Virus record (IMG/VR): IMGVR_UViG_3300025620_000006
Location: 1,175-65,174 of that record
DNA length: 64,000 nucleotides
Source: a virus
Lineage: Duplodnaviria > Caudoviricetes
Reading direction: 5' to 3' (one strand)
The stretch's first letter is position 1. Every line of letters starts with the position of its first letter. The notes beneath the pieces were generated by a model, which was given only the letters and a program-made list of their open reading frames with translations, was not told the DNA's origin and made no database searches. A program made the position numbers and the translations under genes. Of this stretch, positions 1 to 64,000 are shown piece after piece.

Positions 1-2219
1 TTAGCGTTTTGAGCGTAAGAAGTATTAGCCGTGGTGTCTACTACATATTGAATCTCACTTCCTTGAGTCATTTGCTCAGGATATCCATCTAAAAACCCAG
101 GTAGATATGCATTATAATAATCTTGCTCTCTTTGTTTAACTACAATTTTGTAACTATACCAACCTAATGGATTTATAGAGTATGCAAACTTAGTATCAGT
201 ATCTGTGTTCTCTATTAAATATAAATAATAGCTATTTGGCTTGTCAAGCGTTGTAATGCTAGTTACTCCGGCTGCGCTACTAATGCTTAGTACTTGAGTG
301 TAGTCTACGTATTCACCTCTTAAATACATGTCTGTTGTAGGTAAAGAACCTATAGTTGGTGTAGAGAAGCTTAGTGTCCATCTATTAGTACCTGCGTTAT
401 AGGTTAAAGAATCATTAGTACTATTGTCTACAACCCAAGATGTTTGAGGTTCTCCGTATATACCTGGAGCACCTGTAGCTAAGTTACGATCTGAAGATCC
501 TATTGTAAAATCACCTATTGTTTGATTTAACAAAAGCAAAGCTGCATCACCAAACCAAGACTTTATGTCTAACGAATCATTAGCATCATAGTACGGGTGG
601 AAAACAGTTGATCCGCCAAATATAGTACTACCTTGAGCCGATGAAAGTGTATCATATGTAGATAAAATAACCGAGGATTGTCTTCCAAATTTATCTGACA
701 AAACAAAACCTATTTGATAAGTTCTATTTTGTTTTATTGTGTGATTAGGATATTCTGCCCAAGAAGTATACAAGTCATTTTTTTCTTGCACTGTGCAGTT
801 GTAGTCAAGCGTATCGTAAGGTGTGTGCTTGTCTTTAAAGTTGCCATATATAACTCTATTACCAGCAACAGATTGTGCTAATGCTCTAACTGGTACTTTA
901 TCATAAACCCTAGTTGTTTGTCCTTCAGTTAACGTCTTATATGGTTTTTCAGATTGATATTCATAAACATAAATATCTTCGTCCATTTCAGAAGCCATAG
1001 TCGTACCTGATATGGTTTTTAAAACCTTAACAACTAAACCATTTGATTCTTTATATAGTATGTCTATGTTTTTTATCTTATATTCTGTAAGTACATTTTT
1101 AGAGGTACTACCTCCTAAGTTTACATTTGTACCAACTCCAGGTAAAGATATTCTTAATTTAACATTATCCACGTTGTTCTCGAACCACTTAACAATAGTA
1201 CTTTCGTAAGCTTGTGTTTCGTTTCCATTTAGAAAAAATCCAGATTGTTGAGGTATAAATGCTATTTGGGTAAAAGGAGACATTAAAGAATATTCGCCAT
1301 CATCAAATTGAAACCTATACGCAAATCTAACGTATTTATCTTCTAAATATCTAGGATCACCAGGCCAACTAGTATTACCACTTTCGTTTGTCATTGTAGT
1401 TTCAATAAACCTAAGCCTTTGCCCGACAACAACAACGGTATTAGGATCTGCATTAATAGTTACAGTGTTTGTAACTGTATCTATAGCTGTTACTCTTATG
1501 TATTCACTACCAAGTATGCTTTCTGCTCCTACATTTTGAGCAGCATTAGAAACTACAAACATATCAACAGATATACCAGTAACTGTTTCTAGTATAAAAT
1601 TCTTAGTATCTGTAACTGTTACAACAGTAGTGTCTACTTCCTTATAAAGCTCAGGCGGGTTTGCTGGCATATATTTAGCAACAGATATTTGATTTTCTTC
1701 AGTGTAGTAATTAGGATTACCTATAGCTGTTGTTACGTTTATTTTTCTAGGTTGATTTCTATTATCAGTCCAGAATAATAAATCTTCTACTAAATTTATT
1801 CCTGTAACTTGCCAGCATCTGTTTTTAGCAAAATTCAAAAACTTACCTTCAACCAAAGTACTGTAAGTATTGTTGTTAAGATCAAGTACAGTTATTTTCA
1901 TTTCTACAGTAGTAGATGCTGAGGGATAGTTTATAGTTTGGCAAGTAGCGTCTGTATCAGTGTAGTCTGTTAATATTTGAAATATTCTATTACCAACTTC
2001 ATCTTCAAACTTACCTATACATTTTAAATTAGCATTACTAGAGGCTGTAGCCGCTATTAAAGAATTACCTAATATATTCTCAAGCGAACCAACATCATTG
2101 TCTTCTGATCTACCTACAGATATATTCAGAGCATCTCTATATTCACCGTTAGGCAATATTCTATCATCAAGATCTTTATTCATCTTGGATTTTAGAAAAG
2201 TATTTTTAGCTTCTGCCAT
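1..2219 (-). CDS. Tail stabilisation/nozzle protein, N-terminal part (runs off the window edge; absent from ORF track)
   Basis: ATG at 2219 reads MAEAKNTFLKSKMNKDLDDRILPNGEYRDALNISVGRSEDNDVGSLENILGN, an N-terminus typical of crAss-like tail stabilisation proteins; it directly follows the ring-protein genes. Confidence 0.75.
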   Translation of the reverse strand, partial: MAEAKNTFLKSKMNKDLDDRILPNGEYRDALNISVGRSEDNDVGSLENILGNSLIAATASSNANLKCIGKFEDEVGNRIFQILTDYTDTDATCQTINYPSASTTVEMKITVLDLNNNTYSTLVEGKFLNFAKNRCWQVTGINLVEDLLFWTDNRNQPRKINVTTAIGNPNYYTEENQISVAKYMPANPPELYKEVDTTVVTVTDTKNFILETVTGISVDMFVVSNAAQNVGAESILGSEYIRVTAIDTVTNTVTINADPNTVVVVGQRLRFIETTMTNESGNTSWPGDPRYLEDKYVRFAYRFQFDDGEYSLMSPFTQIAFIPQQSGFFLNGNETQAYESTIVKWFENNVDNVKLRISLPGVGTNVNLGGSTSKNVLTEYKIKNIDILYKESNGLVVKVLKTISGTTMASEMDEDIYVYEYQSEKPYKTLTEGQTTRVYDKVPVRALAQSVAGNRVIYGNFKDKHTPYDTLDYNCTVQEKNDLYTSWAEYPNHTIKQNRTYQIGFVLSDKFGRQSSVILSTYDTLSSAQGSTIFGGSTVFHPYYDANDSLDIKSWFGDAALLLLNQTIGDFTIGSSDRNLATGAPGIYGEPQTSWVVDNSTNDSLTYNAGTNRWTLSFSTPTIGSLPTTDMYLRGEYVDYTQVLSISSAAGVTSITTLDKPNSYYLYLIENTDTDTKFAYSINPLGWYSYKIVVKQREQDYYNAYLPGFLDGYPEQMTQGSEIQYVVDTTANTSYAQNA

Positions 2220-2222
2220 GTA

Positions 2223-3479
2223 TTATGATTTTATCCATTTAGATTTACCTCTCATTACTTGTACTATTTCTTCAAGCTTTATATTAGATAATCTTATTTT
2301 TGCATTACGCAATTTTGAACTTTTATCTCTTCTTAATCTTTGAACTACATACTCTTGTTGATTTGCTCTAGTAGATATTATAGAGTAAAGTATATAAGCA
2401 TACATTGCTTCTTCAGCAAGTTTAGGTAGTTTAGTGTCTAGATCAGTGGCTAAACCATCTGATATGTATTCTAAAACAATTAATTTGTCTTTTAAGTTTG
2501 CTGAAAAAGATACTTTACCTTCTCTTTCGTTCATATTAAACCAACCGTTGTACTGTGAGTACTGAGGATCCATTCCGTACATTTGACCTCTTGTAGCACC
2601 AAAGAAAGAACCTGGGTAATCCCAGTTATAAGCCCATAAATCGTTAGTAAAATCTTGCATTGTCCAACTCCCGTTTATTAACTTATCATTAGCACTATGC
2701 CATCTTTCTTGAACTATAGAAGTTCCCTCTAAATCATTGCCAAAATTATCTTGTGTAGGTATTCCTTGACTATCTTGCAACTGAGTATTGAAAGGACTTA
2801 TTGTTAGATTATTAGCTGGATATATAGGTCTTTTTACTCCTTGCCCATCGATCCAAGACATACCCACGTAATTAACGTAGTCTTGAGGAAGAACAAGAGT
2901 CAAACCTTCTGGTATTGTTAACTCAGAAGATTTAATACTTTTTAAAGTATCATAACTAAATTCTTGCATACCTCTTTTTGCGTGAAAGATAACATCTGTT
3001 CTTTTAGCGTCTGGTAGTAATTTACCAGTACCAACATATCCTACTAAAAAGTTATTTACTATATCAACTAGTTTTACGTATTTGTAACTACCATAATTGT
3101 CTTCTACAGTTTGACCATACGCTTTCTCTGCAGGTGTAGAACCATATTTCCCGCCATCTAGTATTTTTAATTGAGCTACTATGTATAATCCATTAGCAGG
3201 TATTGCAGTAGCTGGAAAAACAATTGAATTACCTGAAATAGAAAACTCTGTAATATATTCAGACCAAGAGCCTGGTATTCCACTAGTACTCGTGTATACT
3301 TTAAAATTATTTAACGCGTAGTTCTCAGTGTTAGGATTCCAATTGCCTAAATATAATTCAGTATCAAAAGTAGTGGTAAAAGTTCTATTAGCTCCATCAC
3401 CTCTGAAACCTTGAGCACCTTGGTAGTATTGTTGACCAGTTTCATTTATTAATCCGTCATTAGGAGGTTGTATAGCCAT
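2223..3479 (-). CDS. Tail tubular/ring (head-tail connector) protein
   Basis: 418-aa ORF; LPQDYVNYV, LEYISDG and PKLAEEAMYAYI motifs resemble crAss-like ring proteins; lies downstream of the capsid gene. Confidence 0.6.
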   Translation of the reverse strand: MAIQPPNDGLINETGQQYYQGAQGFRGDGANRTFTTTFDTELYLGNWNPNTENYALNNFKVYTSTSGIPGSWSEYITEFSISGNSIVFPATAIPANGLYIVAQLKILDGGKYGSTPAEKAYGQTVEDNYGSYKYVKLVDIVNNFLVGYVGTGKLLPDAKRTDVIFHAKRGMQEFSYDTLKSIKSSELTIPEGLTLVLPQDYVNYVGMSWIDGQGVKRPIYPANNLTISPFNTQLQDSQGIPTQDNFGNDLEGTSIVQERWHSANDKLINGSWTMQDFTNDLWAYNWDYPGSFFGATRGQMYGMDPQYSQYNGWFNMNEREGKVSFSANLKDKLIVLEYISDGLATDLDTKLPKLAEEAMYAYILYSIISTRANQQEYVVQRLRRDKSSKLRNAKIRLSNIKLEEIVQVMRGKSKWIKS

Positions 3480-3482
3480 TTT

Positions 3483-4412
3483 TTATATTTTTTCGTTTTG
3501 ATTATCCATAGCAACTTGCTGAGCAGCGCTTTGTATTAATTGAGGATCTTTAACTATAACCCCAGCATACATTAATATTCTTAACACTATTTCAGTTTGT
3601 TCTGTTGGATGTAGTTCAAAGTTTACAGAGCTACTAGCGTTATAAATGTATTGATAAGCTGGAGCTGTTGCTGTAAAGTTCCACATTGGATTTAGTGGTT
3701 TTCTTAAGTAAGTACAAGATAAATCACTCTGTATAGTTGATGGTGATACAAATATTTGTCTATCTTTGTATCTGTAAACAGGGAAAGAAGTAGATGGTTT
3801 TGTTATAGGTGATAAATTCAATTCTAATAGTTCATTAGGTTGAACGTATTGAACAGGTGTTTCATCTTTATGTATAACAGTTCCTAGTTTGTAGAAATCA
3901 AACTCGTTAACTGTCAAAATTAAAGCTCTACCAGCTGTGGGTACATTAGTCAAACTAAGCGTAAGACCAGATATAGTCCAATCAGTAAATTCAGCTAAAG
4001 GTTGTTGAACACCGTTTGCGTCTTCTAACGTAACGCTTGGTTGTCCAGCGTCTAATTCATCTGCTGTAATAGTAGTTACTACATACTGCTGAGCTGTTGT
4101 TGTGTTAAATGTTTGAGATGTGGTAGTACCTGATACTGTTGGTACGCCAAAATAAGGGCCTACGTAAGGACACGTGCCTGATTCTTGAAAGAGCGCAATT
4201 TTTTCTTGCGTGTTTTTTATACGATCCGAGTATTCAGAATCGTTATCTGGCACACGTAATTGTTGATTTAAATCTTCAAAATAAGACTCGAATATTTCAA
4301 GCTGCACTTGTGCGCCTATTCTATTAAATTCATCAGGAGTTAAATATCCCCTCTGTTCTTTATTGAGAATAAGTAAAACTGTTTGATAAACTTGATTTAC
4401 GTTTATTGCCAT
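3483..4412 (-). CDS. Tail tubular/ring protein
   Basis: 309 aa; NKEQRGYLTPDEFN, YLRKP and FELHP motifs typical of crAss-like ring proteins. Confidence 0.6.
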   Translation of the reverse strand: MAINVNQVYQTVLLILNKEQRGYLTPDEFNRIGAQVQLEIFESYFEDLNQQLRVPDNDSEYSDRIKNTQEKIALFQESGTCPYVGPYFGVPTVSGTTTSQTFNTTTAQQYVVTTITADELDAGQPSVTLEDANGVQQPLAEFTDWTISGLTLSLTNVPTAGRALILTVNEFDFYKLGTVIHKDETPVQYVQPNELLELNLSPITKPSTSFPVYRYKDRQIFVSPSTIQSDLSCTYLRKPLNPMWNFTATAPAYQYIYNASSSVNFELHPTEQTEIVLRILMYAGVIVKDPQLIQSAAQQVAMDNQNEKI

Positions 4413-4435
4413 TATATGTTTTTTTTTAATAATTA

Positions 4436-4456
4436 GGTGACCACAAAGTGATCACC
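4436..4456 (-). terminator. Intergenic hairpin, possible terminator or processing site
   Basis: GGTGACCAC-AAA-GTGATCACC imperfect inverted repeat between two late genes. Confidence 0.35.
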
Positions 4457-4474
4457 CATTATTATAATCACCTG

Positions 4475-5239
4475 TTAAATCATTTTTTTCTCTATTGATT
4501 TAAATACTTCTACACCTTCGTCTGTTTTTAAATAAGCAGCAAAAGCTGAATAAGGATTTTCATCAAACGGAACGTTCATTAGTTTTCTACCGTTAGACGC
4601 CCAGGATATTTGCCTTTGATCTTGAGACAATAAAATTATTCCAAGTTCAGCTGATCTAACCGCAAAGTTTCTTAACATTACGTTTTCATCATTAGCTAAA
4701 TCTAAGAATAACTTAGGATTGTTTTTAGCAAATATTAATAAATCTCTTTTAAGTTCTTTAGAACTCATCTTGTTAACCCTAGAGCCAATCTCTACTCTCA
4801 TGATTGCTTCGGCTTGATCTATTTCTATATCTCTGGCAGCGTTTAATGCGTCTATTTCTATATTTAAATCAGCTAATTGATCTTGAGCGATAGCTTGAGG
4901 TTTGTGTTCTAGGTATTTTTTACCTAATAAAGGGTGATATATAGACAGCATTTTTTGTAAAGCTTGTTGTTCCTTTGGAACTTGCAGTACGCCATCAGTA
5001 AAAGTTATATGCCCCATTGTTGCTTCACCTTTTTGTTCATCTACAAATACTGAAGCTTGATTTGTAGCATATCTCAATTCTCTTTGAGCTCCTGTTTCCT
5101 CATCAAACCATAGTAATGCATGCTTTTTTGTATGCTTGCTAGGTATTGTTAATGTTAGTGGTGAAGAGTTATCTTTTAAAAAATATCTTCTATCTTTTAT
5201 TTCCCAACCAGTTTGTTGGATTTTTTCATTTTTTGCCAT
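4475..5239 (-). CDS. Conserved hypothetical virion-module protein
   Basis: 254-aa ORF immediately downstream of the major capsid gene. Confidence 0.7.
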   Translation of the reverse strand: MAKNEKIQQTGWEIKDRRYFLKDNSSPLTLTIPSKHTKKHALLWFDEETGAQRELRYATNQASVFVDEQKGEATMGHITFTDGVLQVPKEQQALQKMLSIYHPLLGKKYLEHKPQAIAQDQLADLNIEIDALNAARDIEIDQAEAIMRVEIGSRVNKMSSKELKRDLLIFAKNNPKLFLDLANDENVMLRNFAVRSAELGIILLSQDQRQISWASNGRKLMNVPFDENPYSAFAAYLKTDEGVEVFKSIEKKMI

Positions 5240-5273
5240 GATATAATATAATAAAATTAATAAAAGTAATAAT

Positions 5274-5300
5274 TACCCCCGTTGATATAACGAGGGTAAG
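5274..5300 (-). terminator. Rho-independent terminator after major capsid gene
   Basis: TTACCC..GTT-GATAT-AAC..GGGTAA hairpin followed on the minus strand by a T-rich tract. Confidence 0.55.
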
Positions 5301-5315
5301 AATTACATTAATGTA

Positions 5316-6782
5316 CTAGATACCTTTGAATAATACAAAGTTGTTTCTAGCTTGTGTTACTAAGCATCTTTCAGATAAGAAGTTAACTTCCATTGCATCT
5401 AATGTAGAAGTAAATGCACCACCAACTGAACCAGTTAGCCATGATTTCATTCGTCTATCGTCAGCTTGAGAAGCTCTATATCTTACGTGTAAGAAAGGAC
5501 GTCTAATGTTTGTACCTAAGATTTGGTCATAAACAGTAGAAGTACCTGCAGGAACTAATACTCCTTCAATTGAAGCAGGACCAGTCATTGCACCACGCGT
5601 TGAAGCGTCGTTTAAGTATTTCCAATCTGTCTTATAGAAATCATAAGAACCTCTACGGAATCCTGAGAATCCTAAGTTCAATGCCATTTCTTCAGAGTTT
5701 TCGAAAAGACCAAAAGCAGTACCACCTGCATAACCTCCAGAGATAGAAGCTAACATATCGTCAAAATCAAGAGCAGTGTTTCTGTTCAAGAATAACATGT
5801 TTTCTTCGATAGCTCCTTGAGTATCTAGGTTTTTAAGTATTGCGTCGAAAGCGTCGATACCAGCAGCAGCAGTAAATCCTACTTCTACGTTACCTCCGTT
5901 TTGGATAGCAGCAAATAAACCTTCAGTACCAATGATACCTACACCAGCAGCTCCAGCAATAGGAGATACAGCAGCGTTTTTAAGTTCACCTTCAACCATA
6001 GACATTTCTAAGTAATCTTCGAAACGTAGTCTAGTTTCAGACTCAGCTTTTAAATACCATAAGTAACCACCTGTTCCATCTTCAGTAGCAACTTCTACCC
6101 AACCGATCTGAGCAGTGTCAGAACCATTGATAGAATATTGGCTTCTAATGATAATAGGATTGTTGCTAAAAGTAGTAAACGCAGGGTTTACAGTAATCAT
6201 AGGGTTAGCACCTCCAATTGCGTTTGCACCAGAAATAGCTTGAGATGAACTCTGTCCTTTTTGGTAATCAGAACCATATACAAATACTTTAACTAAACCA
6301 GTTAGACCGGATAGATCAGCAGCAGTATAAGGTTGTACAGATATAAGACCAGTAGCGCTATTAGAAGCATCTACAAAACATTTTAATTCACCACCAAAGT
6401 CGTCCATAACTACAACCGTAGAGGCTGGAGAAACAACGTTTGATACTTGTGTGTTTGCACCACCGTTAGTAATATCAATACCTAGATTTGCACCACCACC
6501 AGCGTTAGCAGCGATTGCACAATCAGCATAAGATATGTGTAAACGATTTTGTTCAGACCAAATTACTTGATCAGAAGTCATAGGCATTTCAGCGCCTACC
6601 ATTCTTAAAAATCCGGATAACGTTCTGTTACCGTATCTTTCTACTTCAGCTTCGTAAAGCTCTGGTAAATATTGCTGAGCAAAATTTCCACCAGCAGCAC
6701 CATCGAATGTAAGATAGTTCTGTTGAAGTAATTGTTGAGTTTGAGAAGGTACTATACTTCCAAACTGTGGGGATAAAGCCAT
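5316..6782 (-). CDS. Major capsid protein (crAss-like, HK97 fold)
   Basis: 488 aa; follows terL-portal-scaffold; WSEQNRLH and LGFSGFRRGSYDFYKTDWKYLND motifs. Confidence 0.8.
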   Translation of the reverse strand: MALSPQFGSIVPSQTQQLLQQNYLTFDGAAGGNFAQQYLPELYEAEVERYGNRTLSGFLRMVGAEMPMTSDQVIWSEQNRLHISYADCAIAANAGGGANLGIDITNGGANTQVSNVVSPASTVVVMDDFGGELKCFVDASNSATGLISVQPYTAADLSGLTGLVKVFVYGSDYQKGQSSSQAISGANAIGGANPMITVNPAFTTFSNNPIIIRSQYSINGSDTAQIGWVEVATEDGTGGYLWYLKAESETRLRFEDYLEMSMVEGELKNAAVSPIAGAAGVGIIGTEGLFAAIQNGGNVEVGFTAAAGIDAFDAILKNLDTQGAIEENMLFLNRNTALDFDDMLASISGGYAGGTAFGLFENSEEMALNLGFSGFRRGSYDFYKTDWKYLNDASTRGAMTGPASIEGVLVPAGTSTVYDQILGTNIRRPFLHVRYRASQADDRRMKSWLTGSVGGAFTSTLDAMEVNFLSERCLVTQARNNFVLFKGI

Positions 6783-6797
6783 AATTTTTAATTTTAA

Positions 6798-8009
6798 TTA
6801 GTTAAACTTTTTTGTTTTTATTTTTAATTTTGATGAATCTAAACCACTAATCGACTTTACTTTTAATCCATTTATGAAAACATTTCCATCGGCAACTTGC
6901 CTAGGTCCATCCTGTGCTGGATTCTTAGAATTTGTAATAACACCTTTGATGCCATCAGCTTTTCCTTGTTCGTAAAAATGATGAGCTAGTTTATCAGCAT
7001 TCATCGCAGCGTACATAGCTTTGTGATACCCATTTGGATCTGTCATATTTCCGTCTTTGTCTAAATACTTACCTACGAAATTCTGAACGTCCACTTGAGT
7101 TTCACCTACCTTAGCCGGATCTTTAACACCATATCTAAATTTCTTATCCCCCACATTGAAATCAAAACCTTTGAATTCTTTATTGAATAATTTTTTAGTA
7201 CGATCTCTAAAATCACCGTGTTGTGCTTGAGCTTTTTCTTGCTGCTGTTTATATCGGTCATAAAAGCTTAACGCCTCTTGCTGTTCTTGAGTTACACCCG
7301 GTCTCAACTTGATCTCGTCGTAATATTTACTCTTAGAACTTTCTAAGTATTGTTTTGCTTTTGCAACTTCTTCTTTATAAGCGAGTTTCTTTTTACGTAT
7401 AGCTCGCTCTTCATCTACATCCTCATCATACTTAAAATTATCTTCCATTAAGAAAGCTATTTCTTCTAAATCTAAGTGTGGTTTGGATTTAAGATAATAT
7501 TCTTTTAAAACCTCTGAGCCATTAAGCTTAGAGTAATCTTTGTTTAATGCCACGTAGTCTTCTACGCTTCCACCTGTTTCTTCCATAAAAGAAACTAGTT
7601 TTTCTACATTTTCCGGTAAAGGCTTTCCTAAGATCTGTTGATCTCTTACAGCTTCTTGTATTTGAAGATGATGCTCTTTAACTTCTTCATCGGTTATTTC
7701 TTGGAGTGGAGTGACTTCTTCAATAGCCTCGCTGGGCTCTTGTACTTGTTTGTCCACTTCAACCAAATCTCCGGTTTGTTTTTCTTCAGGAACATTTCCT
7801 GTTTCTCCGATACGAATGGCATTGTCTTCTTTTGGTATTTCAACCTTTACAACATCTGGTGTAATATCACCTGTTGCTTCTGGTTTTGTTAAATCTACTT
7901 TTACAGGATCATTACCGCTAAGGTGTCCTAAGTTTTTTGGTGTTTTTTTCTTTTTAATTTTAAAATCACCTTCTTGTTTGACCTCTTCGGTCTTTGTGTT
8001 TTCTGACAT
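6798..8009 (-). CDS. Putative capsid scaffolding protein
   Basis: 403 aa, acidic and coiled-coil; located between portal and capsid. Confidence 0.55.
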   Translation of the reverse strand: MSENTKTEEVKQEGDFKIKKKKTPKNLGHLSGNDPVKVDLTKPEATGDITPDVVKVEIPKEDNAIRIGETGNVPEEKQTGDLVEVDKQVQEPSEAIEEVTPLQEITDEEVKEHHLQIQEAVRDQQILGKPLPENVEKLVSFMEETGGSVEDYVALNKDYSKLNGSEVLKEYYLKSKPHLDLEEIAFLMEDNFKYDEDVDEERAIRKKKLAYKEEVAKAKQYLESSKSKYYDEIKLRPGVTQEQQEALSFYDRYKQQQEKAQAQHGDFRDRTKKLFNKEFKGFDFNVGDKKFRYGVKDPAKVGETQVDVQNFVGKYLDKDGNMTDPNGYHKAMYAAMNADKLAHHFYEQGKADGIKGVITNSKNPAQDGPRQVADGNVFINGLKVKSISGLDSSKLKIKTKKFN

Positions 8010-8037
8010 AATATAATATAATTAAATAATTAAATAA

Positions 8038-10449
8038 TTAAACTTTAGGCATTAACTCTTCTATGTTAAATCCTAGGTTGTTTTCTCCTGTATTTTCAAA
8101 ATCAACAGGATTAGAGTCATTTTGTCTCTGTTGTATCAATTTACTCTGTTGAGTACCTTGCATTTTTAATCTTTTATCTTTACGATCTTCAATATCTTTT
8201 TCCTTAGAACCTTCAGCCCCTGTTTTTATTTGAGCTAGTTGAAATTGATAACCGTACTCTTGCTGCATTAACTTAGCTTTTATCTGCATTTCAGTTTCCA
8301 TTCTACTTATCTCAAATTGAGACTTAGCTTGTTCTATGCTAACCTTTTGTTGGGTCAACGCTGCTTGTTTTTGAGTTTCTGCTAATGCAGTTTGCTCTGC
8401 TGTTTTAGCCGCAGCTTCACCTTGAGCAGCTATCATTCTTTCTTGATTTGCTCTTTCTCTAGCTAATTTCTTTTTACGTTTTTGTTTTAGTAATTGATTT
8501 GCTAGCTTTAAATTTTTTATTTGACGAATATCAATTGCGTCTTCTAAATCAATACCTCCAGACTGTAAAGCTACTTGTATGTTTTGTTCTAACTGTGCTT
8601 TTTCTTCATCGTCAGGTTCTAACTCTAGGAATATACCGAAATCATGTAGGTTTAAATTAGATACTTCTCTTAATGTTTCTACATTATAAATAGATATACC
8701 TTCTACTAAAGCGTTAGCTGTTAAAGGATAACTCAAAGCATCTGCTAGTTTTAACGATATATTTTCACATATTTTTAAAGCAATATATAAACTACCTTGA
8801 TTTATATGTTTTGTAGCTATGTTGGATTGATTAGCCGCCATTTTTGCAAGACCTACTAGAGCGTCTTTATCTGGCAAACTACCATCTCTAGCTTCGTTAA
8901 GGCCCGTTACATCACGTATCATTTGTAAGTAATATTGGTACGTTTGTATTAGCGCTGCTAGTTTTTGACCACCTGCAGATGACTGTAATTCTTGAATAGG
9001 TACTTTACCTCTATTAGGATCACCATCTTGTGTGAGTGATCTACCAACAATAGAACCAGTTTGAAAATACATATTTAATGCTTCTGCTGGATTGTAGTTT
9101 GTACCATTACCTAGATCAACCTCTGCTAAACCGTCCATGTCTAAGAATACACCGTCTGGCACCATCCTAGCTAATACTTGTTGCATTTTTAAATGCGTTA
9201 ACTGTATCATGTCTGCAAAACCTGTGCATCTACTTACAATAGATTCTATTCTACCTTTGTACATTCTTGGTGCAACTATAGAATAATTCATTTCTACTTT
9301 AGTAGTATCAGCAGCTGGTCTTGTCATGTTTTCTGCTAGCTCCCACTTAAGCATTGTATTTGTTCCTAATACTTTAGCTCCAGTGTATAACACCTCTATA
9401 CTTCTACCGACTCTTTCAAATCCATCATTTGGTGGAGGATTAAATTCATCTGTTTTTTCTATTATTTTTTCTAACCCGTTTTCAGTTCTTTTTAATTTAA
9501 AAACTTGATTCATGTAAGTTTTATATTCAAAATACATTACTTGAACCGTGTTATTGTCATAGTTACCCCACCCAGTTATATATTGTCTATTACCAGGCAT
9601 TTCTTGAATTCTTTGTAATTCTTCTTCTGGAATATTAGGAAACTGTTTTTTAAGCTCTGGTATAGTTATTGATTTAACTTCACCAACATAATATATGTCT
9701 TGAAAATTAGGATCTTCTGTGTAAGAGTATACTAAATAAGAAGGATCAACGTAGTCTAAAGTTATACCATTGGCAACATTAAAATTAGTTTTTGCACAAG
9801 CTATACCACATACAACTAAATCTTCATTTAATCTTCTCTTAGTAAGTTCCCATTTATTTTTAGCTAAAGTTTGTGTTATAGCTTCTTCCTCAGCTATTTC
9901 AATAGCTTGCTTATAACTTAACTGTAAGTGTAATTCTAATTCTTCTTTTGTTTCTGGTAAGTCTGTTGGAGGAATACTTGTTCTTTGTAGTTGAACTCCT
10001 AGTAAATTTTCAGCAGCTTGCATTTGTTCTTTAGCAAACATATCTTCTGCAACAGCAGTCGCATACATGGTTCTTTTTTTGACAGAAGCAGGATCTTGCG
10101 AATAAGCTTTTATATCGTATTCTTTACTAGATATACCGTTTACAACAATATCAACAAATTTAGATAATATAGGAACCGGCTTCCAGTCTAGATTTAAGTA
10201 GCTTAAGTCACCGTTTATTGATAGTTCGTCTTTGTATTTTTGAACAGGTTGTTCACCTCTAGCGTATAATCTTAAATGATGAAAATTATTAAAACTAGTA
10301 AGATATCTATTACCATTAGTTCGGCCTTGATTAAACCACTCTGTCTCAATAGCTTGCGCCACTTGTGAACCATATTCTAACGAAGCTTTTTCATAATCCG
10401 GTACTACCTGACTAGGAAAGGCGCTATTTGAGTTAGTGTACATTTTCAT
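8038..10449 (-). CDS. Portal protein
   Basis: 803 aa directly after terL; long C-terminal coiled coil (podovirus barrel); PILSKFVDIVVNG and IRDVTGLNEARDG motifs. Confidence 0.8.
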   Translation of the reverse strand: MKMYTNSNSAFPSQVVPDYEKASLEYGSQVAQAIETEWFNQGRTNGNRYLTSFNNFHHLRLYARGEQPVQKYKDELSINGDLSYLNLDWKPVPILSKFVDIVVNGISSKEYDIKAYSQDPASVKKRTMYATAVAEDMFAKEQMQAAENLLGVQLQRTSIPPTDLPETKEELELHLQLSYKQAIEIAEEEAITQTLAKNKWELTKRRLNEDLVVCGIACAKTNFNVANGITLDYVDPSYLVYSYTEDPNFQDIYYVGEVKSITIPELKKQFPNIPEEELQRIQEMPGNRQYITGWGNYDNNTVQVMYFEYKTYMNQVFKLKRTENGLEKIIEKTDEFNPPPNDGFERVGRSIEVLYTGAKVLGTNTMLKWELAENMTRPAADTTKVEMNYSIVAPRMYKGRIESIVSRCTGFADMIQLTHLKMQQVLARMVPDGVFLDMDGLAEVDLGNGTNYNPAEALNMYFQTGSIVGRSLTQDGDPNRGKVPIQELQSSAGGQKLAALIQTYQYYLQMIRDVTGLNEARDGSLPDKDALVGLAKMAANQSNIATKHINQGSLYIALKICENISLKLADALSYPLTANALVEGISIYNVETLREVSNLNLHDFGIFLELEPDDEEKAQLEQNIQVALQSGGIDLEDAIDIRQIKNLKLANQLLKQKRKKKLARERANQERMIAAQGEAAAKTAEQTALAETQKQAALTQQKVSIEQAKSQFEISRMETEMQIKAKLMQQEYGYQFQLAQIKTGAEGSKEKDIEDRKDKRLKMQGTQQSKLIQQRQNDSNPVDFENTGENNLGFNIEELMPKV

Positions 10450-12660
10450 TTATTCAATTATTTTTGACATTGTTCCTTTATTATTATATCTTTTAAAACC
10501 AAGATCATAAGTTTTCCTTGTAATTGTAGGTATTGGTCTATATTTATTTTTATTGCAGGCCATTATTGCTAGGCCAGAACTTATAGATGCATCATGTTTT
10601 GTTCTGTTATTTATATTAAATTTAGACCAATCGTTTAATGTTCTTTGAAAGTAAATATCTCCATATGTTCCATTTTGTTTTAAACCTACAAAATCTTCTA
10701 TATATGATTCTATAGCAGCCGCGTGAGCTTGTTTAATATCTTCTGATGAATTAGGTATTCCACCTATCTCTCTTTCTGTAATAGATAGTTTTAATTTATC
10801 CGGTCTATTCATTGCAAAACCTCTATAACCTCTTCTTTTAAAATGATACAGTAATCTAGGTTTATTATTTTCCGCTAATATAGGCATTCCATAAAAAATA
10901 CAAGCCATTAAAACATCTTCAAAAAACATTTCAGCGGTTTGAGGTCTTGCTATATATTCTAAAAAGAAATGATTTGCAGGAGCGTTCTCCATGCTAAACT
11001 TAGTTAGACCATGTAAAGATCCATTAGAACCTCTGCCATCCACTGTTCCTGATATGTCATAAGAGTCACATCCAAAAGCACCCATGTGTTCATTAGCTGG
11101 GTATTTTATACCTCTTTTAATTATAATCTTATTTTGTTGACTAACGTCTGGCACCCATGATAAATAAAATTTACCATTATTTTTAGGTGCAAAAAGAACT
11201 CGTGTATCTTTTATTCCGTTTTCCCAGTAAAAATCTCCTCTTGTTACTAGCTTTGTTTTACCAACATCACCATTGTAATCTATTTGCTCATAAATCTTAG
11301 TTAAATTAAATAACGAAGATTTAGCTTCGTCTCTGAAAGCATGTTCTTCAGTTCTTGGAAATTGTCTATAGAATTCATTTAAAGCGTCTTGATCTTGCTT
11401 TAAACCATCTACTTCATTTTGCCAATATTCTATTACTCCTTGTTTTATTTTTACTCCGTGAGGGTCTTCAATCGGTTTCTTTGGTGTGTCGAATACAGGT
11501 ACGCCATAAGAATCAATGTATCCTTCGTAGTTCCATTCCATAGGTATGAACAAAGAATAGAGTCCGCTGCGAGTCTGTCCATTGGCGTTTCTTTCTGTAA
11601 CATCTGAGTCATAGTATAATTTCTTGAAGTTATCACCTCCTTTGTCTAAAGCATTAGATGTTGAACCCATCATACACTTTCCAATAATTCTACTACCTAA
11701 TCTAAGGGTGGTTTTCGTAACGCGCCAGTTGTTGAGGATGTTGTTCGGCCTTTCCCATTTACCGGATTCATCGTGGACGAGGAGTTTGAGTTTCTCCCCA
11801 TCGTAGGCATTGTCACCCGTGTTCTTCCAATCGATAGTGGTATCGAGTCCCTCAAGATCGGCCGCGGTCTCGTTGGCGATGAGTTTCCTCCTGGTGAATT
11901 TGGACGCTGGTACTCTATAGGCAAGTTCGGTCTTGGGACGGTCCATTCCGTCCTGTATCGGTTTAAAAAAGAACGGATAATTGACCGATATTGGGACGAC
12001 CTTATCAGTGAACATTGTCTTTGCGTCGGCCCCAGATTTGGACAATATTCCGTACCGTGAATCGGAATTAATAGTTGCAAGATTAACCACCTCTCCTGAT
12101 GCCATAAAAGAAAATCCCGATCTACGGTTTTTAAGATAGCACATTCCATAACACCTGATGTCGGCTTTACAAGCTTCCCAGAATATAAAGAATAATCTGT
12201 TTGCTTCCCTAAAGTCTGGTTTCCCAACATCAATTTTGGACCACTGCAAGTACATATAGTGAGTACCAGTAAGGTAAGTAGCCACACTCTTATTATAGAA
12301 CCAAAAACCTTGCTCTCTTCTAGTAAATTCTTTATCAATGTAGTCATACCATTTTTCTTTAAAATCAACTGGGTACTCTTCCCAATCAAAAATTGTTTTG
12401 ATTTTTTTGAAAGCAACTGGTAATGTTTCTCTATTCCATTTGTTGTTTTTAAATTTAACAACATCCTTAGGAACTTCAGGTAATCCTATATATAAATTTT
12501 GTATTTTATATATTTCACCTATTCTTCCTGTTTTAGATATAATAACTATATCATGTTCTTCATTGTAACCATACTCCCACTTATTATACCTATTCATTCT
12601 TTTTAGAACTTTAGGTTTCACGTGGTCTTCAACAACAGTAAAAAGATCTTGCGTATACAT
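10450..12660 (-). CDS. terL: Terminase large subunit
   Basis: Walker A-like KNRRSGFS, Walker B LLVHDESGKW, coupling motif GSTSN, RNase H-like GCDSYD and C-terminal HDASISSGLA. Confidence 0.9.
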   Translation of the reverse strand: MYTQDLFTVVEDHVKPKVLKRMNRYNKWEYGYNEEHDIVIISKTGRIGEIYKIQNLYIGLPEVPKDVVKFKNNKWNRETLPVAFKKIKTIFDWEEYPVDFKEKWYDYIDKEFTRREQGFWFYNKSVATYLTGTHYMYLQWSKIDVGKPDFREANRLFFIFWEACKADIRCYGMCYLKNRRSGFSFMASGEVVNLATINSDSRYGILSKSGADAKTMFTDKVVPISVNYPFFFKPIQDGMDRPKTELAYRVPASKFTRRKLIANETAADLEGLDTTIDWKNTGDNAYDGEKLKLLVHDESGKWERPNNILNNWRVTKTTLRLGSRIIGKCMMGSTSNALDKGGDNFKKLYYDSDVTERNANGQTRSGLYSLFIPMEWNYEGYIDSYGVPVFDTPKKPIEDPHGVKIKQGVIEYWQNEVDGLKQDQDALNEFYRQFPRTEEHAFRDEAKSSLFNLTKIYEQIDYNGDVGKTKLVTRGDFYWENGIKDTRVLFAPKNNGKFYLSWVPDVSQQNKIIIKRGIKYPANEHMGAFGCDSYDISGTVDGRGSNGSLHGLTKFSMENAPANHFFLEYIARPQTAEMFFEDVLMACIFYGMPILAENNKPRLLYHFKRRGYRGFAMNRPDKLKLSITEREIGGIPNSSEDIKQAHAAAIESYIEDFVGLKQNGTYGDIYFQRTLNDWSKFNINNRTKHDASISSGLAIMACNKNKYRPIPTITRKTYDLGFKRYNNKGTMSKIIE
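11697..12347 (-). CDS. Candidate overprinted lipoprotein-like ORF in the +1 frame of terL
   Basis: Stop-free frame of 255 codons; from Met at 12347 a hydrophobic stretch WLLTLLVLTICTCS and a Pro/Arg/Ser/Asn-rich tail; terL is visibly more GC-rich in the overlap. Confidence 0.4.
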   Translation of the reverse strand: MTTLIKNLLEESKVFGSIIRVWLLTLLVLTICTCSGPKLMLGNQTLGKQTDYSLYSGKLVKPTSGVMECAILKTVDRDFLLWHQERWLILQLLIPIHGTEYCPNLGPTQRQCSLIRSSQYRSIIRSFLNRYRTEWTVPRPNLPIEYQRPNSPGGNSSPTRPRPILRDSIPLSIGRTRVTMPTMGRNSNSSSTMNPVNGKGRTTSSTTGALRKPPLD

Positions 12661-12935
12661 TACTTAGATCTTCCTTCTGCAAAACCTTTAAAAGCTTTTT
12701 CTTCTTTAACTTCTTTTGGTTTTTCGTTTATAATATTTTCTTCTTCTTGTATTCTTTGTAATATTTCAAAGGCATCAAATATAGCTAATTTTTTAGTAGC
12801 TGCGGCATTCTTAAGTCTATCTGCTGAGATGTCAGGGCCAAAATCTATAATGGGCTCTTTAGCGACCTTTATTAGTTCTTCAACCGCTATTTGCCCAGCT
12901 TGGATTATACTCTTCTTGGTTTTCTTTATTTCCAT
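12660..12935 (-). CDS. Putative terminase small subunit
   Basis: 91-aa helical protein whose stop overlaps the terL start; assigned from position. Confidence 0.45.
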   Translation of the reverse strand: MEIKKTKKSIIQAGQIAVEELIKVAKEPIIDFGPDISADRLKNAAATKKLAIFDAFEILQRIQEEENIINEKPKEVKEEKAFKGFAEGRSK

Positions 12936-13485
12936 ATTTAATTACAATATCATTAGATTTCATACAATATAAACGCTCGTTTTCTACATTAAAATCATAT
13001 TCCCCATAAGGAGTATAACCAACACAGTCTCCCTCGTTTATTCCTAGCGCTTCTAAGGAACTATTACCTATTTTAAGTATACCAACAAGGTGCTGTTCTT
13101 TATTTGTTGTTAATTTGTCTTTAGATTTTAAAGGTTTAACAAAACATCTATTGTTTACAGCTTTCCATTCATTGTTATTTTTACACAAGTATATTTGATC
13201 AAGAGCGCAGAAAAACAAATTATCTTTAAAATAAGATCTTGATTTTTTCTTTACACCTTGCATGCTATAAAAAGTTCTAAAAACATTATGGTGTATTAAT
13301 ACTAAATCGCCTTTTTTTATAATAGTTTCATAAGCAGCTGGAGTTTCAATAACCTCTGCTACATTATTTACAAATTTAAAACTTTCAATTTTAGTATTTA
13401 ATATAAGCTCTTTGTTACCTATTGTTTTTTTATTTTCGTAAGTATCTCCCAAAGGTTTTACTATGAAATCATACAAGCTTTTCAT
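12880..13485 (-). CDS. Tandem GroES-like domain protein
   Basis: Two repeats of the Cpn10 pattern (FIVKP...IKKGDLVLI and CFVKP...INEGDCVGY...YCMKSNDIVIK). Confidence 0.55.
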   Translation of the reverse strand: MKSLYDFIVKPLGDTYENKKTIGNKELILNTKIESFKFVNNVAEVIETPAAYETIIKKGDLVLIHHNVFRTFYSMQGVKKKSRSYFKDNLFFCALDQIYLCKNNNEWKAVNNRCFVKPLKSKDKLTTNKEQHLVGILKIGNSSLEALGINEGDCVGYTPYGEYDFNVENERLYCMKSNDIVIKYGNKENQEEYNPSWANSG

Positions 13486-13712
13486 TAATACTCTAGATCG
13501 TACTCAATGGATATAGCCATGTTAGAATTAAACTTCTTCCACGGCAATACCTCATTGTTTTTCTTTATGTGAATATTATAAGAATTATCTTTCTGGTCTT
13601 GAGTTATATAGGCAATTTCATGACCACCATAGACACTTTGTCCAACAGAGTAGTGCATAGCATCGCTTTTATAATCAGCACCTATACTGATTTTTCTTAT
13701 TACATTAGTCAT
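13485..13712 (-). CDS. Hypothetical protein
   Basis: 75-aa ORF translationally coupled to neighbours. Confidence 0.7.
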   Translation of the reverse strand: MTNVIRKISIGADYKSDAMHYSVGQSVYGGHEIAYITQDQKDNSYNIHIKKNNEVLPWKKFNSNMAISIEYDLEY

Positions 13713-13984
13713 TAGTCCTCAGCCTTAACAACAGCTGTTTCACCGTCATCTTTTTCTATTTCAGTGTATTCGCCTGTTTGTATGTTTATATTAATAGAAC
13801 CGTATTTCTCCTCAAGAGCTTGTTTATTCTCTTCTATTTTAGGAAGTAATAAATCTAACTGAGATAAAAGCGTGTGCTTTCTCACGTCGGATAACCCTAG
13901 TTGCTCTATTATTTTTTGATAATTAGCTTGTTGTTCTTGAACAACTTTTAACTCTTCTTCTGTAATTTTAAAGCTTTCTGCCAT
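13712..13984 (-). CDS. Hypothetical coiled-coil protein
   Basis: 90-aa ORF coupled in the operon. Confidence 0.7.
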   Translation of the reverse strand: MAESFKITEEELKVVQEQQANYQKIIEQLGLSDVRKHTLLSQLDLLLPKIEENKQALEEKYGSININIQTGEYTEIEKDDGETAVVKAED

Positions 13985-13989
13985 TTTAT

Positions 13990-14331
13990 TTAATTTAATT
14001 TAGTGAATTGTTGAAGCATACCATTCGCTTCTTTTGTTAATATATTATCTTCTAATCTGTACTCAGTAATAAATTTGACATTGTTAACGTTGTCTTCGTA
14101 TTCTGTTTGGACTAAACCGTTTTTTTCATACAAAAAACTTTCTTTAATATTGAATTGGTCACCTAATCTAAAGTTCCAAAATTTTAAAGATTTAATAATC
14201 TTGTCGTGATATACAACTAAAACAGTTTCTTCGTTGTTGATATCTTGCCACACTCCAGCAAATTCTTTTCTATCTTGTGAATACATTAGAATAGAACAGA
14301 ATAAACATAATGATAATATTAGTTTTTTCAT
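13990..14331 (-). CDS. Secreted/periplasmic protein with signal peptide
   Basis: MKKLILSLCLFCSILMYSQ signal peptide with Gln at the likely +1 position (Bacteroidota-type); FAGVW lipocalin-like start. Confidence 0.65.
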   Translation of the reverse strand: MKKLILSLCLFCSILMYSQDRKEFAGVWQDINNEETVLVVYHDKIIKSLKFWNFRLGDQFNIKESFLYEKNGLVQTEYEDNVNNVKFITEYRLEDNILTKEANGMLQQFTKLN

Positions 14332-14367
14332 TTTATTAGATTTTATTTAATTTAATTAATACTCTTA

Positions 14368-14769
14368 CTATTTATTATTACTTATAGATTTGAATTTTTC
14401 CACGCCTCGTGATCCAAAATAAGCTATATAAACAGTTGTAAGTAACTGCTTTAATAATCCAATCCACTCTTGTTCTACAGTAAAAGATATTTCATGATGA
14501 CTATCAACCCATATAAAAGCTATAGCCATAATAGATAAAAATATTAAAGCCATAGGTCGTGTGTTTTTAGAAAGCCATGAATCTGATTTCATATCGCTTT
14601 CCCAACGCCTCGTTATTTGACTCTCTGCTTCTGCATTAGCTTTATCCATTATTTCTTGGATTTGCTTTTTAATTAGCAGCTTTTCCTCTTTTGTGGTTGT
14701 AAGCTTATCAATGACGTCACCAACTTCTTTGATGACGCCACCTGTAAGCCATTGAATTATTTTTTTCAA
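14368..14769 (-). CDS. Holin (3TM/GTA-holin-like)
   Basis: RWESDMKSDSWLSKNTRP and YFGSRGVEK motifs with two hydrophobic helices; TTG start. Confidence 0.7.
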   Translation of the reverse strand: MKKIIQWLTGGVIKEVGDVIDKLTTTKEEKLLIKKQIQEIMDKANAEAESQITRRWESDMKSDSWLSKNTRPMALIFLSIMAIAFIWVDSHHEISFTVEQEWIGLLKQLLTTVYIAYFGSRGVEKFKSISNNK

Positions 14770-14775
14770 AATTTA

Positions 14776-15726
14776 TTATTCTTTCTTTTGCCCTTCTCTG
14801 TACATGGAAATCGCTTCATCTCTTCCAAAAAGACCGCTGTTAATTCTTGTTAGTGCAGCTGCTCGACCACCCGCTTTGCCAGCATAACTCTGTCCTTGTG
14901 GAGTATTTTGTCTAAATCTAGGCAATCTATCTAACGCTTTATTAGCAGCAGTAATAGAATCATTAGTAGCTGTAATATTTGCCTCTTCTCTATCAAAATT
15001 AAATCGCTGGTTTCTATTTTCTGCCTGAATATTACCCTGCAGCACCGTTTCAGCCATTGATTTTGGCGATGTAATGATTTCCTCATTATTTGTACTACTA
15101 CCAGAATTAGTTGTATTAGATGAACTACTAGACGATGTTGCGTTTGCAGTATTAGCTGCGGCTGCGGCTGCGTCTTTCTTTTTCAACTCTGCGACTCTAG
15201 CATTAGCGGCTGCTGTTTGTTCTGGTGTTGGTTTAAAATCAGACCCTAAATCTACTAAACCTGCTTGGTAATTTTTCAGATTATCTGTTGATTGCGTAGA
15301 GCTAGAACTTCCACCTCCAGTAGTGTTTGAACTAGAAGAAGAACTTCCACCACCACTAGTTGTTCTAGACTTTATCGTTTTTGTAGGATGAGTATGACCT
15401 TCTGGTCCACCATGTCCTGTATCTGCCGCTCCGTGTTTCATGTATTTAGAAGCTCCAAAGCTCATTATGTTAGCTACTTTAGCAGCTCCTTTTGCATAAC
15501 CATTCATTCTTGCAGCTCCAAAAGATTGAGAGTAACCCATTTTTGCAGCACCGTGACCACCTTTTGAGTCGTGACCGTGAGAACCTTTAGACGTGTCATA
15601 ATCATGAGCACCTTTATATTTAGCAGCGCCTTCTTTTGCTTGGTTTTTTTCTAACTGCTTTCCTGCAGCTGATGAATCTTTAGCTGTTACGCTACCGCCA
15701 TCTTGATTTGTTTTCATTTTATCCAT
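14776..15726 (-). CDS. Low-complexity late protein with six GAA(K/R/D)/GASK motifs
   Basis: 316 aa; Ser/Gly/Ala-rich. Confidence 0.65.
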   Translation of the reverse strand: MDKMKTNQDGGSVTAKDSSAAGKQLEKNQAKEGAAKYKGAHDYDTSKGSHGHDSKGGHGAAKMGYSQSFGAARMNGYAKGAAKVANIMSFGASKYMKHGAADTGHGGPEGHTHPTKTIKSRTTSGGGSSSSSSNTTGGGSSSSTQSTDNLKNYQAGLVDLGSDFKPTPEQTAAANARVAELKKKDAAAAAANTANATSSSSSSNTTNSGSSTNNEEIITSPKSMAETVLQGNIQAENRNQRFNFDREEANITATNDSITAANKALDRLPRFRQNTPQGQSYAGKAGGRAAALTRINSGLFGRDEAISMYREGQKKE

Positions 15727-16105
15727 TACGTTTATTTATTTGTTTTTGCATTAATTTTTTCTCTGCTAATTGAGCATCTTTTTCCCAAGGACCTTTACCG
15801 GCTTGCATTACTGAGTAATCATATTCTTTTCCTTTAAACATTACTTTACCAGCTCCTTCAGAATCTACCTCATAATCTAATCCACTACCTGGATTTTTTA
15901 TTTCACTTTTATATTGATCAACGTGAACTTGTTCATGAGCTAATGTTTTCTGCATTTCTACTGGATCATCTAGTAAATTTTCATTTAAAATAATAACTCC
16001 ATTTTTAGGTGTTCGCGCATAAACAGGATCATCACCCATATCTCTTTCAAATACAGAAGTGTTAATTTTATTTAAATCGAACGGAGGGTTTATTTTAAAT
16101 GCCAT
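15719..16105 (-). CDS. Zincin-like metallopeptidase (HExxH)
   Basis: LAHEQVHVDQ motif and downstream PWEKDA; likely start MAFKINPPF at 16105. Confidence 0.65.
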   Translation of the reverse strand: MAFKINPPFDLNKINTSVFERDMGDDPVYARTPKNGVIILNENLLDDPVEMQKTLAHEQVHVDQYKSEIKNPGSGLDYEVDSEGAGKVMFKGKEYDYSVMQAGKGPWEKDAQLAEKKLMQKQINKRNG

Positions 16106-16256
16106 TGTTATAAGGAAATTTTTTATTAAACCATGATTGTCTTTTATCACAACCACAAGGTATGTTAAGACCGTCTGATATTTTATCTACAACGGTCTTA
16201 ATACCTGTTTTGTTTGTGAATTTAGCAATGCTATCGCCTAATCCCTTGGATTCCAT
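16095..16256 (-). CDS. Small CGC-motif protein (53 aa, not in ORF track)
   Basis: MESKGLGDSIAKFTNKTGIKTVVDKISDGLNIPCGCDKRQSWFNKKFPYNNGI fills the gap between neighbours. Confidence 0.7.
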   Translation of the reverse strand: MESKGLGDSIAKFTNKTGIKTVVDKISDGLNIPCGCDKRQSWFNKKFPYNNGI

Positions 16257-16688
16257 TTATGCTATTACTTCAGTTGCAATTGCAAAGTCAGAAAAATACA
16301 TTTGAACCGGGGTTGCTGCTTCATCAAGTCCTAATTGAACTGTTGATTGTACACCTCCTGGATTAGCAGTTAATGCAGCATATACAGCTTTTTGTGGTGA
16401 CTTAGATCCGTTTATAATTGCTGGAACACCTGCAGCACCATCCTTAGTTGTTGTTACAGTAATGTTTATTACTCTTTGGCTTAGAGTTGTAACTGGTACA
16501 GTTGCAGAACCATCATTAGCGATAGCGTATCCTGCTTGGCTACTTACAGCGCCTTTTAATACAAGTGATAACACTCCTGTTCCTACAACGTATGATACGC
16601 TTTGGATTTGATCTACGTTGACTAATTCAGTTCCTTGTGTTGCAAGTGCTGACGAGTCAACAATGTTGAATTTTAAAAATTTTGACAT
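16257..16688 (-). CDS. Hypothetical beta-rich virion protein
   Basis: 143-aa ORF in the late operon. Confidence 0.65.
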   Translation of the reverse strand: MSKFLKFNIVDSSALATQGTELVNVDQIQSVSYVVGTGVLSLVLKGAVSSQAGYAIANDGSATVPVTTLSQRVINITVTTTKDGAAGVPAIINGSKSPQKAVYAALTANPGGVQSTVQLGLDEAATPVQMYFSDFAIATEVIA

Positions 16689-16754
16689 TTGTTTTTGTTT
16701 TGTGGCTGTTAAGCCTGGTTTGGTTGTTTTTTTTGATTTATCAGTTTACTCTGT

Positions 16755-17105
16755 TTATTTATTCTTCGGTAAGGATTTTATTTTACCATTATGTGTTCTA
16801 GCATATCTATGTGTAGATGTTTCTTTGCTAGGTATTAATTCACCTGAGTATGTAGCATCTCCATATTTCCAACTAACTGTCTTAGCAGCTCCATGATGTT
16901 CAGCGCCAGTAGAATTATGACCATCGTAATTGTAACTACCATGAGCATCGTCAAACAAAGCTTCAGCATGTCCTTTGTGGCCTTCAGCCATTTCTTTTCT
17001 ACCTCTTGCTACATCTTCTTCTTCCCATGAATTAACCATGTGATGTTTTGAGTGTTTAGCGTTTCCGCTGTAATGACCGTAATGTCCTTTATAATTGTAT
17101 CCCAT
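16755..17105 (-). CDS. His/Gly-rich small protein with GAAK motif
   Basis: 116-aa ORF. Confidence 0.65.
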   Translation of the reverse strand: MGYNYKGHYGHYSGNAKHSKHHMVNSWEEEDVARGRKEMAEGHKGHAEALFDDAHGSYNYDGHNSTGAEHHGAAKTVSWKYGDATYSGELIPSKETSTHRYARTHNGKIKSLPKNK

Positions 17106-17107
17106 AA

Positions 17108-17311
17108 TTATGAATTTGCGTGATATGCGGAAAGCATTTTCTTAGCTTCTTCAGCTGAAGAAAAACCTGATTTCCAAACACCACCTTTTTTGTTATTTAA
17201 AATAACGTATTTATCGCCACGCTTTACAACGCACCCGCTTCCACCTTCTGACTCTGCGCAACCTTTACCGGCCTTAGCAGCACCTAATCTGTTCATTAGA
17301 ATATTTGCCAT
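17108..17311 (-). CDS. Small protein with GAAK motif
   Basis: 67-aa ORF tightly packed in the operon. Confidence 0.65.
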   Translation of the reverse strand: MANILMNRLGAAKAGKGCAESEGGSGCVVKRGDKYVILNNKKGGVWKSGFSSAEEAKKMLSAYHANS

Positions 17312-17313
17312 AA

Positions 17314-17796
17314 CTATATGTTTTGTAAAGCTACTATATCAGTTAAAACAGTTGATCCAGTTGATAACACTTTAACCACCAGTAGATCTATTACTTTTCC
17401 AGCAGCCACATTATTTAAAGTAACTTGATTACCAGAAACATCTTCAACAACAACATTACCTGTTGTTCCAAAATACAAAGAATAACCGTCGCTAATATTA
17501 GCAGCGTTACTTTTATATATTTCATATGTAGCAGCTTGAGTGGGACTGCCACTTAACGTTATTGTATTTGCATCGTCCACACTTACCACGGTAAATATTT
17601 CGCCATTAGTGTATACTACGTCTCCTCCAGATATAACATATCCCAGAGGGTTAGTTACTGCTGGTAAAAAATCACTACCAGCATCAATTAATTGATTTGT
17701 AGCCCCTGTGTTTGTACCACTAGCTATAACCCCAGGTTGAGGTATATTAATAGTGTCGCTGAGGATAACACTTACCGATGAATTGTATGTACTCAT
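17314..17796 (-). CDS. Putative structural protein
   Basis: 160 aa, beta-rich; LYFGTTGNVVV...VVKVLSTG pattern. Confidence 0.6.
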   Translation of the reverse strand: MSTYNSSVSVILSDTINIPQPGVIASGTNTGATNQLIDAGSDFLPAVTNPLGYVISGGDVVYTNGEIFTVVSVDDANTITLSGSPTQAATYEIYKSNAANISDGYSLYFGTTGNVVVEDVSGNQVTLNNVAAGKVIDLLVVKVLSTGSTVLTDIVALQNI

Positions 17797-17808
17797 TTTT
17801 TTTGTTTT

Positions 17809-18036
17809 TTATAATTCTCCAACTCTGCCTTGTGCGCAAAGAACTGGATTGATTCCTTTATATTTAACAGGAGCTTTAAGTATTTGCATACCTGTTATTC
17901 CATTACTAGCTCCTTGACCATGAACTCTGCCTTCTTGATTTAAAGGCCCGTCCCATATATGAGATTCACCTACTACACCAACTTTTGTTCCTGGTTTTAA
18001 TTTTTCCATTGCTGGATCGTATTTTTTGTGGTCCAT
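17809..18036 (-). CDS. Hypothetical protein
   Basis: 75-aa ORF in the operon. Confidence 0.65.
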   Translation of the reverse strand: MDHKKYDPAMEKLKPGTKVGVVGESHIWDGPLNQEGRVHGQGASNGITGMQILKAPVKYKGINPVLCAQGRVGEL

Positions 18037-18038
18037 AA

Positions 18039-18839
18039 TTATTTTTTTCTTGATTTATCGTGATTATATCCTTTTTTCTTTAAAGCTAAGTGTTCTTTTT
18101 CTGTTTCAGCTGTTTCAACTTTTCCGTCTTTGCTATACATTTTGTGTACCTCAAAGCTATTATTTTTTATTTTTTTTGCTGCTCCGGCGAACAATCCTCC
18201 GTAAGATTGACCAAACATATTTCCAGCGTTTGTTATAGCGCTGTTTTTAAAACCTATAGCATTTGTCATAGGTTGCAACTCTTGTCCTAAAGGGTTTCTT
18301 AATTTAGATTCAGAAGTTTCTTGCTCACTAGGATTATCTGTATAAGATTGCTGTGCGTCTGATACTAGTTGGTTTTGAGTTGCGTTAACACCATTCCTAA
18401 CGTTACCGTATTGAGACGTCATATTACCAATACCTAATCTTCTTCCATAACCTCCACCATACTGAGACACTTGATCTTTACTGTATTCCTCTGGAGACAT
18501 ACCTGCTTCTTCTGATTTAAATCTTAATCTAGCCGCGTCTCTCGCTTCTTTAGCAGAATTGAAGGTGTCTCTTAAACCAGCCGACTGAGAGTTTGCTCTT
18601 CCACCTGGCCCTTGATTATCCATCATTGCAGAATAAGCATCACTATAAGCTGAATTAGCATCAGATAAGTAACTTGGGTCAGTTGATTCTGGTTCTGCAG
18701 CTCCAGCAGCCTGTTGATTGTTAGATCCTAAAGCTTGACCGGCAGCTGCAATTATTCCTCCAGACCTACTTCCTGTAAGTTGAGTAAATCTAGGTGATAA
18801 ACTTCCTGATGCTGCTGCTGCTGCTGTTATTGTACTCAT
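18039..18839 (-). CDS. Low-complexity late protein with GAAK motif before a basic C-terminal module
   Basis: 266-aa ORF. Confidence 0.65.
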   Translation of the reverse strand: MSTITAAAAASGSLSPRFTQLTGSRSGGIIAAAGQALGSNNQQAAGAAEPESTDPSYLSDANSAYSDAYSAMMDNQGPGGRANSQSAGLRDTFNSAKEARDAARLRFKSEEAGMSPEEYSKDQVSQYGGGYGRRLGIGNMTSQYGNVRNGVNATQNQLVSDAQQSYTDNPSEQETSESKLRNPLGQELQPMTNAIGFKNSAITNAGNMFGQSYGGLFAGAAKKIKNNSFEVHKMYSKDGKVETAETEKEHLALKKKGYNHDKSRKK

Positions 18840-19286
18840 TTATCTGTTTTTATCTTTATTAACATTATATATAGATTTAGTTAAAACTTTATCTATATAT
18901 GAATTTCCTTTTATAATCTTGTTTCGCCTTTTACTAATAGGTATATCATCTTCACCTAGCATTATGCGATATATTCTTTTAATAAGTTGTTTGCCTTTAA
19001 AAGAAACTTTGTATATGTTGTACTTTTGAGTTGTTCTATTTCTCTGTCTCCAAACAGAAATCCATTCGCCTTTTATTAATCTACTCCATCTTCTATTATC
19101 CCAACTGTAAGAGTAAGAACCTGCTTCAAAATCTTTTTTTGTAAACAAGTCTATACAATCTAAATATATCAATAGTTCTAAATCTGCTTCATTTAGATCG
19201 TTGTTTTTGGAAGCCCATTTACGTATTATTCGATAATGTTTTAGCAGATTAAGATTTTTTAAATCTCCTGCTTCTAGCTTTTTCAC
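18840..19286 (-). CDS. Putative winged-helix DNA-binding protein
   Basis: 148 aa, basic; LNEADLELLIYL...RLIKGEWI...YKVSFKGKQLI resembles a MarR-like wHTH. Confidence 0.45.
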   Translation of the reverse strand: MKKLEAGDLKNLNLLKHYRIIRKWASKNNDLNEADLELLIYLDCIDLFTKKDFEAGSYSYSWDNRRWSRLIKGEWISVWRQRNRTTQKYNIYKVSFKGKQLIKRIYRIMLGEDDIPISKRRNKIIKGNSYIDKVLTKSIYNVNKDKNR

Positions 19287-19543
19287 AAAACAACGACCAC
19301 GTCTGTTGACTTAATAACGTGATATATTTTTTTATTATTCTGTATCTTATGACCAGCATGCTTATCATAAAATATAATATCTTCTTTTTTAACCCCTTCA
19401 ACATCATTACCTAGGCTTATAATTTTAGCCTTTAAGTATCTAATGTCATCTCGGTGTATTTCTGCTAAAAGTAATCCACCATCAGTTTCCTGAATTTGAT
19501 CTTCTAGCTTTTCTATAATTAAATTTCTACCTAGTGCTTTCAT
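19283..19543 (-). CDS. groES: Co-chaperonin GroES
   Basis: MKALGRNLII, ETDGGLLL mobile loop, GNDVEGVKKED; adjacent to groEL. Confidence 0.85.
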   Translation of the reverse strand: MKALGRNLIIEKLEDQIQETDGGLLLAEIHRDDIRYLKAKIISLGNDVEGVKKEDIIFYDKHAGHKIQNNKKIYHVIKSTDVVVVL

Positions 19544-21077
19544 CTATTCTCATATTATTAATTACACAATCAGTAGAAAGAATAGTTGTTGCCACAGAAG
19601 CCGCGTTAATCAAAGCGCTTTTAGTTACGAGCAAAGGATCAATAATCCCTGACTCAACCATATTTACCATTTTTCCTGTAACCACGTTTAATCCAGTACC
19701 ATCATTTTTACTAAAATCCGGTTCTTTAATATTAGCGTTTTTAAGTATAGTTTTAAAAGGTGACTTTATAGCTTCTAATAATACTTGTTGACCTTTTGTT
19801 TTAGGTTTTATTATTGACGAAGCATTTAATAAAGCAATACCACCTCCTGGTACTATACCTTGTTTTATAGCGGCTTTTGTAGCACATATAGCGTCTTCAA
19901 CCCTATCTGTTTTTTCTTTTAATTCTACATCAGAAAAAGCACCTACTTTTACTATAGCCACTTTAGCACTTAATGTAGCTAATCTTCTTTCTAAATTAAC
20001 AACAACGTGTGCAGGGTTTTTCTTTTTTAAATCTTTTTTAATTTTTTCTATAAAATCTTTAGCTTCATCAGGTATTTCTTCTACTTGAATTACTGTTTGA
20101 TTTTCTTGAGAAATTGACTTTACACATTCACCTAAGTAATCTATTTGTATTGCATTTAAATCATCACCTAAATCTTCATTGATTATAGTTGAGTTTGTAA
20201 GTAATGCTAAATCATTTAGTATTTCTTTTTTACGTAAGCCATATGCTGGAGGGTCTACAACGTTTACTTTAATATTACCCTTCATTTTATTCATTACTAA
20301 AGCAGAAAGAACAGTGGGGTCAACTTCGCCTATTACAAGTAGTGGCTTGTTGTTTTTTATTACATGTTCTAGCACAGGTTGTATTTGTCTAATAGATTCT
20401 ACTTTTGATTCCATTATTAAAACTAATGGTTTGTCTAACTCCGCCGTACCTTTTTCTTTGTTAGTTATAAAGTTTTGATGGCAGTAACCTTTGTAGTATT
20501 CTATGCCATCTACTATCTCTGTTTCTGTTATTCCGTTTTCAGAAACACCCAGTGTCACAATCCCTGTTTCACCTACTTCTCTAAAAGCATCGCCTATTAA
20601 CTTACCTAGAACTTTATCGTTGTTGGTTGATATAGTTGCTATATCATCTATCATGTCACCTTTAACGGGTATACTTATTGATTCTAAATATTCAACAACT
20701 TTATCAACAGCTTTGTTTATACCTTCTTTTAGTTCTCTAGTGTTTACGTCCTTACTACGAGCTTCACTTAGTATAGCGTGAGCTAATACAGTAGCTGTAG
20801 TTGTTCCATCGCCAGCTTCATTAACTGTTTTTCTTGCTGCGCCTTTTAACAAAGTTGCACCCATATTTTCAATTGGATCGTGCAATGTTATACAGTTTGC
20901 GACAGTAACACCATCCTTTGTTATGACAGGATTACCCTGGTCATCTTCCATTATAACACATTTACCGCTAGCTCCAAGTGTGGAGCTAACAGCATTTGTG
21001 AGTTGTTCAATTCCTTTAAATATTTTATCTTTAGCTTTGTCTCCAAAACTAAGATTTTTTACTATAGCGTCTGCCAT
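19527..21077 (-). CDS. groEL: Chaperonin GroEL
   Basis: ITKDGVTVA, AGDGTTTATVLA, GIVPGGGIAL and GIIDPLLV motifs; no GGM tail. Confidence 0.95.
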   Translation of the reverse strand: MADAIVKNLSFGDKAKDKIFKGIEQLTNAVSSTLGASGKCVIMEDDQGNPVITKDGVTVANCITLHDPIENMGATLLKGAARKTVNEAGDGTTTATVLAHAILSEARSKDVNTRELKEGINKAVDKVVEYLESISIPVKGDMIDDIATISTNNDKVLGKLIGDAFREVGETGIVTLGVSENGITETEIVDGIEYYKGYCHQNFITNKEKGTAELDKPLVLIMESKVESIRQIQPVLEHVIKNNKPLLVIGEVDPTVLSALVMNKMKGNIKVNVVDPPAYGLRKKEILNDLALLTNSTIINEDLGDDLNAIQIDYLGECVKSISQENQTVIQVEEIPDEAKDFIEKIKKDLKKKNPAHVVVNLERRLATLSAKVAIVKVGAFSDVELKEKTDRVEDAICATKAAIKQGIVPGGGIALLNASSIIKPKTKGQQVLLEAIKSPFKTILKNANIKEPDFSKNDGTGLNVVTGKMVNMVESGIIDPLLVTKSALINAASVATTILSTDCVINNMRIDESTR

Positions 21078-21105
21078 GATTTAATTAGATTTAATTTGAT
21101 TTATT

Positions 21106-21420
21106 TTATTTAAAAGTTTTAACGACTTGTGGTCCGCGAATATGAGCTAATTTTTTCTCATAATGGTTAATAGAAGCATCTATTGCTGATTCAGCACCTT
21201 CCATTGTTTCGCGTCTCGTTACATCGATCCATGAATCTTCTTTTTTTGGATCAAGGTATTCAGTTTGGTAAAATCCATTTGGTAGCTGTACAATTCTCCA
21301 GTTTTTCTTTTGAACTATATGTTCCCAAATTTTCTTGGTTTCTTCCGTAATTTGTGGTTGACTAGTCCACGTGTTAGTCTGGTAAAATAGTGTCATTGGT
21401 TTTGGTTTTAAATTTGACAT
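21106..21420 (-). CDS. Hypothetical protein
   Basis: 104-aa ORF downstream of a class-2 promoter. Confidence 0.65.
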   Translation of the reverse strand: MSNLKPKPMTLFYQTNTWTSQPQITEETKKIWEHIVQKKNWRIVQLPNGFYQTEYLDPKKEDSWIDVTRRETMEGAESAIDASINHYEKKLAHIRGPQVVKTFK

Positions 21421-21452
21421 TGGTTATTGCTCTAACCGAGCAGGTATGTTTA

Positions 21453-21481
21453 TATTATCACTTGTTTGTTATTGTTTTTAC
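21453..21481 (-). promoter_or_regulatory. Class-2 phage promoter GTAA-N16-GTRATNATA
   Basis: Minus strand reads GTAA aaacaataacaaacaa GTGATAATA; the same spacing occurs at three other loci. Confidence 0.6.
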
Positions 21482-21486
21482 TTTAA

Positions 21487-23175
21487 CTATGTTATTGTAA
21501 TTGTTTGTGTGTTATTAATAATATCATTACCGATGTTTATTTTTTTAACTTTTAATCTTAGATAGTAGTCTCCCGAGCCGCTTTGTGAAGTAACCGAGCT
21601 AGCTGTTAGTATTACAGACGCCCTTGCATATGCAGTACCAGTACCCTCTTGTAGTCCTGCGCCTGATACACTTAAAGCACCTGCTGAAACTCCTTGCATA
21701 AGCGTTCTTCTTTTTCTTAAATTGGCGTCTCGACTAATGGTAGCTTGTGGAACCACCCAAGCAGTACTCGTTCTTACGGTACCGACTCCTGGCGTGTATT
21801 TATAATCAAGTCTCAAATCAGAATTAAAGACTGGCGCTGGATTATTAGAACTCGCGTTGTCTTGAAATACATAGAAATCCTCCACTATGTAAGTGTAGAG
21901 TCCGGTATCTTGTGCTATTAACACTCTAGGACTTGTGTCTATAGTAGCCATATTTGCAAATGAAATTTTAAAAGTATAATACCTTGCATCTTCAACCACT
22001 TTACCACCACTACCAAAACCTGTTGAGTATTGAGGAGTTCTTGTGGTAGATGTAGACGACCCCCATTCAACACCGGATCCATAGTAACCCATTTTTACAT
22101 AACCTACAGGATTATCTCCTGTTGTACTAACAAATAAATATTGCTCATTTGTTGAGCCTACATTTAAAGATCCTCTTATTCTTGCATTTTTTCCTACATC
22201 TAATGATGCTTCCGGTTCTGTAATAGAGCCAGGATAAGCACTAGTACAAATTCCCAATCTTGCACTATTAGAACTAAGATTTAAAGTTCCCCCATCAGCA
22301 TCACCACCGCTACCTGTAATGGTCATTCTTGAGGCTACGGTTATTCTTTTAGCGTTTCCTGTACCTATATTCGCCTGACTTATTTGAGAATTTCCCAACG
22401 TAGTTCCATTAGGGGTGAACATTGGTATAAAGTTAGTTGTTCCTGAACCTCCTATTCCGCTTGTGTGAGCATCTACATAAGATTTAGAAGCAGCGTCAGT
22501 TCCAGCGCTTGGCGTAGTTGGTACAGTAACTTGTCCACCGAAACTTGATTGGCCCGTGCCGTTTACAGTTAGTGTACCAGCTAGAGTAATACTATCGTCT
22601 AGATGAAACCTAGTATAGACGCTAGCATTCTCTGTATTTATATTTGTTCCACCTGTAAAATCAATTGTATTTCCGCTTTGTATAATTCTATTGCTACCGG
22701 CGTCTGCTGCAGCTGTCCATGTGTAGTCTTCAGCTGCTGGTAATGTTACTGTTTTAGTATTTACAACAGTTACGTGACCTGTGGTGTTTGTGTTTATAGT
22801 ATCTATAACTGTGAAGCTAGCGCCATAAGCAGGTGAAACGCTACTACTGTTATTTGATCTACTTGTATTGTCGTGGTCTAAAATTACATCTGCTGCGGTT
22901 CCAATATTAGTTAAGTAAGTTCCAGCTGTTACGCTAGTCACCGTACCTTGTGGATTACTAAATGATGTAGTTAAAGTACCACCATCTTGTTGTGTAAGAG
23001 TTAGCGTTATAGTAGAACTACCAGAATCACTAAATGCAGTAATCATATTATCGTATGATGTATTCCACTCAGTAGATGTACCACCTGGCGCCGTTATAAT
23101 ACCACCGGAAGTTATAATTCCAGTGGTATTTAGCGTTCCATTTATTGATTGGTTACAATATAGTTCTATTGCCAT
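21487..23175 (-). CDS. Tail fibre/receptor-binding protein
   Basis: 562 aa, Thr/Gly/Ser-rich; DAASKSYVD and GTVTSVTAG fibre repeats. Confidence 0.65.
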   Translation of the reverse strand: MAIELYCNQSINGTLNTTGIITSGGIITAPGGTSTEWNTSYDNMITAFSDSGSSTITLTLTQQDGGTLTTSFSNPQGTVTSVTAGTYLTNIGTAADVILDHDNTSRSNNSSSVSPAYGASFTVIDTINTNTTGHVTVVNTKTVTLPAAEDYTWTAAADAGSNRIIQSGNTIDFTGGTNINTENASVYTRFHLDDSITLAGTLTVNGTGQSSFGGQVTVPTTPSAGTDAASKSYVDAHTSGIGGSGTTNFIPMFTPNGTTLGNSQISQANIGTGNAKRITVASRMTITGSGGDADGGTLNLSSNSARLGICTSAYPGSITEPEASLDVGKNARIRGSLNVGSTNEQYLFVSTTGDNPVGYVKMGYYGSGVEWGSSTSTTRTPQYSTGFGSGGKVVEDARYYTFKISFANMATIDTSPRVLIAQDTGLYTYIVEDFYVFQDNASSNNPAPVFNSDLRLDYKYTPGVGTVRTSTAWVVPQATISRDANLRKRRTLMQGVSAGALSVSGAGLQEGTGTAYARASVILTASSVTSQSGSGDYYLRLKVKKINIGNDIINNTQTITIT

Positions 23176-23203
23176 TTGATTTTATTTTATTTTATTTTTA
23201 TTG

Positions 23204-25459
23204 TTATGATCCTGAATCAGCTAGAGAAACTAACACTCTTATGTTACCCGCTGGGAAACTACCTCCAGAAATAGCAACTGCGTTAACTGATGTTCTATCA
23301 ACACAAGCATATATTGTTTCGTAATTACTAGCATCATAAAGTTGAACTATTACATCGTAAGATCCTAAACCGTGTGTTATTGAACCAAAGCTAGATATTG
23401 TTGCCGCATAAGTACTTGCTTTTCTAATAGCAGGTGCTAATGATTGAATTGTAGCATATTTGTTTACATCTCCTGTTACGTCATATATAGGTAATCTATC
23501 AGTACTAGCAACTCCTGTTCCAATGTCAGTAAGTCCTTTAATATCAAGACCAACTACAGGAACTGGTCCTGTTGAAGATGCTACTTTAATACCAAGTTCA
23601 TCATTAGCTGTAGAAGCATTTACTCCAGTTACATCACCTTGTGGTATTGTTGGAAAAGTAACTCTATCACCAAGTCCATTCACGTACTCCGAAGCAGTAC
23701 CTTGCCATATACCGGTCATTGTGCCACTTCCTGTGATCGTGTTTGAGGCTACATTTAATGCTGTACCGTCGGTTTTAAAGTTTACACTTGTTACGCCAGA
23801 CACTGGTAGAGTTCCTAAAGTTAAATCACCAAGAACAACTTGAGAAGATGTACCGGCTCCTGATATGTTAAAGTCAGGATCAGTAGCAGTTCCAGTTTCC
23901 GTAATAGTAAGTGCGGTACCTGTTTCTGTTATATCAATGCTAGTTATAGTACCACCTGAATTTGTAGGTGTTACCCAAGTACCGTCTCCACGTAAAAACG
24001 TACTGTTTGAACCACCGGTTGGAACGTGACCTACGTTAGAACCACCATCATAAGCAAATGATTGTAATGACACAGATCCAACACTAGCTGTTTGTGAAGT
24101 TATTGCCGAACCAACAGAAGCGGTTAACGCATTGCTAGAGCTAAATTGAGTAACACCTTCATCAGACTGAACAATAACCCAGTCATTTATATCAGATGTT
24201 CCTACAGCCGCATCTTGTTTACATATTACAGAATCTCCATCATCTAGTTGTACTGATCCATAAAAACTACCAGAGGTTGTTACCACATAGTAATCACCTA
24301 CTGATATTGCCACTCTTGAGCTACCTGTTGTAAGGTTACCGCCACCATCTATTGCACCGGATCCAGCATTAAAGCCGTCTTTGAAAGTTAAGCCTCCAGT
24401 TACAAGTCCATCTACATAAGCTTTAGAAGCAGCATCTGTTCCAGCACTAACTGTATCAATACCTTGTATACGTCCTGTTCCGCCTAATGTAATATCTCCA
24501 CCTGAAACCGTTAAGTCTCCAGCAATTACTACATCTGTTGGTAAACCAACTGTAACACTACCGTTGTTTCCTGTAGATTCAGTAATCGCTATTTCACCAC
24601 CAGTACCATTTATTGTTACAGAAGATTTAATACCAGAACCAGTACCACCAGCTGTTAAATTAAGAACAGCAGAATTAGCGCCTCCAGCGGCAACTGGCAA
24701 TGTATATGTTTCATTTGTATTAGATGGTGCTGTATATGTTACTCTTTTATTTGTAGAATCAAAAGCAACACTCGCGCCACCTGAAGCAGCAAACTGTAAA
24801 TCTACCGTATCAGTAACTGTGAACTGCTCGGTTCCACCAGAATTTGCAATACCTAAAGAAGTTGTATTAGCTACGGTGTTTGTAATTGTAACCGCGCCTG
24901 TAGAACCATTTACAGAAATACCAGTACCTGCGGCAATACTTGTTACACCTGTGTTTGTTATAGTAAGTGTGTTTGGGGATGCGGCCGCGCCTGCTAAGCC
25001 AATACCAGTACTTGAGATAAAATTAAGTATTTCACCATCGATCATATCAATACCTGTTCCACCGTTTACTTTATACTGCCATTTAGTATAAGCTCCAGCG
25101 GGTGTTGCCCATGTTCCGTCACCTCTATAAAATTCAGTGTTAGATCCAGTTCCTCCAGCCAATGTACTAGTTAAAGTAACAGCACCAGTAGATACATCAA
25201 CTGAATTTGTTATATACGTAGATGTTCCTCCAGCTAGTGAAGATACACCTGAACCAGTTCCATCCATTTCAACCCACGCGCTTCCATTATAAAAATACAT
25301 AATGTTAGTGCTGGTGTTGTAATACATTTGACCTTCTACCTCACTACCTGTCGCTGGTGCAGAGGTTTCATTGTCTATGACCGGAAGCAAAAGCTCGTTA
25401 CGGTTCATTTCAATATCAGAGCCATTCATTGCAATGGCGCAGTAGTAATTAATAGGCAT
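23204..25459 (-). CDS. Tail fibre protein
   Basis: 751 aa; repeated RGDGTW, GVTSIAAGTGI and DAASKAYVD motifs. Confidence 0.7.
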   Translation of the reverse strand: MPINYYCAIAMNGSDIEMNRNELLLPVIDNETSAPATGSEVEGQMYYNTSTNIMYFYNGSAWVEMDGTGSGVSSLAGGTSTYITNSVDVSTGAVTLTSTLAGGTGSNTEFYRGDGTWATPAGAYTKWQYKVNGGTGIDMIDGEILNFISSTGIGLAGAAASPNTLTITNTGVTSIAAGTGISVNGSTGAVTITNTVANTTSLGIANSGGTEQFTVTDTVDLQFAASGGASVAFDSTNKRVTYTAPSNTNETYTLPVAAGGANSAVLNLTAGGTGSGIKSSVTINGTGGEIAITESTGNNGSVTVGLPTDVVIAGDLTVSGGDITLGGTGRIQGIDTVSAGTDAASKAYVDGLVTGGLTFKDGFNAGSGAIDGGGNLTTGSSRVAISVGDYYVVTTSGSFYGSVQLDDGDSVICKQDAAVGTSDINDWVIVQSDEGVTQFSSSNALTASVGSAITSQTASVGSVSLQSFAYDGGSNVGHVPTGGSNSTFLRGDGTWVTPTNSGGTITSIDITETGTALTITETGTATDPDFNISGAGTSSQVVLGDLTLGTLPVSGVTSVNFKTDGTALNVASNTITGSGTMTGIWQGTASEYVNGLGDRVTFPTIPQGDVTGVNASTANDELGIKVASSTGPVPVVGLDIKGLTDIGTGVASTDRLPIYDVTGDVNKYATIQSLAPAIRKASTYAATISSFGSITHGLGSYDVIVQLYDASNYETIYACVDRTSVNAVAISGGSFPAGNIRVLVSLADSGS

Positions 25460-25479
25460 AGTTTATTTTTTTAAATTTG

Positions 25480-26190
25480 TTAGTTTAGTATTGACGATCC
25501 TGCTACTGTTTTATCAAAATCGACTGTTATTGTTGTTGCGTTTGTGTATGTTACACATCCTTTTATTTCGTTTGGCGGATTTGAATTGTCAGTTAAAGTG
25601 ACTGAAGGTTCTGCCTTACCTGTTGTATTGTTTATAATCCATTGTGTTGATGAGGTAAAATTTTGTTTTAAGTTTACATCACCACTACTAGTTATGTCAA
25701 AATGTATTAATGTATATTGAGTTCCTTGTGGAGCAACAACTCCATTACCACCGATGTAGGTTAAATCAGCTATATAATAAAAAGGATCTGCAGGATCTAC
25801 AGTGTAAGTGTCTAATGTATAATTACCAAACTGACTTATCTGATCACCTTGACCTAGCAATATGGGTTTACCTGTTATATACTCTAAAAACTTAACTACA
25901 TTTTGACCGTTTAGTTCTGTTATAGATATTCTTACTTGTGTCAAAGTATCAAGTCCCGTTCCGGATCCACCACCACCGGTTTTAGATATAGTACCATTTC
26001 CACCATTTTGCGTATCAGACCATTTAAATGACATTTGACCGCCTATGTTTACCTTAGCATTAAGGTTTAGGTATTTAGCTACTGCTGATGCAGTGAATTG
26101 CTTTGTCTGTCTGTTTAATGCGTCAGTTCCTATCCACGCGTCATTATCTGTGACAGTTGTATCAAATGGATACGAACTTATTCTAGCCAT
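25480..26190 (-). CDS. Tail-associated structural protein
   Basis: 236 aa; MARISSYP N-terminus and PSVT C-terminal module typical of fibre-associated proteins. Confidence 0.55.
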   Translation of the reverse strand: MARISSYPFDTTVTDNDAWIGTDALNRQTKQFTASAVAKYLNLNAKVNIGGQMSFKWSDTQNGGNGTISKTGGGGSGTGLDTLTQVRISITELNGQNVVKFLEYITGKPILLGQGDQISQFGNYTLDTYTVDPADPFYYIADLTYIGGNGVVAPQGTQYTLIHFDITSSGDVNLKQNFTSSTQWIINNTTGKAEPSVTLTDNSNPPNEIKGCVTYTNATTITVDFDKTVAGSSILN

Positions 26191-26196
26191 GAGTTA

Positions 26197-26760
26197 TTAT
26201 GTTTGAGGAAATAATCTATATGTTAAATTTATTGTTAGTGTTCCGTTAGGTGTACCAGCAATTACAGGGTCTGCAGCTGTACCAAGTTTTAAATCTCCAC
26301 CTCTTCTATAATTACCATTTTCAGCCGCTATAGTATAAGGCCCTTGTACAGCTCCGCTACCATTAGGTAGTTGCAATTGTGGTATAATTATCTTATTATT
26401 CGTCGCTGCGTCATTCCATGATATAAAAGCACCTGCTGCATCCCAAGTATAACTGCTACCAAGAACGCCTCCACCTTGTAATATCGATGCACTTATTAAT
26501 TGTAAGTACTCTCCATCTCCACTGCCACCAGCTAAAGTAAGTAAAGTAATATCAGTTGTACCTAGTGTTCTTAACTGAGCATCTGTTACTGTAAAAGTAG
26601 TAGTTACTACGTTAGGTGCGTTACCTAAACTTGCTATGCTATCTACTGAAAAATTTCTAGTAGTTGGCATCTCGTCAGAATTAGCCGGTGGTATCGATGT
26701 ACCAATTATATAATCTCCCTTTTTAGGCGTGCCTTTTGGATAGCTTTGCAGTATAGACAT
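26197..26760 (-). CDS. Putative structural protein (first gene of late operon)
   Basis: 187 aa; N-terminus resembles that of the downstream neighbour (SYP...IGT...T+NF). Confidence 0.55.
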   Translation of the reverse strand: MSILQSYPKGTPKKGDYIIGTSIPPANSDEMPTTRNFSVDSIASLGNAPNVVTTTFTVTDAQLRTLGTTDITLLTLAGGSGDGEYLQLISASILQGGGVLGSSYTWDAAGAFISWNDAATNNKIIIPQLQLPNGSGAVQGPYTIAAENGNYRRGGDLKLGTAADPVIAGTPNGTLTINLTYRLFPQT

Positions 26761-26792
26761 TTAGTTAGTTTTTATTTATTTTCTTTAGTCTA

Positions 26793-26821
26793 TATCATTA
26801 CAGGTTTTGAAGTGTTTTTAC
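26793..26821 (-). promoter_or_regulatory. Class-2 phage promoter heading the leftward late operon
   Basis: GTAA aaacacttcaaaacct GTAATGATA. Confidence 0.6.
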
Positions 26822-26828
26822 ATAAAGT

Positions 26829-26873
26829 GTGACAATAGGGTGTTACTTATCTATATTATAAGGCTTATGTCAC
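26829..26873. promoter_or_regulatory. GTGACA...TGTCAC operator-like element, copy 1
   Basis: Inverted repeat with internal TGTTACTTAT...TTATAAGG shared with an inverted copy at 35324-35369. Confidence 0.55.
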
Positions 26874-27106
26874 TGTTTTTTAAAAAGTTGTTACAAATAT
26901 AGGGGTATGGTGTTGCTACTTTAAATTCTAAAAACTTTTCAAAAAGAAAAATGACTTTTAAATTTGGGGGTCCGCGTCCGTTTTAGAATTTTCAACGTCA
27001 TATATACGACTTTTCAGGGCCCCGAGCGGGGGGTTTAGACTTTTCTACCTAGATTTCATACCTATTATCCTGTCTCGCTCTTCTTTTCCTTGTGAGATTT
27101 AGTTGT

Positions 27107-27213
27107 ATGACACATTGACATGACACATATGACTGATTGTCATGACATTACGTCATATATATAATATACTATTGTTAGTGACATAGTGACATAGTGGTAT
27201 GACATCTTGTCAC
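27107..27213. repeat. Iteron-like TGACA/TGTCA repeat array (putative origin or genome-end region)
   Basis: About ten TGAC(A)/(T)GTCA half-sites, e.g. TGACATCTTGTCA, TGACTGATTGTCA, TGACATTACGTCA, flanking an AT-rich centre. Confidence 0.6.
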
Positions 27214-27234
27214 ATTCTACTACTAAACTATTTT

Positions 27235-27265
27235 ACATACTTAATACGAAGTTATAATGATAATA
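27235..27265 (+). promoter_or_regulatory. Class-1 (early) promoter ACA-N5-AATACGA-N9-GATAATA, copy 1
   Basis: Exact motif and spacing, repeated 7 times upstream of early ORFs. Confidence 0.75.
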
Positions 27266-27284
27266 TAAATGTAACAAACTAACT

Positions 27285-27428
27285 ATGAAACGAATAACTT
27301 ACATACAATCAATAGAATTATTTCTACTAAAAAATCCAGAAGTAATTATACAAAATGTTTTACCTCAATGTATACTTGATGAACTATATTACTTTCAAAG
27401 ATTTCAATATAAGTTATTACAAACATAA
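27285..27428 (+). CDS. Early micro-ORF (47 aa)
   Basis: MKRITYIQSIELFLLKNPEV...; directly after promoter copy 1, AACTATG context. Confidence 0.5.
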   Translation: MKRITYIQSIELFLLKNPEVIIQNVLPQCILDELYYFQRFQYKLLQT

Positions 27429-27449
27429 TACGAATACATAATGATAATA
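27419..27449 (+). promoter_or_regulatory. Class-1 promoter copy 2
   Basis: ACA aacat AATACGA atacataat GATAATA. Confidence 0.75.
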
Positions 27450-27496
27450 ATAATGTAACTAATAAATACTAATAATAATAATAAATACTTTTAACT

Positions 27497-27727
27497 ATGC
27501 AAAATTCAATTCAATCAAAAAGATTCGTAATCAGAAAATCTTTAATCGGCAAAAATACTACTATCAATGTAGAATTTAAATCAGGCAAATCATTCACTTA
27601 CAATCACGATAAAGTGTATGAAATTATGAAAGACAAATTATCTTCTATAAATTGCTTTGAAAAATATGGCTCGTACACTTCTTCAACTAGTGTTCCAGTT
27701 GTACTAAGAGATAAAGAGGTAGTATAA
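27497..27727 (+). CDS. Early hypothetical protein
   Basis: 76-aa ORF, AACTATG start context. Confidence 0.7.
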   Translation: MQNSIQSKRFVIRKSLIGKNTTINVEFKSGKSFTYNHDKVYEIMKDKLSSINCFEKYGSYTSSTSVPVVLRDKEVV

Positions 27728-27744
27728 CCACTACTTCTTTACAA

Positions 27745-27847
27745 AACGGTGACTATCCGAACCGAGTAGGCAACAGACTAAACTGGATATTATACAGGCG
27801 CGTTAAGCTGTGTACATCACCTGTCTAAATAATGTTGAAAACAGCAA
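27745..27847 (+). ncRNA. Candidate structured ncRNA upstream of tRNA-like minihelix
   Basis: ORF-free and GC-richer than flanks; stems CGGT/ACCG, CAG/CTG, ATATTAT-ACAGG/CCTGT-ATAATGT. Confidence 0.35.
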
Positions 27848-27893
27848 TGTCACTATGGTATATAAGTGTGTTCGATTCACACTGTGACAACTA
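27848..27893 (+). ncRNA. tRNA-like minihelix (acceptor stem and T-arm only)
   Basis: TGTCAC-tatggtatata-AGTGTG-TTCGATT-CACACT-GTGACA-A-CTA: 12 bp coaxial helix with a canonical T-loop. Confidence 0.6.
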
Positions 27894-27910
27894 ATAACTA
27901 AATTATAACT

Positions 27911-28120
27911 ATGTCAAATTTCAAATTCAGAGGATTTATTCCTGCAGTAACTAAATATGTAAAATCAAAACCACTAGTAGAAGTAGTGGCGGAAGTAATA
28001 GCTTTCGGTTTACTAATGCCATTAGCGTTTGGCGGAATTACTTTCTTCATCTTTATGATGATAACAGGCCAAGTTGATTATTCAGCGATGGATTCTATTA
28101 ACTGTCAAATCTGCTACTAA
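27911..28120 (+). CDS. Small membrane protein
   Basis: 69 aa with a long hydrophobic segment. Confidence 0.65.
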   Translation: MSNFKFRGFIPAVTKYVKSKPLVEVVAEVIAFGLLMPLAFGGITFFIFMMITGQVDYSAMDSINCQICY

Positions 28121-28548
28121 TGAAAAGTTACTACAGCAAACTACAGCAGAGATTTATAGCTCGTGAAGAATACTTTGACGAGCTACTCTTTGGAACTCTC
28201 AATGATGAGAACTACGACAAGCCAATACAAACTAAATACGACTCTAAATCGATAATACAATAAAATACTAACTAATTAAATAATAATATTATGTCTTCAA
28301 AATACTTAAATATATCCTTCAGAATATATGGCAAGCACTTCAACTTGTTAACTAAAGAACAAAAATCTAAAGTTATTGAAATATACTACGACTTTTACTA
28401 AACTAATATAACTATGCAATATATATTAACTTGCCCTAACGGTAAACAGATAGATATGTCAAGCTACATACTACTGCAACTCGAAAGAAAAATAGAAAGA
28501 CAAGAAGTCTTAGAACGTATTAACTACTATAAATCAACTAATAAATAA
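28120..28548 (+). CDS. Three early micro-ORFs (28120-28263, 28291-28401, 28414-28548)
   Basis: 47, 36 and 44 aa; tightly packed with AT-rich start contexts. Confidence 0.5.
28227..28257 (+). promoter_or_regulatory. Class-1 promoter copy 3
   Basis: ACA aacta AATACGA ctctaaatc GATAATA. Confidence 0.75.
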
Positions 28549-28552
28549 TACT

Positions 28553-28795
28553 ATGCAATTTCAAGATACTAAATTCAAAGAGCTAGACGCTCAAGGTCTA
28601 ATTACTGATAAACTAAATCAAATCAAAGAGTTTGAAACTAAATACAAAGCTTGTACTTCAAGTATAGCTATGTACAAATGGTGTACTGACTACGAATATC
28701 GTAAGCGAGAGTGGCAATTCAGACAAGGAATAGCTAATTATGCGCTACATAATGGTCATAAAGCTTTTCAAGGTACAGATAAGTCTATACTGTAA
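28553..28795 (+). CDS. Early hypothetical protein
   Basis: 80-aa ORF. Confidence 0.65.
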   Translation: MQFQDTKFKELDAQGLITDKLNQIKEFETKYKACTSSIAMYKWCTDYEYRKREWQFRQGIANYALHNGHKAFQGTDKSIL

Positions 28796-28796
28796 T

Positions 28797-28827
28797 ACAT
28801 ACAAAATACGATTAACTATTGATAATA
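28797..28827 (+). promoter_or_regulatory. Class-1 promoter copy 4
   Basis: ACA tacaa AATACGA ttaactatt GATAATA. Confidence 0.75.
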
Positions 28828-28841
28828 TAATAAATTAAACT

Positions 28842-29045
28842 ATGCAAAATATAATCAAACAAGTAGACAAAACTACTATCAAATTAAACAACATAACTTA
28901 CAAAGGTTATCCAGTCGGCGAATTACCAAACAGATTTGCCTTCATCTACAATAGCGACAAAGACCAAGAAGGTATTAACTCGTGGTTTAATTACAAAGGC
29001 TTAACTTATATTGAATATAAACCTACAATCTGGTCTTATGTCTAA
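28842..29045 (+). CDS. Early hypothetical protein
   Basis: 67-aa ORF right after promoter copy 4. Confidence 0.65.
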   Translation: MQNIIKQVDKTTIKLNNITYKGYPVGELPNRFAFIYNSDKDQEGINSWFNYKGLTYIEYKPTIWSYV

Positions 29046-29292
29046 TCCAACTACAATGAAAGAACTGTGTCTCTATGCAAAACAGGCGCAACAAAATCGT
29101 GCAAGCGAGCATAGGCGCAAGCACGCACATGACGGCAGGTGTGGTGGGCTCACAGATGCAGAGTACAATCGCGTACAAATTAATGGCAAGAAATCCTATT
29201 CTGCCAAAGCACGAAAGTTCACTCACAACCGTATGTGGAAACATCAATCAAGATATTCAGTAAAACAATTAATAGAAATAGTAAAAACATGA
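29038..29292 (+). CDS. Basic early hypothetical protein
   Basis: Likely start MSNPTT overlapping the upstream stop. Confidence 0.6.
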   Translation: MSNPTTMKELCLYAKQAQQNRASEHRRKHAHDGRCGGLTDAEYNRVQINGKKSYSAKARKFTHNRMWKHQSRYSVKQLIEIVKT

Positions 29293-29558
29293 GTGATACA
29301 ATTAAAAAATGGCACGAAATGCAAGAAAATAAAGAAATAAATCCAGTAGATATTGGATTAATAGCTAAATATATATTCTTACTAGATTTTACAGATGGTA
29401 AAGTATATAGATATGACATTAGCGTGTTATGTACAAAAGAAAATAAATGGAATCCTGATACAGAATCATGTGAGTCGTTTTTATATGGCGCAGGTCACAA
29501 GTTAAATGACTGTGAGTGGATGGTAACTAATAATAAAGGAATAGAATTTGGAAACTAA
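29289..29558 (+). CDS. Early hypothetical protein
   Basis: Likely start MSDTIKKW (ATGA overlap). Confidence 0.6.
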   Translation: MSDTIKKWHEMQENKEINPVDIGLIAKYIFLLDFTDGKVYRYDISVLCTKENKWNPDTESCESFLYGAGHKLNDCEWMVTNNKGIEFGN

Positions 29559-30170
29559 AACAACTAATCCATGGGATTTAGCGTGGTCTAAATGGTGGGT
29601 ACAACAGAACTACAAGAAATGCGAAGTCGATGAAATGACACTAAGCGAAATATATGAACTATTAGAACAAGATTAAATGAGAACACTTAAACTAACAGAA
29701 AACGACTGCACTTTTGTACACTATGTACTACGTATGTACGCTCAGCAAACACCTGGGTTAGATCAAGAAGACAAAGATGAAATACGTGAAGTCGCAGCTA
29801 AATTTAAATAATATGAAAGAATATATAAATAACGAACTAAGTAAACTAGATCGTGGAATAGTAGCTACGCCTACCGAAGAATACCTTGACAGTTTTGCAG
29901 AAGCAAACAACGGAAGTAATGACTTTTTACTAATGCAATTAGCTAAAAACTATGGCTATCAACTAGCTTTACTTAACATTAAAAACAAAATAAATGAGTA
30001 AAATGTCAGAACTAGATTTGATTGCACAAGGTGTAGCAGATCATATGAAAGAAATTATTGAAGACAGTGTTGATTGGCAATTAGCTGACCAACCACTTGA
30101 CGGTGATGAATATATGGAAATGAAAGAATATGTTATTAACTTAGCTTTAAATAAATTGTTAGGTAATTAA
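29548..30170 (+). CDS. Four early micro-ORFs (29548-29676, 29677-29811, 29813-30001, 29994-30170)
   Basis: Abutting or overlapping ORFs of 42-62 aa read from the sequence. Confidence 0.55.
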
Positions 30171-30172
30171 TT

Positions 30173-30203
30173 ACAAAACAAATACGAATATTAATTGATA
30201 ATA
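30173..30203 (+). promoter_or_regulatory. Class-1 promoter copy 5
   Basis: ACA aaaca AATACGA atattaatt GATAATA. Confidence 0.75.
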
Positions 30204-30218
30204 TAATAAACTAAAAAT

Positions 30219-30407
30219 ATGTATTGTAGATGCGGAACAAATATACCACGGTTGCGATTAGATATGGGCTACAAAACCTGTGTTAATTGCTCAACAACCC
30301 AAACGTACAGCTATGTACCAATTATTGAGCATAAAACCGGTAATACAATACAAATCGTCAGTCAAGAAGTAAGTGCATCTGTGCACAGAGCTTGGCGTAG
30401 AAAGTAA
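30219..30407 (+). CDS. DksA/TraR-type C4 zinc-finger protein
   Basis: CRCGTNIPRLRLDMGYKTCVNC matches the C..CG..IP..R......C..C pattern. Confidence 0.6.
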   Translation: MYCRCGTNIPRLRLDMGYKTCVNCSTTQTYSYVPIIEHKTGNTIQIVSQEVSASVHRAWRRK

Positions 30408-30409
30408 GT

Positions 30410-30549
30410 ACAAAGAGTTTTACGGTATATAGCTCTATCTAAATATGAAAACCGACTCCAGCGAATAAATAACAGACCGCGGCGTAAGCAAAGGTAGAAA
30501 ATGTCTGGAATGGCGAAAGATACGATTAGTGATCACACAATAGCCGGTA
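30410..30549 (+). ncRNA. Candidate structured ncRNA
   Basis: ORF-free; stems GAGT..CGGT/ACCG-ACTC and CAGAC/GTCTG. Confidence 0.35.
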
Positions 30550-30638
30550 AACTAGGTATGGATGTAACAGGTGTTATTAAGTTAAACAGAGTTCATTACT
30601 ACGACGGTATGAAGGTTCGATTCCTTCACTAGTTACTA
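30550..30638 (+). ncRNA. tRNA-like element with acceptor stem and T-arm but no canonical D/anticodon arms
   Basis: AACTAG...TGAAGG-TTCGATT-CCTTCA-CTAGTT-A-CTA. Confidence 0.55.
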
Positions 30639-30643
30639 AAAAT

Positions 30644-30838
30644 CTTATAAATGTGAAGGGCTCAGTATGGCTGTAGGAACTCAGCGAAGAGATACGTGGT
30701 TAAGCTGACGAAGATCCTTTAATTTTATAAGTCGTAGTATCACGGGTTGCAGAGTAATTAACTGCATGCACGGTGGAAGTCCGATCGTTGAAGTGGTGAG
30801 GGATCGTTATGAACTCATGGAAACGGAGATAACTACGT
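30644..30838 (+). ncRNA. Candidate two-domain structured ncRNA
   Basis: Domain 1 closed by CTTATAAA/TTTATAAG with GAAGGG/TCCTTT and TCAGC/GCTGA; domain 2 closed by CGTAGT-ATC/GAT-A-ACTACG with TGCAG/CTGCA and CGATC/GATCG. Confidence 0.5.
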
Positions 30839-30841
30839 AAT

Positions 30842-30922
30842 GGGGGTGACTTGGTATTGACGTGATAGAAAGCCTATATGGAACTATTACGGAAGACAGT
30901 TCGAATCTGTCCACCTCCACTA
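30842..30922 (+). ncRNA. Miniature tmRNA-like RNA (tRNA-like domain only, no tag ORF)
   Basis: GGGGGTG/CACCTCC acceptor with G3:U70 and discriminator A; unpaired D-loop ACTTGGTATTGAC; stem GTGATAG/CTATTAC; GGAA linker; T-arm GACAG-TTCGAAT-CTGTC. Confidence 0.75.
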
Positions 30923-30938
30923 AACTTAATTAATTTAG

Positions 30939-31082
30939 ATGAGCAGGACTAGAAAAAAACCATACACTAAATCAAAAAAGTTTGATAAAACCTGTAGAAA
31001 CAACGGAAGTTGCCCTTATTGTAGAGACAACCGTTTGTACAAAAATAAAAAACGAGATACACAAACAAAATACGATAACTAA
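30939..31082 (+). CDS. Small basic Cys-motif protein (47 aa, not in ORF track)
   Basis: MSRTRKKPYTKSKKFDKTCRNNGSCPYCRDNRLYKNKKRDTQTKYDN. Confidence 0.65.
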   Translation: MSRTRKKPYTKSKKFDKTCRNNGSCPYCRDNRLYKNKKRDTQTKYDN

Positions 31083-31091
31083 TGGATAATA
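31061..31091 (+). promoter_or_regulatory. Class-1 promoter copy 6
   Basis: ACA aacaa AATACGA taactaatg GATAATA. Confidence 0.75.
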
Positions 31092-31119
31092 TCAATGTAA
31101 CAAATAAACAATTATAACT

Positions 31120-31560
31120 ATGACAAACCAGTACACATGGCGACAAGAACGTCAAATGCTAGAAGATGCTTACGCACGTAGGCTACTTATCGAGCACAAC
31201 ATCAAGGAAGTAACTACTCAAAGGCAAGCTAAAAACGGCACAAGAGAGTTTGAATTTCCAGTACCTTGCTACTCTAAACAAAGACTAGAGTGGTTTAAGT
31301 ACAAAAAATACAACTTAAAAGATCTACCAAGATTAAGACTAGCTACGTTTGAATCAGGTATGGTTAGAAAACAAAATGGCGGCGATAGAGCTTACCAAAT
31401 CAATCCACAGTATAAGCAAAATCAAAGATATGTGTGGCTTAACAGTGACAATGAAGTTACTGTTAAAGAATTTGTAGGCAACGCTAGAGCATTAATACAC
31501 AATCCACTAACTAGAATGGTGTATATGTTAAATTATTATCTTAAAAACTATAAACAATGA
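31120..31560 (+). CDS. Early hypothetical protein
   Basis: 146-aa ORF after promoter copy 6. Confidence 0.7.
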   Translation: MTNQYTWRQERQMLEDAYARRLLIEHNIKEVTTQRQAKNGTREFEFPVPCYSKQRLEWFKYKKYNLKDLPRLRLATFESGMVRKQNGGDRAYQINPQYKQNQRYVWLNSDNEVTVKEFVGNARALIHNPLTRMVYMLNYYLKNYKQ

Positions 31561-31811
31561 GCAAAAGACTAACAATTTATGAAAGGCTAAAGCCTGAAAT
31601 CAAAGAGGCATTACATTCCTCTGAAAACAACAAGTATTCTGCTTGTGTTGACAGCATAGTAGAAGCATTATCAAGCACTACATTTTATAGTGACTTAAAA
31701 ATTAGCGACATTAGCTCGTTATATACATTTACAAACCTCGAACTAATTAGAATTACAGCGTGGGATTTTAAATACGGTGATAACATTTTAATATCTAAAG
31801 ACTATGAATAA
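31557..31811 (+). CDS. Hypothetical protein
   Basis: 84-aa coupled ORF. Confidence 0.65.
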   Translation: MSKRLTIYERLKPEIKEALHSSENNKYSACVDSIVEALSSTTFYSDLKISDISSLYTFTNLELIRITAWDFKYGDNILISKDYE

Positions 31812-32256
31812 GATACTAACAGAAGAACTAATTGACAAAAGATTAGAAGCACACGGTGTAAAATTTGATATTGAACACGATGAAGCTTTAAAAGTAATAC
31901 AAGATCATTACGATTTCGAGCTAACAGACAACTGGAATCGTACGCCTGACTATAGTATATACACTGAAACTACAGCTGACGGCTATGAAGTGTGGGTTGC
32001 AACATCAGGTGATGGTAGAAACGTATGTATAAATGAAGATGTACATTACTACGAAAACGACTTAAGTGACAGACTGGTTGAGGCTATGACTGACTACAAC
32101 GAGTTAATATATGTAGATGACCTTGAAGCTTATTATGTAGAAGATGCGGTTAGAGAGGTATATGACTCTTATGTAAATGATATGAAAGAAGAAGTAGAAA
32201 ACGAATTAATAGAAGAAGGTTATGAGTACGAAAAAGCAGACGAAACAACAAGTTAA
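31804..32256 (+). CDS. Highly acidic protein (possible nucleic-acid mimic)
   Basis: 150 aa, very rich in D/E/Y. Confidence 0.65.
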   Translation: MNKILTEELIDKRLEAHGVKFDIEHDEALKVIQDHYDFELTDNWNRTPDYSIYTETTADGYEVWVATSGDGRNVCINEDVHYYENDLSDRLVEAMTDYNELIYVDDLEAYYVEDAVREVYDSYVNDMKEEVENELIEEGYEYEKADETTS

Positions 32257-32500
32257 ACAACAAATACCAAAATGGTTCAATGGAGAAATATACACAAAAG
32301 GAGAAACAGTGACAAATCCTTTTTCAAAAGAAGATTTTTATCTAAACGGTTTAGAATTATCCATTTATGATTTTATAATGGGTACACAAGCTGTTTTCGA
32401 AATGGGAGTTGAAAACCAAAGGCTAATAAGTGACTTTCAAAAAGCGTTACGCTGGTTTCAAAAAAATAACATAAACGCCTATATGGTCTTATTAGACTAA
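32222..32500 (+). CDS. Hypothetical protein
   Basis: 92-aa ORF ending AYMVLLD. Confidence 0.65.
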   Translation: MSTKKQTKQQVKQQIPKWFNGEIYTKGETVTNPFSKEDFYLNGLELSIYDFIMGTQAVFEMGVENQRLISDFQKALRWFQKNNINAYMVLLD

Positions 32501-32510
32501 ACTTATACAG

Positions 32511-32600
32511 AGAGAGGTGGCAGATATGCAGAGATATACTTGTCCAACAAAACAACGGCGGGTTTACGTAAACGAAGCAGCTTCGTGGGCACATCTCTCT
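32511..32600 (+). ncRNA. Candidate structured ncRNA upstream of tRNA-Met
   Basis: Closed by AGAGAGGTG/CATCTCTCT; inner TGTCCA/TGGGCA and CGAAG/CTTCG. Confidence 0.45.
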
Positions 32601-32608
32601 CTTAATAT

Positions 32609-32681
32609 TGCGCGGTAGAGCAGTTGGTAGCTCGCTAGCCTCATAAGCTAGAGGTCGGTGGTTCGAATCCACCCTGCGCAC
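32609..32681 (+). tRNA. tRNA-Met (CAT)
   Basis: Cloverleaf: TGCGCGG/CTGCGCA, GAGC/GCTC D-stem, CTAGC-CTCATAA-GCTAG anticodon arm, GGTGG-TTCGAAT-CCACC T-arm; no encoded CCA. Confidence 0.9.
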
Positions 32682-32698
32682 CTAAAATTAAATAAATT

Positions 32699-33175
32699 AT
32701 GAGTACAAGAAATGTAACAATGGTAGTTCCAAGGTCGGCTGCGGAAGATAATGACCTAGGTTTTGCTTGTAATCCCGACGTGGTCGGTGACAAAAGCCAC
32801 GTAAATATGTATTTACATCATGATGGATATCCTGAGTATAGAGCTATAGAGCTAGCTAACTGGGTTAAACACATGCAAGAAGATGAGGGTTTTACTAAAT
32901 TTGGTGATGGATCAAGAATCGCATCTCATTTGGTTAAAGACTTTCATTATAATTCGCAGTATTTATACCCTTCTCACGAGAATATAGATCATAACTACAC
33001 TTATACAATATGGACAGGTAAACCAGACGTGTGGATAACATGCTGGAATCAGTACAATAACTCCTGTGTATTTGTAAGCAAAGTAAGTGATATATTAAAA
33101 AGTGGTTGGTTTCAGCCTGAAAGGTTTGATTACACAGATTGGAAACTTTACAAACAAAATACGAATCAAAAATGA
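32699..33175 (+). CDS. Conserved phage hypothetical protein (YxHxDGYP motif)
   Basis: MSTR...MYLHHDGYPE. Confidence 0.7.
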   Translation: MSTRNVTMVVPRSAAEDNDLGFACNPDVVGDKSHVNMYLHHDGYPEYRAIELANWVKHMQEDEGFTKFGDGSRIASHLVKDFHYNSQYLYPSHENIDHNYTYTIWTGKPDVWITCWNQYNNSCVFVSKVSDILKSGWFQPERFDYTDWKLYKQNTNQK

Positions 33176-33180
33176 TAATA
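33150..33180 (+). promoter_or_regulatory. Class-1 promoter copy 7
   Basis: ACA aacaa AATACGA atcaaaaat GATAATA. Confidence 0.75.
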
Positions 33181-33185
33181 AACAT

Positions 33186-33422
33186 ATGACAGACAAAGAC
33201 ATTGAAAAAATTGCACAACGCGTGGCGCAAGTTCTATATGAACGAGCTCACGCGGATTTGTCATTTATACCACCCGATGAAGACGAAGAACAAACATTAC
33301 TAGCTGAATTAGCAAAGCTTATGACGCTATTGTCTTCGTATTTAGAACAAGAAGAGTATCAAAAATGTGCAGTTATTCAAAATAAAATAAAAAGAATAGA
33401 AAATAAATTAAATAAATTATGA
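33186..33422 (+). CDS. Small protein with UVR-like coiled-coil motif
   Basis: Likely start MTDKDIEK; EEYQKCAVIQNKIK. Confidence 0.55.
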   Translation: MTDKDIEKIAQRVAQVLYERAHADLSFIPPDEDEEQTLLAELAKLMTLLSSYLEQEEYQKCAVIQNKIKRIENKLNKL

Positions 33423-34261
33423 TAAAACCAATGCTCGCATACAAAGTAGGCAAAAAACCTGTCGACTGGTCCGAGAAAGTGTTCATGCAACCAAAGCTTG
33501 ACGGCGTACGCTGTATTATACAACTCGACAAAACAGGAAAAGTAATTGCTTATTCACGCACAGGTAAACCTTGGCTTAATATTAGACATATATTAAAAGA
33601 TCTTAAACCTTGGTTTGCAGAACATCCAGACGTTATACTAGACGGTGAATTATACAATCACGAACTACGTAACGACTTCGAAAAAATTATATCATTAGTT
33701 AGAACTCAAAAACCAACAGCTTATATGCGTTCTAAATCTAAAAAATTAGTACAGTTTCATTGCTACGATTATGCTAATGGCAACGATCCTTATTCACAAA
33801 GAATGAGAAACTTAAGCGTTAGTGATATGTATTCTTACTGTGTAAAATACGTTCCAACGTGGCAAGTAACATCTAACGGTCATGCTAATCTAAAACACAA
33901 AAGTTTTCTAGAAAAAGATTACGAAGGCTCTATCTTACGTCTTGATGGTTCTTATCAGCGTAAACGTTCTTACAACTTACAGAAGTTTAAAGACTTTCAT
34001 GATGCAGAAGCTACTATCGTAGGTTATGTGCCAGGTAAAGGTAAACGAACAGGTACTCTTGGTAAATTTGTAATGCAAGATGATAAAGGCGTAGAATTTG
34101 GTTGCCCTCCAGGTAAAGGTTATAACTATAAAGATCTTGCTAATATACTTGATAATATAGGCGACTATATTGGCCAGCGTGCTACTTTTACTTATTTCGA
34201 AAGAACTAAAGCAGGTTCTTACAGACATCCACTTTTCAAAACACTTAGAAATTATGAATAG
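33419..34261 (+). CDS. ATP-dependent DNA ligase
   Basis: Motif I QPKLDGVR, III LDGELY, IV EGSILR, V LQKFK, C-terminal YRHP. Confidence 0.9.
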   Translation: MIKPMLAYKVGKKPVDWSEKVFMQPKLDGVRCIIQLDKTGKVIAYSRTGKPWLNIRHILKDLKPWFAEHPDVILDGELYNHELRNDFEKIISLVRTQKPTAYMRSKSKKLVQFHCYDYANGNDPYSQRMRNLSVSDMYSYCVKYVPTWQVTSNGHANLKHKSFLEKDYEGSILRLDGSYQRKRSYNLQKFKDFHDAEATIVGYVPGKGKRTGTLGKFVMQDDKGVEFGCPPGKGYNYKDLANILDNIGDYIGQRATFTYFERTKAGSYRHPLFKTLRNYE

Positions 34262-34532
34262 AGATAGAATGAAAGAATATACAAATAGATACGGCGATAA
34301 ATTTACCTTTGAGTTAAATGAAAGAGGTAATATAGATTGGAAGGGCAATTTTAAATACGTAAGATGCGGCTTTGGAGATAACCCTGAGGATATTATTATG
34401 GTTGATCCATCAGGAGGTCCTTATATTGATATAGGTACTGATATGAAACTATTTGGTCATAAAGGTAAAGTAAATGGGTTTATCAATACAGATGTAGGTT
34501 ATGAGTTAATATTAGAAAAATCAGGATTATGA
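34254..34532 (+). CDS. Hypothetical protein
   Basis: Likely start MNRDRMKEY; DPSGGPYI motif. Confidence 0.6.
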   Translation: MNRDRMKEYTNRYGDKFTFELNERGNIDWKGNFKYVRCGFGDNPEDIIMVDPSGGPYIDIGTDMKLFGHKGKVNGFINTDVGYELILEKSGL

Positions 34533-34635
34533 GAAAACTTATATATCAACTTTATAATGACAATATGATAAGCGAGGAAGTAGTACACTTATTATTAGAC
34601 AAATATTATAATAAACCTAGTAAAAGACGATACTA

Positions 34636-35142
34636 ATGAATATATTTTATTTAGATAGAGATCCAGTTAAAGCTGCACAGATACAATATAACAAGCATGT
34701 GGTTAAAATGGTCTTAGAATCAGCCCAGATGCTTTGTACTGCGCATCATCATTATGCTGAACTAAATTACCCAATGGTTGAAGTACCTTATAAAAAAGCA
34801 CACTACAATCATCCGTCTACAATATGGTGTAGACAAAACGCAAAGCAATACATGTGGTTATATGATCACATGATAGCGCTTGGCGAAGAATATACTAAGA
34901 GATATAATAAAACACATTTAACAATAACTAAATGCAAAGAACCTTTAAGACAATTACCTCTAGGAATACCGGACAGTACTTTTACAGAACCACCACAATG
35001 TATGCCAGAAGAATACAAAGTAGAGGGTGACAGTTTGTCAGCCTATTGGAATTATTACGAACAAGAAAAACAATTAATAAAAGGAAAAAATGAGCAAAAG
35101 ATTATACGACCAATTAATATTAAGCAATTACAATGGAATTAA
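34636..35142 (+). CDS. Pyrimidine-dimer DNA glycosylase / endonuclease V-like
   Basis: MNIFYLD...HVVKMVLESAQMLCTAH...HYNHPSTIW...PQCMP motifs. Confidence 0.8.
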   Translation: MNIFYLDRDPVKAAQIQYNKHVVKMVLESAQMLCTAHHHYAELNYPMVEVPYKKAHYNHPSTIWCRQNAKQYMWLYDHMIALGEEYTKRYNKTHLTITKCKEPLRQLPLGIPDSTFTEPPQCMPEEYKVEGDSLSAYWNYYEQEKQLIKGKNEQKIIRPINIKQLQWN

Positions 35143-35327
35143 CGATAAAATTAAATCTTTCAGAAAGCCGAAGAAAAAAGGCGCACAAAAAACAGCTAGA
35201 ACTCGCAATAGCAGGTATGCATAACGATATAGTTTTGCACACATTAAATGGTAATTATCATTTAGCTGAATTAAAAGCAAAGCTTTTTTTAAAATACAAT
35301 CGAAGATTGAAATACTTAGGGTTGTGA
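35133..35327 (+). CDS. Hypothetical basic protein
   Basis: 64-aa ORF; exact start uncertain. Confidence 0.55.
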   Translation: MELTIKLNLSESRRKKAHKKQLELAIAGMHNDIVLHTLNGNYHLAELKAKLFLKYNRRLKYLGL

Positions 35328-35369
35328 CAACAGCCCTTATAAGTTAAATAAGTAACAAGCAAATGTCAC
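35324..35369. promoter_or_regulatory. GTGACA...TGTCAC operator-like element, copy 2, overlapping the HTH gene start
   Basis: Reverse complement aligns with 26829-26873. Confidence 0.55.
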
Positions 35370-35977
35370 AAGAAAGAAATATAAAATGGTTAAATGATAG
35401 ACGTGTTGTTTATAGGCAGTTTCCTATAAATGATAAACCTACTATTGAAACTGACAAGTACATGTTCTTTGAAAATGGCACGCACGAGCACTATAGCTTA
35501 TTTAATACTAAAGCTAAAATAACTACATATAAATCTTTAAAATGGCATTTCTTAGTGCTATATTATTTAAATCAAGAGAATGGTTTACTACCATCACATG
35601 TATATGAATTTATAGCAAATAAAGACAATGGATTTGTAACGTTTTTTATTAGTAAAAAAGTATTAAATGACATGATAGACGATGTGTTTAATATAGGTGG
35701 TGAACCTCCTATTAATAAAATTCGTAAAGTAATATTTAAAGACTATAGCATGCTAACTATAAGTGAAAAGCTTAGTATAGTAGGTAAATTAATAGGTAGA
35801 TCATCACGAATTGATGCTGAAGCGATTTACCAATCTATGCTTGATCTTAACGATTTTGGAAAGCATATTTGTATTGGTAGAATAGCTGGACTATTAAACG
35901 TGTCTAAAAGAACAATATACCGTCATATAAATGACGAGTTAAAACAAGAAATAAAAATACTAAATGAAGAAATATAA
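35363..35977 (+). CDS. HTH DNA-binding protein (possible replication initiator or regulator)
   Basis: C-terminal IGRIAGLLNVSKRTIYRHI helix-turn-helix. Confidence 0.65.
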   Translation: MSQERNIKWLNDRRVVYRQFPINDKPTIETDKYMFFENGTHEHYSLFNTKAKITTYKSLKWHFLVLYYLNQENGLLPSHVYEFIANKDNGFVTFFISKKVLNDMIDDVFNIGGEPPINKIRKVIFKDYSMLTISEKLSIVGKLIGRSSRIDAEAIYQSMLDLNDFGKHICIGRIAGLLNVSKRTIYRHINDELKQEIKILNEEI

Positions 35978-36719
35978 CGTACAAAACTATATAAGGTATA
36001 AAGAAGATTTAAAATCTTCTATGCCTCCAGATAAGTTTTATGATTACTACTCACGAGATGAACTAATAGTAAAGTTTATGCCATTAGTAGAAAATTTAGC
36101 ACGTAAGTTTTCAACTACTCAGCAAGCATCAGGCGTATTAACCATAATGGATTTAATACAATGTGGCGGTGAAGGTTTGACAAGAGGTGTAGATAAACTA
36201 GACTGGCTTATGTTAGAAGATTCAGAAGACATAGAAAAAACATTAAAATCATTTTTCAGCAAGCGCATAAAGGGAGCAATAAGAAGAAGAATTGATATGG
36301 CTAGAGGTGATATACGTATACCAGAGCATAAACTGAATGAAATACGTAAAAATCCAAAAGATAAAGTAGCGGTGGCTATGTTTTTTAATAGTACGTTTTT
36401 ATCTATAGATAACCAACCTGTCAATGAACATGGTGAAAATATGATGTATCAACTACCAGATAAGTCTGAACCTTATAATATACAATTATTAAATTTATAC
36501 TTAAAAAGCTTAATGCAAAAACATTTAACACCAATTGAGTATGAGGTTTTAAGGCTTTCGTATGGATTAGACTGTGATAAGCATTCTGGTAACTACATAG
36601 CGGATAAACTTAATATTAAAGGCGCAAGTGCTTACGTGCGTGTTTCTGAATTAAAAAGACAAGCAGTACAAAAATTAATAGACAATGTTGATCACTCGCA
36701 AGTGCTTGACTATCTTTAA
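35964..36719 (+). CDS. Sigma70-family RNA polymerase sigma factor
   Basis: Region 2 (LVENLARKF...DLIQCGGEGL...RIKGAIRR...IRIPEH) and region 4 (LTPIEYEVLRLSYGLD...IADKLNI...RVSELKRQAVQKL). Confidence 0.85.
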   Translation: MKKYNVQNYIRYKEDLKSSMPPDKFYDYYSRDELIVKFMPLVENLARKFSTTQQASGVLTIMDLIQCGGEGLTRGVDKLDWLMLEDSEDIEKTLKSFFSKRIKGAIRRRIDMARGDIRIPEHKLNEIRKNPKDKVAVAMFFNSTFLSIDNQPVNEHGENMMYQLPDKSEPYNIQLLNLYLKSLMQKHLTPIEYEVLRLSYGLDCDKHSGNYIADKLNIKGASAYVRVSELKRQAVQKLIDNVDHSQVLDYL

Positions 36720-36728
36720 GTTACGTAT

Positions 36729-36757
36729 GTAAATACCAAACAAAACATGTAATTATA
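36729..36757 (+). promoter_or_regulatory. Class-2 promoter upstream of the replication/recombination operon
   Basis: GTAA ataccaaacaaaacat GTAATTATA. Confidence 0.6.
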
Positions 36758-36783
36758 ATAATAAGCAATTTAAAAACGAACGA

Positions 36784-37332
36784 ATGAATATAAACGAAAA
36801 ATTAGCTACAATCCAAACAAAGTTTAAATCGAAAAAAAGTAGATTTAACTCCTTCGGCAAATACAACTTCAGATCAGCCGAAGACATCCTAGAAGCAACA
36901 AAACCCTTTTTATTAGAATTAGGAGTATCAGTCACAATCAACGAAAAGCTTGATGAAGTAGTAGGTTTACCTATCATGACATCAACAGCTACTATAACAG
37001 ATGGTAAAGATTTTATGGAAGCTACAGCTATAGTTGGTGTAGACTTAAATCAAAAAGGTATGAATACACCTCAGCAATTTGGCTCAGCATCTTCGTATGC
37101 TAAAAAATATGCGTTAGGTAATTTATTCTTAATTGATGATACCGCAGATAGTGATGCAACAAATGATCACGGCAAAAAGAAATTTACGCCACAAAAACCA
37201 ACTTTAACCTCTAAAAAAGATCCAGCTTACGAAAAAGCGGTTCAATATGTAGCAGCAGGTGGTAAAGTATCAGCTATAAAAGCTAAATATGCTCTATCTC
37301 AAGAAATAGAAGGAGCATTAACAACACTATAA
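36784..37332 (+). CDS. ERF-family ssDNA annealing protein
   Basis: FGKYNFRSAEDILEA and QQFGSASSYAKKYALGNLFLIDD motifs. Confidence 0.85.
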   Translation: MNINEKLATIQTKFKSKKSRFNSFGKYNFRSAEDILEATKPFLLELGVSVTINEKLDEVVGLPIMTSTATITDGKDFMEATAIVGVDLNQKGMNTPQQFGSASSYAKKYALGNLFLIDDTADSDATNDHGKKKFTPQKPTLTSKKDPAYEKAVQYVAAGGKVSAIKAKYALSQEIEGALTTL

Positions 37333-37333
37333 T

Positions 37334-38065
37334 ATGAATAAAGAAAAAGTAATTGAAAAGCTACGTGATGATGAGCATTACTACGGTGCCTTTGGTAAAA
37401 AGTATCTTAGTAACTCAGACATCAGTACTTTGCTTACAAATCCTTTAGCACTAGGTAAAGCCTCTGAGGCTAGACCAGCGTTTTTAGTTGGTGGTTATTT
37501 CCACACAGCTATTCTAGAACCTGACAAACTTAAAAAGTTTAAGATTATAGAAGCAACAACTAGAAATACAAAAGTGTATAAAGAGATGTCAGGAGGTGAG
37601 CTATGTCTACTGCAACACGAGGTTGATAATATAGAAAAACTAACAGATAAGATGTTAACTAATAAAATATGTTATGATCTTATACGTGAAGGACAATGCG
37701 AATATGAAGTGCCTGGCATTACAGAGCTTGAAGGTCACAAGTGGAAAGGTAAAGCAGATATTATAAATCATTCAGAAAAGCTAGTTGTTGACTTAAAAAC
37801 GACAGCAGATCTTAATAAATTTAAATATTCAGCTTCTAAGTACAATTACGACTCGCAGGCGTATATTTATAGTAAACTATTTGGTTATGAAATGGTATTT
37901 ATTGCCATTGACAAAAATACAGGCCAAATAGGTATTTTTGACTGCTCACCAGAATTTTATGAACGTGGTAAGGACAAGGTTGAAAGAGCAGTGCAGGCTT
38001 ATGAATTATTTTATAAGTCTGAAGGCTTTGATCCTACACAATATTTTATTAATAAAACCTTATAA
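37334..38065 (+). CDS. RecE/exonuclease VIII-like PD-(D/E)xK nuclease
   Basis: LSNSDI, GGYFHTAILEP, KGKADII..VVDLKTT, YDSQAYIY motifs. Confidence 0.8.
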   Translation: MNKEKVIEKLRDDEHYYGAFGKKYLSNSDISTLLTNPLALGKASEARPAFLVGGYFHTAILEPDKLKKFKIIEATTRNTKVYKEMSGGELCLLQHEVDNIEKLTDKMLTNKICYDLIREGQCEYEVPGITELEGHKWKGKADIINHSEKLVVDLKTTADLNKFKYSASKYNYDSQAYIYSKLFGYEMVFIAIDKNTGQIGIFDCSPEFYERGKDKVERAVQAYELFYKSEGFDPTQYFINKTL

Positions 38066-38066
38066 T

Positions 38067-38246
38067 ATGGCAAGAACCAGAAAAAACCAAACAAAAGTAT
38101 GCAGTGTAACAGGATTAGAAACTGATGTAAATAATTTTTACAGGAACCAAACACACGTAAAAGCTGTAGACAATATAAGAAGAACTACTAACGCGACAAA
38201 AGATCAGTTAGCTAGAATGTTTAATCAAATAAATCAATACGCATAA
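38067..38246 (+). CDS. Small basic hypothetical protein
   Basis: Likely start MARTRKNQ (59 aa). Confidence 0.6.
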   Translation: MARTRKNQTKVCSVTGLETDVNNFYRNQTHVKAVDNIRRTTNATKDQLARMFNQINQYA

Positions 38247-38557
38247 TGGCAAGTATAATTAAAACTAGTATTAACCTTAACAATATACCTAAAGATAAAA
38301 TAATTGAAGGTAAAAAAGGTAAATACTTACCGATAACAATAACTATTAATGATGAATTAGATCAATTTGGAAACAATGGCCCTGTGGTTGTAGCACAATC
38401 AAAAGAAGAAAGAGAGGCTAAAGTTGCCAAAGTATACTTAGGTAATGTGCAAGTTGTTTGGACTAATGGTGATAATGTATCTCCAGCTCCAAGACAAGAT
38501 CAACCTGCTCAAGCCGCGCCTGTTGCGGCTGGTGTTGAAGACGATCTGCCTTTCTAA
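38246..38557 (+). CDS. Single-stranded DNA-binding protein (Bacteroidota phage type)
   Basis: GKKGKYL...DQFGN...YLGN core and acidic EDDLPF C-terminal tip. Confidence 0.7.
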   Translation: MASIIKTSINLNNIPKDKIIEGKKGKYLPITITINDELDQFGNNGPVVVAQSKEEREAKVAKVYLGNVQVVWTNGDNVSPAPRQDQPAQAAPVAAGVEDDLPF

Positions 38558-38673
38558 TGCACTATAAAAATAATGGCGAGCTGGCGTGTCAAATGTGTCA
38601 CGCTGGCATGTCTCAAGAAGAATACGATTTTTGCGACATATGCCCTGAATGTAGAGACGAAGAACAATGGTAG
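38557..38673 (+). CDS. Zinc-finger micro-protein (38 aa)
   Basis: CQMC...CDICPEC; start overlaps the upstream stop. Confidence 0.55.
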   Translation: MHYKNNGELACQMCHAGMSQEEYDFCDICPECRDEEQW

Positions 38674-38748
38674 ATGAAAACGATTACATTAGCATAACTA
38701 CAGACGGTAATGGTAATGTAACACTAATTGAAGATTAAATTAAATTAA

Positions 38749-40473
38749 ATGCAGACAACAGAGATCAATGGATTTTTGATTGATGAATTCAATCAACATA
38801 AGCTTGAAGAGGGAAAAAAGCAGGGCGTATGCCCTCTTTGTTCTCGCGATAGAAAACCCAAGAATCAAAAGGCAAAATGCGCGTCTTATGATTGGGAACG
38901 TGGTCTCGGTACTTGTCACAACTGTAATACATCATTTCAGTTACATACTTATCAACGTAAAGGAGCTAGTGAAAAAGAATATGTAAGACCTGTTGGTCCG
39001 CCTAGTGATACTGAATATCCTGAGTTTTTAAGTGATAAAGTAATTGATTGGTTTAAAACAAGAGGTATAGGAACTCAGACCCTTTATGATTTAGAAATCA
39101 GCGAGGGTGCTGAGTATATGCCGCAAACCGGTAAGTCCGAGAATACAATAAAGTTTAATTATTTCATGGGTGATCAACTAATCAACGTTAAGTATCGCGA
39201 TGGAAGAAAAAACTTTAAACTATATAAGGGTGCTGAAAAAGTATTCTACAATATAAACAGCATAGTAGGTTATGAGTATTGTATTATAACTGAAGGCGAA
39301 ATGGACGTGTTGGCTTTTCATGAAGCAGGTGTACCAAATGTTATATCTGTACCTAATGGCGCAACACTAAACAATAACAATTTAGATTATCTTGATAACT
39401 GTATTGATTACTTTGAAGACAAGGAAAAAATCATACTAGCAGTTGATTCAGATGAAGCAGGGCAAGCATTACAATCAGAATTAGTCCGTAGACTTGGAGC
39501 TGAAGTTTGTTATCTAGCAACGTTTGATGACTGTAAAGATGCTAATGAATACTTACAAAAACATGGCAAGGAAAAACTGGTACAGCGTATTACCTCCGCG
39601 AGACCCGTACCACTCGAAAATGTTACAACATTCAAAGATATTGAAGATGAGGTTACTGACTTTGTCCGTAATGGCTTTAAGAAAGGATATCAAGTTGGTT
39701 TATCCAATTTTGATGACATATTTTCTACTTATACCGGTCAATTTATTACTGTCACTGGTATACCTAGTAGCGGTAAATCAGACTTCGTTGATCAAATGGT
39801 TGTCGGATATAATCGTAACTACGGTTGGAAAACGGCTTTTGCGTCGCCAGAGAATGCGCCGACGTATCTACATGCTCACAAGTTAATGCGTAAAACCTGG
39901 GAAGGCATGCCAACATCTGCTGATATACATGGAGACAAATGGAATCAAATAGCAGATCATTGCAATACTAATTATTTCCACATTGATATGGAAAGATACA
40001 CGTTGGAATCTGTGTTGCGAAAAGGAGCTGAACTTGTTAAACGCAAAGGTATTAAATGTTTAGTTATAGATCCTTTTAATAAAGTAAGAGACATTGATTG
40101 TAAAACAGAAGATGTTAATCGTTATACAATGGAATACTTAACTAAAATAGAAGTATTTGCCAAAAAGTTTGATGTATTAGTATTTATAGTAGCACATCCA
40201 ACTAAAATGTATAAAGATAAAGACGGTAAGATGGAAGAACCAACAATGTACAATATTAAAGGTGGTGGTGAATGGTACGATGCTAGTTATCACGGTATAT
40301 TAGTTCACAGAGATTACGAAGCAAAAACGGTTAAAGCTAAAGTACTAAAAGTTAAGTTTCAAAACCTTGGTGAAAACGGTGCTGAAGCACATTTTAAATG
40401 GGAACATAAATCAGGTTGTTTTATACCTCACGAACCAATAGGTATTAACAACGAGCCAATGCCATGGGAATAG
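38749..40473 (+). CDS. Primase-helicase (T7 gp4/Twinkle-like)
   Basis: Zn finger CPLC..CHNC, TOPRIM EGEMD and DSDEAG, Walker A GIPSSGKS, LVIDP, VAHP. Confidence 0.9.
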   Translation: MQTTEINGFLIDEFNQHKLEEGKKQGVCPLCSRDRKPKNQKAKCASYDWERGLGTCHNCNTSFQLHTYQRKGASEKEYVRPVGPPSDTEYPEFLSDKVIDWFKTRGIGTQTLYDLEISEGAEYMPQTGKSENTIKFNYFMGDQLINVKYRDGRKNFKLYKGAEKVFYNINSIVGYEYCIITEGEMDVLAFHEAGVPNVISVPNGATLNNNNLDYLDNCIDYFEDKEKIILAVDSDEAGQALQSELVRRLGAEVCYLATFDDCKDANEYLQKHGKEKLVQRITSARPVPLENVTTFKDIEDEVTDFVRNGFKKGYQVGLSNFDDIFSTYTGQFITVTGIPSSGKSDFVDQMVVGYNRNYGWKTAFASPENAPTYLHAHKLMRKTWEGMPTSADIHGDKWNQIADHCNTNYFHIDMERYTLESVLRKGAELVKRKGIKCLVIDPFNKVRDIDCKTEDVNRYTMEYLTKIEVFAKKFDVLVFIVAHPTKMYKDKDGKMEEPTMYNIKGGGEWYDASYHGILVHRDYEAKTVKAKVLKVKFQNLGENGAEAHFKWEHKSGCFIPHEPIGINNEPMPWE

Positions 40474-40728
40474 ATGCCAGCGAAAAAACAAAAGAACACG
40501 ATGGGTCAATATACGCAGTCCTCGGAGGACATGAAGGCGTATATTTGGTGTATAAGGAACAAGATATTTATATCCCCATTCGCGACTGGGAACGGGAGCT
40601 GGTATATAGAGATCAACAATGGTGGCAAGGTAAATAGATCACCAGAATCATATGGTCCAACAACCATATGGATTAAATTATATGAATTTTATAAATACTA
40701 CTATAATAAATATGCTAAACAGTTATAA
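40474..40728 (+). CDS. Hypothetical protein
   Basis: 84-aa ORF. Confidence 0.65.
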   Translation: MPAKKQKNTMGQYTQSSEDMKAYIWCIRNKIFISPFATGNGSWYIEINNGGKVNRSPESYGPTTIWIKLYEFYKYYYNKYAKQL

Positions 40729-41353
40729 AAACGCAAATGAAGCTTATAAAGACTTGTTACATTATGCCATACAAGATGGTATTGATTTTGACAACACAAA
40801 AGCTTTATTTAATTGTGGGTTTTACATACAAAACCCTTTAGATAATCATATAACCGATAAACAACGTAAATGGAGTTTAGAATATGCTGAAGCCGAGTGG
40901 CAATGGTATTTGTCTGGTGATCCTAATATAATTAAGTTAGGTCAATTGTACGGTAAAATACCTCCTATATGGGAACGCATGGCAGATAGTAACGGAAATG
41001 TTAATAGCAATTACGGTTATCAATGGCAGCGTAATAATCAAATAGATTATGTTGTTGCCAAGCTTAGAGAAAATCCAGATACTAGACACGCAGCGATTAG
41101 TATATACGACGCTAAAGAATTTGATAAATATAAGAAAGACACTCCTTGTACTTATGCGATTCAGTTTACAATCATAAACAAAAAGCTTTGTATGTCAGTC
41201 TATATGCGTTCTAATGACATCTGGTACGGTTTCTGTAATGATCAGTATCAATTTTCATCATTACAAAAAATGATTGCAGACAGACTGTCTATTGACGTCG
41301 GTTGGTATTACCATCACGCACATAATATGCACTTATATAACGATAAACTTTAA
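40712..41353 (+). CDS. Thymidylate synthase superfamily enzyme, dCMP hydroxymethylase-like
   Basis: Catalytic PC; NSNYG; MRSNDIWYGFCND with Asp at the ThyA Asn177 position; HLY. Confidence 0.75.
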   Translation: MLNSYKNANEAYKDLLHYAIQDGIDFDNTKALFNCGFYIQNPLDNHITDKQRKWSLEYAEAEWQWYLSGDPNIIKLGQLYGKIPPIWERMADSNGNVNSNYGYQWQRNNQIDYVVAKLRENPDTRHAAISIYDAKEFDKYKKDTPCTYAIQFTIINKKLCMSVYMRSNDIWYGFCNDQYQFSSLQKMIADRLSIDVGWYYHHAHNMHLYNDKL

Positions 41354-41359
41354 AAAAAT

Positions 41360-42136
41360 ATGTATTATTTATACCACATACCAGGTAAAAAGATTGGTGT
41401 TACACGTGATCTTAATAACAGGGTAACCCTTGTACAAGGATACAAGGAGAATGAGTATGAAGTTCTTGAGCAGTCAGACGATATAGATTATATATCAGAC
41501 CGCGAAATAGAGCTTCAACAGTCTTATGGCTATAAGAAAGATAGAAAACTATATAAACAATTATTTAATAAAATGAAGATAAACGCAACAGAACAAACCT
41601 CAACATTCCCTGTTCCTGTCAATAAATTAAAAGGCAGATTACAGGACAACATTGGTTTAACGTGGAAAACAGAGTTCGGCCAGTTTGAAATAACAAAAGA
41701 GAACATCAAGTGGATCATGCAAAACGTAAAAACATCTATGTTTAATGCAGATAGATGTTATATTTATAATAAAGCTTTTTACGAAGCTTATTTTAATACT
41801 AAACATAATCCTAATAAATGTATATCTAATGATCTAGACTGTGAAAGATTCGATCTTATTAGAAACTGGGCATTAGTCAGAGGTATATATGATGGAGGTA
41901 ACTCACATACACAATACGTAAAACTAATGGAAGAAGCTGGTGAATTAGCTAAAGCTTTATTACAAAATGATAAAGAGGAAATACAAGATGCTGTAGGTGA
42001 TATGGTTGTTGTATTAACTAATTTAGCTGAATTGGAAGGTATGTCTATTGAAGACTGCATTGATTCTGCTTACACTGAGATATCAGCAAGAACTGGTAAA
42101 ATGATTAACGGAACATTTGTAAAAGATGCAGATTAA
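41360..42136 (+). CDS. MazG-like NTP pyrophosphohydrolase with GIY-YIG-like N-terminal domain
   Basis: C-terminal KLMEEAGEL...DAVGD; N-terminal YYLY...KIGVT...RV. Confidence 0.7.
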   Translation: MYYLYHIPGKKIGVTRDLNNRVTLVQGYKENEYEVLEQSDDIDYISDREIELQQSYGYKKDRKLYKQLFNKMKINATEQTSTFPVPVNKLKGRLQDNIGLTWKTEFGQFEITKENIKWIMQNVKTSMFNADRCYIYNKAFYEAYFNTKHNPNKCISNDLDCERFDLIRNWALVRGIYDGGNSHTQYVKLMEEAGELAKALLQNDKEEIQDAVGDMVVVLTNLAELEGMSIEDCIDSAYTEISARTGKMINGTFVKDAD

Positions 42137-42422
42137 AACTAAAGATAAGATAGTACAAAACGTACTAAGGAAGATGGACGAACGTAGCTTAATAGGTCAA
42201 AAGAAATATGGCGCTACAATGATGCAAGAAATTGAAGGTCAGAAAAAAGATCTAGGTAGATTTATTGTTGATGTACAAGAAGAATTAATGGATGCAATAT
42301 TATATCTTGAATCAGCTAGACATTGCCTACGCGATGAAATTGAAGAGGCTTTATTGCATCATCATAAAGTAGACAATGAAGGTATTAATAATATAGATAT
42401 TTATGATGAAACGATCTTTTAA
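42126..42422 (+). CDS. MazG-like all-alpha pyrophosphatase-type protein
   Basis: GQKKYG...QEELMDAILYL motif. Confidence 0.5.
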   Translation: MQIKTKDKIVQNVLRKMDERSLIGQKKYGATMMQEIEGQKKDLGRFIVDVQEELMDAILYLESARHCLRDEIEEALLHHHKVDNEGINNIDIYDETIF

Positions 42423-42855
42423 ACGTAAAAAAGGTCCTGTACAGTCTAGAAAAATATTATATGATGGCATAACTTTTGCATCAGGTTTAGAACGTTATAT
42501 GTATATGGCTTTAAAAAAAGCTAAAATCAAAGCTCTGTATGAAGGAGAAACATTTGAACTTCAAGAAGCATTTGATTTTCCATTTGAATCGTTTGAGCGT
42601 TGTGGAAATGGTAAAGGGGATTATAAAAATAGAGGAAATAAAAAAATCCTTAATATTAAATATACTCCTGATTTTGTAGGTAAAGGTTTTATAATAGAAA
42701 CTAAAGGCCGCGCGAATGAATCATTTCCACTTAGATGGAAAATGTTTAAAAAGCTAATGTCAGAAAGTAAAATAGGTCCTTTTACATTATACAAACCACA
42801 AAATCAAAAAGAATGCGACGAAACAATAAGGTTAATCCTAACCTCGCGAAAGTAA
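42403..42855 (+). CDS. Endonuclease I-like Holliday junction resolvase
   Basis: FASGLE, YTPDF, IIETKG motifs as in T7 gp3-type PD-(D/E)xK nucleases. Confidence 0.75.
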   Translation: MMKRSFKRKKGPVQSRKILYDGITFASGLERYMYMALKKAKIKALYEGETFELQEAFDFPFESFERCGNGKGDYKNRGNKKILNIKYTPDFVGKGFIIETKGRANESFPLRWKMFKKLMSESKIGPFTLYKPQNQKECDETIRLILTSRK

Positions 42856-43125
42856 TTGCAAGACAGAAATACGCTGAACGTAAAATAGATACGTGGTGGA
42901 AATGGAGTTTTGAAAACAGGAATAAAGTTATCTACAAAGAGCTTGTAGAGATGCAAAATAAACATGGAATAAAGTGCTATGGATAAAGAAATAAAAAATT
43001 GGAGTTTATCATTTGGGTTTTACCCAGGTATATTATTTGGAATAAGATCTTATAATGAAGAGAAACAAGATACACACGTTATGTATATACCGTTTATTGA
43101 TATAGCTTTAGAAATATATAAGTAA
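42813..43125 (+). CDS. Two small ORFs (42813-42986, 42979-43125)
   Basis: 57 aa and 48 aa; fill the gap before nrdB with overlapping start/stop. Confidence 0.55.
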
Positions 43126-44093
43126 TGGGATTATTTGATGAGCGCATAGCGTACAAACCGTTTGATTATCCTGAGTATTATACTGAAGGTTGGTTGAAAC
43201 AAGCACAGGCTTTTTGGTTACATACAGAAATCTCAATGCAAAGTGATATAAAAGATTGGAATGAAAGACTTAACGAAAAAGAAAAAAACCTTGTTGGGAA
43301 CATACTTCTTGGATTCGCGCAGACCGAATGCGCTGTTTCAGACTATTGGACCCAGAAGGTCGTATCGTGGTTTCCTAAACACGAAATAAGGCAAATGGCT
43401 ATGATGTTTGGGTCACAGGAAACTGTGCACGCGGTAGCATATAGTTATTTAAATGAAACTTTAAAACTAGAAGACTATGAAGCGTTTCTTCACGAGCCAG
43501 CAACGGCTGAAAGATTTGATAATCTGGTTGCTTACAACGGTAGTGATACTACTGGTATTGCGAAAAGCTTGGCTGTATTTTCAGCCTTCGCTGAAGGAGT
43601 TAGTTTGTATAGTGCTTTTGCAGTGCTTTATAGTTTTCAGCTTCGAAATTTACTTAAGGGTATCGGGCAGCAAATGAAATGGTCTGTCCGTGATGAAAGC
43701 CTGCATAGTAAGATGGGTTGTCAACTATTTAAGCACATGTGTCAAGAAGACGATAAGCTATTAGAAGCCTGTAGGTCAGATGTAATTACAGCTGCAGAAG
43801 CTATGGTAGCTTTAGAAGAAAAGTATATAGATAAAATGTTTGAGATGGGTGATATTGAAGGCATTAAAGCTTATGACTTAAAACAATTTATAAGAAAAAG
43901 AACAAATGAAAAACTTATTGAACTGGGCTATATCGATCTTGGATCGTATTTCTCATATGACAAGAAAGCAGCAACTAATCTTGATTGGTTCTATCATCTT
44001 ACCGGCGGGGTCACTCATACTGATTTTTTCGCGATCAGGCCGACAGACTATTCAAAAGCTGGCGAAGGTGAAGACTTCGAGGACATCTGGTAG
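43125..44093 (+). CDS. nrdB: Ribonucleotide reductase class I beta subunit
   Basis: ETVHAVAYS, EGVSLYSAF, RDESLH di-iron motifs; DFFAIRPTDY. Confidence 0.9.
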   Translation: MGLFDERIAYKPFDYPEYYTEGWLKQAQAFWLHTEISMQSDIKDWNERLNEKEKNLVGNILLGFAQTECAVSDYWTQKVVSWFPKHEIRQMAMMFGSQETVHAVAYSYLNETLKLEDYEAFLHEPATAERFDNLVAYNGSDTTGIAKSLAVFSAFAEGVSLYSAFAVLYSFQLRNLLKGIGQQMKWSVRDESLHSKMGCQLFKHMCQEDDKLLEACRSDVITAAEAMVALEEKYIDKMFEMGDIEGIKAYDLKQFIRKRTNEKLIELGYIDLGSYFSYDKKAATNLDWFYHLTGGVTHTDFFAIRPTDYSKAGEGEDFEDIW

Positions 44094-44122
44094 TTGGATA
44101 AATATAACACAAGAAGATATAG

Positions 44123-44842
44123 ATGATTTATATAGAAGATAATTTTTTAGAAAAAGAACTTTTAGACACGTTGTTGTTAGACAAAAGAGATTATCAGGAG
44201 GTAAAAACTCCTGGTAAATCTTTTTGGGTAAAAGAACCTCATAGTCTTTTAGTTGATTATATGGTAAATAAAATATCATATATAGAAAATAGACAAGTTG
44301 AAAATATACTATGCTTTTTTAGACAAGCTAAAGAAGGACAGGATAACGATTGGCGTATACACAATGATACAATAATAGAAGGTCAGCAGCCTGAAAAAGC
44401 TATAGTTTTATATTTGTCTGAAAATAAAAATAAAGAATTAAATGGTACAGCGTTTTGGTCTCATAAAGATCTTGGAGATACATACCCAGGAGGTTCAACA
44501 GATGACTTTAATAAGCTTTTAACATCTGATGCAAATGATACATCAAAATGGGATTTAAAGTCTGTTATAGGTCATAAACAAAATAGACTAATATCTTATC
44601 CTTGTAATTATTTTCATAGCAAATATCCTAATGAATTTAAAGAAAGCAGAGAGGTGTTAGTTATGTTTTATAAATTAAAAAAATTAACAGGACCTAGACA
44701 AGTGGCTTTCCATGATTTTAAAAAAGCAAAAAACCAATTTGTATTAAAAAATAAAATAGCAAGATCAAATGAAGGAATCAAAACTAATAGAAATGAAAAA
44801 CAAGATGGATGCGGTTGTAAGGGTGACACAGCATCTTCTTAA
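44123..44842 (+). CDS. 2OG-Fe(II) oxygenase-like protein
   Basis: IHND (HxD), GTAFW, NRLISYP..YFHS and a distal Arg. Confidence 0.7.
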   Translation: MIYIEDNFLEKELLDTLLLDKRDYQEVKTPGKSFWVKEPHSLLVDYMVNKISYIENRQVENILCFFRQAKEGQDNDWRIHNDTIIEGQQPEKAIVLYLSENKNKELNGTAFWSHKDLGDTYPGGSTDDFNKLLTSDANDTSKWDLKSVIGHKQNRLISYPCNYFHSKYPNEFKESREVLVMFYKLKKLTGPRQVAFHDFKKAKNQFVLKNKIARSNEGIKTNRNEKQDGCGCKGDTASS

Positions 44843-44984
44843 CGAAATAACACAAGTAAAAGACCTAGCAATAGGAACATTAGAAACAATTAAAAAAATG
44901 CCTGGATATGAAAAAGCAATCGAAGAACTTAAAAAGGATGTGGTTGAAAAACCTAGTGAAACAGAGGAAGTTAAGTCCGACTGA
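44769..44984 (+). CDS. Hypothetical coiled-coil protein
   Basis: 71-aa ORF. Confidence 0.6.
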   Translation: MKESKLIEMKNKMDAVVRVTQHLLNEITQVKDLAIGTLETIKKMPGYEKAIEELKKDVVEKPSETEEVKSD

Positions 44985-45186
44985 AAGATTAGCTAACAGA
45001 TTAGGATACATGGGGACTGCATTTATGATGACTAGTCCTCATTTACTTCCTGATGAAAGAGGTATGATCACATATATTATAGCAGGTGTTATTTCAATAC
45101 CTCAAGTATTTGTGGCTAAACAATGGAACCTAGTGTTTGTAAATTTAAACGTAGCAATTGCCTACATAATATTATATTTTTCATAA
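44938..45186 (+). CDS. Small three-helix membrane protein
   Basis: Likely start MWLKNLVK; three hydrophobic segments. Confidence 0.6.
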   Translation: MWLKNLVKQRKLSPTERLANRLGYMGTAFMMTSPHLLPDERGMITYIIAGVISIPQVFVAKQWNLVFVNLNVAIAYIILYFS

Positions 45187-46904
45187 TGTGGAACAATGAA
45201 TGGATTAAAGGAGAAGACTACCCAGTATGGGGAAATACAGAAGTCTATAAAAAAACAATATCTGGTGGATACTTGCTACAAGATGAAACGCCACGTGATG
45301 CTTACATGCGTGTTGCTAAAACTGTGGCTAGAAGATTATACAAGCCGGAAATGGCCCAGACTTTTTTTGATTATATTTGGAACGGCTGGCTTTGTTTGGC
45401 TTCGCCGGTCCTTAGCAATACTGGGACAGATCGTGGTCTGCCTATTAGTTGCTTCGGTATTGATGTTGCTGACTCGATACAAGACATAGGGCAAAAAAAC
45501 CTAGAGATGATGCTACTCGCTAAGCACGGCGGTGGAGTTGGTATCGGTATAAATCAAATTAGACCCGCCGGCGCTAGAATAACAGGAAATGGAACATCAG
45601 ACGGAGTTGTACCTTTCTGCAAAATATATGACTCAACAATCCTCGCAACTAATCAAGGATCAGTTAGACGAGGAGCTGCGTCAGTTAATATTAACATTGA
45701 ACACGACGATTTCGAAGAGTGGCTTGAGATCAGAGAACCTAAAGGAGATGTTAACAGACAATCGCTTAATCTACATCAATGCGCAGTTGTTGGTGACAAG
45801 TTTATGCGTAAGCTTGAACAAGGAGATGCTACAGCTAGAAATAGATGGAGTAAACTACTTAGAAAGCGAAAATCAACTGGAGAGCCGTATATTATGTTTA
45901 AAGGGAATGTTAACAAAAAGAATCCTAAAGCTTATAAAGAAAATGGATTAAAAGTACATATGACAAACATATGTTCAGAAATTACATTACACACAGATGA
46001 GAACCACAGTTTTGTATGTTGTTTATCATCTTTAAATTTAGCAAAATATGAAGAGTGGAAAGGCACAAACCTTATTTACGACAGTATATGGTTCCTTGAC
46101 GGGGTCATGGAAGAGTTTATACAAAGAGCTAAAGGCTTACGAGGCTTTGAAAACGCGGTTAGGTCAGCTACGAAAGGAAGAGCGCTTGGCTTGGGAGTTT
46201 TGGGTTGGCACACATACTTACAAGAAAAAGGTATCTCGTTCGAAGGTCTACTTGCTCAGTTTGAGACTAGGAAAATCTTTAGTCAAATTAAAATTGAAAG
46301 CGAAAGGGCTAGCATGGCACTTGCAGAAACTTATGGAGAACCTTTGTGGTGTGCTGGAACTGGTTTACGTAATACTCATTTACGTGCTGTTGCTCCTACT
46401 GTTAGCAATAGTAAGCTTAGTGGAAATGTTTCGCCTGGTATTGAGCCGTGGGCTGCAAATGTTTTTACAGAGCAAAGTGCGAAAGGGACTTTCATTAGGA
46501 AAAACCCGACGTTAGTTAAACTACTTAGAAAACTTAAAATAAATAACAATGAAACGTGGGACAAGATTATGGCTGATGGTGGTAGTGTACAGAACATTGC
46601 TGAGCTTGATAGTGTTGTTATGGCCCACGAAACACCCGCAAAAGAGGTATTTAAAACTTTTAAAGAAATCAATCAACTAGAATTAGTTAATCAAGCTGGA
46701 CTGAGACAGCAATACGTAGATCAGTCTGTTAGTTTAAACTTAGCTTTCCCTAGTATAGCAACGCCAAAGTGGATCAACAAAGTTCATTTTGAAGCTTGGA
46801 AAAAAGGTATTAAAACTTTATATTATACAAGGACAGAATCTGTCTTGCGTGGTGATATAGCACAACAAGCTATGAATGAAGATTGTATTGCCTGTGATGG
46901 ATAG
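45186..46904 (+). CDS. nrdA: Ribonucleotide reductase class I alpha subunit (no ATP cone)
   Basis: ISCF, GGGVG, TNICSEI, APTVS, DQSVS, KTLYY and C-terminal CIACDG; likely start MWNNEW. Confidence 0.92.
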   Translation: MWNNEWIKGEDYPVWGNTEVYKKTISGGYLLQDETPRDAYMRVAKTVARRLYKPEMAQTFFDYIWNGWLCLASPVLSNTGTDRGLPISCFGIDVADSIQDIGQKNLEMMLLAKHGGGVGIGINQIRPAGARITGNGTSDGVVPFCKIYDSTILATNQGSVRRGAASVNINIEHDDFEEWLEIREPKGDVNRQSLNLHQCAVVGDKFMRKLEQGDATARNRWSKLLRKRKSTGEPYIMFKGNVNKKNPKAYKENGLKVHMTNICSEITLHTDENHSFVCCLSSLNLAKYEEWKGTNLIYDSIWFLDGVMEEFIQRAKGLRGFENAVRSATKGRALGLGVLGWHTYLQEKGISFEGLLAQFETRKIFSQIKIESERASMALAETYGEPLWCAGTGLRNTHLRAVAPTVSNSKLSGNVSPGIEPWAANVFTEQSAKGTFIRKNPTLVKLLRKLKINNNETWDKIMADGGSVQNIAELDSVVMAHETPAKEVFKTFKEINQLELVNQAGLRQQYVDQSVSLNLAFPSIATPKWINKVHFEAWKKGIKTLYYTRTESVLRGDIAQQAMNEDCIACDG

Positions 46905-47002
46905 TTATAATAGGAATAATTCGATGAAAGTACTTAAAATAGGTACTTTGCTCAAAACTTTACTAAAGGCTAAAAGTTATAACTATTTAATATATATAAA
47001 TC

Positions 47003-47034
47003 AAAAAAGGGCTCTCGTAATGAGGGCCCTTTCT
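47003..47034. terminator. Bidirectional terminator at convergence of the two transcription units
   Basis: AAAAAAGGGCTCTC-GTAAT-GAGGGCCCTTTCT. Confidence 0.75.
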
Positions 47035-47080
47035 GGTTACAGGAACTTTTGGGTATGGTACGCCCAGTTATCTTTGTTCC

Positions 47081-47431
47081 TTATTCGTTATATGTTTTTC
47101 TATACTCTTCTCTTTTAGGTTTTATTTCTTTTTGATAGCTTTCGATTTTTCTTCTGGCCTTACCTTTCATTTTACCACTTTTTCTATAGTTGTCTTCATT
47201 TTTCATAACATCTTCTATGTTATTTATTCCAACTTGTATATCTGCTTTATCATTAAGTTTTTGCCTATCTTCTACAGATATCTCTGTAGAAAATGGAATT
47301 TCACCAGCGAAAGGAGTTGGTGACATTCCTGGCATAGCGCTAACAGCCCTTTGAATAGCTTGTCCAAAGTTACTATAATTATTAGCAGCGCCTCTTTTAG
47401 CTGCTCCTCTTAAACGGTCTATACTTTTCAT
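47081..47431 (-). CDS. Late hypothetical protein with GAAK/GAAN motifs
   Basis: 116 aa; MKSIDRLRGAAKRGAANN. Confidence 0.65.
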   Translation of the reverse strand: MKSIDRLRGAAKRGAANNYSNFGQAIQRAVSAMPGMSPTPFAGEIPFSTEISVEDRQKLNDKADIQVGINNIEDVMKNEDNYRKSGKMKGKARRKIESYQKEIKPKREEYRKTYNE

Positions 47432-47568
47432 TTTTTACAAACACATTTTGCCACTGGACAATCTTTAACATCTACGATTAATTTAGATACTAACCAATTC
47501 CATTTGCACATTAGCTTTAACCAACAAGCCTGCATCCATAGTCCTAATTTTACTAATAATTTTCCCAT
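47428..47568 (-). CDS. Small Trp/Cys/Lys-rich peptide (46 aa, not in track)
   Basis: MGKLLVKLGLWMQACWLKLMCKWNWLVSKLIVDVKDCPVAKCVCKK; ATGA overlap with the next gene. Confidence 0.55.
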   Translation of the reverse strand: MGKLLVKLGLWMQACWLKLMCKWNWLVSKLIVDVKDCPVAKCVCKK

Positions 47569-47571
47569 AAT

Positions 47572-47733
47572 TTATTTATTTTTTTTGTTATTAATTTCTA
47601 TCCATTTTGATATAGTATAACCTATAGTAACTAATAAAAGAACTATTTTTAATCCCATTTCTATTTTTGTAAATGTTGTTACACCTAAAGTTGATCCGTT
47701 AATTAAGTAGAGTTTAAATTGTTGTATATCCAT
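47572..47733 (-). CDS. Small holin-like membrane protein (53 aa, not in track)
   Basis: MDIQQFKLYLINGSTLGVTTFTKIEMGLKIVLLLVTIGYTISKWIEINNKKNK; near the endolysin. Confidence 0.55.
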   Translation of the reverse strand: MDIQQFKLYLINGSTLGVTTFTKIEMGLKIVLLLVTIGYTISKWIEINNKKNK

Positions 47734-48287
47734 TAGTTATTACTTAGTACGTTTTTATTTGTTTTTAAGGTGTTGTAAGCGGTCTTAGCTATTTTTTTAG
47801 CTAGTTTTGGATTTTTAATTACCTCTTTTACGCCAGGTATTTTGTTTAATTTTTTAGTAGCTAACGAAACAAAATCACCACTAACAGCATCAGAAACTGT
47901 TTGAGCTGTTAAAGCAAACGGCGTCATAGAAGAAACATTATTAAAGACGCTTGATCTATTTAAAGCTTCTTGAGTTTGTTCGTCTGTAGATTCATTAGCT
48001 CTTCTTAAATTACTTAAATTAGCATATGGACCACTAGTTATATTATCGTTATCTAAACCTACAGATTCTCTAATACTTGTTCTAGCATCGTTTACTAAAG
48101 CTCTAGCACCATCAAACGGACTACTAACAAAGGTTTTAAATTGTTGCCAGGTGCTATCTTCAGGTGTAGGAGCAGATATAGTAGCTTGACTACCTCTAGG
48201 CGCATCTTCTCTTCTCAGTTTATCTAAAGGTGTAGGATTAGCTGCACCCATGTGAAAGCCTTTTATTCCTCTAATTTTATCTCTCAT
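47733..48287 (-). CDS. Late hypothetical protein with GAAN motif
   Basis: 184-aa ORF. Confidence 0.65.
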   Translation of the reverse strand: MRDKIRGIKGFHMGAANPTPLDKLRREDAPRGSQATISAPTPEDSTWQQFKTFVSSPFDGARALVNDARTSIRESVGLDNDNITSGPYANLSNLRRANESTDEQTQEALNRSSVFNNVSSMTPFALTAQTVSDAVSGDFVSLATKKLNKIPGVKEVIKNPKLAKKIAKTAYNTLKTNKNVLSNN

Positions 48288-48571
48288 TTTTCTTTATGTT
48301 TATTACAGAAATTTCTAGCAGCCGCAACGCTACCAAACCCCCATTTTTTTAAAGCCATTGCTTTTTTAGTTGGTTCGCCTTTAGCGTCTTTCATAGCACC
48401 CGCCATACCAGCAAATCTACACGCAAAAGAAACTCTGCGCTTGCCAGTTCCAGATGTTTGTCTTGATCCTAGCTTTTTACCAGTTTCAGCAGTGTAATCT
48501 TTACGCATTTTTCTGTTTTGCTTTTCGTAAGCTTTTTCTTTTATAGCAGGTCCTTTTACTTTATAAGCCAT
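48284..48571 (-). CDS. Basic phage protein (RRxSFxxRFxGM motif)
   Basis: 95 aa; KRRVSFACRFAGM...ALKKWG. Confidence 0.65.
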   Translation of the reverse strand: MAYKVKGPAIKEKAYEKQNRKMRKDYTAETGKKLGSRQTSGTGKRRVSFACRFAGMAGAMKDAKGEPTKKAMALKKWGFGSVAAARNFCNKHKEK

Positions 48572-48580
48572 TTTTATTTT

Positions 48581-49006
48581 TTATATATTACAATATTCTT
48601 TTTTAGCATCAAAGCATGGGCAGCTTTTAGCCGCAAACTCGTTGTGTCCATGTATCGTAGCTTTTGGATGCATCTTCTTTAATGTTTTTAACAACAGTAG
48701 TAAACTTTTTTTTTGTTCTGGTGTTCTAGTATCTTTAGCAATCCATTTGCCATTAGAGCCTCGTTTTGATTCGACACCTCCAATGTAACAAATTCCTATA
48801 GAACCTTCATTTTCACCTTTAACGTGAGCTCCTTGTTTATATATACTACGACCATACTCTATAATACCATCTAATAAAACTACGTAGTGATAACCTATAC
48901 CATTCCAGCCTCTTTTTAAATGCCACTTGTTTATCTCTGCAGCATCTAAATCTCTACCTTCTTGAGTGGCTGAGCAATGTACTATTATTTTATTTATTGT
49001 TCTCAT
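48581..49006 (-). CDS. Endolysin, N-acetylmuramoyl-L-alanine amidase (T7 lysozyme-like)
   Basis: IIVHCSAT, IGYHY, GAHVKG, SIGICYIGG, GHNEF, KSCPCF zinc-amidase motifs. Confidence 0.92.
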   Translation of the reverse strand: MRTINKIIVHCSATQEGRDLDAAEINKWHLKRGWNGIGYHYVVLLDGIIEYGRSIYKQGAHVKGENEGSIGICYIGGVESKRGSNGKWIAKDTRTPEQKKSLLLLLKTLKKMHPKATIHGHNEFAAKSCPCFDAKKEYCNI

Positions 49007-52000
49007 TCGTTATAAAGTTTATCTAGTTTTTCCATAGCTTTTTCTATAGCACTATCTACTTTTTCCTGAAACTCTTTGTCTTTTTGAAGATCATATTCTA
49101 ACTTTTGAGAATCACTCATGTTATTATATCTTTCTTCTTCTAGTTTTTTAAGTCTTGCTTTTTCTTCAGCTTTTCTTTTTCTAGTTTCTTTAGCTTTTAT
49201 TTTACCTTCTTCTTTTCTACGAACTTTAGCATCTGCTTTTATTAAATCAAACTCTTCTATTTTAGAATTAACATCCCAAGTTCTAAAACCTAGAGCTAAA
49301 GCTACTCTTTGGTATATAGTATTTCTATTGTCAAAAGCTTCTGTGATAGCATTTATTTCAGCAACCATTCTATCCATTGGTATATTAGCAGCTCCAGAAA
49401 CTACACTACCAACAACTTGATAGGATGGGCTTAGTTGAAATCTACCATCAATTGTAACGCTAAATCCTTGTTCAGCTATAACGTCTTTTTCAAACTTCTT
49501 TGTTTGTATAGCAGAATATATTTTTCTTAATTTAGACCCTAACGCTGGAGATAAATTTGCAAGCTCTAACACAGTGTATGTATGATCAGCTGTAAATCCT
49601 TTCTTTTCTTCAAAGTTATATCTTCTTATAGCATTTTTAATTGTAGATATAACAGCTCCACCTACGCCAGAACCTCTTAATATAGTATCTATCATGCCGT
49701 TTACTATTCTATCTTCTTTCTTACTTAATACCTCGCCATATTTTTTTAATTGTTCTTCTTCAGTTAACTCATCATCTGGTTCATCAAAACCAGGTATCAT
49801 AGCAAACAAAGCATTTTGTAATGTTGAGAATATTAAATTCTGAATTATACCATAGTAAGCTATTTTCGATATGTTAGTTTTAGCATCACCTCTACCGTTT
49901 ACTAAATCAAGTCCAGCTTTTTTCATTAACCTCGTGTACTGCATAGGTGTGTTTTGGAAGTTAAGTAAAAACCTACCTAACATACCAGCTTGCTGTTGCG
50001 ATATCATAGAAGGATCTGCCGACTGTTGAGACTCTTCAGATGTTCTAGAAAAATCTTCAAACGCTTTAGTCTCTGCTTCTGTTTGACTTAGCCCTTGTTT
50101 TTTATACGTATTAATTCTGTTTCTATAAAACGTCGCACCACCAGTTGCTATAGCTACACTATCTGCTACTTGAGTAAATACAAAACCGTTTCTTAGTAAT
50201 ATACTTATAAAGGTACTCATTTTGTTTTTAGAACCTTTAACTGCAGCTGCAATTTCAGCTTCATTAATATCACCTTTTAAACCAGCTCTACGTTGTTTTA
50301 ATTTATCAGAATTAAATAACATCACTACATCAGACCAGTATTGATTTTGGTTTGCAAAAGCTTTACCAGCCATAAAAGGATTATTATCAGACCAGTTTAT
50401 GAAGTTAACACTAGATATTAACTGAAGCAAAGCCGATCTTCTGTTAAAAAACATTATAGCTCCTATAGATCTATTTAACCAATTCATCCAAGCGTTTGTT
50501 TGCCTGTCACTACCTTTTGGTCTATTAGTTCCGTTTTTCATTCTCCATATAATATTCTCTAAAGACTCTCTAACTCTAGAACCATATACGGCTTCTATTT
50601 TAGTTAAGTTTTGTTCGCTAAATATTATATCTACATTCTCATTGAACTCAGATAGATACTCTGCTCTATTTACTTTTGTTGTTATAGTATTTAAATCACC
50701 AAGTATTGTTTGGCCTTGCCAATAAGTAGGAGGTTCAACATAAGTATCTTTTTTGGTAATTAAAAGAACTCCATCGGCGAACGATTGTAAGTTAGGATCT
50801 TCTCTTACTATTTTAGTTAGTATGTTTCTATCTCTATTAGATATACCTGGTATTTCAAAATCAGCTTGATCCCACAAGTAAACTCTAACAGCTTCATCAT
50901 AAGTAAATTGTTCACCTGATATTTTACTTCTTAATACTTTTTTAATTTCAGGGAAGTTAGCCATTAAGTTTCTATAATCATTAGACACTCTTTGCTTAGC
51001 AGTCTCTATAGCCGCAACAGCAGAAGTGTAAGGTCTTATTAAGGCTTTGTCGAAAAAGTCTTGATCTATTTCACCTTGCTTACCTTTACCAGCAAACATG
51101 TAAGATGTCAAACCTTTAAAGTCTTCTGCTGATGGTGGTAAAAACAAATTAAATCTTTTCTTATTTTTACCTAACCTTTGAGCTACAACTTGAGAATATC
51201 TAGCCTCTGCTTTAACGCCTTTGTTTCGTTCAATCATTTTATTAAACTCAAAGTCTAAATCTTTTTGAAACTTAACTCTAGCTATTTGAACTCTAGACTT
51301 AACGTCTAATACATCTAAAGCATCTTTAACTGCTTTAACATTTTTAGTAGCGTCATCAGTAAAGTAAAAATCATTATAACCTTCCGCGAATTTATTTATA
51401 ACCCAATCAGCTTTAGCTTGAGCTTTACCGTCAGCTAAACCTGTAATGTTTTGTAAAGGTATATTTAAACCTACCGAAGCTAAAAATTCTTGTATAGGTC
51501 CAGCAGCATCTTGAGGTCTAGCTGTTAATACAAATAAATCTTCTGAACCTCTTGTATCTGCTATTTTTTTAGCAACTTCAAACAAAGGTCCTTTTTTACC
51601 TTCAACTACTTTACTAAACTCTGCAAAATCAAAATTAGCTCCTTCGCTTTCTAACCTAGCAGCATCTGTAGCAAATTCAGTAGCATTTATTCTAGTGCTG
51701 CTACCGTCTGGCATGTTAACTATAACCATACTTTTAGACTGAGCTAGTGTGTCATCAAAATCAAATATTCTAATCTTTTTTATTTTCTTAGAATCCTTAA
51801 GACTTAACCTAGCTTTTTCCATTGCTATATCAGCGTTGTTATTTTTGTCAACAACTTGCTGAGCATTTAAAGCAACACCAGTTGTTCCGTTAGTTGAGTT
51901 ATAAAAGTCTTCAAACTCTTGACCAACAACATCACCACTTTCATAAGACTGTAAACCAAAAGGCATTTTACCTTTTGTAAATATGTTGTAATATCTTTTC

Positions 52001-55000
52001 CACCACTCTTGTTTTCCTGGTTGATAACCTATAAGCATTGACTGTGTAAATCCTGTATTACCCAGAACATCATCCATTTCTTTAACTGGGATTATAGTAA
52101 CCCTGTAGTCGTCTTTAAGCAAGTCTAAATCAATTTCTTTGTTACCATTGAATATAGATTCATATGCAAAAAACAAGATAGCTCTAGCAGGTATAGCGTG
52201 CTCGTATCTATAAGCAGGCTCATACCTTTGTTCACCATTAGATTTTTTTACAAGTTTACCATTTCTTATCATTGGTATTTTAAGAGTATCATATGGCATT
52301 TTAGTAGACCTACCCCATACAGGAGCGGCTAATCTAAGAGCGCTATTGTTACTACCATTCATAACACCCATTAATAAAGCCACTGTATTGTTGTTTAAAC
52401 CAGATTTTTTTAAAGACTTCATAAACTCTATAAAGAAATTCCAAGCTAAGTCAGCGTCTACTTTATTTTTATCTTGAAGTGCTTGACTGTTTTCGAACTT
52501 ACCGTTTAAATATTGCATCTGAACATCAGCGCCGGTATTTATATCTATTTTTCTATCAGGTCTTCCATCATTAAACTTTATAACTTTTTTATCAATGCTA
52601 ACAACAGCTGGATCTATTCTTTGTATTAGCCTAGTAATATCAGTAATGTTTCCAAACACACCAGCTCTAGGCGTTTTATTAGGTCTTTGACCACCTATTA
52701 ATTCGTTGTTTTTTGTAGCTATAAAATCTCCAAATATAGTAGTTCCATTACTAAAAGAAGCTGGGGTAAAAGCAACCATTAAGTCTAAAGCTTTAGGCTT
52801 TCCATATTTTTTAACTAACGCAGGGTATAATGTTTTTTCTACAAACTCTCTAGCTTCCACCATTGTACTAGAGTCTCTCAATGAATTTGCTACAGATTGA
52901 TCTGCTTTAGTATAAGCTATAACATTTTCTACATTGTCAACATTTGTTATTACAGTTTCTAAATAATCAAACCACTCTTGTTCTGTTTCTAACACACCTG
53001 TTTTTCTTTGTGGCACAAGTAAATTACCAAACTGATTTGCTACACCTATGTGCTGTTCATTTGTAAACCTATCACCATAAACAGCTTTGTGAGCGTTTTT
53101 TAGTTTTGTTTTAATTTGTGTAGATGTTAACTCTTGTAGATTAAGTCTTTTTACTTCATCATAAAATCTAGTTCTATTATTAAGCCAGTCTGTTCTTTCA
53201 CCGTCAGTAAATAAAGCTAGTTGATCCTTAACACTTGGTCTTGAAACATCATACATTAATTGCTCTACATAGTTATCTAATATATCAGCTCCAAAAAACT
53301 CTTGACGTTCTATAAAGTCTCTTCTTATTTCACTATCAGGATTCTGTATCTGCTCATTAAACATGTCTAATCCTATCTCTTGAGCTATTTGCTTAGCTAA
53401 AGCTTCTGTAGGCATTTGAGGTATTTTTAATTTACCATTATCAAGTTTAATATATTTAGATTTAAATTTAGCTAAAGGTATAGCGTTTTTAATATCTTTT
53501 ACTCTTCGTATTTTTTGATTACCAGCGGTGCTACCAGCCATAGGTCCTAGCTCAGTGGATCTATAGAAATCTATTTGACCATCTTTACTGCCTTTTGTTC
53601 TGCCTTTCCACTTATCATATTTAACCCAGCCTAAACCGTTGACGTATTTCTCTACAGCTAAAGGAAAAGCTTTTGCTAGATATGTAGTTGTAAGACCGTT
53701 TGGCCCTAGCAGTGTAGCGTAGTTTTCATTTAAAAATTGCTCGTATAGATTTATGGTTTTATTTCTAGCACCCATTGCATCTATAACAACTTTAAAAGAT
53801 CCTTGCATTCCTTTTCCTAACTCATTTACAAAATCAGTTTTTTGTTTTGTAGTAGTGTCGGCGTTATATTTAGGTAGTCTATATCTAATTTCTTTACCTA
53901 GTTTTTCTTCTAGTTTGTTTTCTACTTCTGTTTGATTTGAAAACTTTATTTTTTCTTTTAAAGTAGGTTTTACTTCTTTAGCCTCTACCTCAGCTCTTCT
54001 GTTTAAAGTTTCCGTGCTGTCTGTTGACTGCACGTTTTCAGCTGCATTATCTTCACCTATTCTAACATTAGCTTTTCCTTTTGGAACACCTAGCTGCGTA
54101 GCAAACGCATTAGCTCTTTGCATACCGGTGTTAGCCATGTAGCTATTAAAAGTTCCTAAATCTGGATTCCATTTTAATGCTATCTCACGAAGCTTACTTT
54201 TTGCGTGATCTAAGTAGGTTCTTCTACTATAATGAACCTCTCTTATATTGAGTGGTACTCCACTACCAAATCTAGTCCAAGCTCTATTAGCAACTTTATT
54301 AACCATAGTCTCTACGTCTTTAGGTAGAATAGGTTTAAAGTTTTCTTTACCTTCAAATCTAATGTTTATTCTATCAGATATTTGCTTAGAATCATCAACA
54401 CCTTTTTTAGGTTTAATACCTTCTTTACCTATCTTTGCTCTAACTTGAGAAGTAAATTCACCTCTTCTAAAAGCCGCGTTATTTCCTATTAAATAACTTA
54501 AAGCTTTCTCAGGTGTATTCACCTTTAATCCAAAGCCGGCTCTATTAGCTAATTTGCTTAGTATGTTTTGAGTACCATACGTATCTTCTAAGTTTAATTC
54601 TTTTTCTAAAGCATAACTAAGTGATTGCATTTCTGCAGCATACTCTGTTTTAAATGTATCACCTCTTTTGTTGAAAGGTAGTAATTCACCTTTATCATTC
54701 CTAGCATCATTTGAATACTCTTCATTACTTAACAAAGCGTTTTCAACCTTCATGTTTAAAGATCTTAATATAGGGTTTTCACTAGTTGATGTAGCTTTGT
54801 ATAAGTTATCTGTATATTTATTAAACTCTTCTTTAGTGTCAAAGTAAGATTCATCTATAGCGTGACTAATCTCATGGTAAACAACCACACCAGCTCTGAT
54901 GTCTCCGTTTTCCATAGCTTGCTCTGCAGCCTGTCTATTTATTGTAATATATTCGTTATCTACAATAAAACCATTTCCACCTTGCTTTAGCTTATCTGTA

Positions 55001-58000
55001 AAAAGACTTATGTCTTTAGGGTTTATTTTGCCGTTTTCAGCTAGAGTATATAAGTAACTTATTTGATCTTCTATGTTAGGTATTTCAACAATTTTTAAAG
55101 CTCCTATATTTTCATTAGACATTAATTGATCTGCCTTAAAATCTATATCACTAGAAACAGTTACCACTCTAGTGTCTTGATCAAATAAAGCTCTACCACT
55201 TTGAGCATAGAAAGCATCTTGTAAAGCGTTTATTTTTTCTTTATATTCTTTTTTTCTTTTATCGCCTTCATACTTAGAAGCCGCATTGTCTTTTAACTCC
55301 TCCCATTCTTTCTGTATTTCAGTATCTTCTTTAGCCTTATTAACATAAGACTCAGTTTCCATTCTATGTATTTCTTCTACAACCTGTGCTAACTCTTGTC
55401 TTTTATCTAGCTTACCGTTCCAGTTAGGAGTGTTTTCGTCTAAGTTTAGTCTAGCTTTTCTACCTGCATCACCTAGTAACGTTTCTACATTATCATAGTT
55501 TTTATTACCTTCTTTTATAGAGTTTATATTTGTATCTAAACTGTTTAGGTTTTGATCAAATCTATCTGCTTCAGTAGTAGTTAGTTTTTCTTTTTTGTAG
55601 TTATCAATTTGATTTTGAGCTTGGTTAGAATCCATATCAGGAGTAACACCAGCTTCACTAAGTAAGTTATTTTTTAGTACATTTAAACCTACTAAGTCAA
55701 CCACGTTTTCAGAACCTAAAGCAATTACATCTACACCCAACGCTGTTTGCTCAGCGCCTATATCTATAAGCTTTTGTTTTATAGCTGCAGTAAATGTTTT
55801 TCTTTGATTTTGACTAACACCTGGACCATTCATTAGGTTAACCATTTCTTGTATCTCAGATGTAGCTTTGTTTATTTTTTCTCTAAACTTTTTAGTTGCT
55901 GACATTTGAGTTATAGCTGATGTAGCTATTCCAGATGTGTTTGCGAACCCAGCTGTTATAAGAGTAGCTAAAGTGGTATCATCAAACTGAGACCAGTCAG
56001 CATCTCTTTGTAGTATTAAGGATTCAGATATACCTTGTGTTCCACCGTATATAAGATTTTCTTCTACAAGCTCGCCACCAATTCTTTTACCACCTTCTAT
56101 TGCAAAACTACCCCAAGCATTTAAACTTGGTTTGTTAAATAGATTATATATATTAATTTGACCTTGTCCTTTAACATCTTTTAAAAACTTAAAAGTGTTA
56201 TTAGCAGAACCTATATATCTAGTAACACCACCTTCTATTATACCCGTAGCAACTGAAGCAGCACCTATTTGAAATGGTGTCATTTCACCCATTGCTATAG
56301 TTTTTTCCGCATCAAGTAATCCTTGAGAATAATCAAATTGATCTATTCTACCGGCCTCCCATAAGTTATTAAGAGTTTCAACTTGTTTGTTTGCCATGTC
56401 TAAAAGATCAGCTTGAACGCTAAGATTTCTATACATGTCTGTACCAGAAGTTATACCAAATGTAGATGCTATAGATGTTTTAACTAAACCATCGCCAAGC
56501 TTTAAAGCGTTACCCGCAGATCCAGTACCTATAGCTAGTATAATGTTAGGCGCTTGTTGAAATAAAGTTCTTAAAGAATATAAACCAAATTCACCTTCAC
56601 CAAACGCGTCGTCATATGCTGCTGATGATTTATAATACTCTTCTTTTCTTTGTAAAGCTTTTTGCTCGTTAATAGCCCATTCAGAATTAAACAATGTAGG
56701 TAAAGCTAGAGCTATATTATAACTAGCGTCTGTAAAGTCTTTAGCAACTAAACTACCTATTTCATATTCTTTAAAAACACTACCAAATTCACTTAGTATG
56801 TTTCTCTTTATATCCTTACCTTCTTCGTCTTTGCCAACAACAACATCAGTGTCTTCTCTAAATTGAGCAGCTTCAGCAACATGATTAACATAGTTTCCTA
56901 CTGTTTTTTTGTAATCAGATTCTAATCTTCCTAAAGTATTCTGTAAAGTTATTAAGCGCGCGTTAGCCTCGTCATATAACTGCTGTTGTTCTTCTGTTAA
57001 TTCTTCTGTAGCTTCTAGATTAAAAAACAAAGTATTATCTACAATACCATCCGTTTTAGTATAAGCTATTTTAGCTGGTATATCTTTTAAACTATTAGCT
57101 ATTAACTGTATTTCACCTTCTATAATAGAACTTGTTGTATCATTATAGTTTTGAATGATTTTTGTTTCGCTTTTAATTTCATCTTTTATAACGTCGTATC
57201 CAGCGTTCTGTACAAGTAAACCTATTCTAACTAGTTCTCTTTCTCTTCTGTCGTAATCATACATGACAGATTCAGCAGCTGTTTGTTTTGCTAAAGCAAT
57301 TGCTCCTTCTCTTTGTGTTTTAACAGAATAGTCTATAGCGTTAGACCATAAGTTATTATTTAAAAGCTTTTCTTTTAAAGCAGCTTTATCAATTTCAACT
57401 CCTTCATAGGCGAACTGCATAGTATCTAAAAAACCTAAATTACGTACATAATCTAACTGCTGTTCAGGCGTAAGCATTACTAGTTCATCTTCTGTAAGCA
57501 TACTTCCAGAGTCTACATACTCACCTCTTCCTTCGGGGTTAGCAGAAAACTTAAGCATATAGTCTATTGCTTTTTGTTCTGCTTCTGTAAAATACTCTTT
57601 GTTTTTTAATATATCCGCAAGCTTAGAAAACTGTCCAGATAAAACATCATAATCAAAAAGCTCTTCATCTGGTTTGCTGTTTACAGCATTAATACGTTTT
57701 GTCTCTTCAAGATCTAAAGTTTTTAAATGGGTAGATAACAAAGGATACATGTTAGCCATTGACTTAGATAAATCTTCTTTAGTAAAGTTTTTAGCTATAT
57801 AGTTTTCTATACTATCCGTACTACCAGTTCTTACTGGACTTTCTATTTCTTGATTAAATATGTCACTAGCTACTACTTGCCCGTTTTGTTTTAATTCATA
57901 ACCTATTACTAAGCCCTCTTGCTCTACAGGTTCAAACGTATAAGCAGTGTCTTTTAAGTTGTCATTAACATCTTCAACGTTCAAAGCTCCGCTATCAAAA

Positions 58001-58716
58001 GCATTCATTATATTAGAAAATGCGCCTTGTTCAAAAGCGTTTTTAGCTTTAATTGTTTTTTCGTATTCTTGTATTTTCTTATAATTCTCAAAGAATTCTT
58101 TTTCACCTTTCTCAGTAAGTGGATTTAAATCTAATGTAACTTTATTACCACCTAAATTAGCTGTAATTTTGTCATCTAAAAAATAAGATTTATCATCAAA
58201 AACAATACCTGAAAATTCATCTTTTAAAGCAAGTATAACTTCTTCGTTACCTTTTCTTATTATAGTCTCAGGTATTTCTAAGTTTATATCTCCTTGCTCT
58301 ATTTTAGTTTGAGCATCTTTAACTAGTTTTTCTAATTTTTTTCTTTGTACTAAACCTGCTCTAGCATTATTAGGATCAAATACTTCATTATTAAAATAAG
58401 CTAGATTAGCCTTAGCTTGTTTTAATTCTTTAAAAGGATCTTCATCAAATACATCTGTGGCTGAAGCCAAAGAAATATTTTCCAAATCTAATTCCGTATT
58501 CTCGGGCGCTGGATCTATATCCGTCACTACACTTGCACCCGCATCTGGTACAGTGACTTGTTGAAAATCTATGTTTTCAGTTTCTATTTCTTCAACATCG
58601 CCTGCTTCAAATAGACCATTTTGGCTTATATATTGATCAACAAGTTCTACACCACCAGCTAGACCCACTAGCTCGTCATATGTGTATCGTTGTCCCGTTT
58701 CTGGGTTTACATACAT
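49003..58716 (-). CDS. Giant polyvalent virion/ejection protein (3237 aa)
   Basis: Follows ejection-protein genes; contains HEISH zincin motif, sigma-region-2-like WNPDLGTFNSYM, EHAIP motif and a HAD domain (DFDDT, TAR, DD). Confidence 0.75.
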   Translation of the reverse strand: MYVNPETGQRYTYDELVGLAGGVELVDQYISQNGLFEAGDVEEIETENIDFQQVTVPDAGASVVTDIDPAPENTELDLENISLASATDVFDEDPFKELKQAKANLAYFNNEVFDPNNARAGLVQRKKLEKLVKDAQTKIEQGDINLEIPETIIRKGNEEVILALKDEFSGIVFDDKSYFLDDKITANLGGNKVTLDLNPLTEKGEKEFFENYKKIQEYEKTIKAKNAFEQGAFSNIMNAFDSGALNVEDVNDNLKDTAYTFEPVEQEGLVIGYELKQNGQVVASDIFNQEIESPVRTGSTDSIENYIAKNFTKEDLSKSMANMYPLLSTHLKTLDLEETKRINAVNSKPDEELFDYDVLSGQFSKLADILKNKEYFTEAEQKAIDYMLKFSANPEGRGEYVDSGSMLTEDELVMLTPEQQLDYVRNLGFLDTMQFAYEGVEIDKAALKEKLLNNNLWSNAIDYSVKTQREGAIALAKQTAAESVMYDYDRRERELVRIGLLVQNAGYDVIKDEIKSETKIIQNYNDTTSSIIEGEIQLIANSLKDIPAKIAYTKTDGIVDNTLFFNLEATEELTEEQQQLYDEANARLITLQNTLGRLESDYKKTVGNYVNHVAEAAQFREDTDVVVGKDEEGKDIKRNILSEFGSVFKEYEIGSLVAKDFTDASYNIALALPTLFNSEWAINEQKALQRKEEYYKSSAAYDDAFGEGEFGLYSLRTLFQQAPNIILAIGTGSAGNALKLGDGLVKTSIASTFGITSGTDMYRNLSVQADLLDMANKQVETLNNLWEAGRIDQFDYSQGLLDAEKTIAMGEMTPFQIGAASVATGIIEGGVTRYIGSANNTFKFLKDVKGQGQINIYNLFNKPSLNAWGSFAIEGGKRIGGELVEENLIYGGTQGISESLILQRDADWSQFDDTTLATLITAGFANTSGIATSAITQMSATKKFREKINKATSEIQEMVNLMNGPGVSQNQRKTFTAAIKQKLIDIGAEQTALGVDVIALGSENVVDLVGLNVLKNNLLSEAGVTPDMDSNQAQNQIDNYKKEKLTTTEADRFDQNLNSLDTNINSIKEGNKNYDNVETLLGDAGRKARLNLDENTPNWNGKLDKRQELAQVVEEIHRMETESYVNKAKEDTEIQKEWEELKDNAASKYEGDKRKKEYKEKINALQDAFYAQSGRALFDQDTRVVTVSSDIDFKADQLMSNENIGALKIVEIPNIEDQISYLYTLAENGKINPKDISLFTDKLKQGGNGFIVDNEYITINRQAAEQAMENGDIRAGVVVYHEISHAIDESYFDTKEEFNKYTDNLYKATSTSENPILRSLNMKVENALLSNEEYSNDARNDKGELLPFNKRGDTFKTEYAAEMQSLSYALEKELNLEDTYGTQNILSKLANRAGFGLKVNTPEKALSYLIGNNAAFRRGEFTSQVRAKIGKEGIKPKKGVDDSKQISDRINIRFEGKENFKPILPKDVETMVNKVANRAWTRFGSGVPLNIREVHYSRRTYLDHAKSKLREIALKWNPDLGTFNSYMANTGMQRANAFATQLGVPKGKANVRIGEDNAAENVQSTDSTETLNRRAEVEAKEVKPTLKEKIKFSNQTEVENKLEEKLGKEIRYRLPKYNADTTTKQKTDFVNELGKGMQGSFKVVIDAMGARNKTINLYEQFLNENYATLLGPNGLTTTYLAKAFPLAVEKYVNGLGWVKYDKWKGRTKGSKDGQIDFYRSTELGPMAGSTAGNQKIRRVKDIKNAIPLAKFKSKYIKLDNGKLKIPQMPTEALAKQIAQEIGLDMFNEQIQNPDSEIRRDFIERQEFFGADILDNYVEQLMYDVSRPSVKDQLALFTDGERTDWLNNRTRFYDEVKRLNLQELTSTQIKTKLKNAHKAVYGDRFTNEQHIGVANQFGNLLVPQRKTGVLETEQEWFDYLETVITNVDNVENVIAYTKADQSVANSLRDSSTMVEAREFVEKTLYPALVKKYGKPKALDLMVAFTPASFSNGTTIFGDFIATKNNELIGGQRPNKTPRAGVFGNITDITRLIQRIDPAVVSIDKKVIKFNDGRPDRKIDINTGADVQMQYLNGKFENSQALQDKNKVDADLAWNFFIEFMKSLKKSGLNNNTVALLMGVMNGSNNSALRLAAPVWGRSTKMPYDTLKIPMIRNGKLVKKSNGEQRYEPAYRYEHAIPARAILFFAYESIFNGNKEIDLDLLKDDYRVTIIPVKEMDDVLGNTGFTQSMLIGYQPGKQEWWKRYYNIFTKGKMPFGLQSYESGDVVGQEFEDFYNSTNGTTGVALNAQQVVDKNNNADIAMEKARLSLKDSKKIKKIRIFDFDDTLAQSKSMVIVNMPDGSSTRINATEFATDAARLESEGANFDFAEFSKVVEGKKGPLFEVAKKIADTRGSEDLFVLTARPQDAAGPIQEFLASVGLNIPLQNITGLADGKAQAKADWVINKFAEGYNDFYFTDDATKNVKAVKDALDVLDVKSRVQIARVKFQKDLDFEFNKMIERNKGVKAEARYSQVVAQRLGKNKKRFNLFLPPSAEDFKGLTSYMFAGKGKQGEIDQDFFDKALIRPYTSAVAAIETAKQRVSNDYRNLMANFPEIKKVLRSKISGEQFTYDEAVRVYLWDQADFEIPGISNRDRNILTKIVREDPNLQSFADGVLLITKKDTYVEPPTYWQGQTILGDLNTITTKVNRAEYLSEFNENVDIIFSEQNLTKIEAVYGSRVRESLENIIWRMKNGTNRPKGSDRQTNAWMNWLNRSIGAIMFFNRRSALLQLISSVNFINWSDNNPFMAGKAFANQNQYWSDVVMLFNSDKLKQRRAGLKGDINEAEIAAAVKGSKNKMSTFISILLRNGFVFTQVADSVAIATGGATFYRNRINTYKKQGLSQTEAETKAFEDFSRTSEESQQSADPSMISQQQAGMLGRFLLNFQNTPMQYTRLMKKAGLDLVNGRGDAKTNISKIAYYGIIQNLIFSTLQNALFAMIPGFDEPDDELTEEEQLKKYGEVLSKKEDRIVNGMIDTILRGSGVGGAVISTIKNAIRRYNFEEKKGFTADHTYTVLELANLSPALGSKLRKIYSAIQTKKFEKDVIAEQGFSVTIDGRFQLSPSYQVVGSVVSGAANIPMDRMVAEINAITEAFDNRNTIYQRVALALGFRTWDVNSKIEEFDLIKADAKVRRKEEGKIKAKETRKRKAEEKARLKKLEEERYNNMSDSQKLEYDLQKDKEFQEKVDSAIEKAMEKLDKLYNE

Positions 58717-58732
58717 ATTTATTTATTTTTAA

Positions 58733-60529
58733 TTATAAGTCAAGGAAGTTGCTTAACATTGTTCTTTCGTCGTTAGCAAATGAATTTTTTCCTTGCACCT
58801 TTGTTCTAGTCCATCGTGGTCTTTTAGTACTAACTCTGTCTCCATCAGATGTGCTTGTGCTAACAGTAGGTGTTTCCCAAGTGTAAGGTATCCACATATT
58901 AGTTGTTTGATCCCAATCAATTTTTCTATCGCCAGCTTTAGGTGCAGAAGTTCTAGGGGCCATTGCTTTACTAAATATTTCACCTCTAAATGCTGTATTT
59001 ACAAAAGAATTTCTTTGTTCTGAAATATCTTGCATTGTTATTTGCTGCTGAGCTGATAGTCCTCTAGGACCTTGAGGTGCATAAGACGTAGATGGATCTG
59101 ATTCTTTAAAGTAACCATATTCACCAGCCTTGTAATTAGTAAGACCTCTTTCGTTTAGTTGCTTTATATCATCATCTGTTAATTCTCTTCTAACAAAGCC
59201 AAAACCAGGTGTTTCACCTACCTCGTCTTCAGCTTCTTCACGAGTATACTTTTTATTAGTATCTGGATTTGTACTTGCCATTAACTGGTCAATATTCATT
59301 GTGCTAGTTAATCCGGCATCTTCTCGTATTTTATTTATTTCAGCTAATCTTAACCACGATTTTTGCTGTTCTTCTGTTAGTTGTACAAACTCGTTAATAT
59401 TAATATCACCCATTTCTAAGCGTTGTTCCATGTAAGCTTTTTTATCTCTTGGTGGTAAAGCGTATAAACCAGCTAATCTTCCCTCTAATTGTTTTTCTAA
59501 AGACTTGTCTATGCCTTTCATATCTATAAATTCAGACGCAACTAAAGTTCTAACTTTACCAGCGCCTGTGCTCATAGTGTCTCCAGTAGGAGTCCAAGCT
59601 GTTTTAAAACTAGCTGTTATTTCACCTTTTGATTTATCTAGTATGTTAGCGTCTACTAAAGTTTGATTTCCATCAGTAGCTGTTTCAGTTGCTTTTAACA
59701 ATTGACCGTCCCAGTTTTTCATGTTTTTCTTCCATGTAAAAGTAACACTGCCGTCTTCGTTTACTTTATATGCATTGTTGGCATCTTTGTTTTTAGCTTG
59801 TGTTAACCATCCGCCTTCGCCTAAACCACCTTTTAATATTTTAGAACCTTTTGCAACTGTAGTTACAACTTCTACTACTCTATCACCATTACTTAATCTT
59901 CTGTAATCTTTACTATCGACAGTCATTCCTTCAGCTGAAATGTTCGATAAACCAAAAGCTGCTAATTGAGTACCTAGTTGTTCTTGAAAATTACCACCTT
60001 CCCAATTTGATTCACGACCTGGACCTGGTCCATCTTTATATAATTCTACATCTTGTACGTCTGATAGTATTATACCAGCATCGTCTTGTAGATCTCTTAA
60101 GTTTTTATTTGCAGCAGAAACTTTATCATTATATTCTTTCCTATCTTCTTTACTTAAACCCCCTCTAGTTTTTAAAATAGTTTGAGCTTCTATAGAACCC
60201 ATTACATAATCGTCATCACCAGGTTTACCAACACCTTCCATTAGTCCGACCTGTATTTTTTTAGCTTGATCTATTATAGAGTCTTCTAAACCAGCGTCTT
60301 CAACATCTTCATAGATTTTATCAGCGTTTTCGTAAGCTTTTAACGAAGCTTCATTCCAAGCTAAGTCAAATACCTCTTGTTTTTTCTTAGCTGTTTCAGC
60401 GTTTTTAATTTTAAAATCTACGTAATTTTGATAGCCTGTAACTACAGATTGAGTAACTTGTTGTGCTGCCGCTGCCCAAGCTAAAGCTGATTTATCGTTT
60501 ATTAATTTAGGATTGTCGTATGCACTCAT
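58733..60529 (-). CDS. Putative internal virion/ejection protein
   Basis: 598 aa between pilot-like and giant proteins. Confidence 0.55.
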   Translation of the reverse strand: MSAYDNPKLINDKSALAWAAAAQQVTQSVVTGYQNYVDFKIKNAETAKKKQEVFDLAWNEASLKAYENADKIYEDVEDAGLEDSIIDQAKKIQVGLMEGVGKPGDDDYVMGSIEAQTILKTRGGLSKEDRKEYNDKVSAANKNLRDLQDDAGIILSDVQDVELYKDGPGPGRESNWEGGNFQEQLGTQLAAFGLSNISAEGMTVDSKDYRRLSNGDRVVEVVTTVAKGSKILKGGLGEGGWLTQAKNKDANNAYKVNEDGSVTFTWKKNMKNWDGQLLKATETATDGNQTLVDANILDKSKGEITASFKTAWTPTGDTMSTGAGKVRTLVASEFIDMKGIDKSLEKQLEGRLAGLYALPPRDKKAYMEQRLEMGDININEFVQLTEEQQKSWLRLAEINKIREDAGLTSTMNIDQLMASTNPDTNKKYTREEAEDEVGETPGFGFVRRELTDDDIKQLNERGLTNYKAGEYGYFKESDPSTSYAPQGPRGLSAQQQITMQDISEQRNSFVNTAFRGEIFSKAMAPRTSAPKAGDRKIDWDQTTNMWIPYTWETPTVSTSTSDGDRVSTKRPRWTRTKVQGKNSFANDERTMLSNFLDL

Positions 60530-60548
60530 AGTTATATATATTTTATTT

Positions 60549-61277
60549 TTAGCCTGTTGCAGCTTTAAATTGTAAAGCAGACGAAGCCATACTTGTTACA
60601 CCTGATATAGCAGATCCCCATGCCCCGGCTTCTGCAGCGGCTGCGTTAGATTGTGCTTGCATAGCGTTTGCTAAGTTACCAGCTTCGTATCCTAGATCAG
60701 CATTAGACCTAGCTTCGTTCATTTGCATTGTAAATGTTTTACCAGCGGCTTCGCCAGCTTGTAATCTTTGACCTTCTGATATTGCTATACCTTGTAGTCT
60801 TTGTTCTTCAGAAACCTTCATAGCTTGAAGTGATGCTTCACCTTGAGCTCTTAGTTGTTCGTTCTTAGCCTCTTGAGCTTCTATATCCGCAGCAACACCT
60901 TTCTTACTAGCTAAAGCAGCTTGAGCCAAAGCAGTTGCGCCACCAGCACCAGCACCTGTAGATTTTATTGTGTCTAGTGTATTTGCTAGAGCTATATCAG
61001 CTTGTTCCATTTTAATCTCTGCAGCCTGTGTCGCTACACCTAAACTAGCAAATGGATTGTTCATCATACCTGACAAGTTTTCAGCTAATCCAGATAGATT
61101 AACTTGATTTGCGTAAGGATTAACTATATCAACTCTAGCAGCTTTAATTGCTGCTATTTCTGCTCTAGCTCTATTAGCATCATTACGAGCTCCTTGACCT
61201 GCTTTTTTTGCCTGGTTAGCTGACACTGCTCCTCCAATAAGGGAAACTCCAGCTCCGATTGCTGCTACTGCTGCCAT
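60549..61277 (-). CDS. Putative DNA pilot/ejection protein
   Basis: Ala/Gly-rich hydrophobic N- and C-termini with an Ala/Gln coiled coil. Confidence 0.6.
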   Translation of the reverse strand: MAAVAAIGAGVSLIGGAVSANQAKKAGQGARNDANRARAEIAAIKAARVDIVNPYANQVNLSGLAENLSGMMNNPFASLGVATQAAEIKMEQADIALANTLDTIKSTGAGAGGATALAQAALASKKGVAADIEAQEAKNEQLRAQGEASLQAMKVSEEQRLQGIAISEGQRLQAGEAAGKTFTMQMNEARSNADLGYEAGNLANAMQAQSNAAAAEAGAWGSAISGVTSMASSALQFKAATG

Positions 61278-61278
61278 A

Positions 61279-61692
61279 TTATCTTATTTTTTTAATTATT
61301 TCGTGTGATGGATTTTCATCCACCGTGTACCCTAATTTCTTGTGTTTATCTATTAGACTTTTGCTTCTACCTATACTAAGTATTAATTTAAAACCTCCAT
61401 CATAAGCCCATTGCTCTAATGAATCTATTAATAATAATATAGCTTGCTCTCTGTCTTTTTTAATTCTATACTTTGGATTTGATATAATCCATTCCATCCA
61501 AGCTATTTTTGAATTTGTTCCGTATAAAAAACCTGCTACTATAGGTTCACCTTCTTTTTCTATTATAATTCCACCTGTACCATTTTCAGGTAACATTTCT
61601 TGTGATAAAGGTTCCCACTCCGGCCAAGACTTCCACCACTCTACGATAGTGCTATAGTCTTCTTCGGTTAGTCTTCTTGCTGTTAATTTCAT
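61279..61692 (-). CDS. GNAT-fold protein of podovirus tail module
   Basis: RRLTEEDY..., VAGFLY, KKLGY pattern; position analogous to T7 gp13-like genes. Confidence 0.5.
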   Translation of the reverse strand: MKLTARRLTEEDYSTIVEWWKSWPEWEPLSQEMLPENGTGGIIIEKEGEPIVAGFLYGTNSKIAWMEWIISNPKYRIKKDREQAILLLIDSLEQWAYDGGFKLILSIGRSKSLIDKHKKLGYTVDENPSHEIIKKIR

Positions 61693-61706
61693 TTAATTGT
61701 ATTTGA

Positions 61707-63272
61707 TTAATAAGATGATCTATTGAATTCGCTAGAAACTGCGAATAGTTCTCTTTGTGTTGATTGGTTAGTTGTTGGAACAGTAAACTTTACTTCTGAA
61801 GTAAAACCTTTAACACCTGTTACAGCTTGTCCAAATAAAACCTCACCTTGTTGCACAGCTGTTAGGTTTAATAAGTTAGCAAAATATTTATTTTCTTTTC
61901 TTTTAAAGTTGTTAGTGAATAGAGATGTTTGCAAGTCAGCTAGTGTTGTTGATAGTTGATATTCTGATATTTGCAAAGCTACATCTTGATCAGTTGTTAG
62001 TGACTCCATTATCCAACCGCCACTACCTTCGTAGTTAATAGTGTTAAAGTTTTTAACCACCGAAGGCGAGGGATTAAGCACTAAATTAACACTAGACGTG
62101 TGAGTTGTATTATAAAACTGAGCTCTGTTTACGCTTGTGGAATAATGCTGCCATATTTCACCTTCAAAGTAAGTATATAAATTATTTCTTAAACTTCCAA
62201 TTGCATCTGGAAAATAATCAAATCTACTTGTCCAACCTTTTACCGCTTCATCAAACGAAACAGTTTCAGGATCAAAACCAGGTTTAACCTTACCTTCAGC
62301 TCCACCTATAGAAACAATGTACTGTTTATTGTGCATATCGTAACCACCAACTATTGGTAAACTACCTGCGCCAGCTAAATTATCTCTAAAGAAATCAATC
62401 ATACCATACATAGATATTTCAGTAATACCGTCTTGTGATAATCTTAATATTAGATTTTTAGTTCTATCTGCAAAGTATTTTCTATATCCAAACACACCAA
62501 AGCTTTCTGGATTTGTACTTATTCCGTATTCACCAGCGTAAGGTACTATACCGCCTATTACTACATTTGAAGCAGCTTGTAGTGGTTGACCTTCTTGAGT
62601 GTATATAGCGTCTTTATCTATAAGGGCTTTATTTACTTTTAATTCTTGAAATATAATTAAGTTGGTATCTTCAGCGTACAGCTTTTGTATAGAGCCATAA
62701 GATGGGTCTACACTTCTAGTAATATTTTCTGCTACCGAAAATTGATTAGTGTTGTTTACACCTGTTCTAGAGTTAAAAACTCCAGAGTATATCATAGAAT
62801 TAAATCTATTGTTCTGAGAAGCGTTATCTTCTACTAAGTAAGCTTTTACACCTAAATCTACGTTTGTATTATTGTAACCTCCTCTTATCCTAGCTTCTTC
62901 AGCATACCAGTCTGTTGGATCGCTTGAATAAACTCTAGGTATTTCAGTAAACAATTCAATAGGACCAAAAATTAAAACATCAGTGGCCGTTAAATTAACA
63001 GCTTCAGACAAAGTAACTGTATAAGGAGATGCACTCATTGAAAAAGATATCAAATAAACTTTACTTGGAAATCCTACTACATCAACTCCATTAGCGTCTT
63101 TAGCATAAACTCTTTGTCCATAACCTAATTCAGGGACATAAGTAGTAATTGTTTGAGTAGCACTATTAGCGTTTGCGCTTATTATACCTGTGTTAGGTCT
63201 AACCTCTGCTATAGAATCCATCTTCTTTATCCAAAAAGAGTTAAAATAATTTATCTCAATAGTTGCCGCCAT
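61707..63272 (-). CDS. Tail stabilisation/nozzle protein, C-terminal-type beta-propeller
   Basis: YGSIQKL, GEYGISTNPESF, LRLSQDGITEIS, GWTSRFDY, KRKENKYFA motifs. Confidence 0.7.
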   Translation of the reverse strand: MAATIEINYFNSFWIKKMDSIAEVRPNTGIISANANSATQTITTYVPELGYGQRVYAKDANGVDVVGFPSKVYLISFSMSASPYTVTLSEAVNLTATDVLIFGPIELFTEIPRVYSSDPTDWYAEEARIRGGYNNTNVDLGVKAYLVEDNASQNNRFNSMIYSGVFNSRTGVNNTNQFSVAENITRSVDPSYGSIQKLYAEDTNLIIFQELKVNKALIDKDAIYTQEGQPLQAASNVVIGGIVPYAGEYGISTNPESFGVFGYRKYFADRTKNLILRLSQDGITEISMYGMIDFFRDNLAGAGSLPIVGGYDMHNKQYIVSIGGAEGKVKPGFDPETVSFDEAVKGWTSRFDYFPDAIGSLRNNLYTYFEGEIWQHYSTSVNRAQFYNTTHTSSVNLVLNPSPSVVKNFNTINYEGSGGWIMESLTTDQDVALQISEYQLSTTLADLQTSLFTNNFKRKENKYFANLLNLTAVQQGEVLFGQAVTGVKGFTSEVKFTVPTTNQSTQRELFAVSSEFNRSSY

Positions 63273-63276
63273 ATTA

Positions 63277-63305
63277 TATTATCACTTATTTTTTTAATTT
63301 ATTAC
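63277..63305 (-). promoter_or_regulatory. Class-2 promoter
   Basis: GTAA taaattaaaaaaataa GTGATAATA just upstream of the ATG at 63272. Confidence 0.6.
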
Positions 63306-64000
63306 TTAGCAAATGTTGCCAGCTGTACCAGACATTCCAGCGAATCGAGTTACTGGTATACCATAATCTTTTACATCTGTAGGTCCATTAACAGAACCTG
63401 TACCGTCAAATGATTGTGCTAAAATAACGCTAGCTGTATCACTAGCGTAATTAGTATCAATTATTGTATAGCCATTTATAACTTCACCACTTGCACTAAA
63501 TTTTCCTTTATAAACCACCTTGCTAGCAGCTTGCATGTTAAAAGGTTCAGATGGTAGACTCCAAGTGCTAACTTGTGAACAAATATCATTTGGATTAGTA
63601 TAAGAAGTCCAGTATCTTTGCCCAGGTTGGCAAGTACTTCCAGCAACACATACGAAGTTTTGAAACAAGCCTCCTTCGAAAGTGTAGTATAAATCCCCTT
63701 CTGTACCTAAACCTGGTTCCCATGGAGTTAATAAAGTTGAATCACTAAAGAATTGTCTAACAGTACTACCATACTTCGCGTGAGCATACACTGTATCAGT
63801 TGTCAAGCTAGTACCGATTGGTAGCAAGCTTGTATTCGGAAAAGTGCTAGTAGTTCCACCAAAACGCTGGACTGTGTATGGGTAACTATATAAAACACCT
63901 TGATCTTGAGCTGCTCCTGTAAAATCAAAATTAGCATCTTCAGCTGTTATATAAGCGTAACCTTGGTATGTCCCTTGAATTCCAGACATTGCATTACAAG
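63306..64000 (-). CDS. C-terminal part of a large tail/structural protein (5' end likely outside the window)
   Basis: Reading frame open to the window edge; beta-rich composition. Confidence 0.55.
   Translation of the reverse strand, partial: CNAMSGIQGTYQGYAYITAEDANFDFTGAAQDQGVLYSYPYTVQRFGGTTSTFPNTSLLPIGTSLTTDTVYAHAKYGSTVRQFFSDSTLLTPWEPGLGTEGDLYYTFEGGLFQNFVCVAGSTCQPGQRYWTSYTNPNDICSQVSTWSLPSEPFNMQAASKVVYKGKFSASGEVINGYTIIDTNYASDTASVILAQSFDGTGSVNGPTDVKDYGIPVTRFAGMSGTAGNIC

What the first reader, a model, noticed from the sequence alone, without database searches (positions are those of the whole stretch)
27745..32684. Repeated cassette: structured RNA followed by a tRNA or tRNA mimic, four times, all ending N-CTA
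Seen: four T-arm plus acceptor-stem elements (27848-27893 minihelix, 30550-30638, 30842-30922 mini-tmRNA, 32609-32684 tRNA-Met). Each ends discriminator+CTA, and each is immediately preceded by an ORF-free, self-complementary block (27745-27847, 30410-30549, 30644-30838, 32511-32600). Established: RNase P, RNase Z and the CCA-adding enzyme recognise the acceptor/T-arm top half. Inference: the tRNA-like units may be processing punctuation that releases unknown ncRNAs from early transcripts, and/or decoys against host tRNA-targeting defences. Together with the mini-tmRNA and the adjacent basic peptide, this may be an undescribed phage RNA system acting on translation.
Basis: partly seen in the sequence, partly recalled or inferred. 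Interest (0 to 1): 0.85.

Follow-up and report, generated by a model that had tools for sequence, protein, structure and literature searches.

The report
Phage RNA island punctuated by tRNA mimics
A marine phage carries a strip of small folded RNAs separated by a real tRNA and three tRNA look-alikes, one a stripped-down copy of the ribosome-rescue RNA, and many related phages share and reshuffle the same parts.

Summary
The window (a 65-kb IMG/VR podophage related to Flavobacterium and Cellulophaga phages) has four acceptor/T-arm units on the + strand. They are a 46-nt minihelix (27848-27893), an 89-nt tRNA-like RNA (30550-30638), an 81-nt tmRNA reduced to its tRNA-like domain (30842-30922, Rfam 60.6 bits) and tRNA-Met (32609-32684).

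Relatives confirm all of them. The minihelix has 23 distinct copies, with double-sided changes at 11 of 12 pairs. There are 59 distinct TLD-only tmRNA mimics: 55 keep G3:U70 and 58 keep A73.

The preceding blocks are real too. They consist of conserved modules closed by covarying stems, and the modules are reshuffled between relatives. No Rfam family matches them.

The N-CTA end is conserved (53 of 59 mimics) but is not phage-specific. In one Flavobacteriaceae genome, 20 of 20 tRNA genes also carry C, rarely CCA, after the discriminator.

Best reading: polycistronic early transcripts are cut by the host's tRNA-processing enzymes at the tRNA-like units. This releases stable small RNAs, and the tmRNA mimic probably interferes with ribosome rescue.

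Processing and function are inferred, not shown. A TLD-only phage tmRNA was already known (phage DS6A). The minihelix, the modules and their shared inserts appear undescribed.

The parts
27243..27266 (+). Promoter-like repeat AATACGA-N9-GATAATAT. Further copies with at most 1 mismatch lie at 27427, 28235, 28805, 30181, 31069 and 33158. They probably mark the starts of the early transcription units that carry the RNA blocks.
   Evidence: 18 matches with up to 3 mismatches against 5.05 expected (0 of 100 shuffles reach 18). The 7 best all lie on the + strand between 27243 and 33181. Promoter function is inferred.
27748..27847 (+). Block A. An outer stem (27748-27752 with 27817-27821) encloses module H (stem 27754-27758 with 27785-27789, conserved GAACC and AACT beside it) and a second hairpin. 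A small hairpin at 27833-27847 ends 1 nt before the minihelix.
   Evidence: Fold. Module H recurs upstream of minihelices or tRNA-like units in relatives. Over 7 distinct copies its 6-bp stem is 100% paired, with three pair types at two positions. The window's own copy has 5 of 6 pairs and was not among those 7.
27848..27893 (+). tRNA minihelix: 6-bp acceptor stem, an 11-nt linker with a D-loop-like GG, a 5-bp T stem with loop TTCGATT, discriminator A, then CTA.
   Evidence: 53.6 bits, the only credible match in the window. A model built from 23 copies finds 35 matches in 33 of 92 related loci.
30414..30455 (+). Module Y: a conserved sequence block whose structure is not established.
   Evidence: 88-100% identical over 23-44 aligned nt in 17 loci. 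There is too little variation to test pairing.
30456..30510 (+). Module Z: a closing stem (30456-30461 with 30505-30510), a conserved core beginning GCGAATAAATA, and a variable hairpin that here carries a GUAA tetraloop.
   Evidence: 24 distinct copies; closing stem 85.4% paired against 67.9% with shuffled partners (0 of 1000 shuffles reach it). In relatives Z sits 2-6 nt before a tmRNA mimic.
30512..30545 (+). Module V: a conserved block that ends 4 nt before the tRNA-like RNA.
   Evidence: 89-100% identical in 9 loci. Structure not tested.
30550..30638 (+). tRNA-like RNA 'E2': acceptor AACTAG/CTAGTT, a GG-containing D-loop mimic, a variable insert where a tRNA would have its D and anticodon arms, T arm, discriminator A, then CTA. 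ARAGORN and Rfam do not call it.
   Evidence: 11 distinct copies of 54-109 nt. The T stem covaries, the acceptor is invariant, the discriminator is A in 11 of 11, and the trailer is CAA in 7 and CTA in 4.
30645..30730 (+). Module U: three stacked helices around conserved loops.
   Evidence: 8 sequences, 26 predicted pairs, 9 with compensatory changes. Three unrelated versions of the closing stem occur. Five invariant G-U pairs make the fold specific to the + strand.
30732..30838 (+). Module T: a closing stem, a conserved hairpin, a conserved junction containing GGAAGTCCGA, and a variable third hairpin. The third hairpin carries a portable 22-nt submotif at 30795-30816. T ends 3 nt before the tmRNA mimic.
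   Evidence: 7 sequences, 19 pairs, 4 compensatory. The submotif recurs inside other scaffolds in relatives.
30842..30922 (+). TLD-only tmRNA mimic: G1-C72, G2-C71, G3:U70, A73, a tmRNA-type D-loop analogue, a short helix 2 capped by a small hairpin, and a T arm. It has no tag reading frame and no pseudoknots, and it is followed by CTA.
   Evidence: 60.6 bits. Fold z = -3.16. 59 distinct relatives. Its 5' and 3' parts resemble the tmRNA of a Flavobacteriaceae genome.
30939..31082 (+). ORF for a 47-aa basic peptide with three cysteines, 16 nt behind the tmRNA mimic.
   Evidence: No Pfam or PHROG match. 10 unnamed relatives in the large protein collection. A 74%-identical unannotated copy lies 15 nt behind a tRNA-Met inside the 22-tRNA cluster of Aeromonas phage AhSzw-1.
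32509..32602 (+). Block D: a long closing stem around a conserved interior, ending 6 nt before tRNA-Met. It is an insertion relative to L005 and L006.
   Evidence: Fold z = -3.48. It is absent where the tRNA follows the ORF directly. In L046, L071 and L085 it lies between a tmRNA mimic and tRNA-Met, and its closing stem carries compensatory A-U to G-C changes.
32609..32684 (+). tRNA-Met (anticodon CAT), discriminator C, followed by CTA.
   Evidence: 66.9 bits.

Best explanation
This is a non-coding RNA island in the early region of a marine podophage that probably infects Flavobacteriia. Phage promoters drive polycistronic transcripts in which small ORFs are followed by composite structured RNAs: Y-Z-V, U-T, block A and block D. 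Each composite ends 1-7 nt before a tRNA-shaped unit.

The tRNA-shaped units offer the acceptor/T-arm coaxial helix that host RNase P (5' side), RNase Z (after the discriminator) and the CCA-adding enzyme recognise. Cutting at these units would release the tRNA-like RNAs and also the flanking structured RNAs, whose closing stems would shield their new ends.

The released tRNA mimics are likely active themselves. The TLD-only tmRNA keeps the alanine identity set (G3:U70, A73) and a host-like SmpB-facing loop, but it has no tag template. It is expected to compete with host tmRNA for SmpB, AlaRS and EF-Tu and so blunt or divert trans-translation. The minihelix and E2 would occupy other enzymes that read the top half of tRNA.

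Shown here: the units and modules exist, are conserved, covary, are specific to the + strand and are recombined as modules.
Inferred: transcription, cleavage sites, CCA addition, charging, SmpB binding and any effect on the host.
For: (1) Real tRNA-like units.
- Rfam tmRNA 60.6 bits and tRNA 66.9 bits.
- Minihelix: 23 distinct copies, 89.1% of cells paired, 11 of 12 pairs changed on both sides, 0 of 500 shuffles as high. 35 model matches in 33 of 92 related loci.
- TLD mimics: 59 distinct. G3:U70 in 55 (A-U in 4). Pair 4:69 is A-U in 14, G-C in 18, C-G in 26 and G-U in 1. Discriminator A in 58.
- E2: 11 distinct copies with a covarying T stem.

(2) Real upstream modules.
- U has 9 of 26 pairs compensatory; T has 4 of 19.
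- Closing stems of Z are 85.4% paired against 67.9% shuffled; the H stem is 100% paired.
- Block D's stem has compensatory changes.
- The invariant G-U pairs in U would be A-C mismatches on the other strand.

(3) The RNA units are more conserved than neighbouring ORFs in the same loci. In L006, modules are 94-100% identical and ORFs 70-78%. In L020, the tmRNA mimic is 97.6% and ORFs 72-75%.

(4) Adjacency is the rule. In relatives the DNA just upstream of tmRNA mimics and minihelices is almost always another conserved non-coding module. A crude classifier recognised Z, T, X1 or a preceding tRNA-like unit in 26 of 67 contexts. Reading the other 41 shows further recurring non-coding blocks; only the L020/L022 type follows an ORF directly.

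(5) The 3' context is tRNA-gene-like. CTA follows 53 of 59 TLD mimics and 21 of 23 minihelices. In a Flavobacteriaceae genome, 20 of 20 scanned tRNA genes have C after the discriminator but only 3 have CCA. Its tmRNA gene ends A-CTT.

(6) The window's mimic resembles that genome's tmRNA at both ends.

(7) Hudson et al. 2014 (PMC4131195, passages read) report a TLD-only tmRNA in phage DS6A. They cite Mao et al. 2009 for a similar molecule that strongly inhibits tmRNA, perhaps by titrating SmpB.

(8) tRNA-like 't-elements' direct RNase P and RNase Z cuts that form mRNA ends in plant mitochondria (PMC1920247, passages read).

(9) That RNase P, RNase Z, CCA-adding enzyme, AlaRS and EF-Tu accept acceptor/T-arm minihelices is recalled textbook enzymology and was not checked in a call.
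Against: No RNA ends were seen. The four RNA runs are assembled contigs of relatives 90-99% alike. They show presence in RNA libraries but neither transcription direction nor processing.

Single-sequence folds of three of the four blocks are no better than shuffles.

Punctuation is incomplete. Y-Z-V and U-T have no tRNA-like unit between their modules, so tRNA enzymes alone cannot separate every module.

Most modules are so conserved (90-100%) that covariation rests on few independent variants: 7-8 sequences for U and T, and none for Y and V. Relatedness inflates shuffle statistics.

The host is inferred from phage relatives and from one metagenome-assembled genome labelled Flavobacteriaceae. 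The host-rule control rests on that one genome (20 tRNAs).

The window encodes no RNA-processing or CCA-adding enzyme among the 27 ORFs scanned, so everything depends on host enzymes.

Four of the 59 TLD mimics have lost G3:U70, so alanylation cannot be essential for all of them.
Confidence: 0.55

Rival explanations
1. Decoy or sponge array. The tRNA-like units and the inserted hairpins exist mainly to titrate host factors: tRNA-targeting defence nucleases or nucleotidyltransferases, SmpB, or modification enzymes. Release of neighbouring RNAs is incidental. This overlaps the best explanation and differs only in what is selected for.
For: The top half of tRNA is kept under strong constraint even where nothing decodable remains. 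The minihelix acceptor (first four pairs UGAC/GUCA plus A73 in many copies) equals that of the phage tRNA-Gln in relatives. Relatives 76-79 nt long with the same acceptor carry a loop that reads like a UUG anticodon loop (my reading). The same insert hairpins are displayed on different scaffolds: 20 of 51 X1 inserts share a 14-mer with a TLD insert.
Against: No defence system, target or binding partner is identified. No test was possible. It does not explain why structured modules without any tRNA likeness are so regularly placed just upstream.
Confidence: 0.2
2. New self-cleaving ribozymes or other catalytic RNAs. The closed modules with conserved internal loops cut themselves out, as HDV-like theta ribozymes do next to phage tRNAs.
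For: There are compact modules with invariant junction sequences and freely variable peripheral hairpins, directly abutting tRNA-like units. Ribozymes beside phage tRNAs are on record (PMC10879173, seen only as a search listing and abstract start).
Against: No hammerhead, twister, pistol, hatchet, HDV or other Rfam family matches at E up to 10 in the window region or E up to 5 in three related loci. The tRNA-like units already supply cleavage signals.
Confidence: 0.08
3. A decaying tRNA gene cluster: the odd units are tRNA pseudogenes and the blocks are neutral spacers.
For: Phage tRNA clusters are common. Relatives carry tRNA-Gln or tRNA-Gly at corresponding places. Intermediate 76-79-nt forms exist.
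Against: Pseudogenes would not keep 89% pairing with double-sided changes at 11 of 12 pairs. They would not keep G3:U70 in 55 of 59 copies. They would not stay more conserved than the adjacent ORFs.
Confidence: 0.05
4. DNA-level or cis-regulatory elements: small mobile DNA repeats, recombination sites, an origin, or 5'-UTR regulators of the next ORF.
For: Modules are reshuffled between relatives, with break points at module borders. RNA-run contigs join 30507 to 30840, and 30836 back to 30512. Block D is an insertion.
Against: The helices contain invariant G-U pairs, so they form only in the + strand transcript. Modules are followed by tRNA-like units rather than by start codons. No terminal repeats or target duplications were noticed, though I did not search for them systematically.
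Confidence: 0.05

Closest known systems
TLD-only tmRNA of mycobacteriophage DS6A (tmRNA Website entry; Hudson, Lau and Williams 2014, PMC4131195; also PMC11915505)
   Same: A phage-encoded tmRNA reduced to little more than the tRNA-like domain, with no tag reading frame. According to those papers a similar molecule inhibits endogenous tmRNA.
   Different: It belongs to an unrelated phage group and host phylum. Here it forms a family of at least 59 distinct sequences in three acceptor subtypes. Many copies carry 20-90-nt inserted hairpins in helix 2. It is embedded in an array with other tRNA mimics, and its gene ends CTA. No sequence match to any isolate phage was found.
Plant mitochondrial t-elements and the tRNA punctuation of organellar transcripts (PMC1920247)
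   Same: Non-decoding acceptor/T-arm structures inside long transcripts act as RNase P and RNase Z signals that create the ends of neighbouring RNAs. Those authors found them by the same T-arm motif search.
   Different: There the released neighbours are mRNAs and the ends were mapped. Here the neighbours are structured non-coding modules in a phage and the ends are unmapped.
Engineered tRNA scaffold for recombinant RNA (Ponchon and Dardel; PMC3753655)
   Same: A foreign hairpin inserted in place of the anticodon arm of a tRNA-shaped carrier is processed and protected like a tRNA. The TLD mimics and E2 carry variable inserts at the equivalent place.
   Different: That is a laboratory device. 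Natural use by a phage is my inference.
Small stable RNAs (species 1 and 2, rnaC/rnaD) in the T4 tRNA gene cluster (recalled; no paper on it was read, and the search returned none)
   Same: Phage non-coding RNAs of unknown function are co-transcribed with tRNAs and matured by tRNA-processing enzymes.
   Different: T4 has two such RNAs, not a modular recombining set, and no tmRNA mimic.
Bacterial and phage Y RNA-like RNAs (YrlA, RF02553; PMC4201824, seen as listing and abstract start only)
   Same: Non-coding RNAs with a domain that mimics the tRNA acceptor, T and D arms.
   Different: No YrlA match in the window. There was only a 23-bit sub-threshold hit on a true tRNA in L007. No Ro60/Rsr gene was seen among the ORFs scanned.

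Membership tests
tmRNA (Rfam RF00023) | tRNA-like domain: 7-bp acceptor stem with G3:U70, discriminator A, T arm, D-loop analogue | tested here: met
   both ends of the model align, 60.6 bits against a cut-off of 47. G3:U70 and A73 are present in the window copy and in 55 and 58 of 59 relatives.
tmRNA (Rfam RF00023) | mRNA-like domain with resume codon and tag reading frame, flanked by pseudoknots | tested here: not met
   304 of 374 model positions are replaced by 11 nt, and the whole RNA is 81 nt. It is therefore not filed as a functional tmRNA, only as a TLD-only derivative.
tmRNA, permuted two-piece form (RF04321) | Acceptor 3' half encoded upstream of the 5' half, with a coding piece between them | tested here: not met
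   The TLD is contiguous and in standard order. The permuted model gave only a 24-bit sub-threshold hit in L007 and none in the window.
TLD-only phage tmRNA (DS6A type) | Phage gene consisting of little more than the TLD | tested here: met
   Described for DS6A in PMC4131195.
TLD-only phage tmRNA (DS6A type) | Inhibits host trans-translation or binds SmpB | not testable with these tools
   Needs SmpB binding, AlaRS charging and a reporter assay.
tRNA (RF00005) | Cloverleaf with anticodon arm | tested here: met
   Met only for 32609-32681. For the minihelix and E2 it is not met: ARAGORN and Rfam do not call them, and neither has an anticodon arm.
t-element-type processing signal (tRNA punctuation) | Acceptor stem stacked on a T arm with the conserved T loop, inside a longer transcript | tested here: met
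   The promoter-like repeats lie upstream of the ORFs that precede the blocks.
t-element-type processing signal (tRNA punctuation) | RNA ends coincide with the borders of the element; non-templated C/CCA at its 3' end | not testable with these tools
   Only contigs of RNA runs could be laid, and these cannot show ends.
Known self-cleaving ribozymes and riboswitches (Rfam 15) | Match to a curated covariance model | tested here: not met
   apart from tRNA and tmRNA there were only chance-level hits.
Y RNA-like (YrlA) | Ro-binding stem plus tRNA-like domain; match to RF02553 | tested here: not met

The most novel reading that the evidence does not exclude
These phages run a natural 'RNA display' system. 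A shared pool of small hairpin motifs, many capped by GNRA tetraloops, is grafted interchangeably onto several stable carriers: the tmRNA-like domain, the E2 tRNA mimic, and the closed scaffolds X1, Z and T. The array is transcribed early and cut into units by the host's tRNA-processing enzymes. The carriers give stability and, for the tmRNA mimic, access to SmpB, EF-Tu and the ribosome. The inserts would be the variable, fast-exchanging active parts, for example decoys for host defence or RNA-binding proteins. This would be a combinatorial non-coding counterpart of protein anti-defence islands, and a natural precedent for the engineered tRNA scaffold.
Probability: 0.25. Interest if true: 0.9.

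Novelty: new variant of a known kind. Interest (0 to 1): 0.75.

Why it matters
If the reading is right, three things follow.

(1) tRNA-shaped punctuation is known from organelles and is used in engineered guide-RNA arrays. A widespread group of marine phages would be using it to make a set of small structured RNAs.

(2) Phage interference with ribosome rescue through a tag-less tmRNA mimic would be far more common and diverse than the single DS6A example. I found 59 distinct sequences, including copies on GC-rich contigs and on a 208-kb contig.

(3) At least eight RNA modules match no Rfam family (H, Y, Z, V, U, T and D in the window; X1 and others in relatives). They become candidates for new RNA-protein or RNA-RNA recognition motifs. 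One of them, X1, occurs on 74 viral contigs.

The predictions are concrete (exact cleavage sites, CCA addition, SmpB and AlaRS binding) and can be tested with ordinary biochemistry.

A caveat on novelty: a 2023 catalogue of 8,495 candidate structured RNAs from IMG/VR (PMC10690425) may already list some of these motifs in supplementary tables that I could not open.

Tried and rejected
- Single-sequence folding as evidence for the blocks: rejected. Three of the four blocks fold no better than shuffles.
- Known RNA families: Rfam at gathering score and at lax E-values gave only tRNA and tmRNA, plus chance hits (miRNA-like hits at 27099-27215; a 22.7-bit 'Plastid-ycf2' hit on the minus strand of the minihelix).
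- Two-piece or permuted tmRNA, with the upstream blocks as the coding piece: rejected (one search shows standard order).
- N-CTA as a phage-specific signal or as a functional non-CCA end: set aside after the host control.
- Alternative 5' end of E2 at 30524: rejected.
- Isolate phages: blastn of the tmRNA mimic and of E2 against 50,697 phage records gave no match and one chance match. The tmRNA model found nothing above cut-off in MW202828.1 or in an elemo phage. The minihelix model found nothing in those two or in AhSzw-1 (that tool notes that an empty answer shows little).
- RNA evidence: four marine RNA runs hold relatives of the region, but only as contigs. Depth differences between bins, uncovered parts and 'loose ends' cannot be read as expression or processing. 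The joints there reflect other module orders in relatives.
- Flanking proteins: no Pfam or PHROG family for the 9 small ORFs around the blocks. No RNA-processing enzyme among 10 larger ORFs.
- The GroEL search for a host genome returned mostly phage-like contigs binned into genomes of assorted labels. I used only the one labelled Flavobacteriaceae.
- Literature: 'mini-tmRNA' returns 0 papers. Searches on tRNA-like, minihelix and phage terms and on structured RNA, phage and tRNA adjacency returned nothing describing these RNAs. A search for the T4 stable RNAs returned no primary paper. Supplements of PMC10690425 are closed and may bear on novelty.

Full report
WHAT THE WINDOW IS

The window is bases 1175-65174 of a 65,174-base IMG/VR virus record, rated complete by CheckV. 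G+C is about 34%. It encodes:
- a P22-like portal, 39-49% identical to portals of Flavobacterium, Cellulophaga, Tenacibaculum and Maribacter phages (87 records);
- a GroEL, a primase-helicase and a ribonucleotide reductase;
- a 3,237-aa protein with no PHROG match.

The finding lies at the start of the rightward gene block, just after a divergent intergenic region. Seven copies of a promoter-like repeat (AATACGA-N9-GATAATAT, at most one mismatch) lie on the + strand between 27243 and 33181 (18 matches at up to 3 mismatches against 5.05 expected). The + strand ORFs leave three non-coding gaps: 27728-27910, 30408-30938 and 32501-32698.

THE FOUR tRNA-SHAPED UNITS

ARAGORN finds only tRNA-Met. 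Rfam adds an 81-nt match to tmRNA at 30842-30922 (60.6 bits, cut-off 47). In that match both ends of the model align and 304 internal positions are replaced by 11 nt.

A simple scan for an acceptor stem stacked on a T arm finds exactly the four claimed units, plus one weak hit, in the whole window. All four are followed by discriminator plus CTA.

Minihelix
- In relatives the minihelix is a family. 23 distinct copies align with 89.1% of cells paired. 11 of 12 pairs change on both sides, and 0 of 500 shuffles reach any of the five measures.
- Three of the 23 rows were misaligned at the 5' end and were left in, which lowers the figures.
- The seventh acceptor pair is usually unpaired.
- A GG in the linker is nearly invariant, where a D loop would touch the T loop (that interpretation is mine).
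- A covariance model built from these copies finds one credible match in the window (53.6 bits) and 35 matches in 33 of 92 related loci.

tmRNA mimic
- There are 59 distinct relatives of 65-149 nt.
- G1-C72 and G2-C71 occur in all 59. G3:U70 occurs in 55 (A-U in 4).
- Pair 4:69 is A-U in 14, G-C in 18, C-G in 26 and G-U in 1.
- The discriminator is A in 58. The trailer is CTA in 53.
- The two subtypes that start GGGAG and GGGCG reach only about 37 bits with the Rfam model.

E2 (30550-30638)
- There are 11 distinct strict copies of 54-109 nt. The acceptor is invariant and the T stem covaries.
- A variable insert sits between the GG loop and a conserved stretch before the T arm. This is the topology of a tmRNA TLD, but with C3-G70 in place of G3:U70.

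THE BLOCKS IN FRONT OF THE UNITS

Folding the window's own sequence gives no support for three of the four blocks. Relatives do.

I fetched relatives in three ways:
- 9 syntenic loci through the 146-aa ORF at 31120-31560;
- 14 loci through a tmRNA-mimic pattern, of which 12 reach the Rfam tmRNA cut-off as 78-83-nt matches;
- further loci through module motifs.

The intergenic regions resolve into recurring modules, each closed by a stem.

Block B = Y (30414-30455) + Z (30456-30510) + V (30512-30545).
Block C = U (30645-30730) + T (30732-30838).

- U: 8 sequences, 26 predicted pairs, 9 compensatory. Three unrelated versions of the closing stem occur. Five invariant G-U pairs make the fold specific to the + strand.
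- T: 7 sequences, 19 pairs, 4 compensatory.
- Z: 24 distinct copies; closing stem 85.4% paired against 67.9% with shuffled partners, 0 of 1000 shuffles as high.
- Block A contains module H. Its stem is 100% paired in 7 distinct copies, with three pair types at two positions (the window's own copy has 5 of 6 pairs and was not counted).
- Block D recurs between a tmRNA mimic and tRNA-Met in three loci, with A-U to G-C exchanges in its long stem. It is absent from L005 and L006.
- Y and V are conserved (88-100% identity in 17 and 9 loci) but vary too little to test.

A module that is not in the window, X1, occurs on 74 viral contigs. Among 57 distinct copies its closing stem is 91.2% paired (80.2% shuffled). 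The base of its variable hairpin, which ranges from 8 to 140 nt, is 93.5% paired against 53.8% shuffled.

None of these modules matches an Rfam family.

HOW THE PARTS SIT TOGETHER

In the window the last paired base of each upstream structure lies 1-7 nt before position +1 of the tRNA-shaped unit (one search read). E2 sits between V and U, and T sits 3 nt before the tmRNA mimic.

In relatives, Z lies 2-6 nt before tmRNA mimics of all subtypes. In L002 a tRNA-Gln starts at the base after the mimic's CTA.

Module order differs from locus to locus. Contigs from RNA runs show further orders: 30507 joined to 30840 with five letters between, and 30836 joined back to 30512.

At nucleotide level the RNA units are more conserved than their neighbouring ORFs in the same loci. 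In L006, modules are 94-100% identical and ORFs 70-78%. In L015 and L020, the mimic is 96-98% and ORFs 71-75%.

The variable hairpins are drawn from a common pool:
- 20 of 51 X1 inserts share a 14-mer with an insert of a tmRNA mimic, and 15 of 51 the other way;
- 3 of 7 T inserts share one with a mimic;
- the 22-nt submotif at 30795-30816 of the window's T module recurs in a mimic, in X1 and on its own.

THE CTA

CTA follows 53 of 59 mimics, 21 of 23 minihelices (2 CAA) and 4 of 11 E2 copies (7 CAA). The background frequency of CTA is 1.85%.

As a control I took a genome whose record title says Flavobacteriaceae, reached through a phage-like GroEL contig. Of its 20 distinct tRNA genes that pass a strict scan, all 20 have C after the discriminator: CAA 7, CTA 3, CCA 3, CTT 3, others 4. 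Its tmRNA gene ends A-CTT.

So 'C, then not C, then A' looks like the local convention for tRNA genes that do not encode CCA, and the phage follows it closely. I take this as a sign that the units are matured like host tRNAs, not as a new signal.

That CCA blocks RNase Z while other trailers do not is recalled knowledge and was not checked in a call.

The control rests on one genome.

MECHANISM

The best-supported account has three steps.
1. Early polycistronic transcripts are cut at the tRNA-shaped units by RNase P and RNase Z.
2. CCA is then added.
3. Both the mimics and the flanking closed RNAs are released.

The tmRNA mimic keeps what AlaRS needs (G3:U70, A73; recalled identity rules). Its 5' loop and 3' arm resemble the tmRNA of the Flavobacteriaceae genome. 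It has no template.

Hudson et al. describe the DS6A molecule in the same terms. They cite an experiment in which a similar molecule strongly inhibited tmRNA, perhaps by titrating SmpB. The 2025 database paper repeats this.

Plant mitochondrial t-elements are the precedent for non-decoding tRNA shapes that set the ends of neighbouring RNAs.

The engineered tRNA scaffold is the precedent for hairpins carried in place of an anticodon arm.

Nothing here shows transcription, cleavage, charging or binding.

WHAT SPEAKS AGAINST THIS READING
- No ends were mapped.
- There is no punctuation between Y, Z and V or between U and T.
- U and T rest on few independent variants, and Y and V on none.
- The host is inferred.
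- Four mimics lack G3:U70.
- The shuffle controls ignore relatedness.

THE NEIGHBOURING PEPTIDE

The 47-aa basic, three-cysteine ORF at 30939-31082 has no family and 10 unnamed relatives. A 74%-identical unannotated copy lies 15 nt behind a tRNA-Met inside the 22-tRNA cluster of the T5-like Aeromonas phage AhSzw-1. This second, independent association with tRNA genes is suggestive and was not followed further.

NOVELTY

The TLD-only tmRNA is a new and much larger set of members of a known kind.

I found no description of the minihelix, E2, the closed modules or the shared inserts. I checked Rfam 15, 50,697 phage records and the literature searches I ran.

VERDICT
- The function remains open.

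Noticed in passing
window 27099-27215: A dense set of inverted TGTCAT/ATGACA repeats in the divergent intergenic region between the leftward and rightward gene blocks. They surfaced as chance miRNA-like Rfam hits. This may be an origin or an operator region.
   Followed up: no
window 27243, 27427, 28235, 28805, 30181, 31069, 33158 (+ strand): A repeated promoter-like element, AATACGA-N9-GATAATAT, lies in front of early ORFs. A longer version (31061-31127) recurs several times in each related locus.
   Followed up: partly
window 30939-31082; L203 4001-4114: A 47-aa basic cysteine-containing peptide is conserved at 74% identity in the T5-like Aeromonas phage AhSzw-1. There it is unannotated and lies 15 nt after a tRNA-Met inside a 22-tRNA cluster.
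   Followed up: partly
loci L172-L201 of genome G004: In a genome labelled Flavobacteriaceae, all 20 strictly scanned tRNA genes encode C after the discriminator but only 3 encode CCA. Its tmRNA gene ends A-CTT. This looks like a lineage-wide 3'-end convention worth checking in more genomes.
   Followed up: partly
L004 2527-2605 and 2961-3036; L006 111-189; L023 about 10779-10857: tRNA-like RNAs of 76-79 nt share the minihelix acceptor and lack a D stem. The L004 2527-2605, L006 and L023 copies carry a 7-nt loop that reads like a UUG (Gln) anticodon loop. They may be intermediates between a tRNA-Gln and the minihelix (my reading).
   Followed up: no
relatives, e.g. L023 12927-13030, L008 7350-7440: Module X1 has a closing stem, a conserved internal loop with AGUA opposite GAA (loop-E-like in my reading) and a hairpin of 8-140 nt. 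It occurs on 74 viral contigs. Further recurring modules lie upstream of tmRNA mimics, for example one that begins GGCGGCATACTGGTCA.
   Followed up: partly
L012 2110-2190, L014 303-380, L148 (two copies): TLD-only tmRNA mimics also occur on contigs of other kinds: two G+C-rich contigs of 52 and 118 kb, and a 208-kb contig with two copies about 25 nt apart. The trait is therefore not confined to this phage group.
   Followed up: no
window 19527-21077 (-); L163-L168: Relatives of the phage GroEL (56-68% identity) lie on contigs binned into genomes labelled Woesearchaeota, Aureispira, Gammaproteobacteria, Bacteroidetes, Saprospiraceae and Flavobacteriaceae. These are most likely phage contigs mis-binned into those genomes.
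   Followed up: no
window 49003-58716 (-): A 3,237-aa ORF with no PHROG match. Its size recalls the virion-packaged giant proteins of N4-like and crAss-like phages (recalled, not tested).
   Followed up: no
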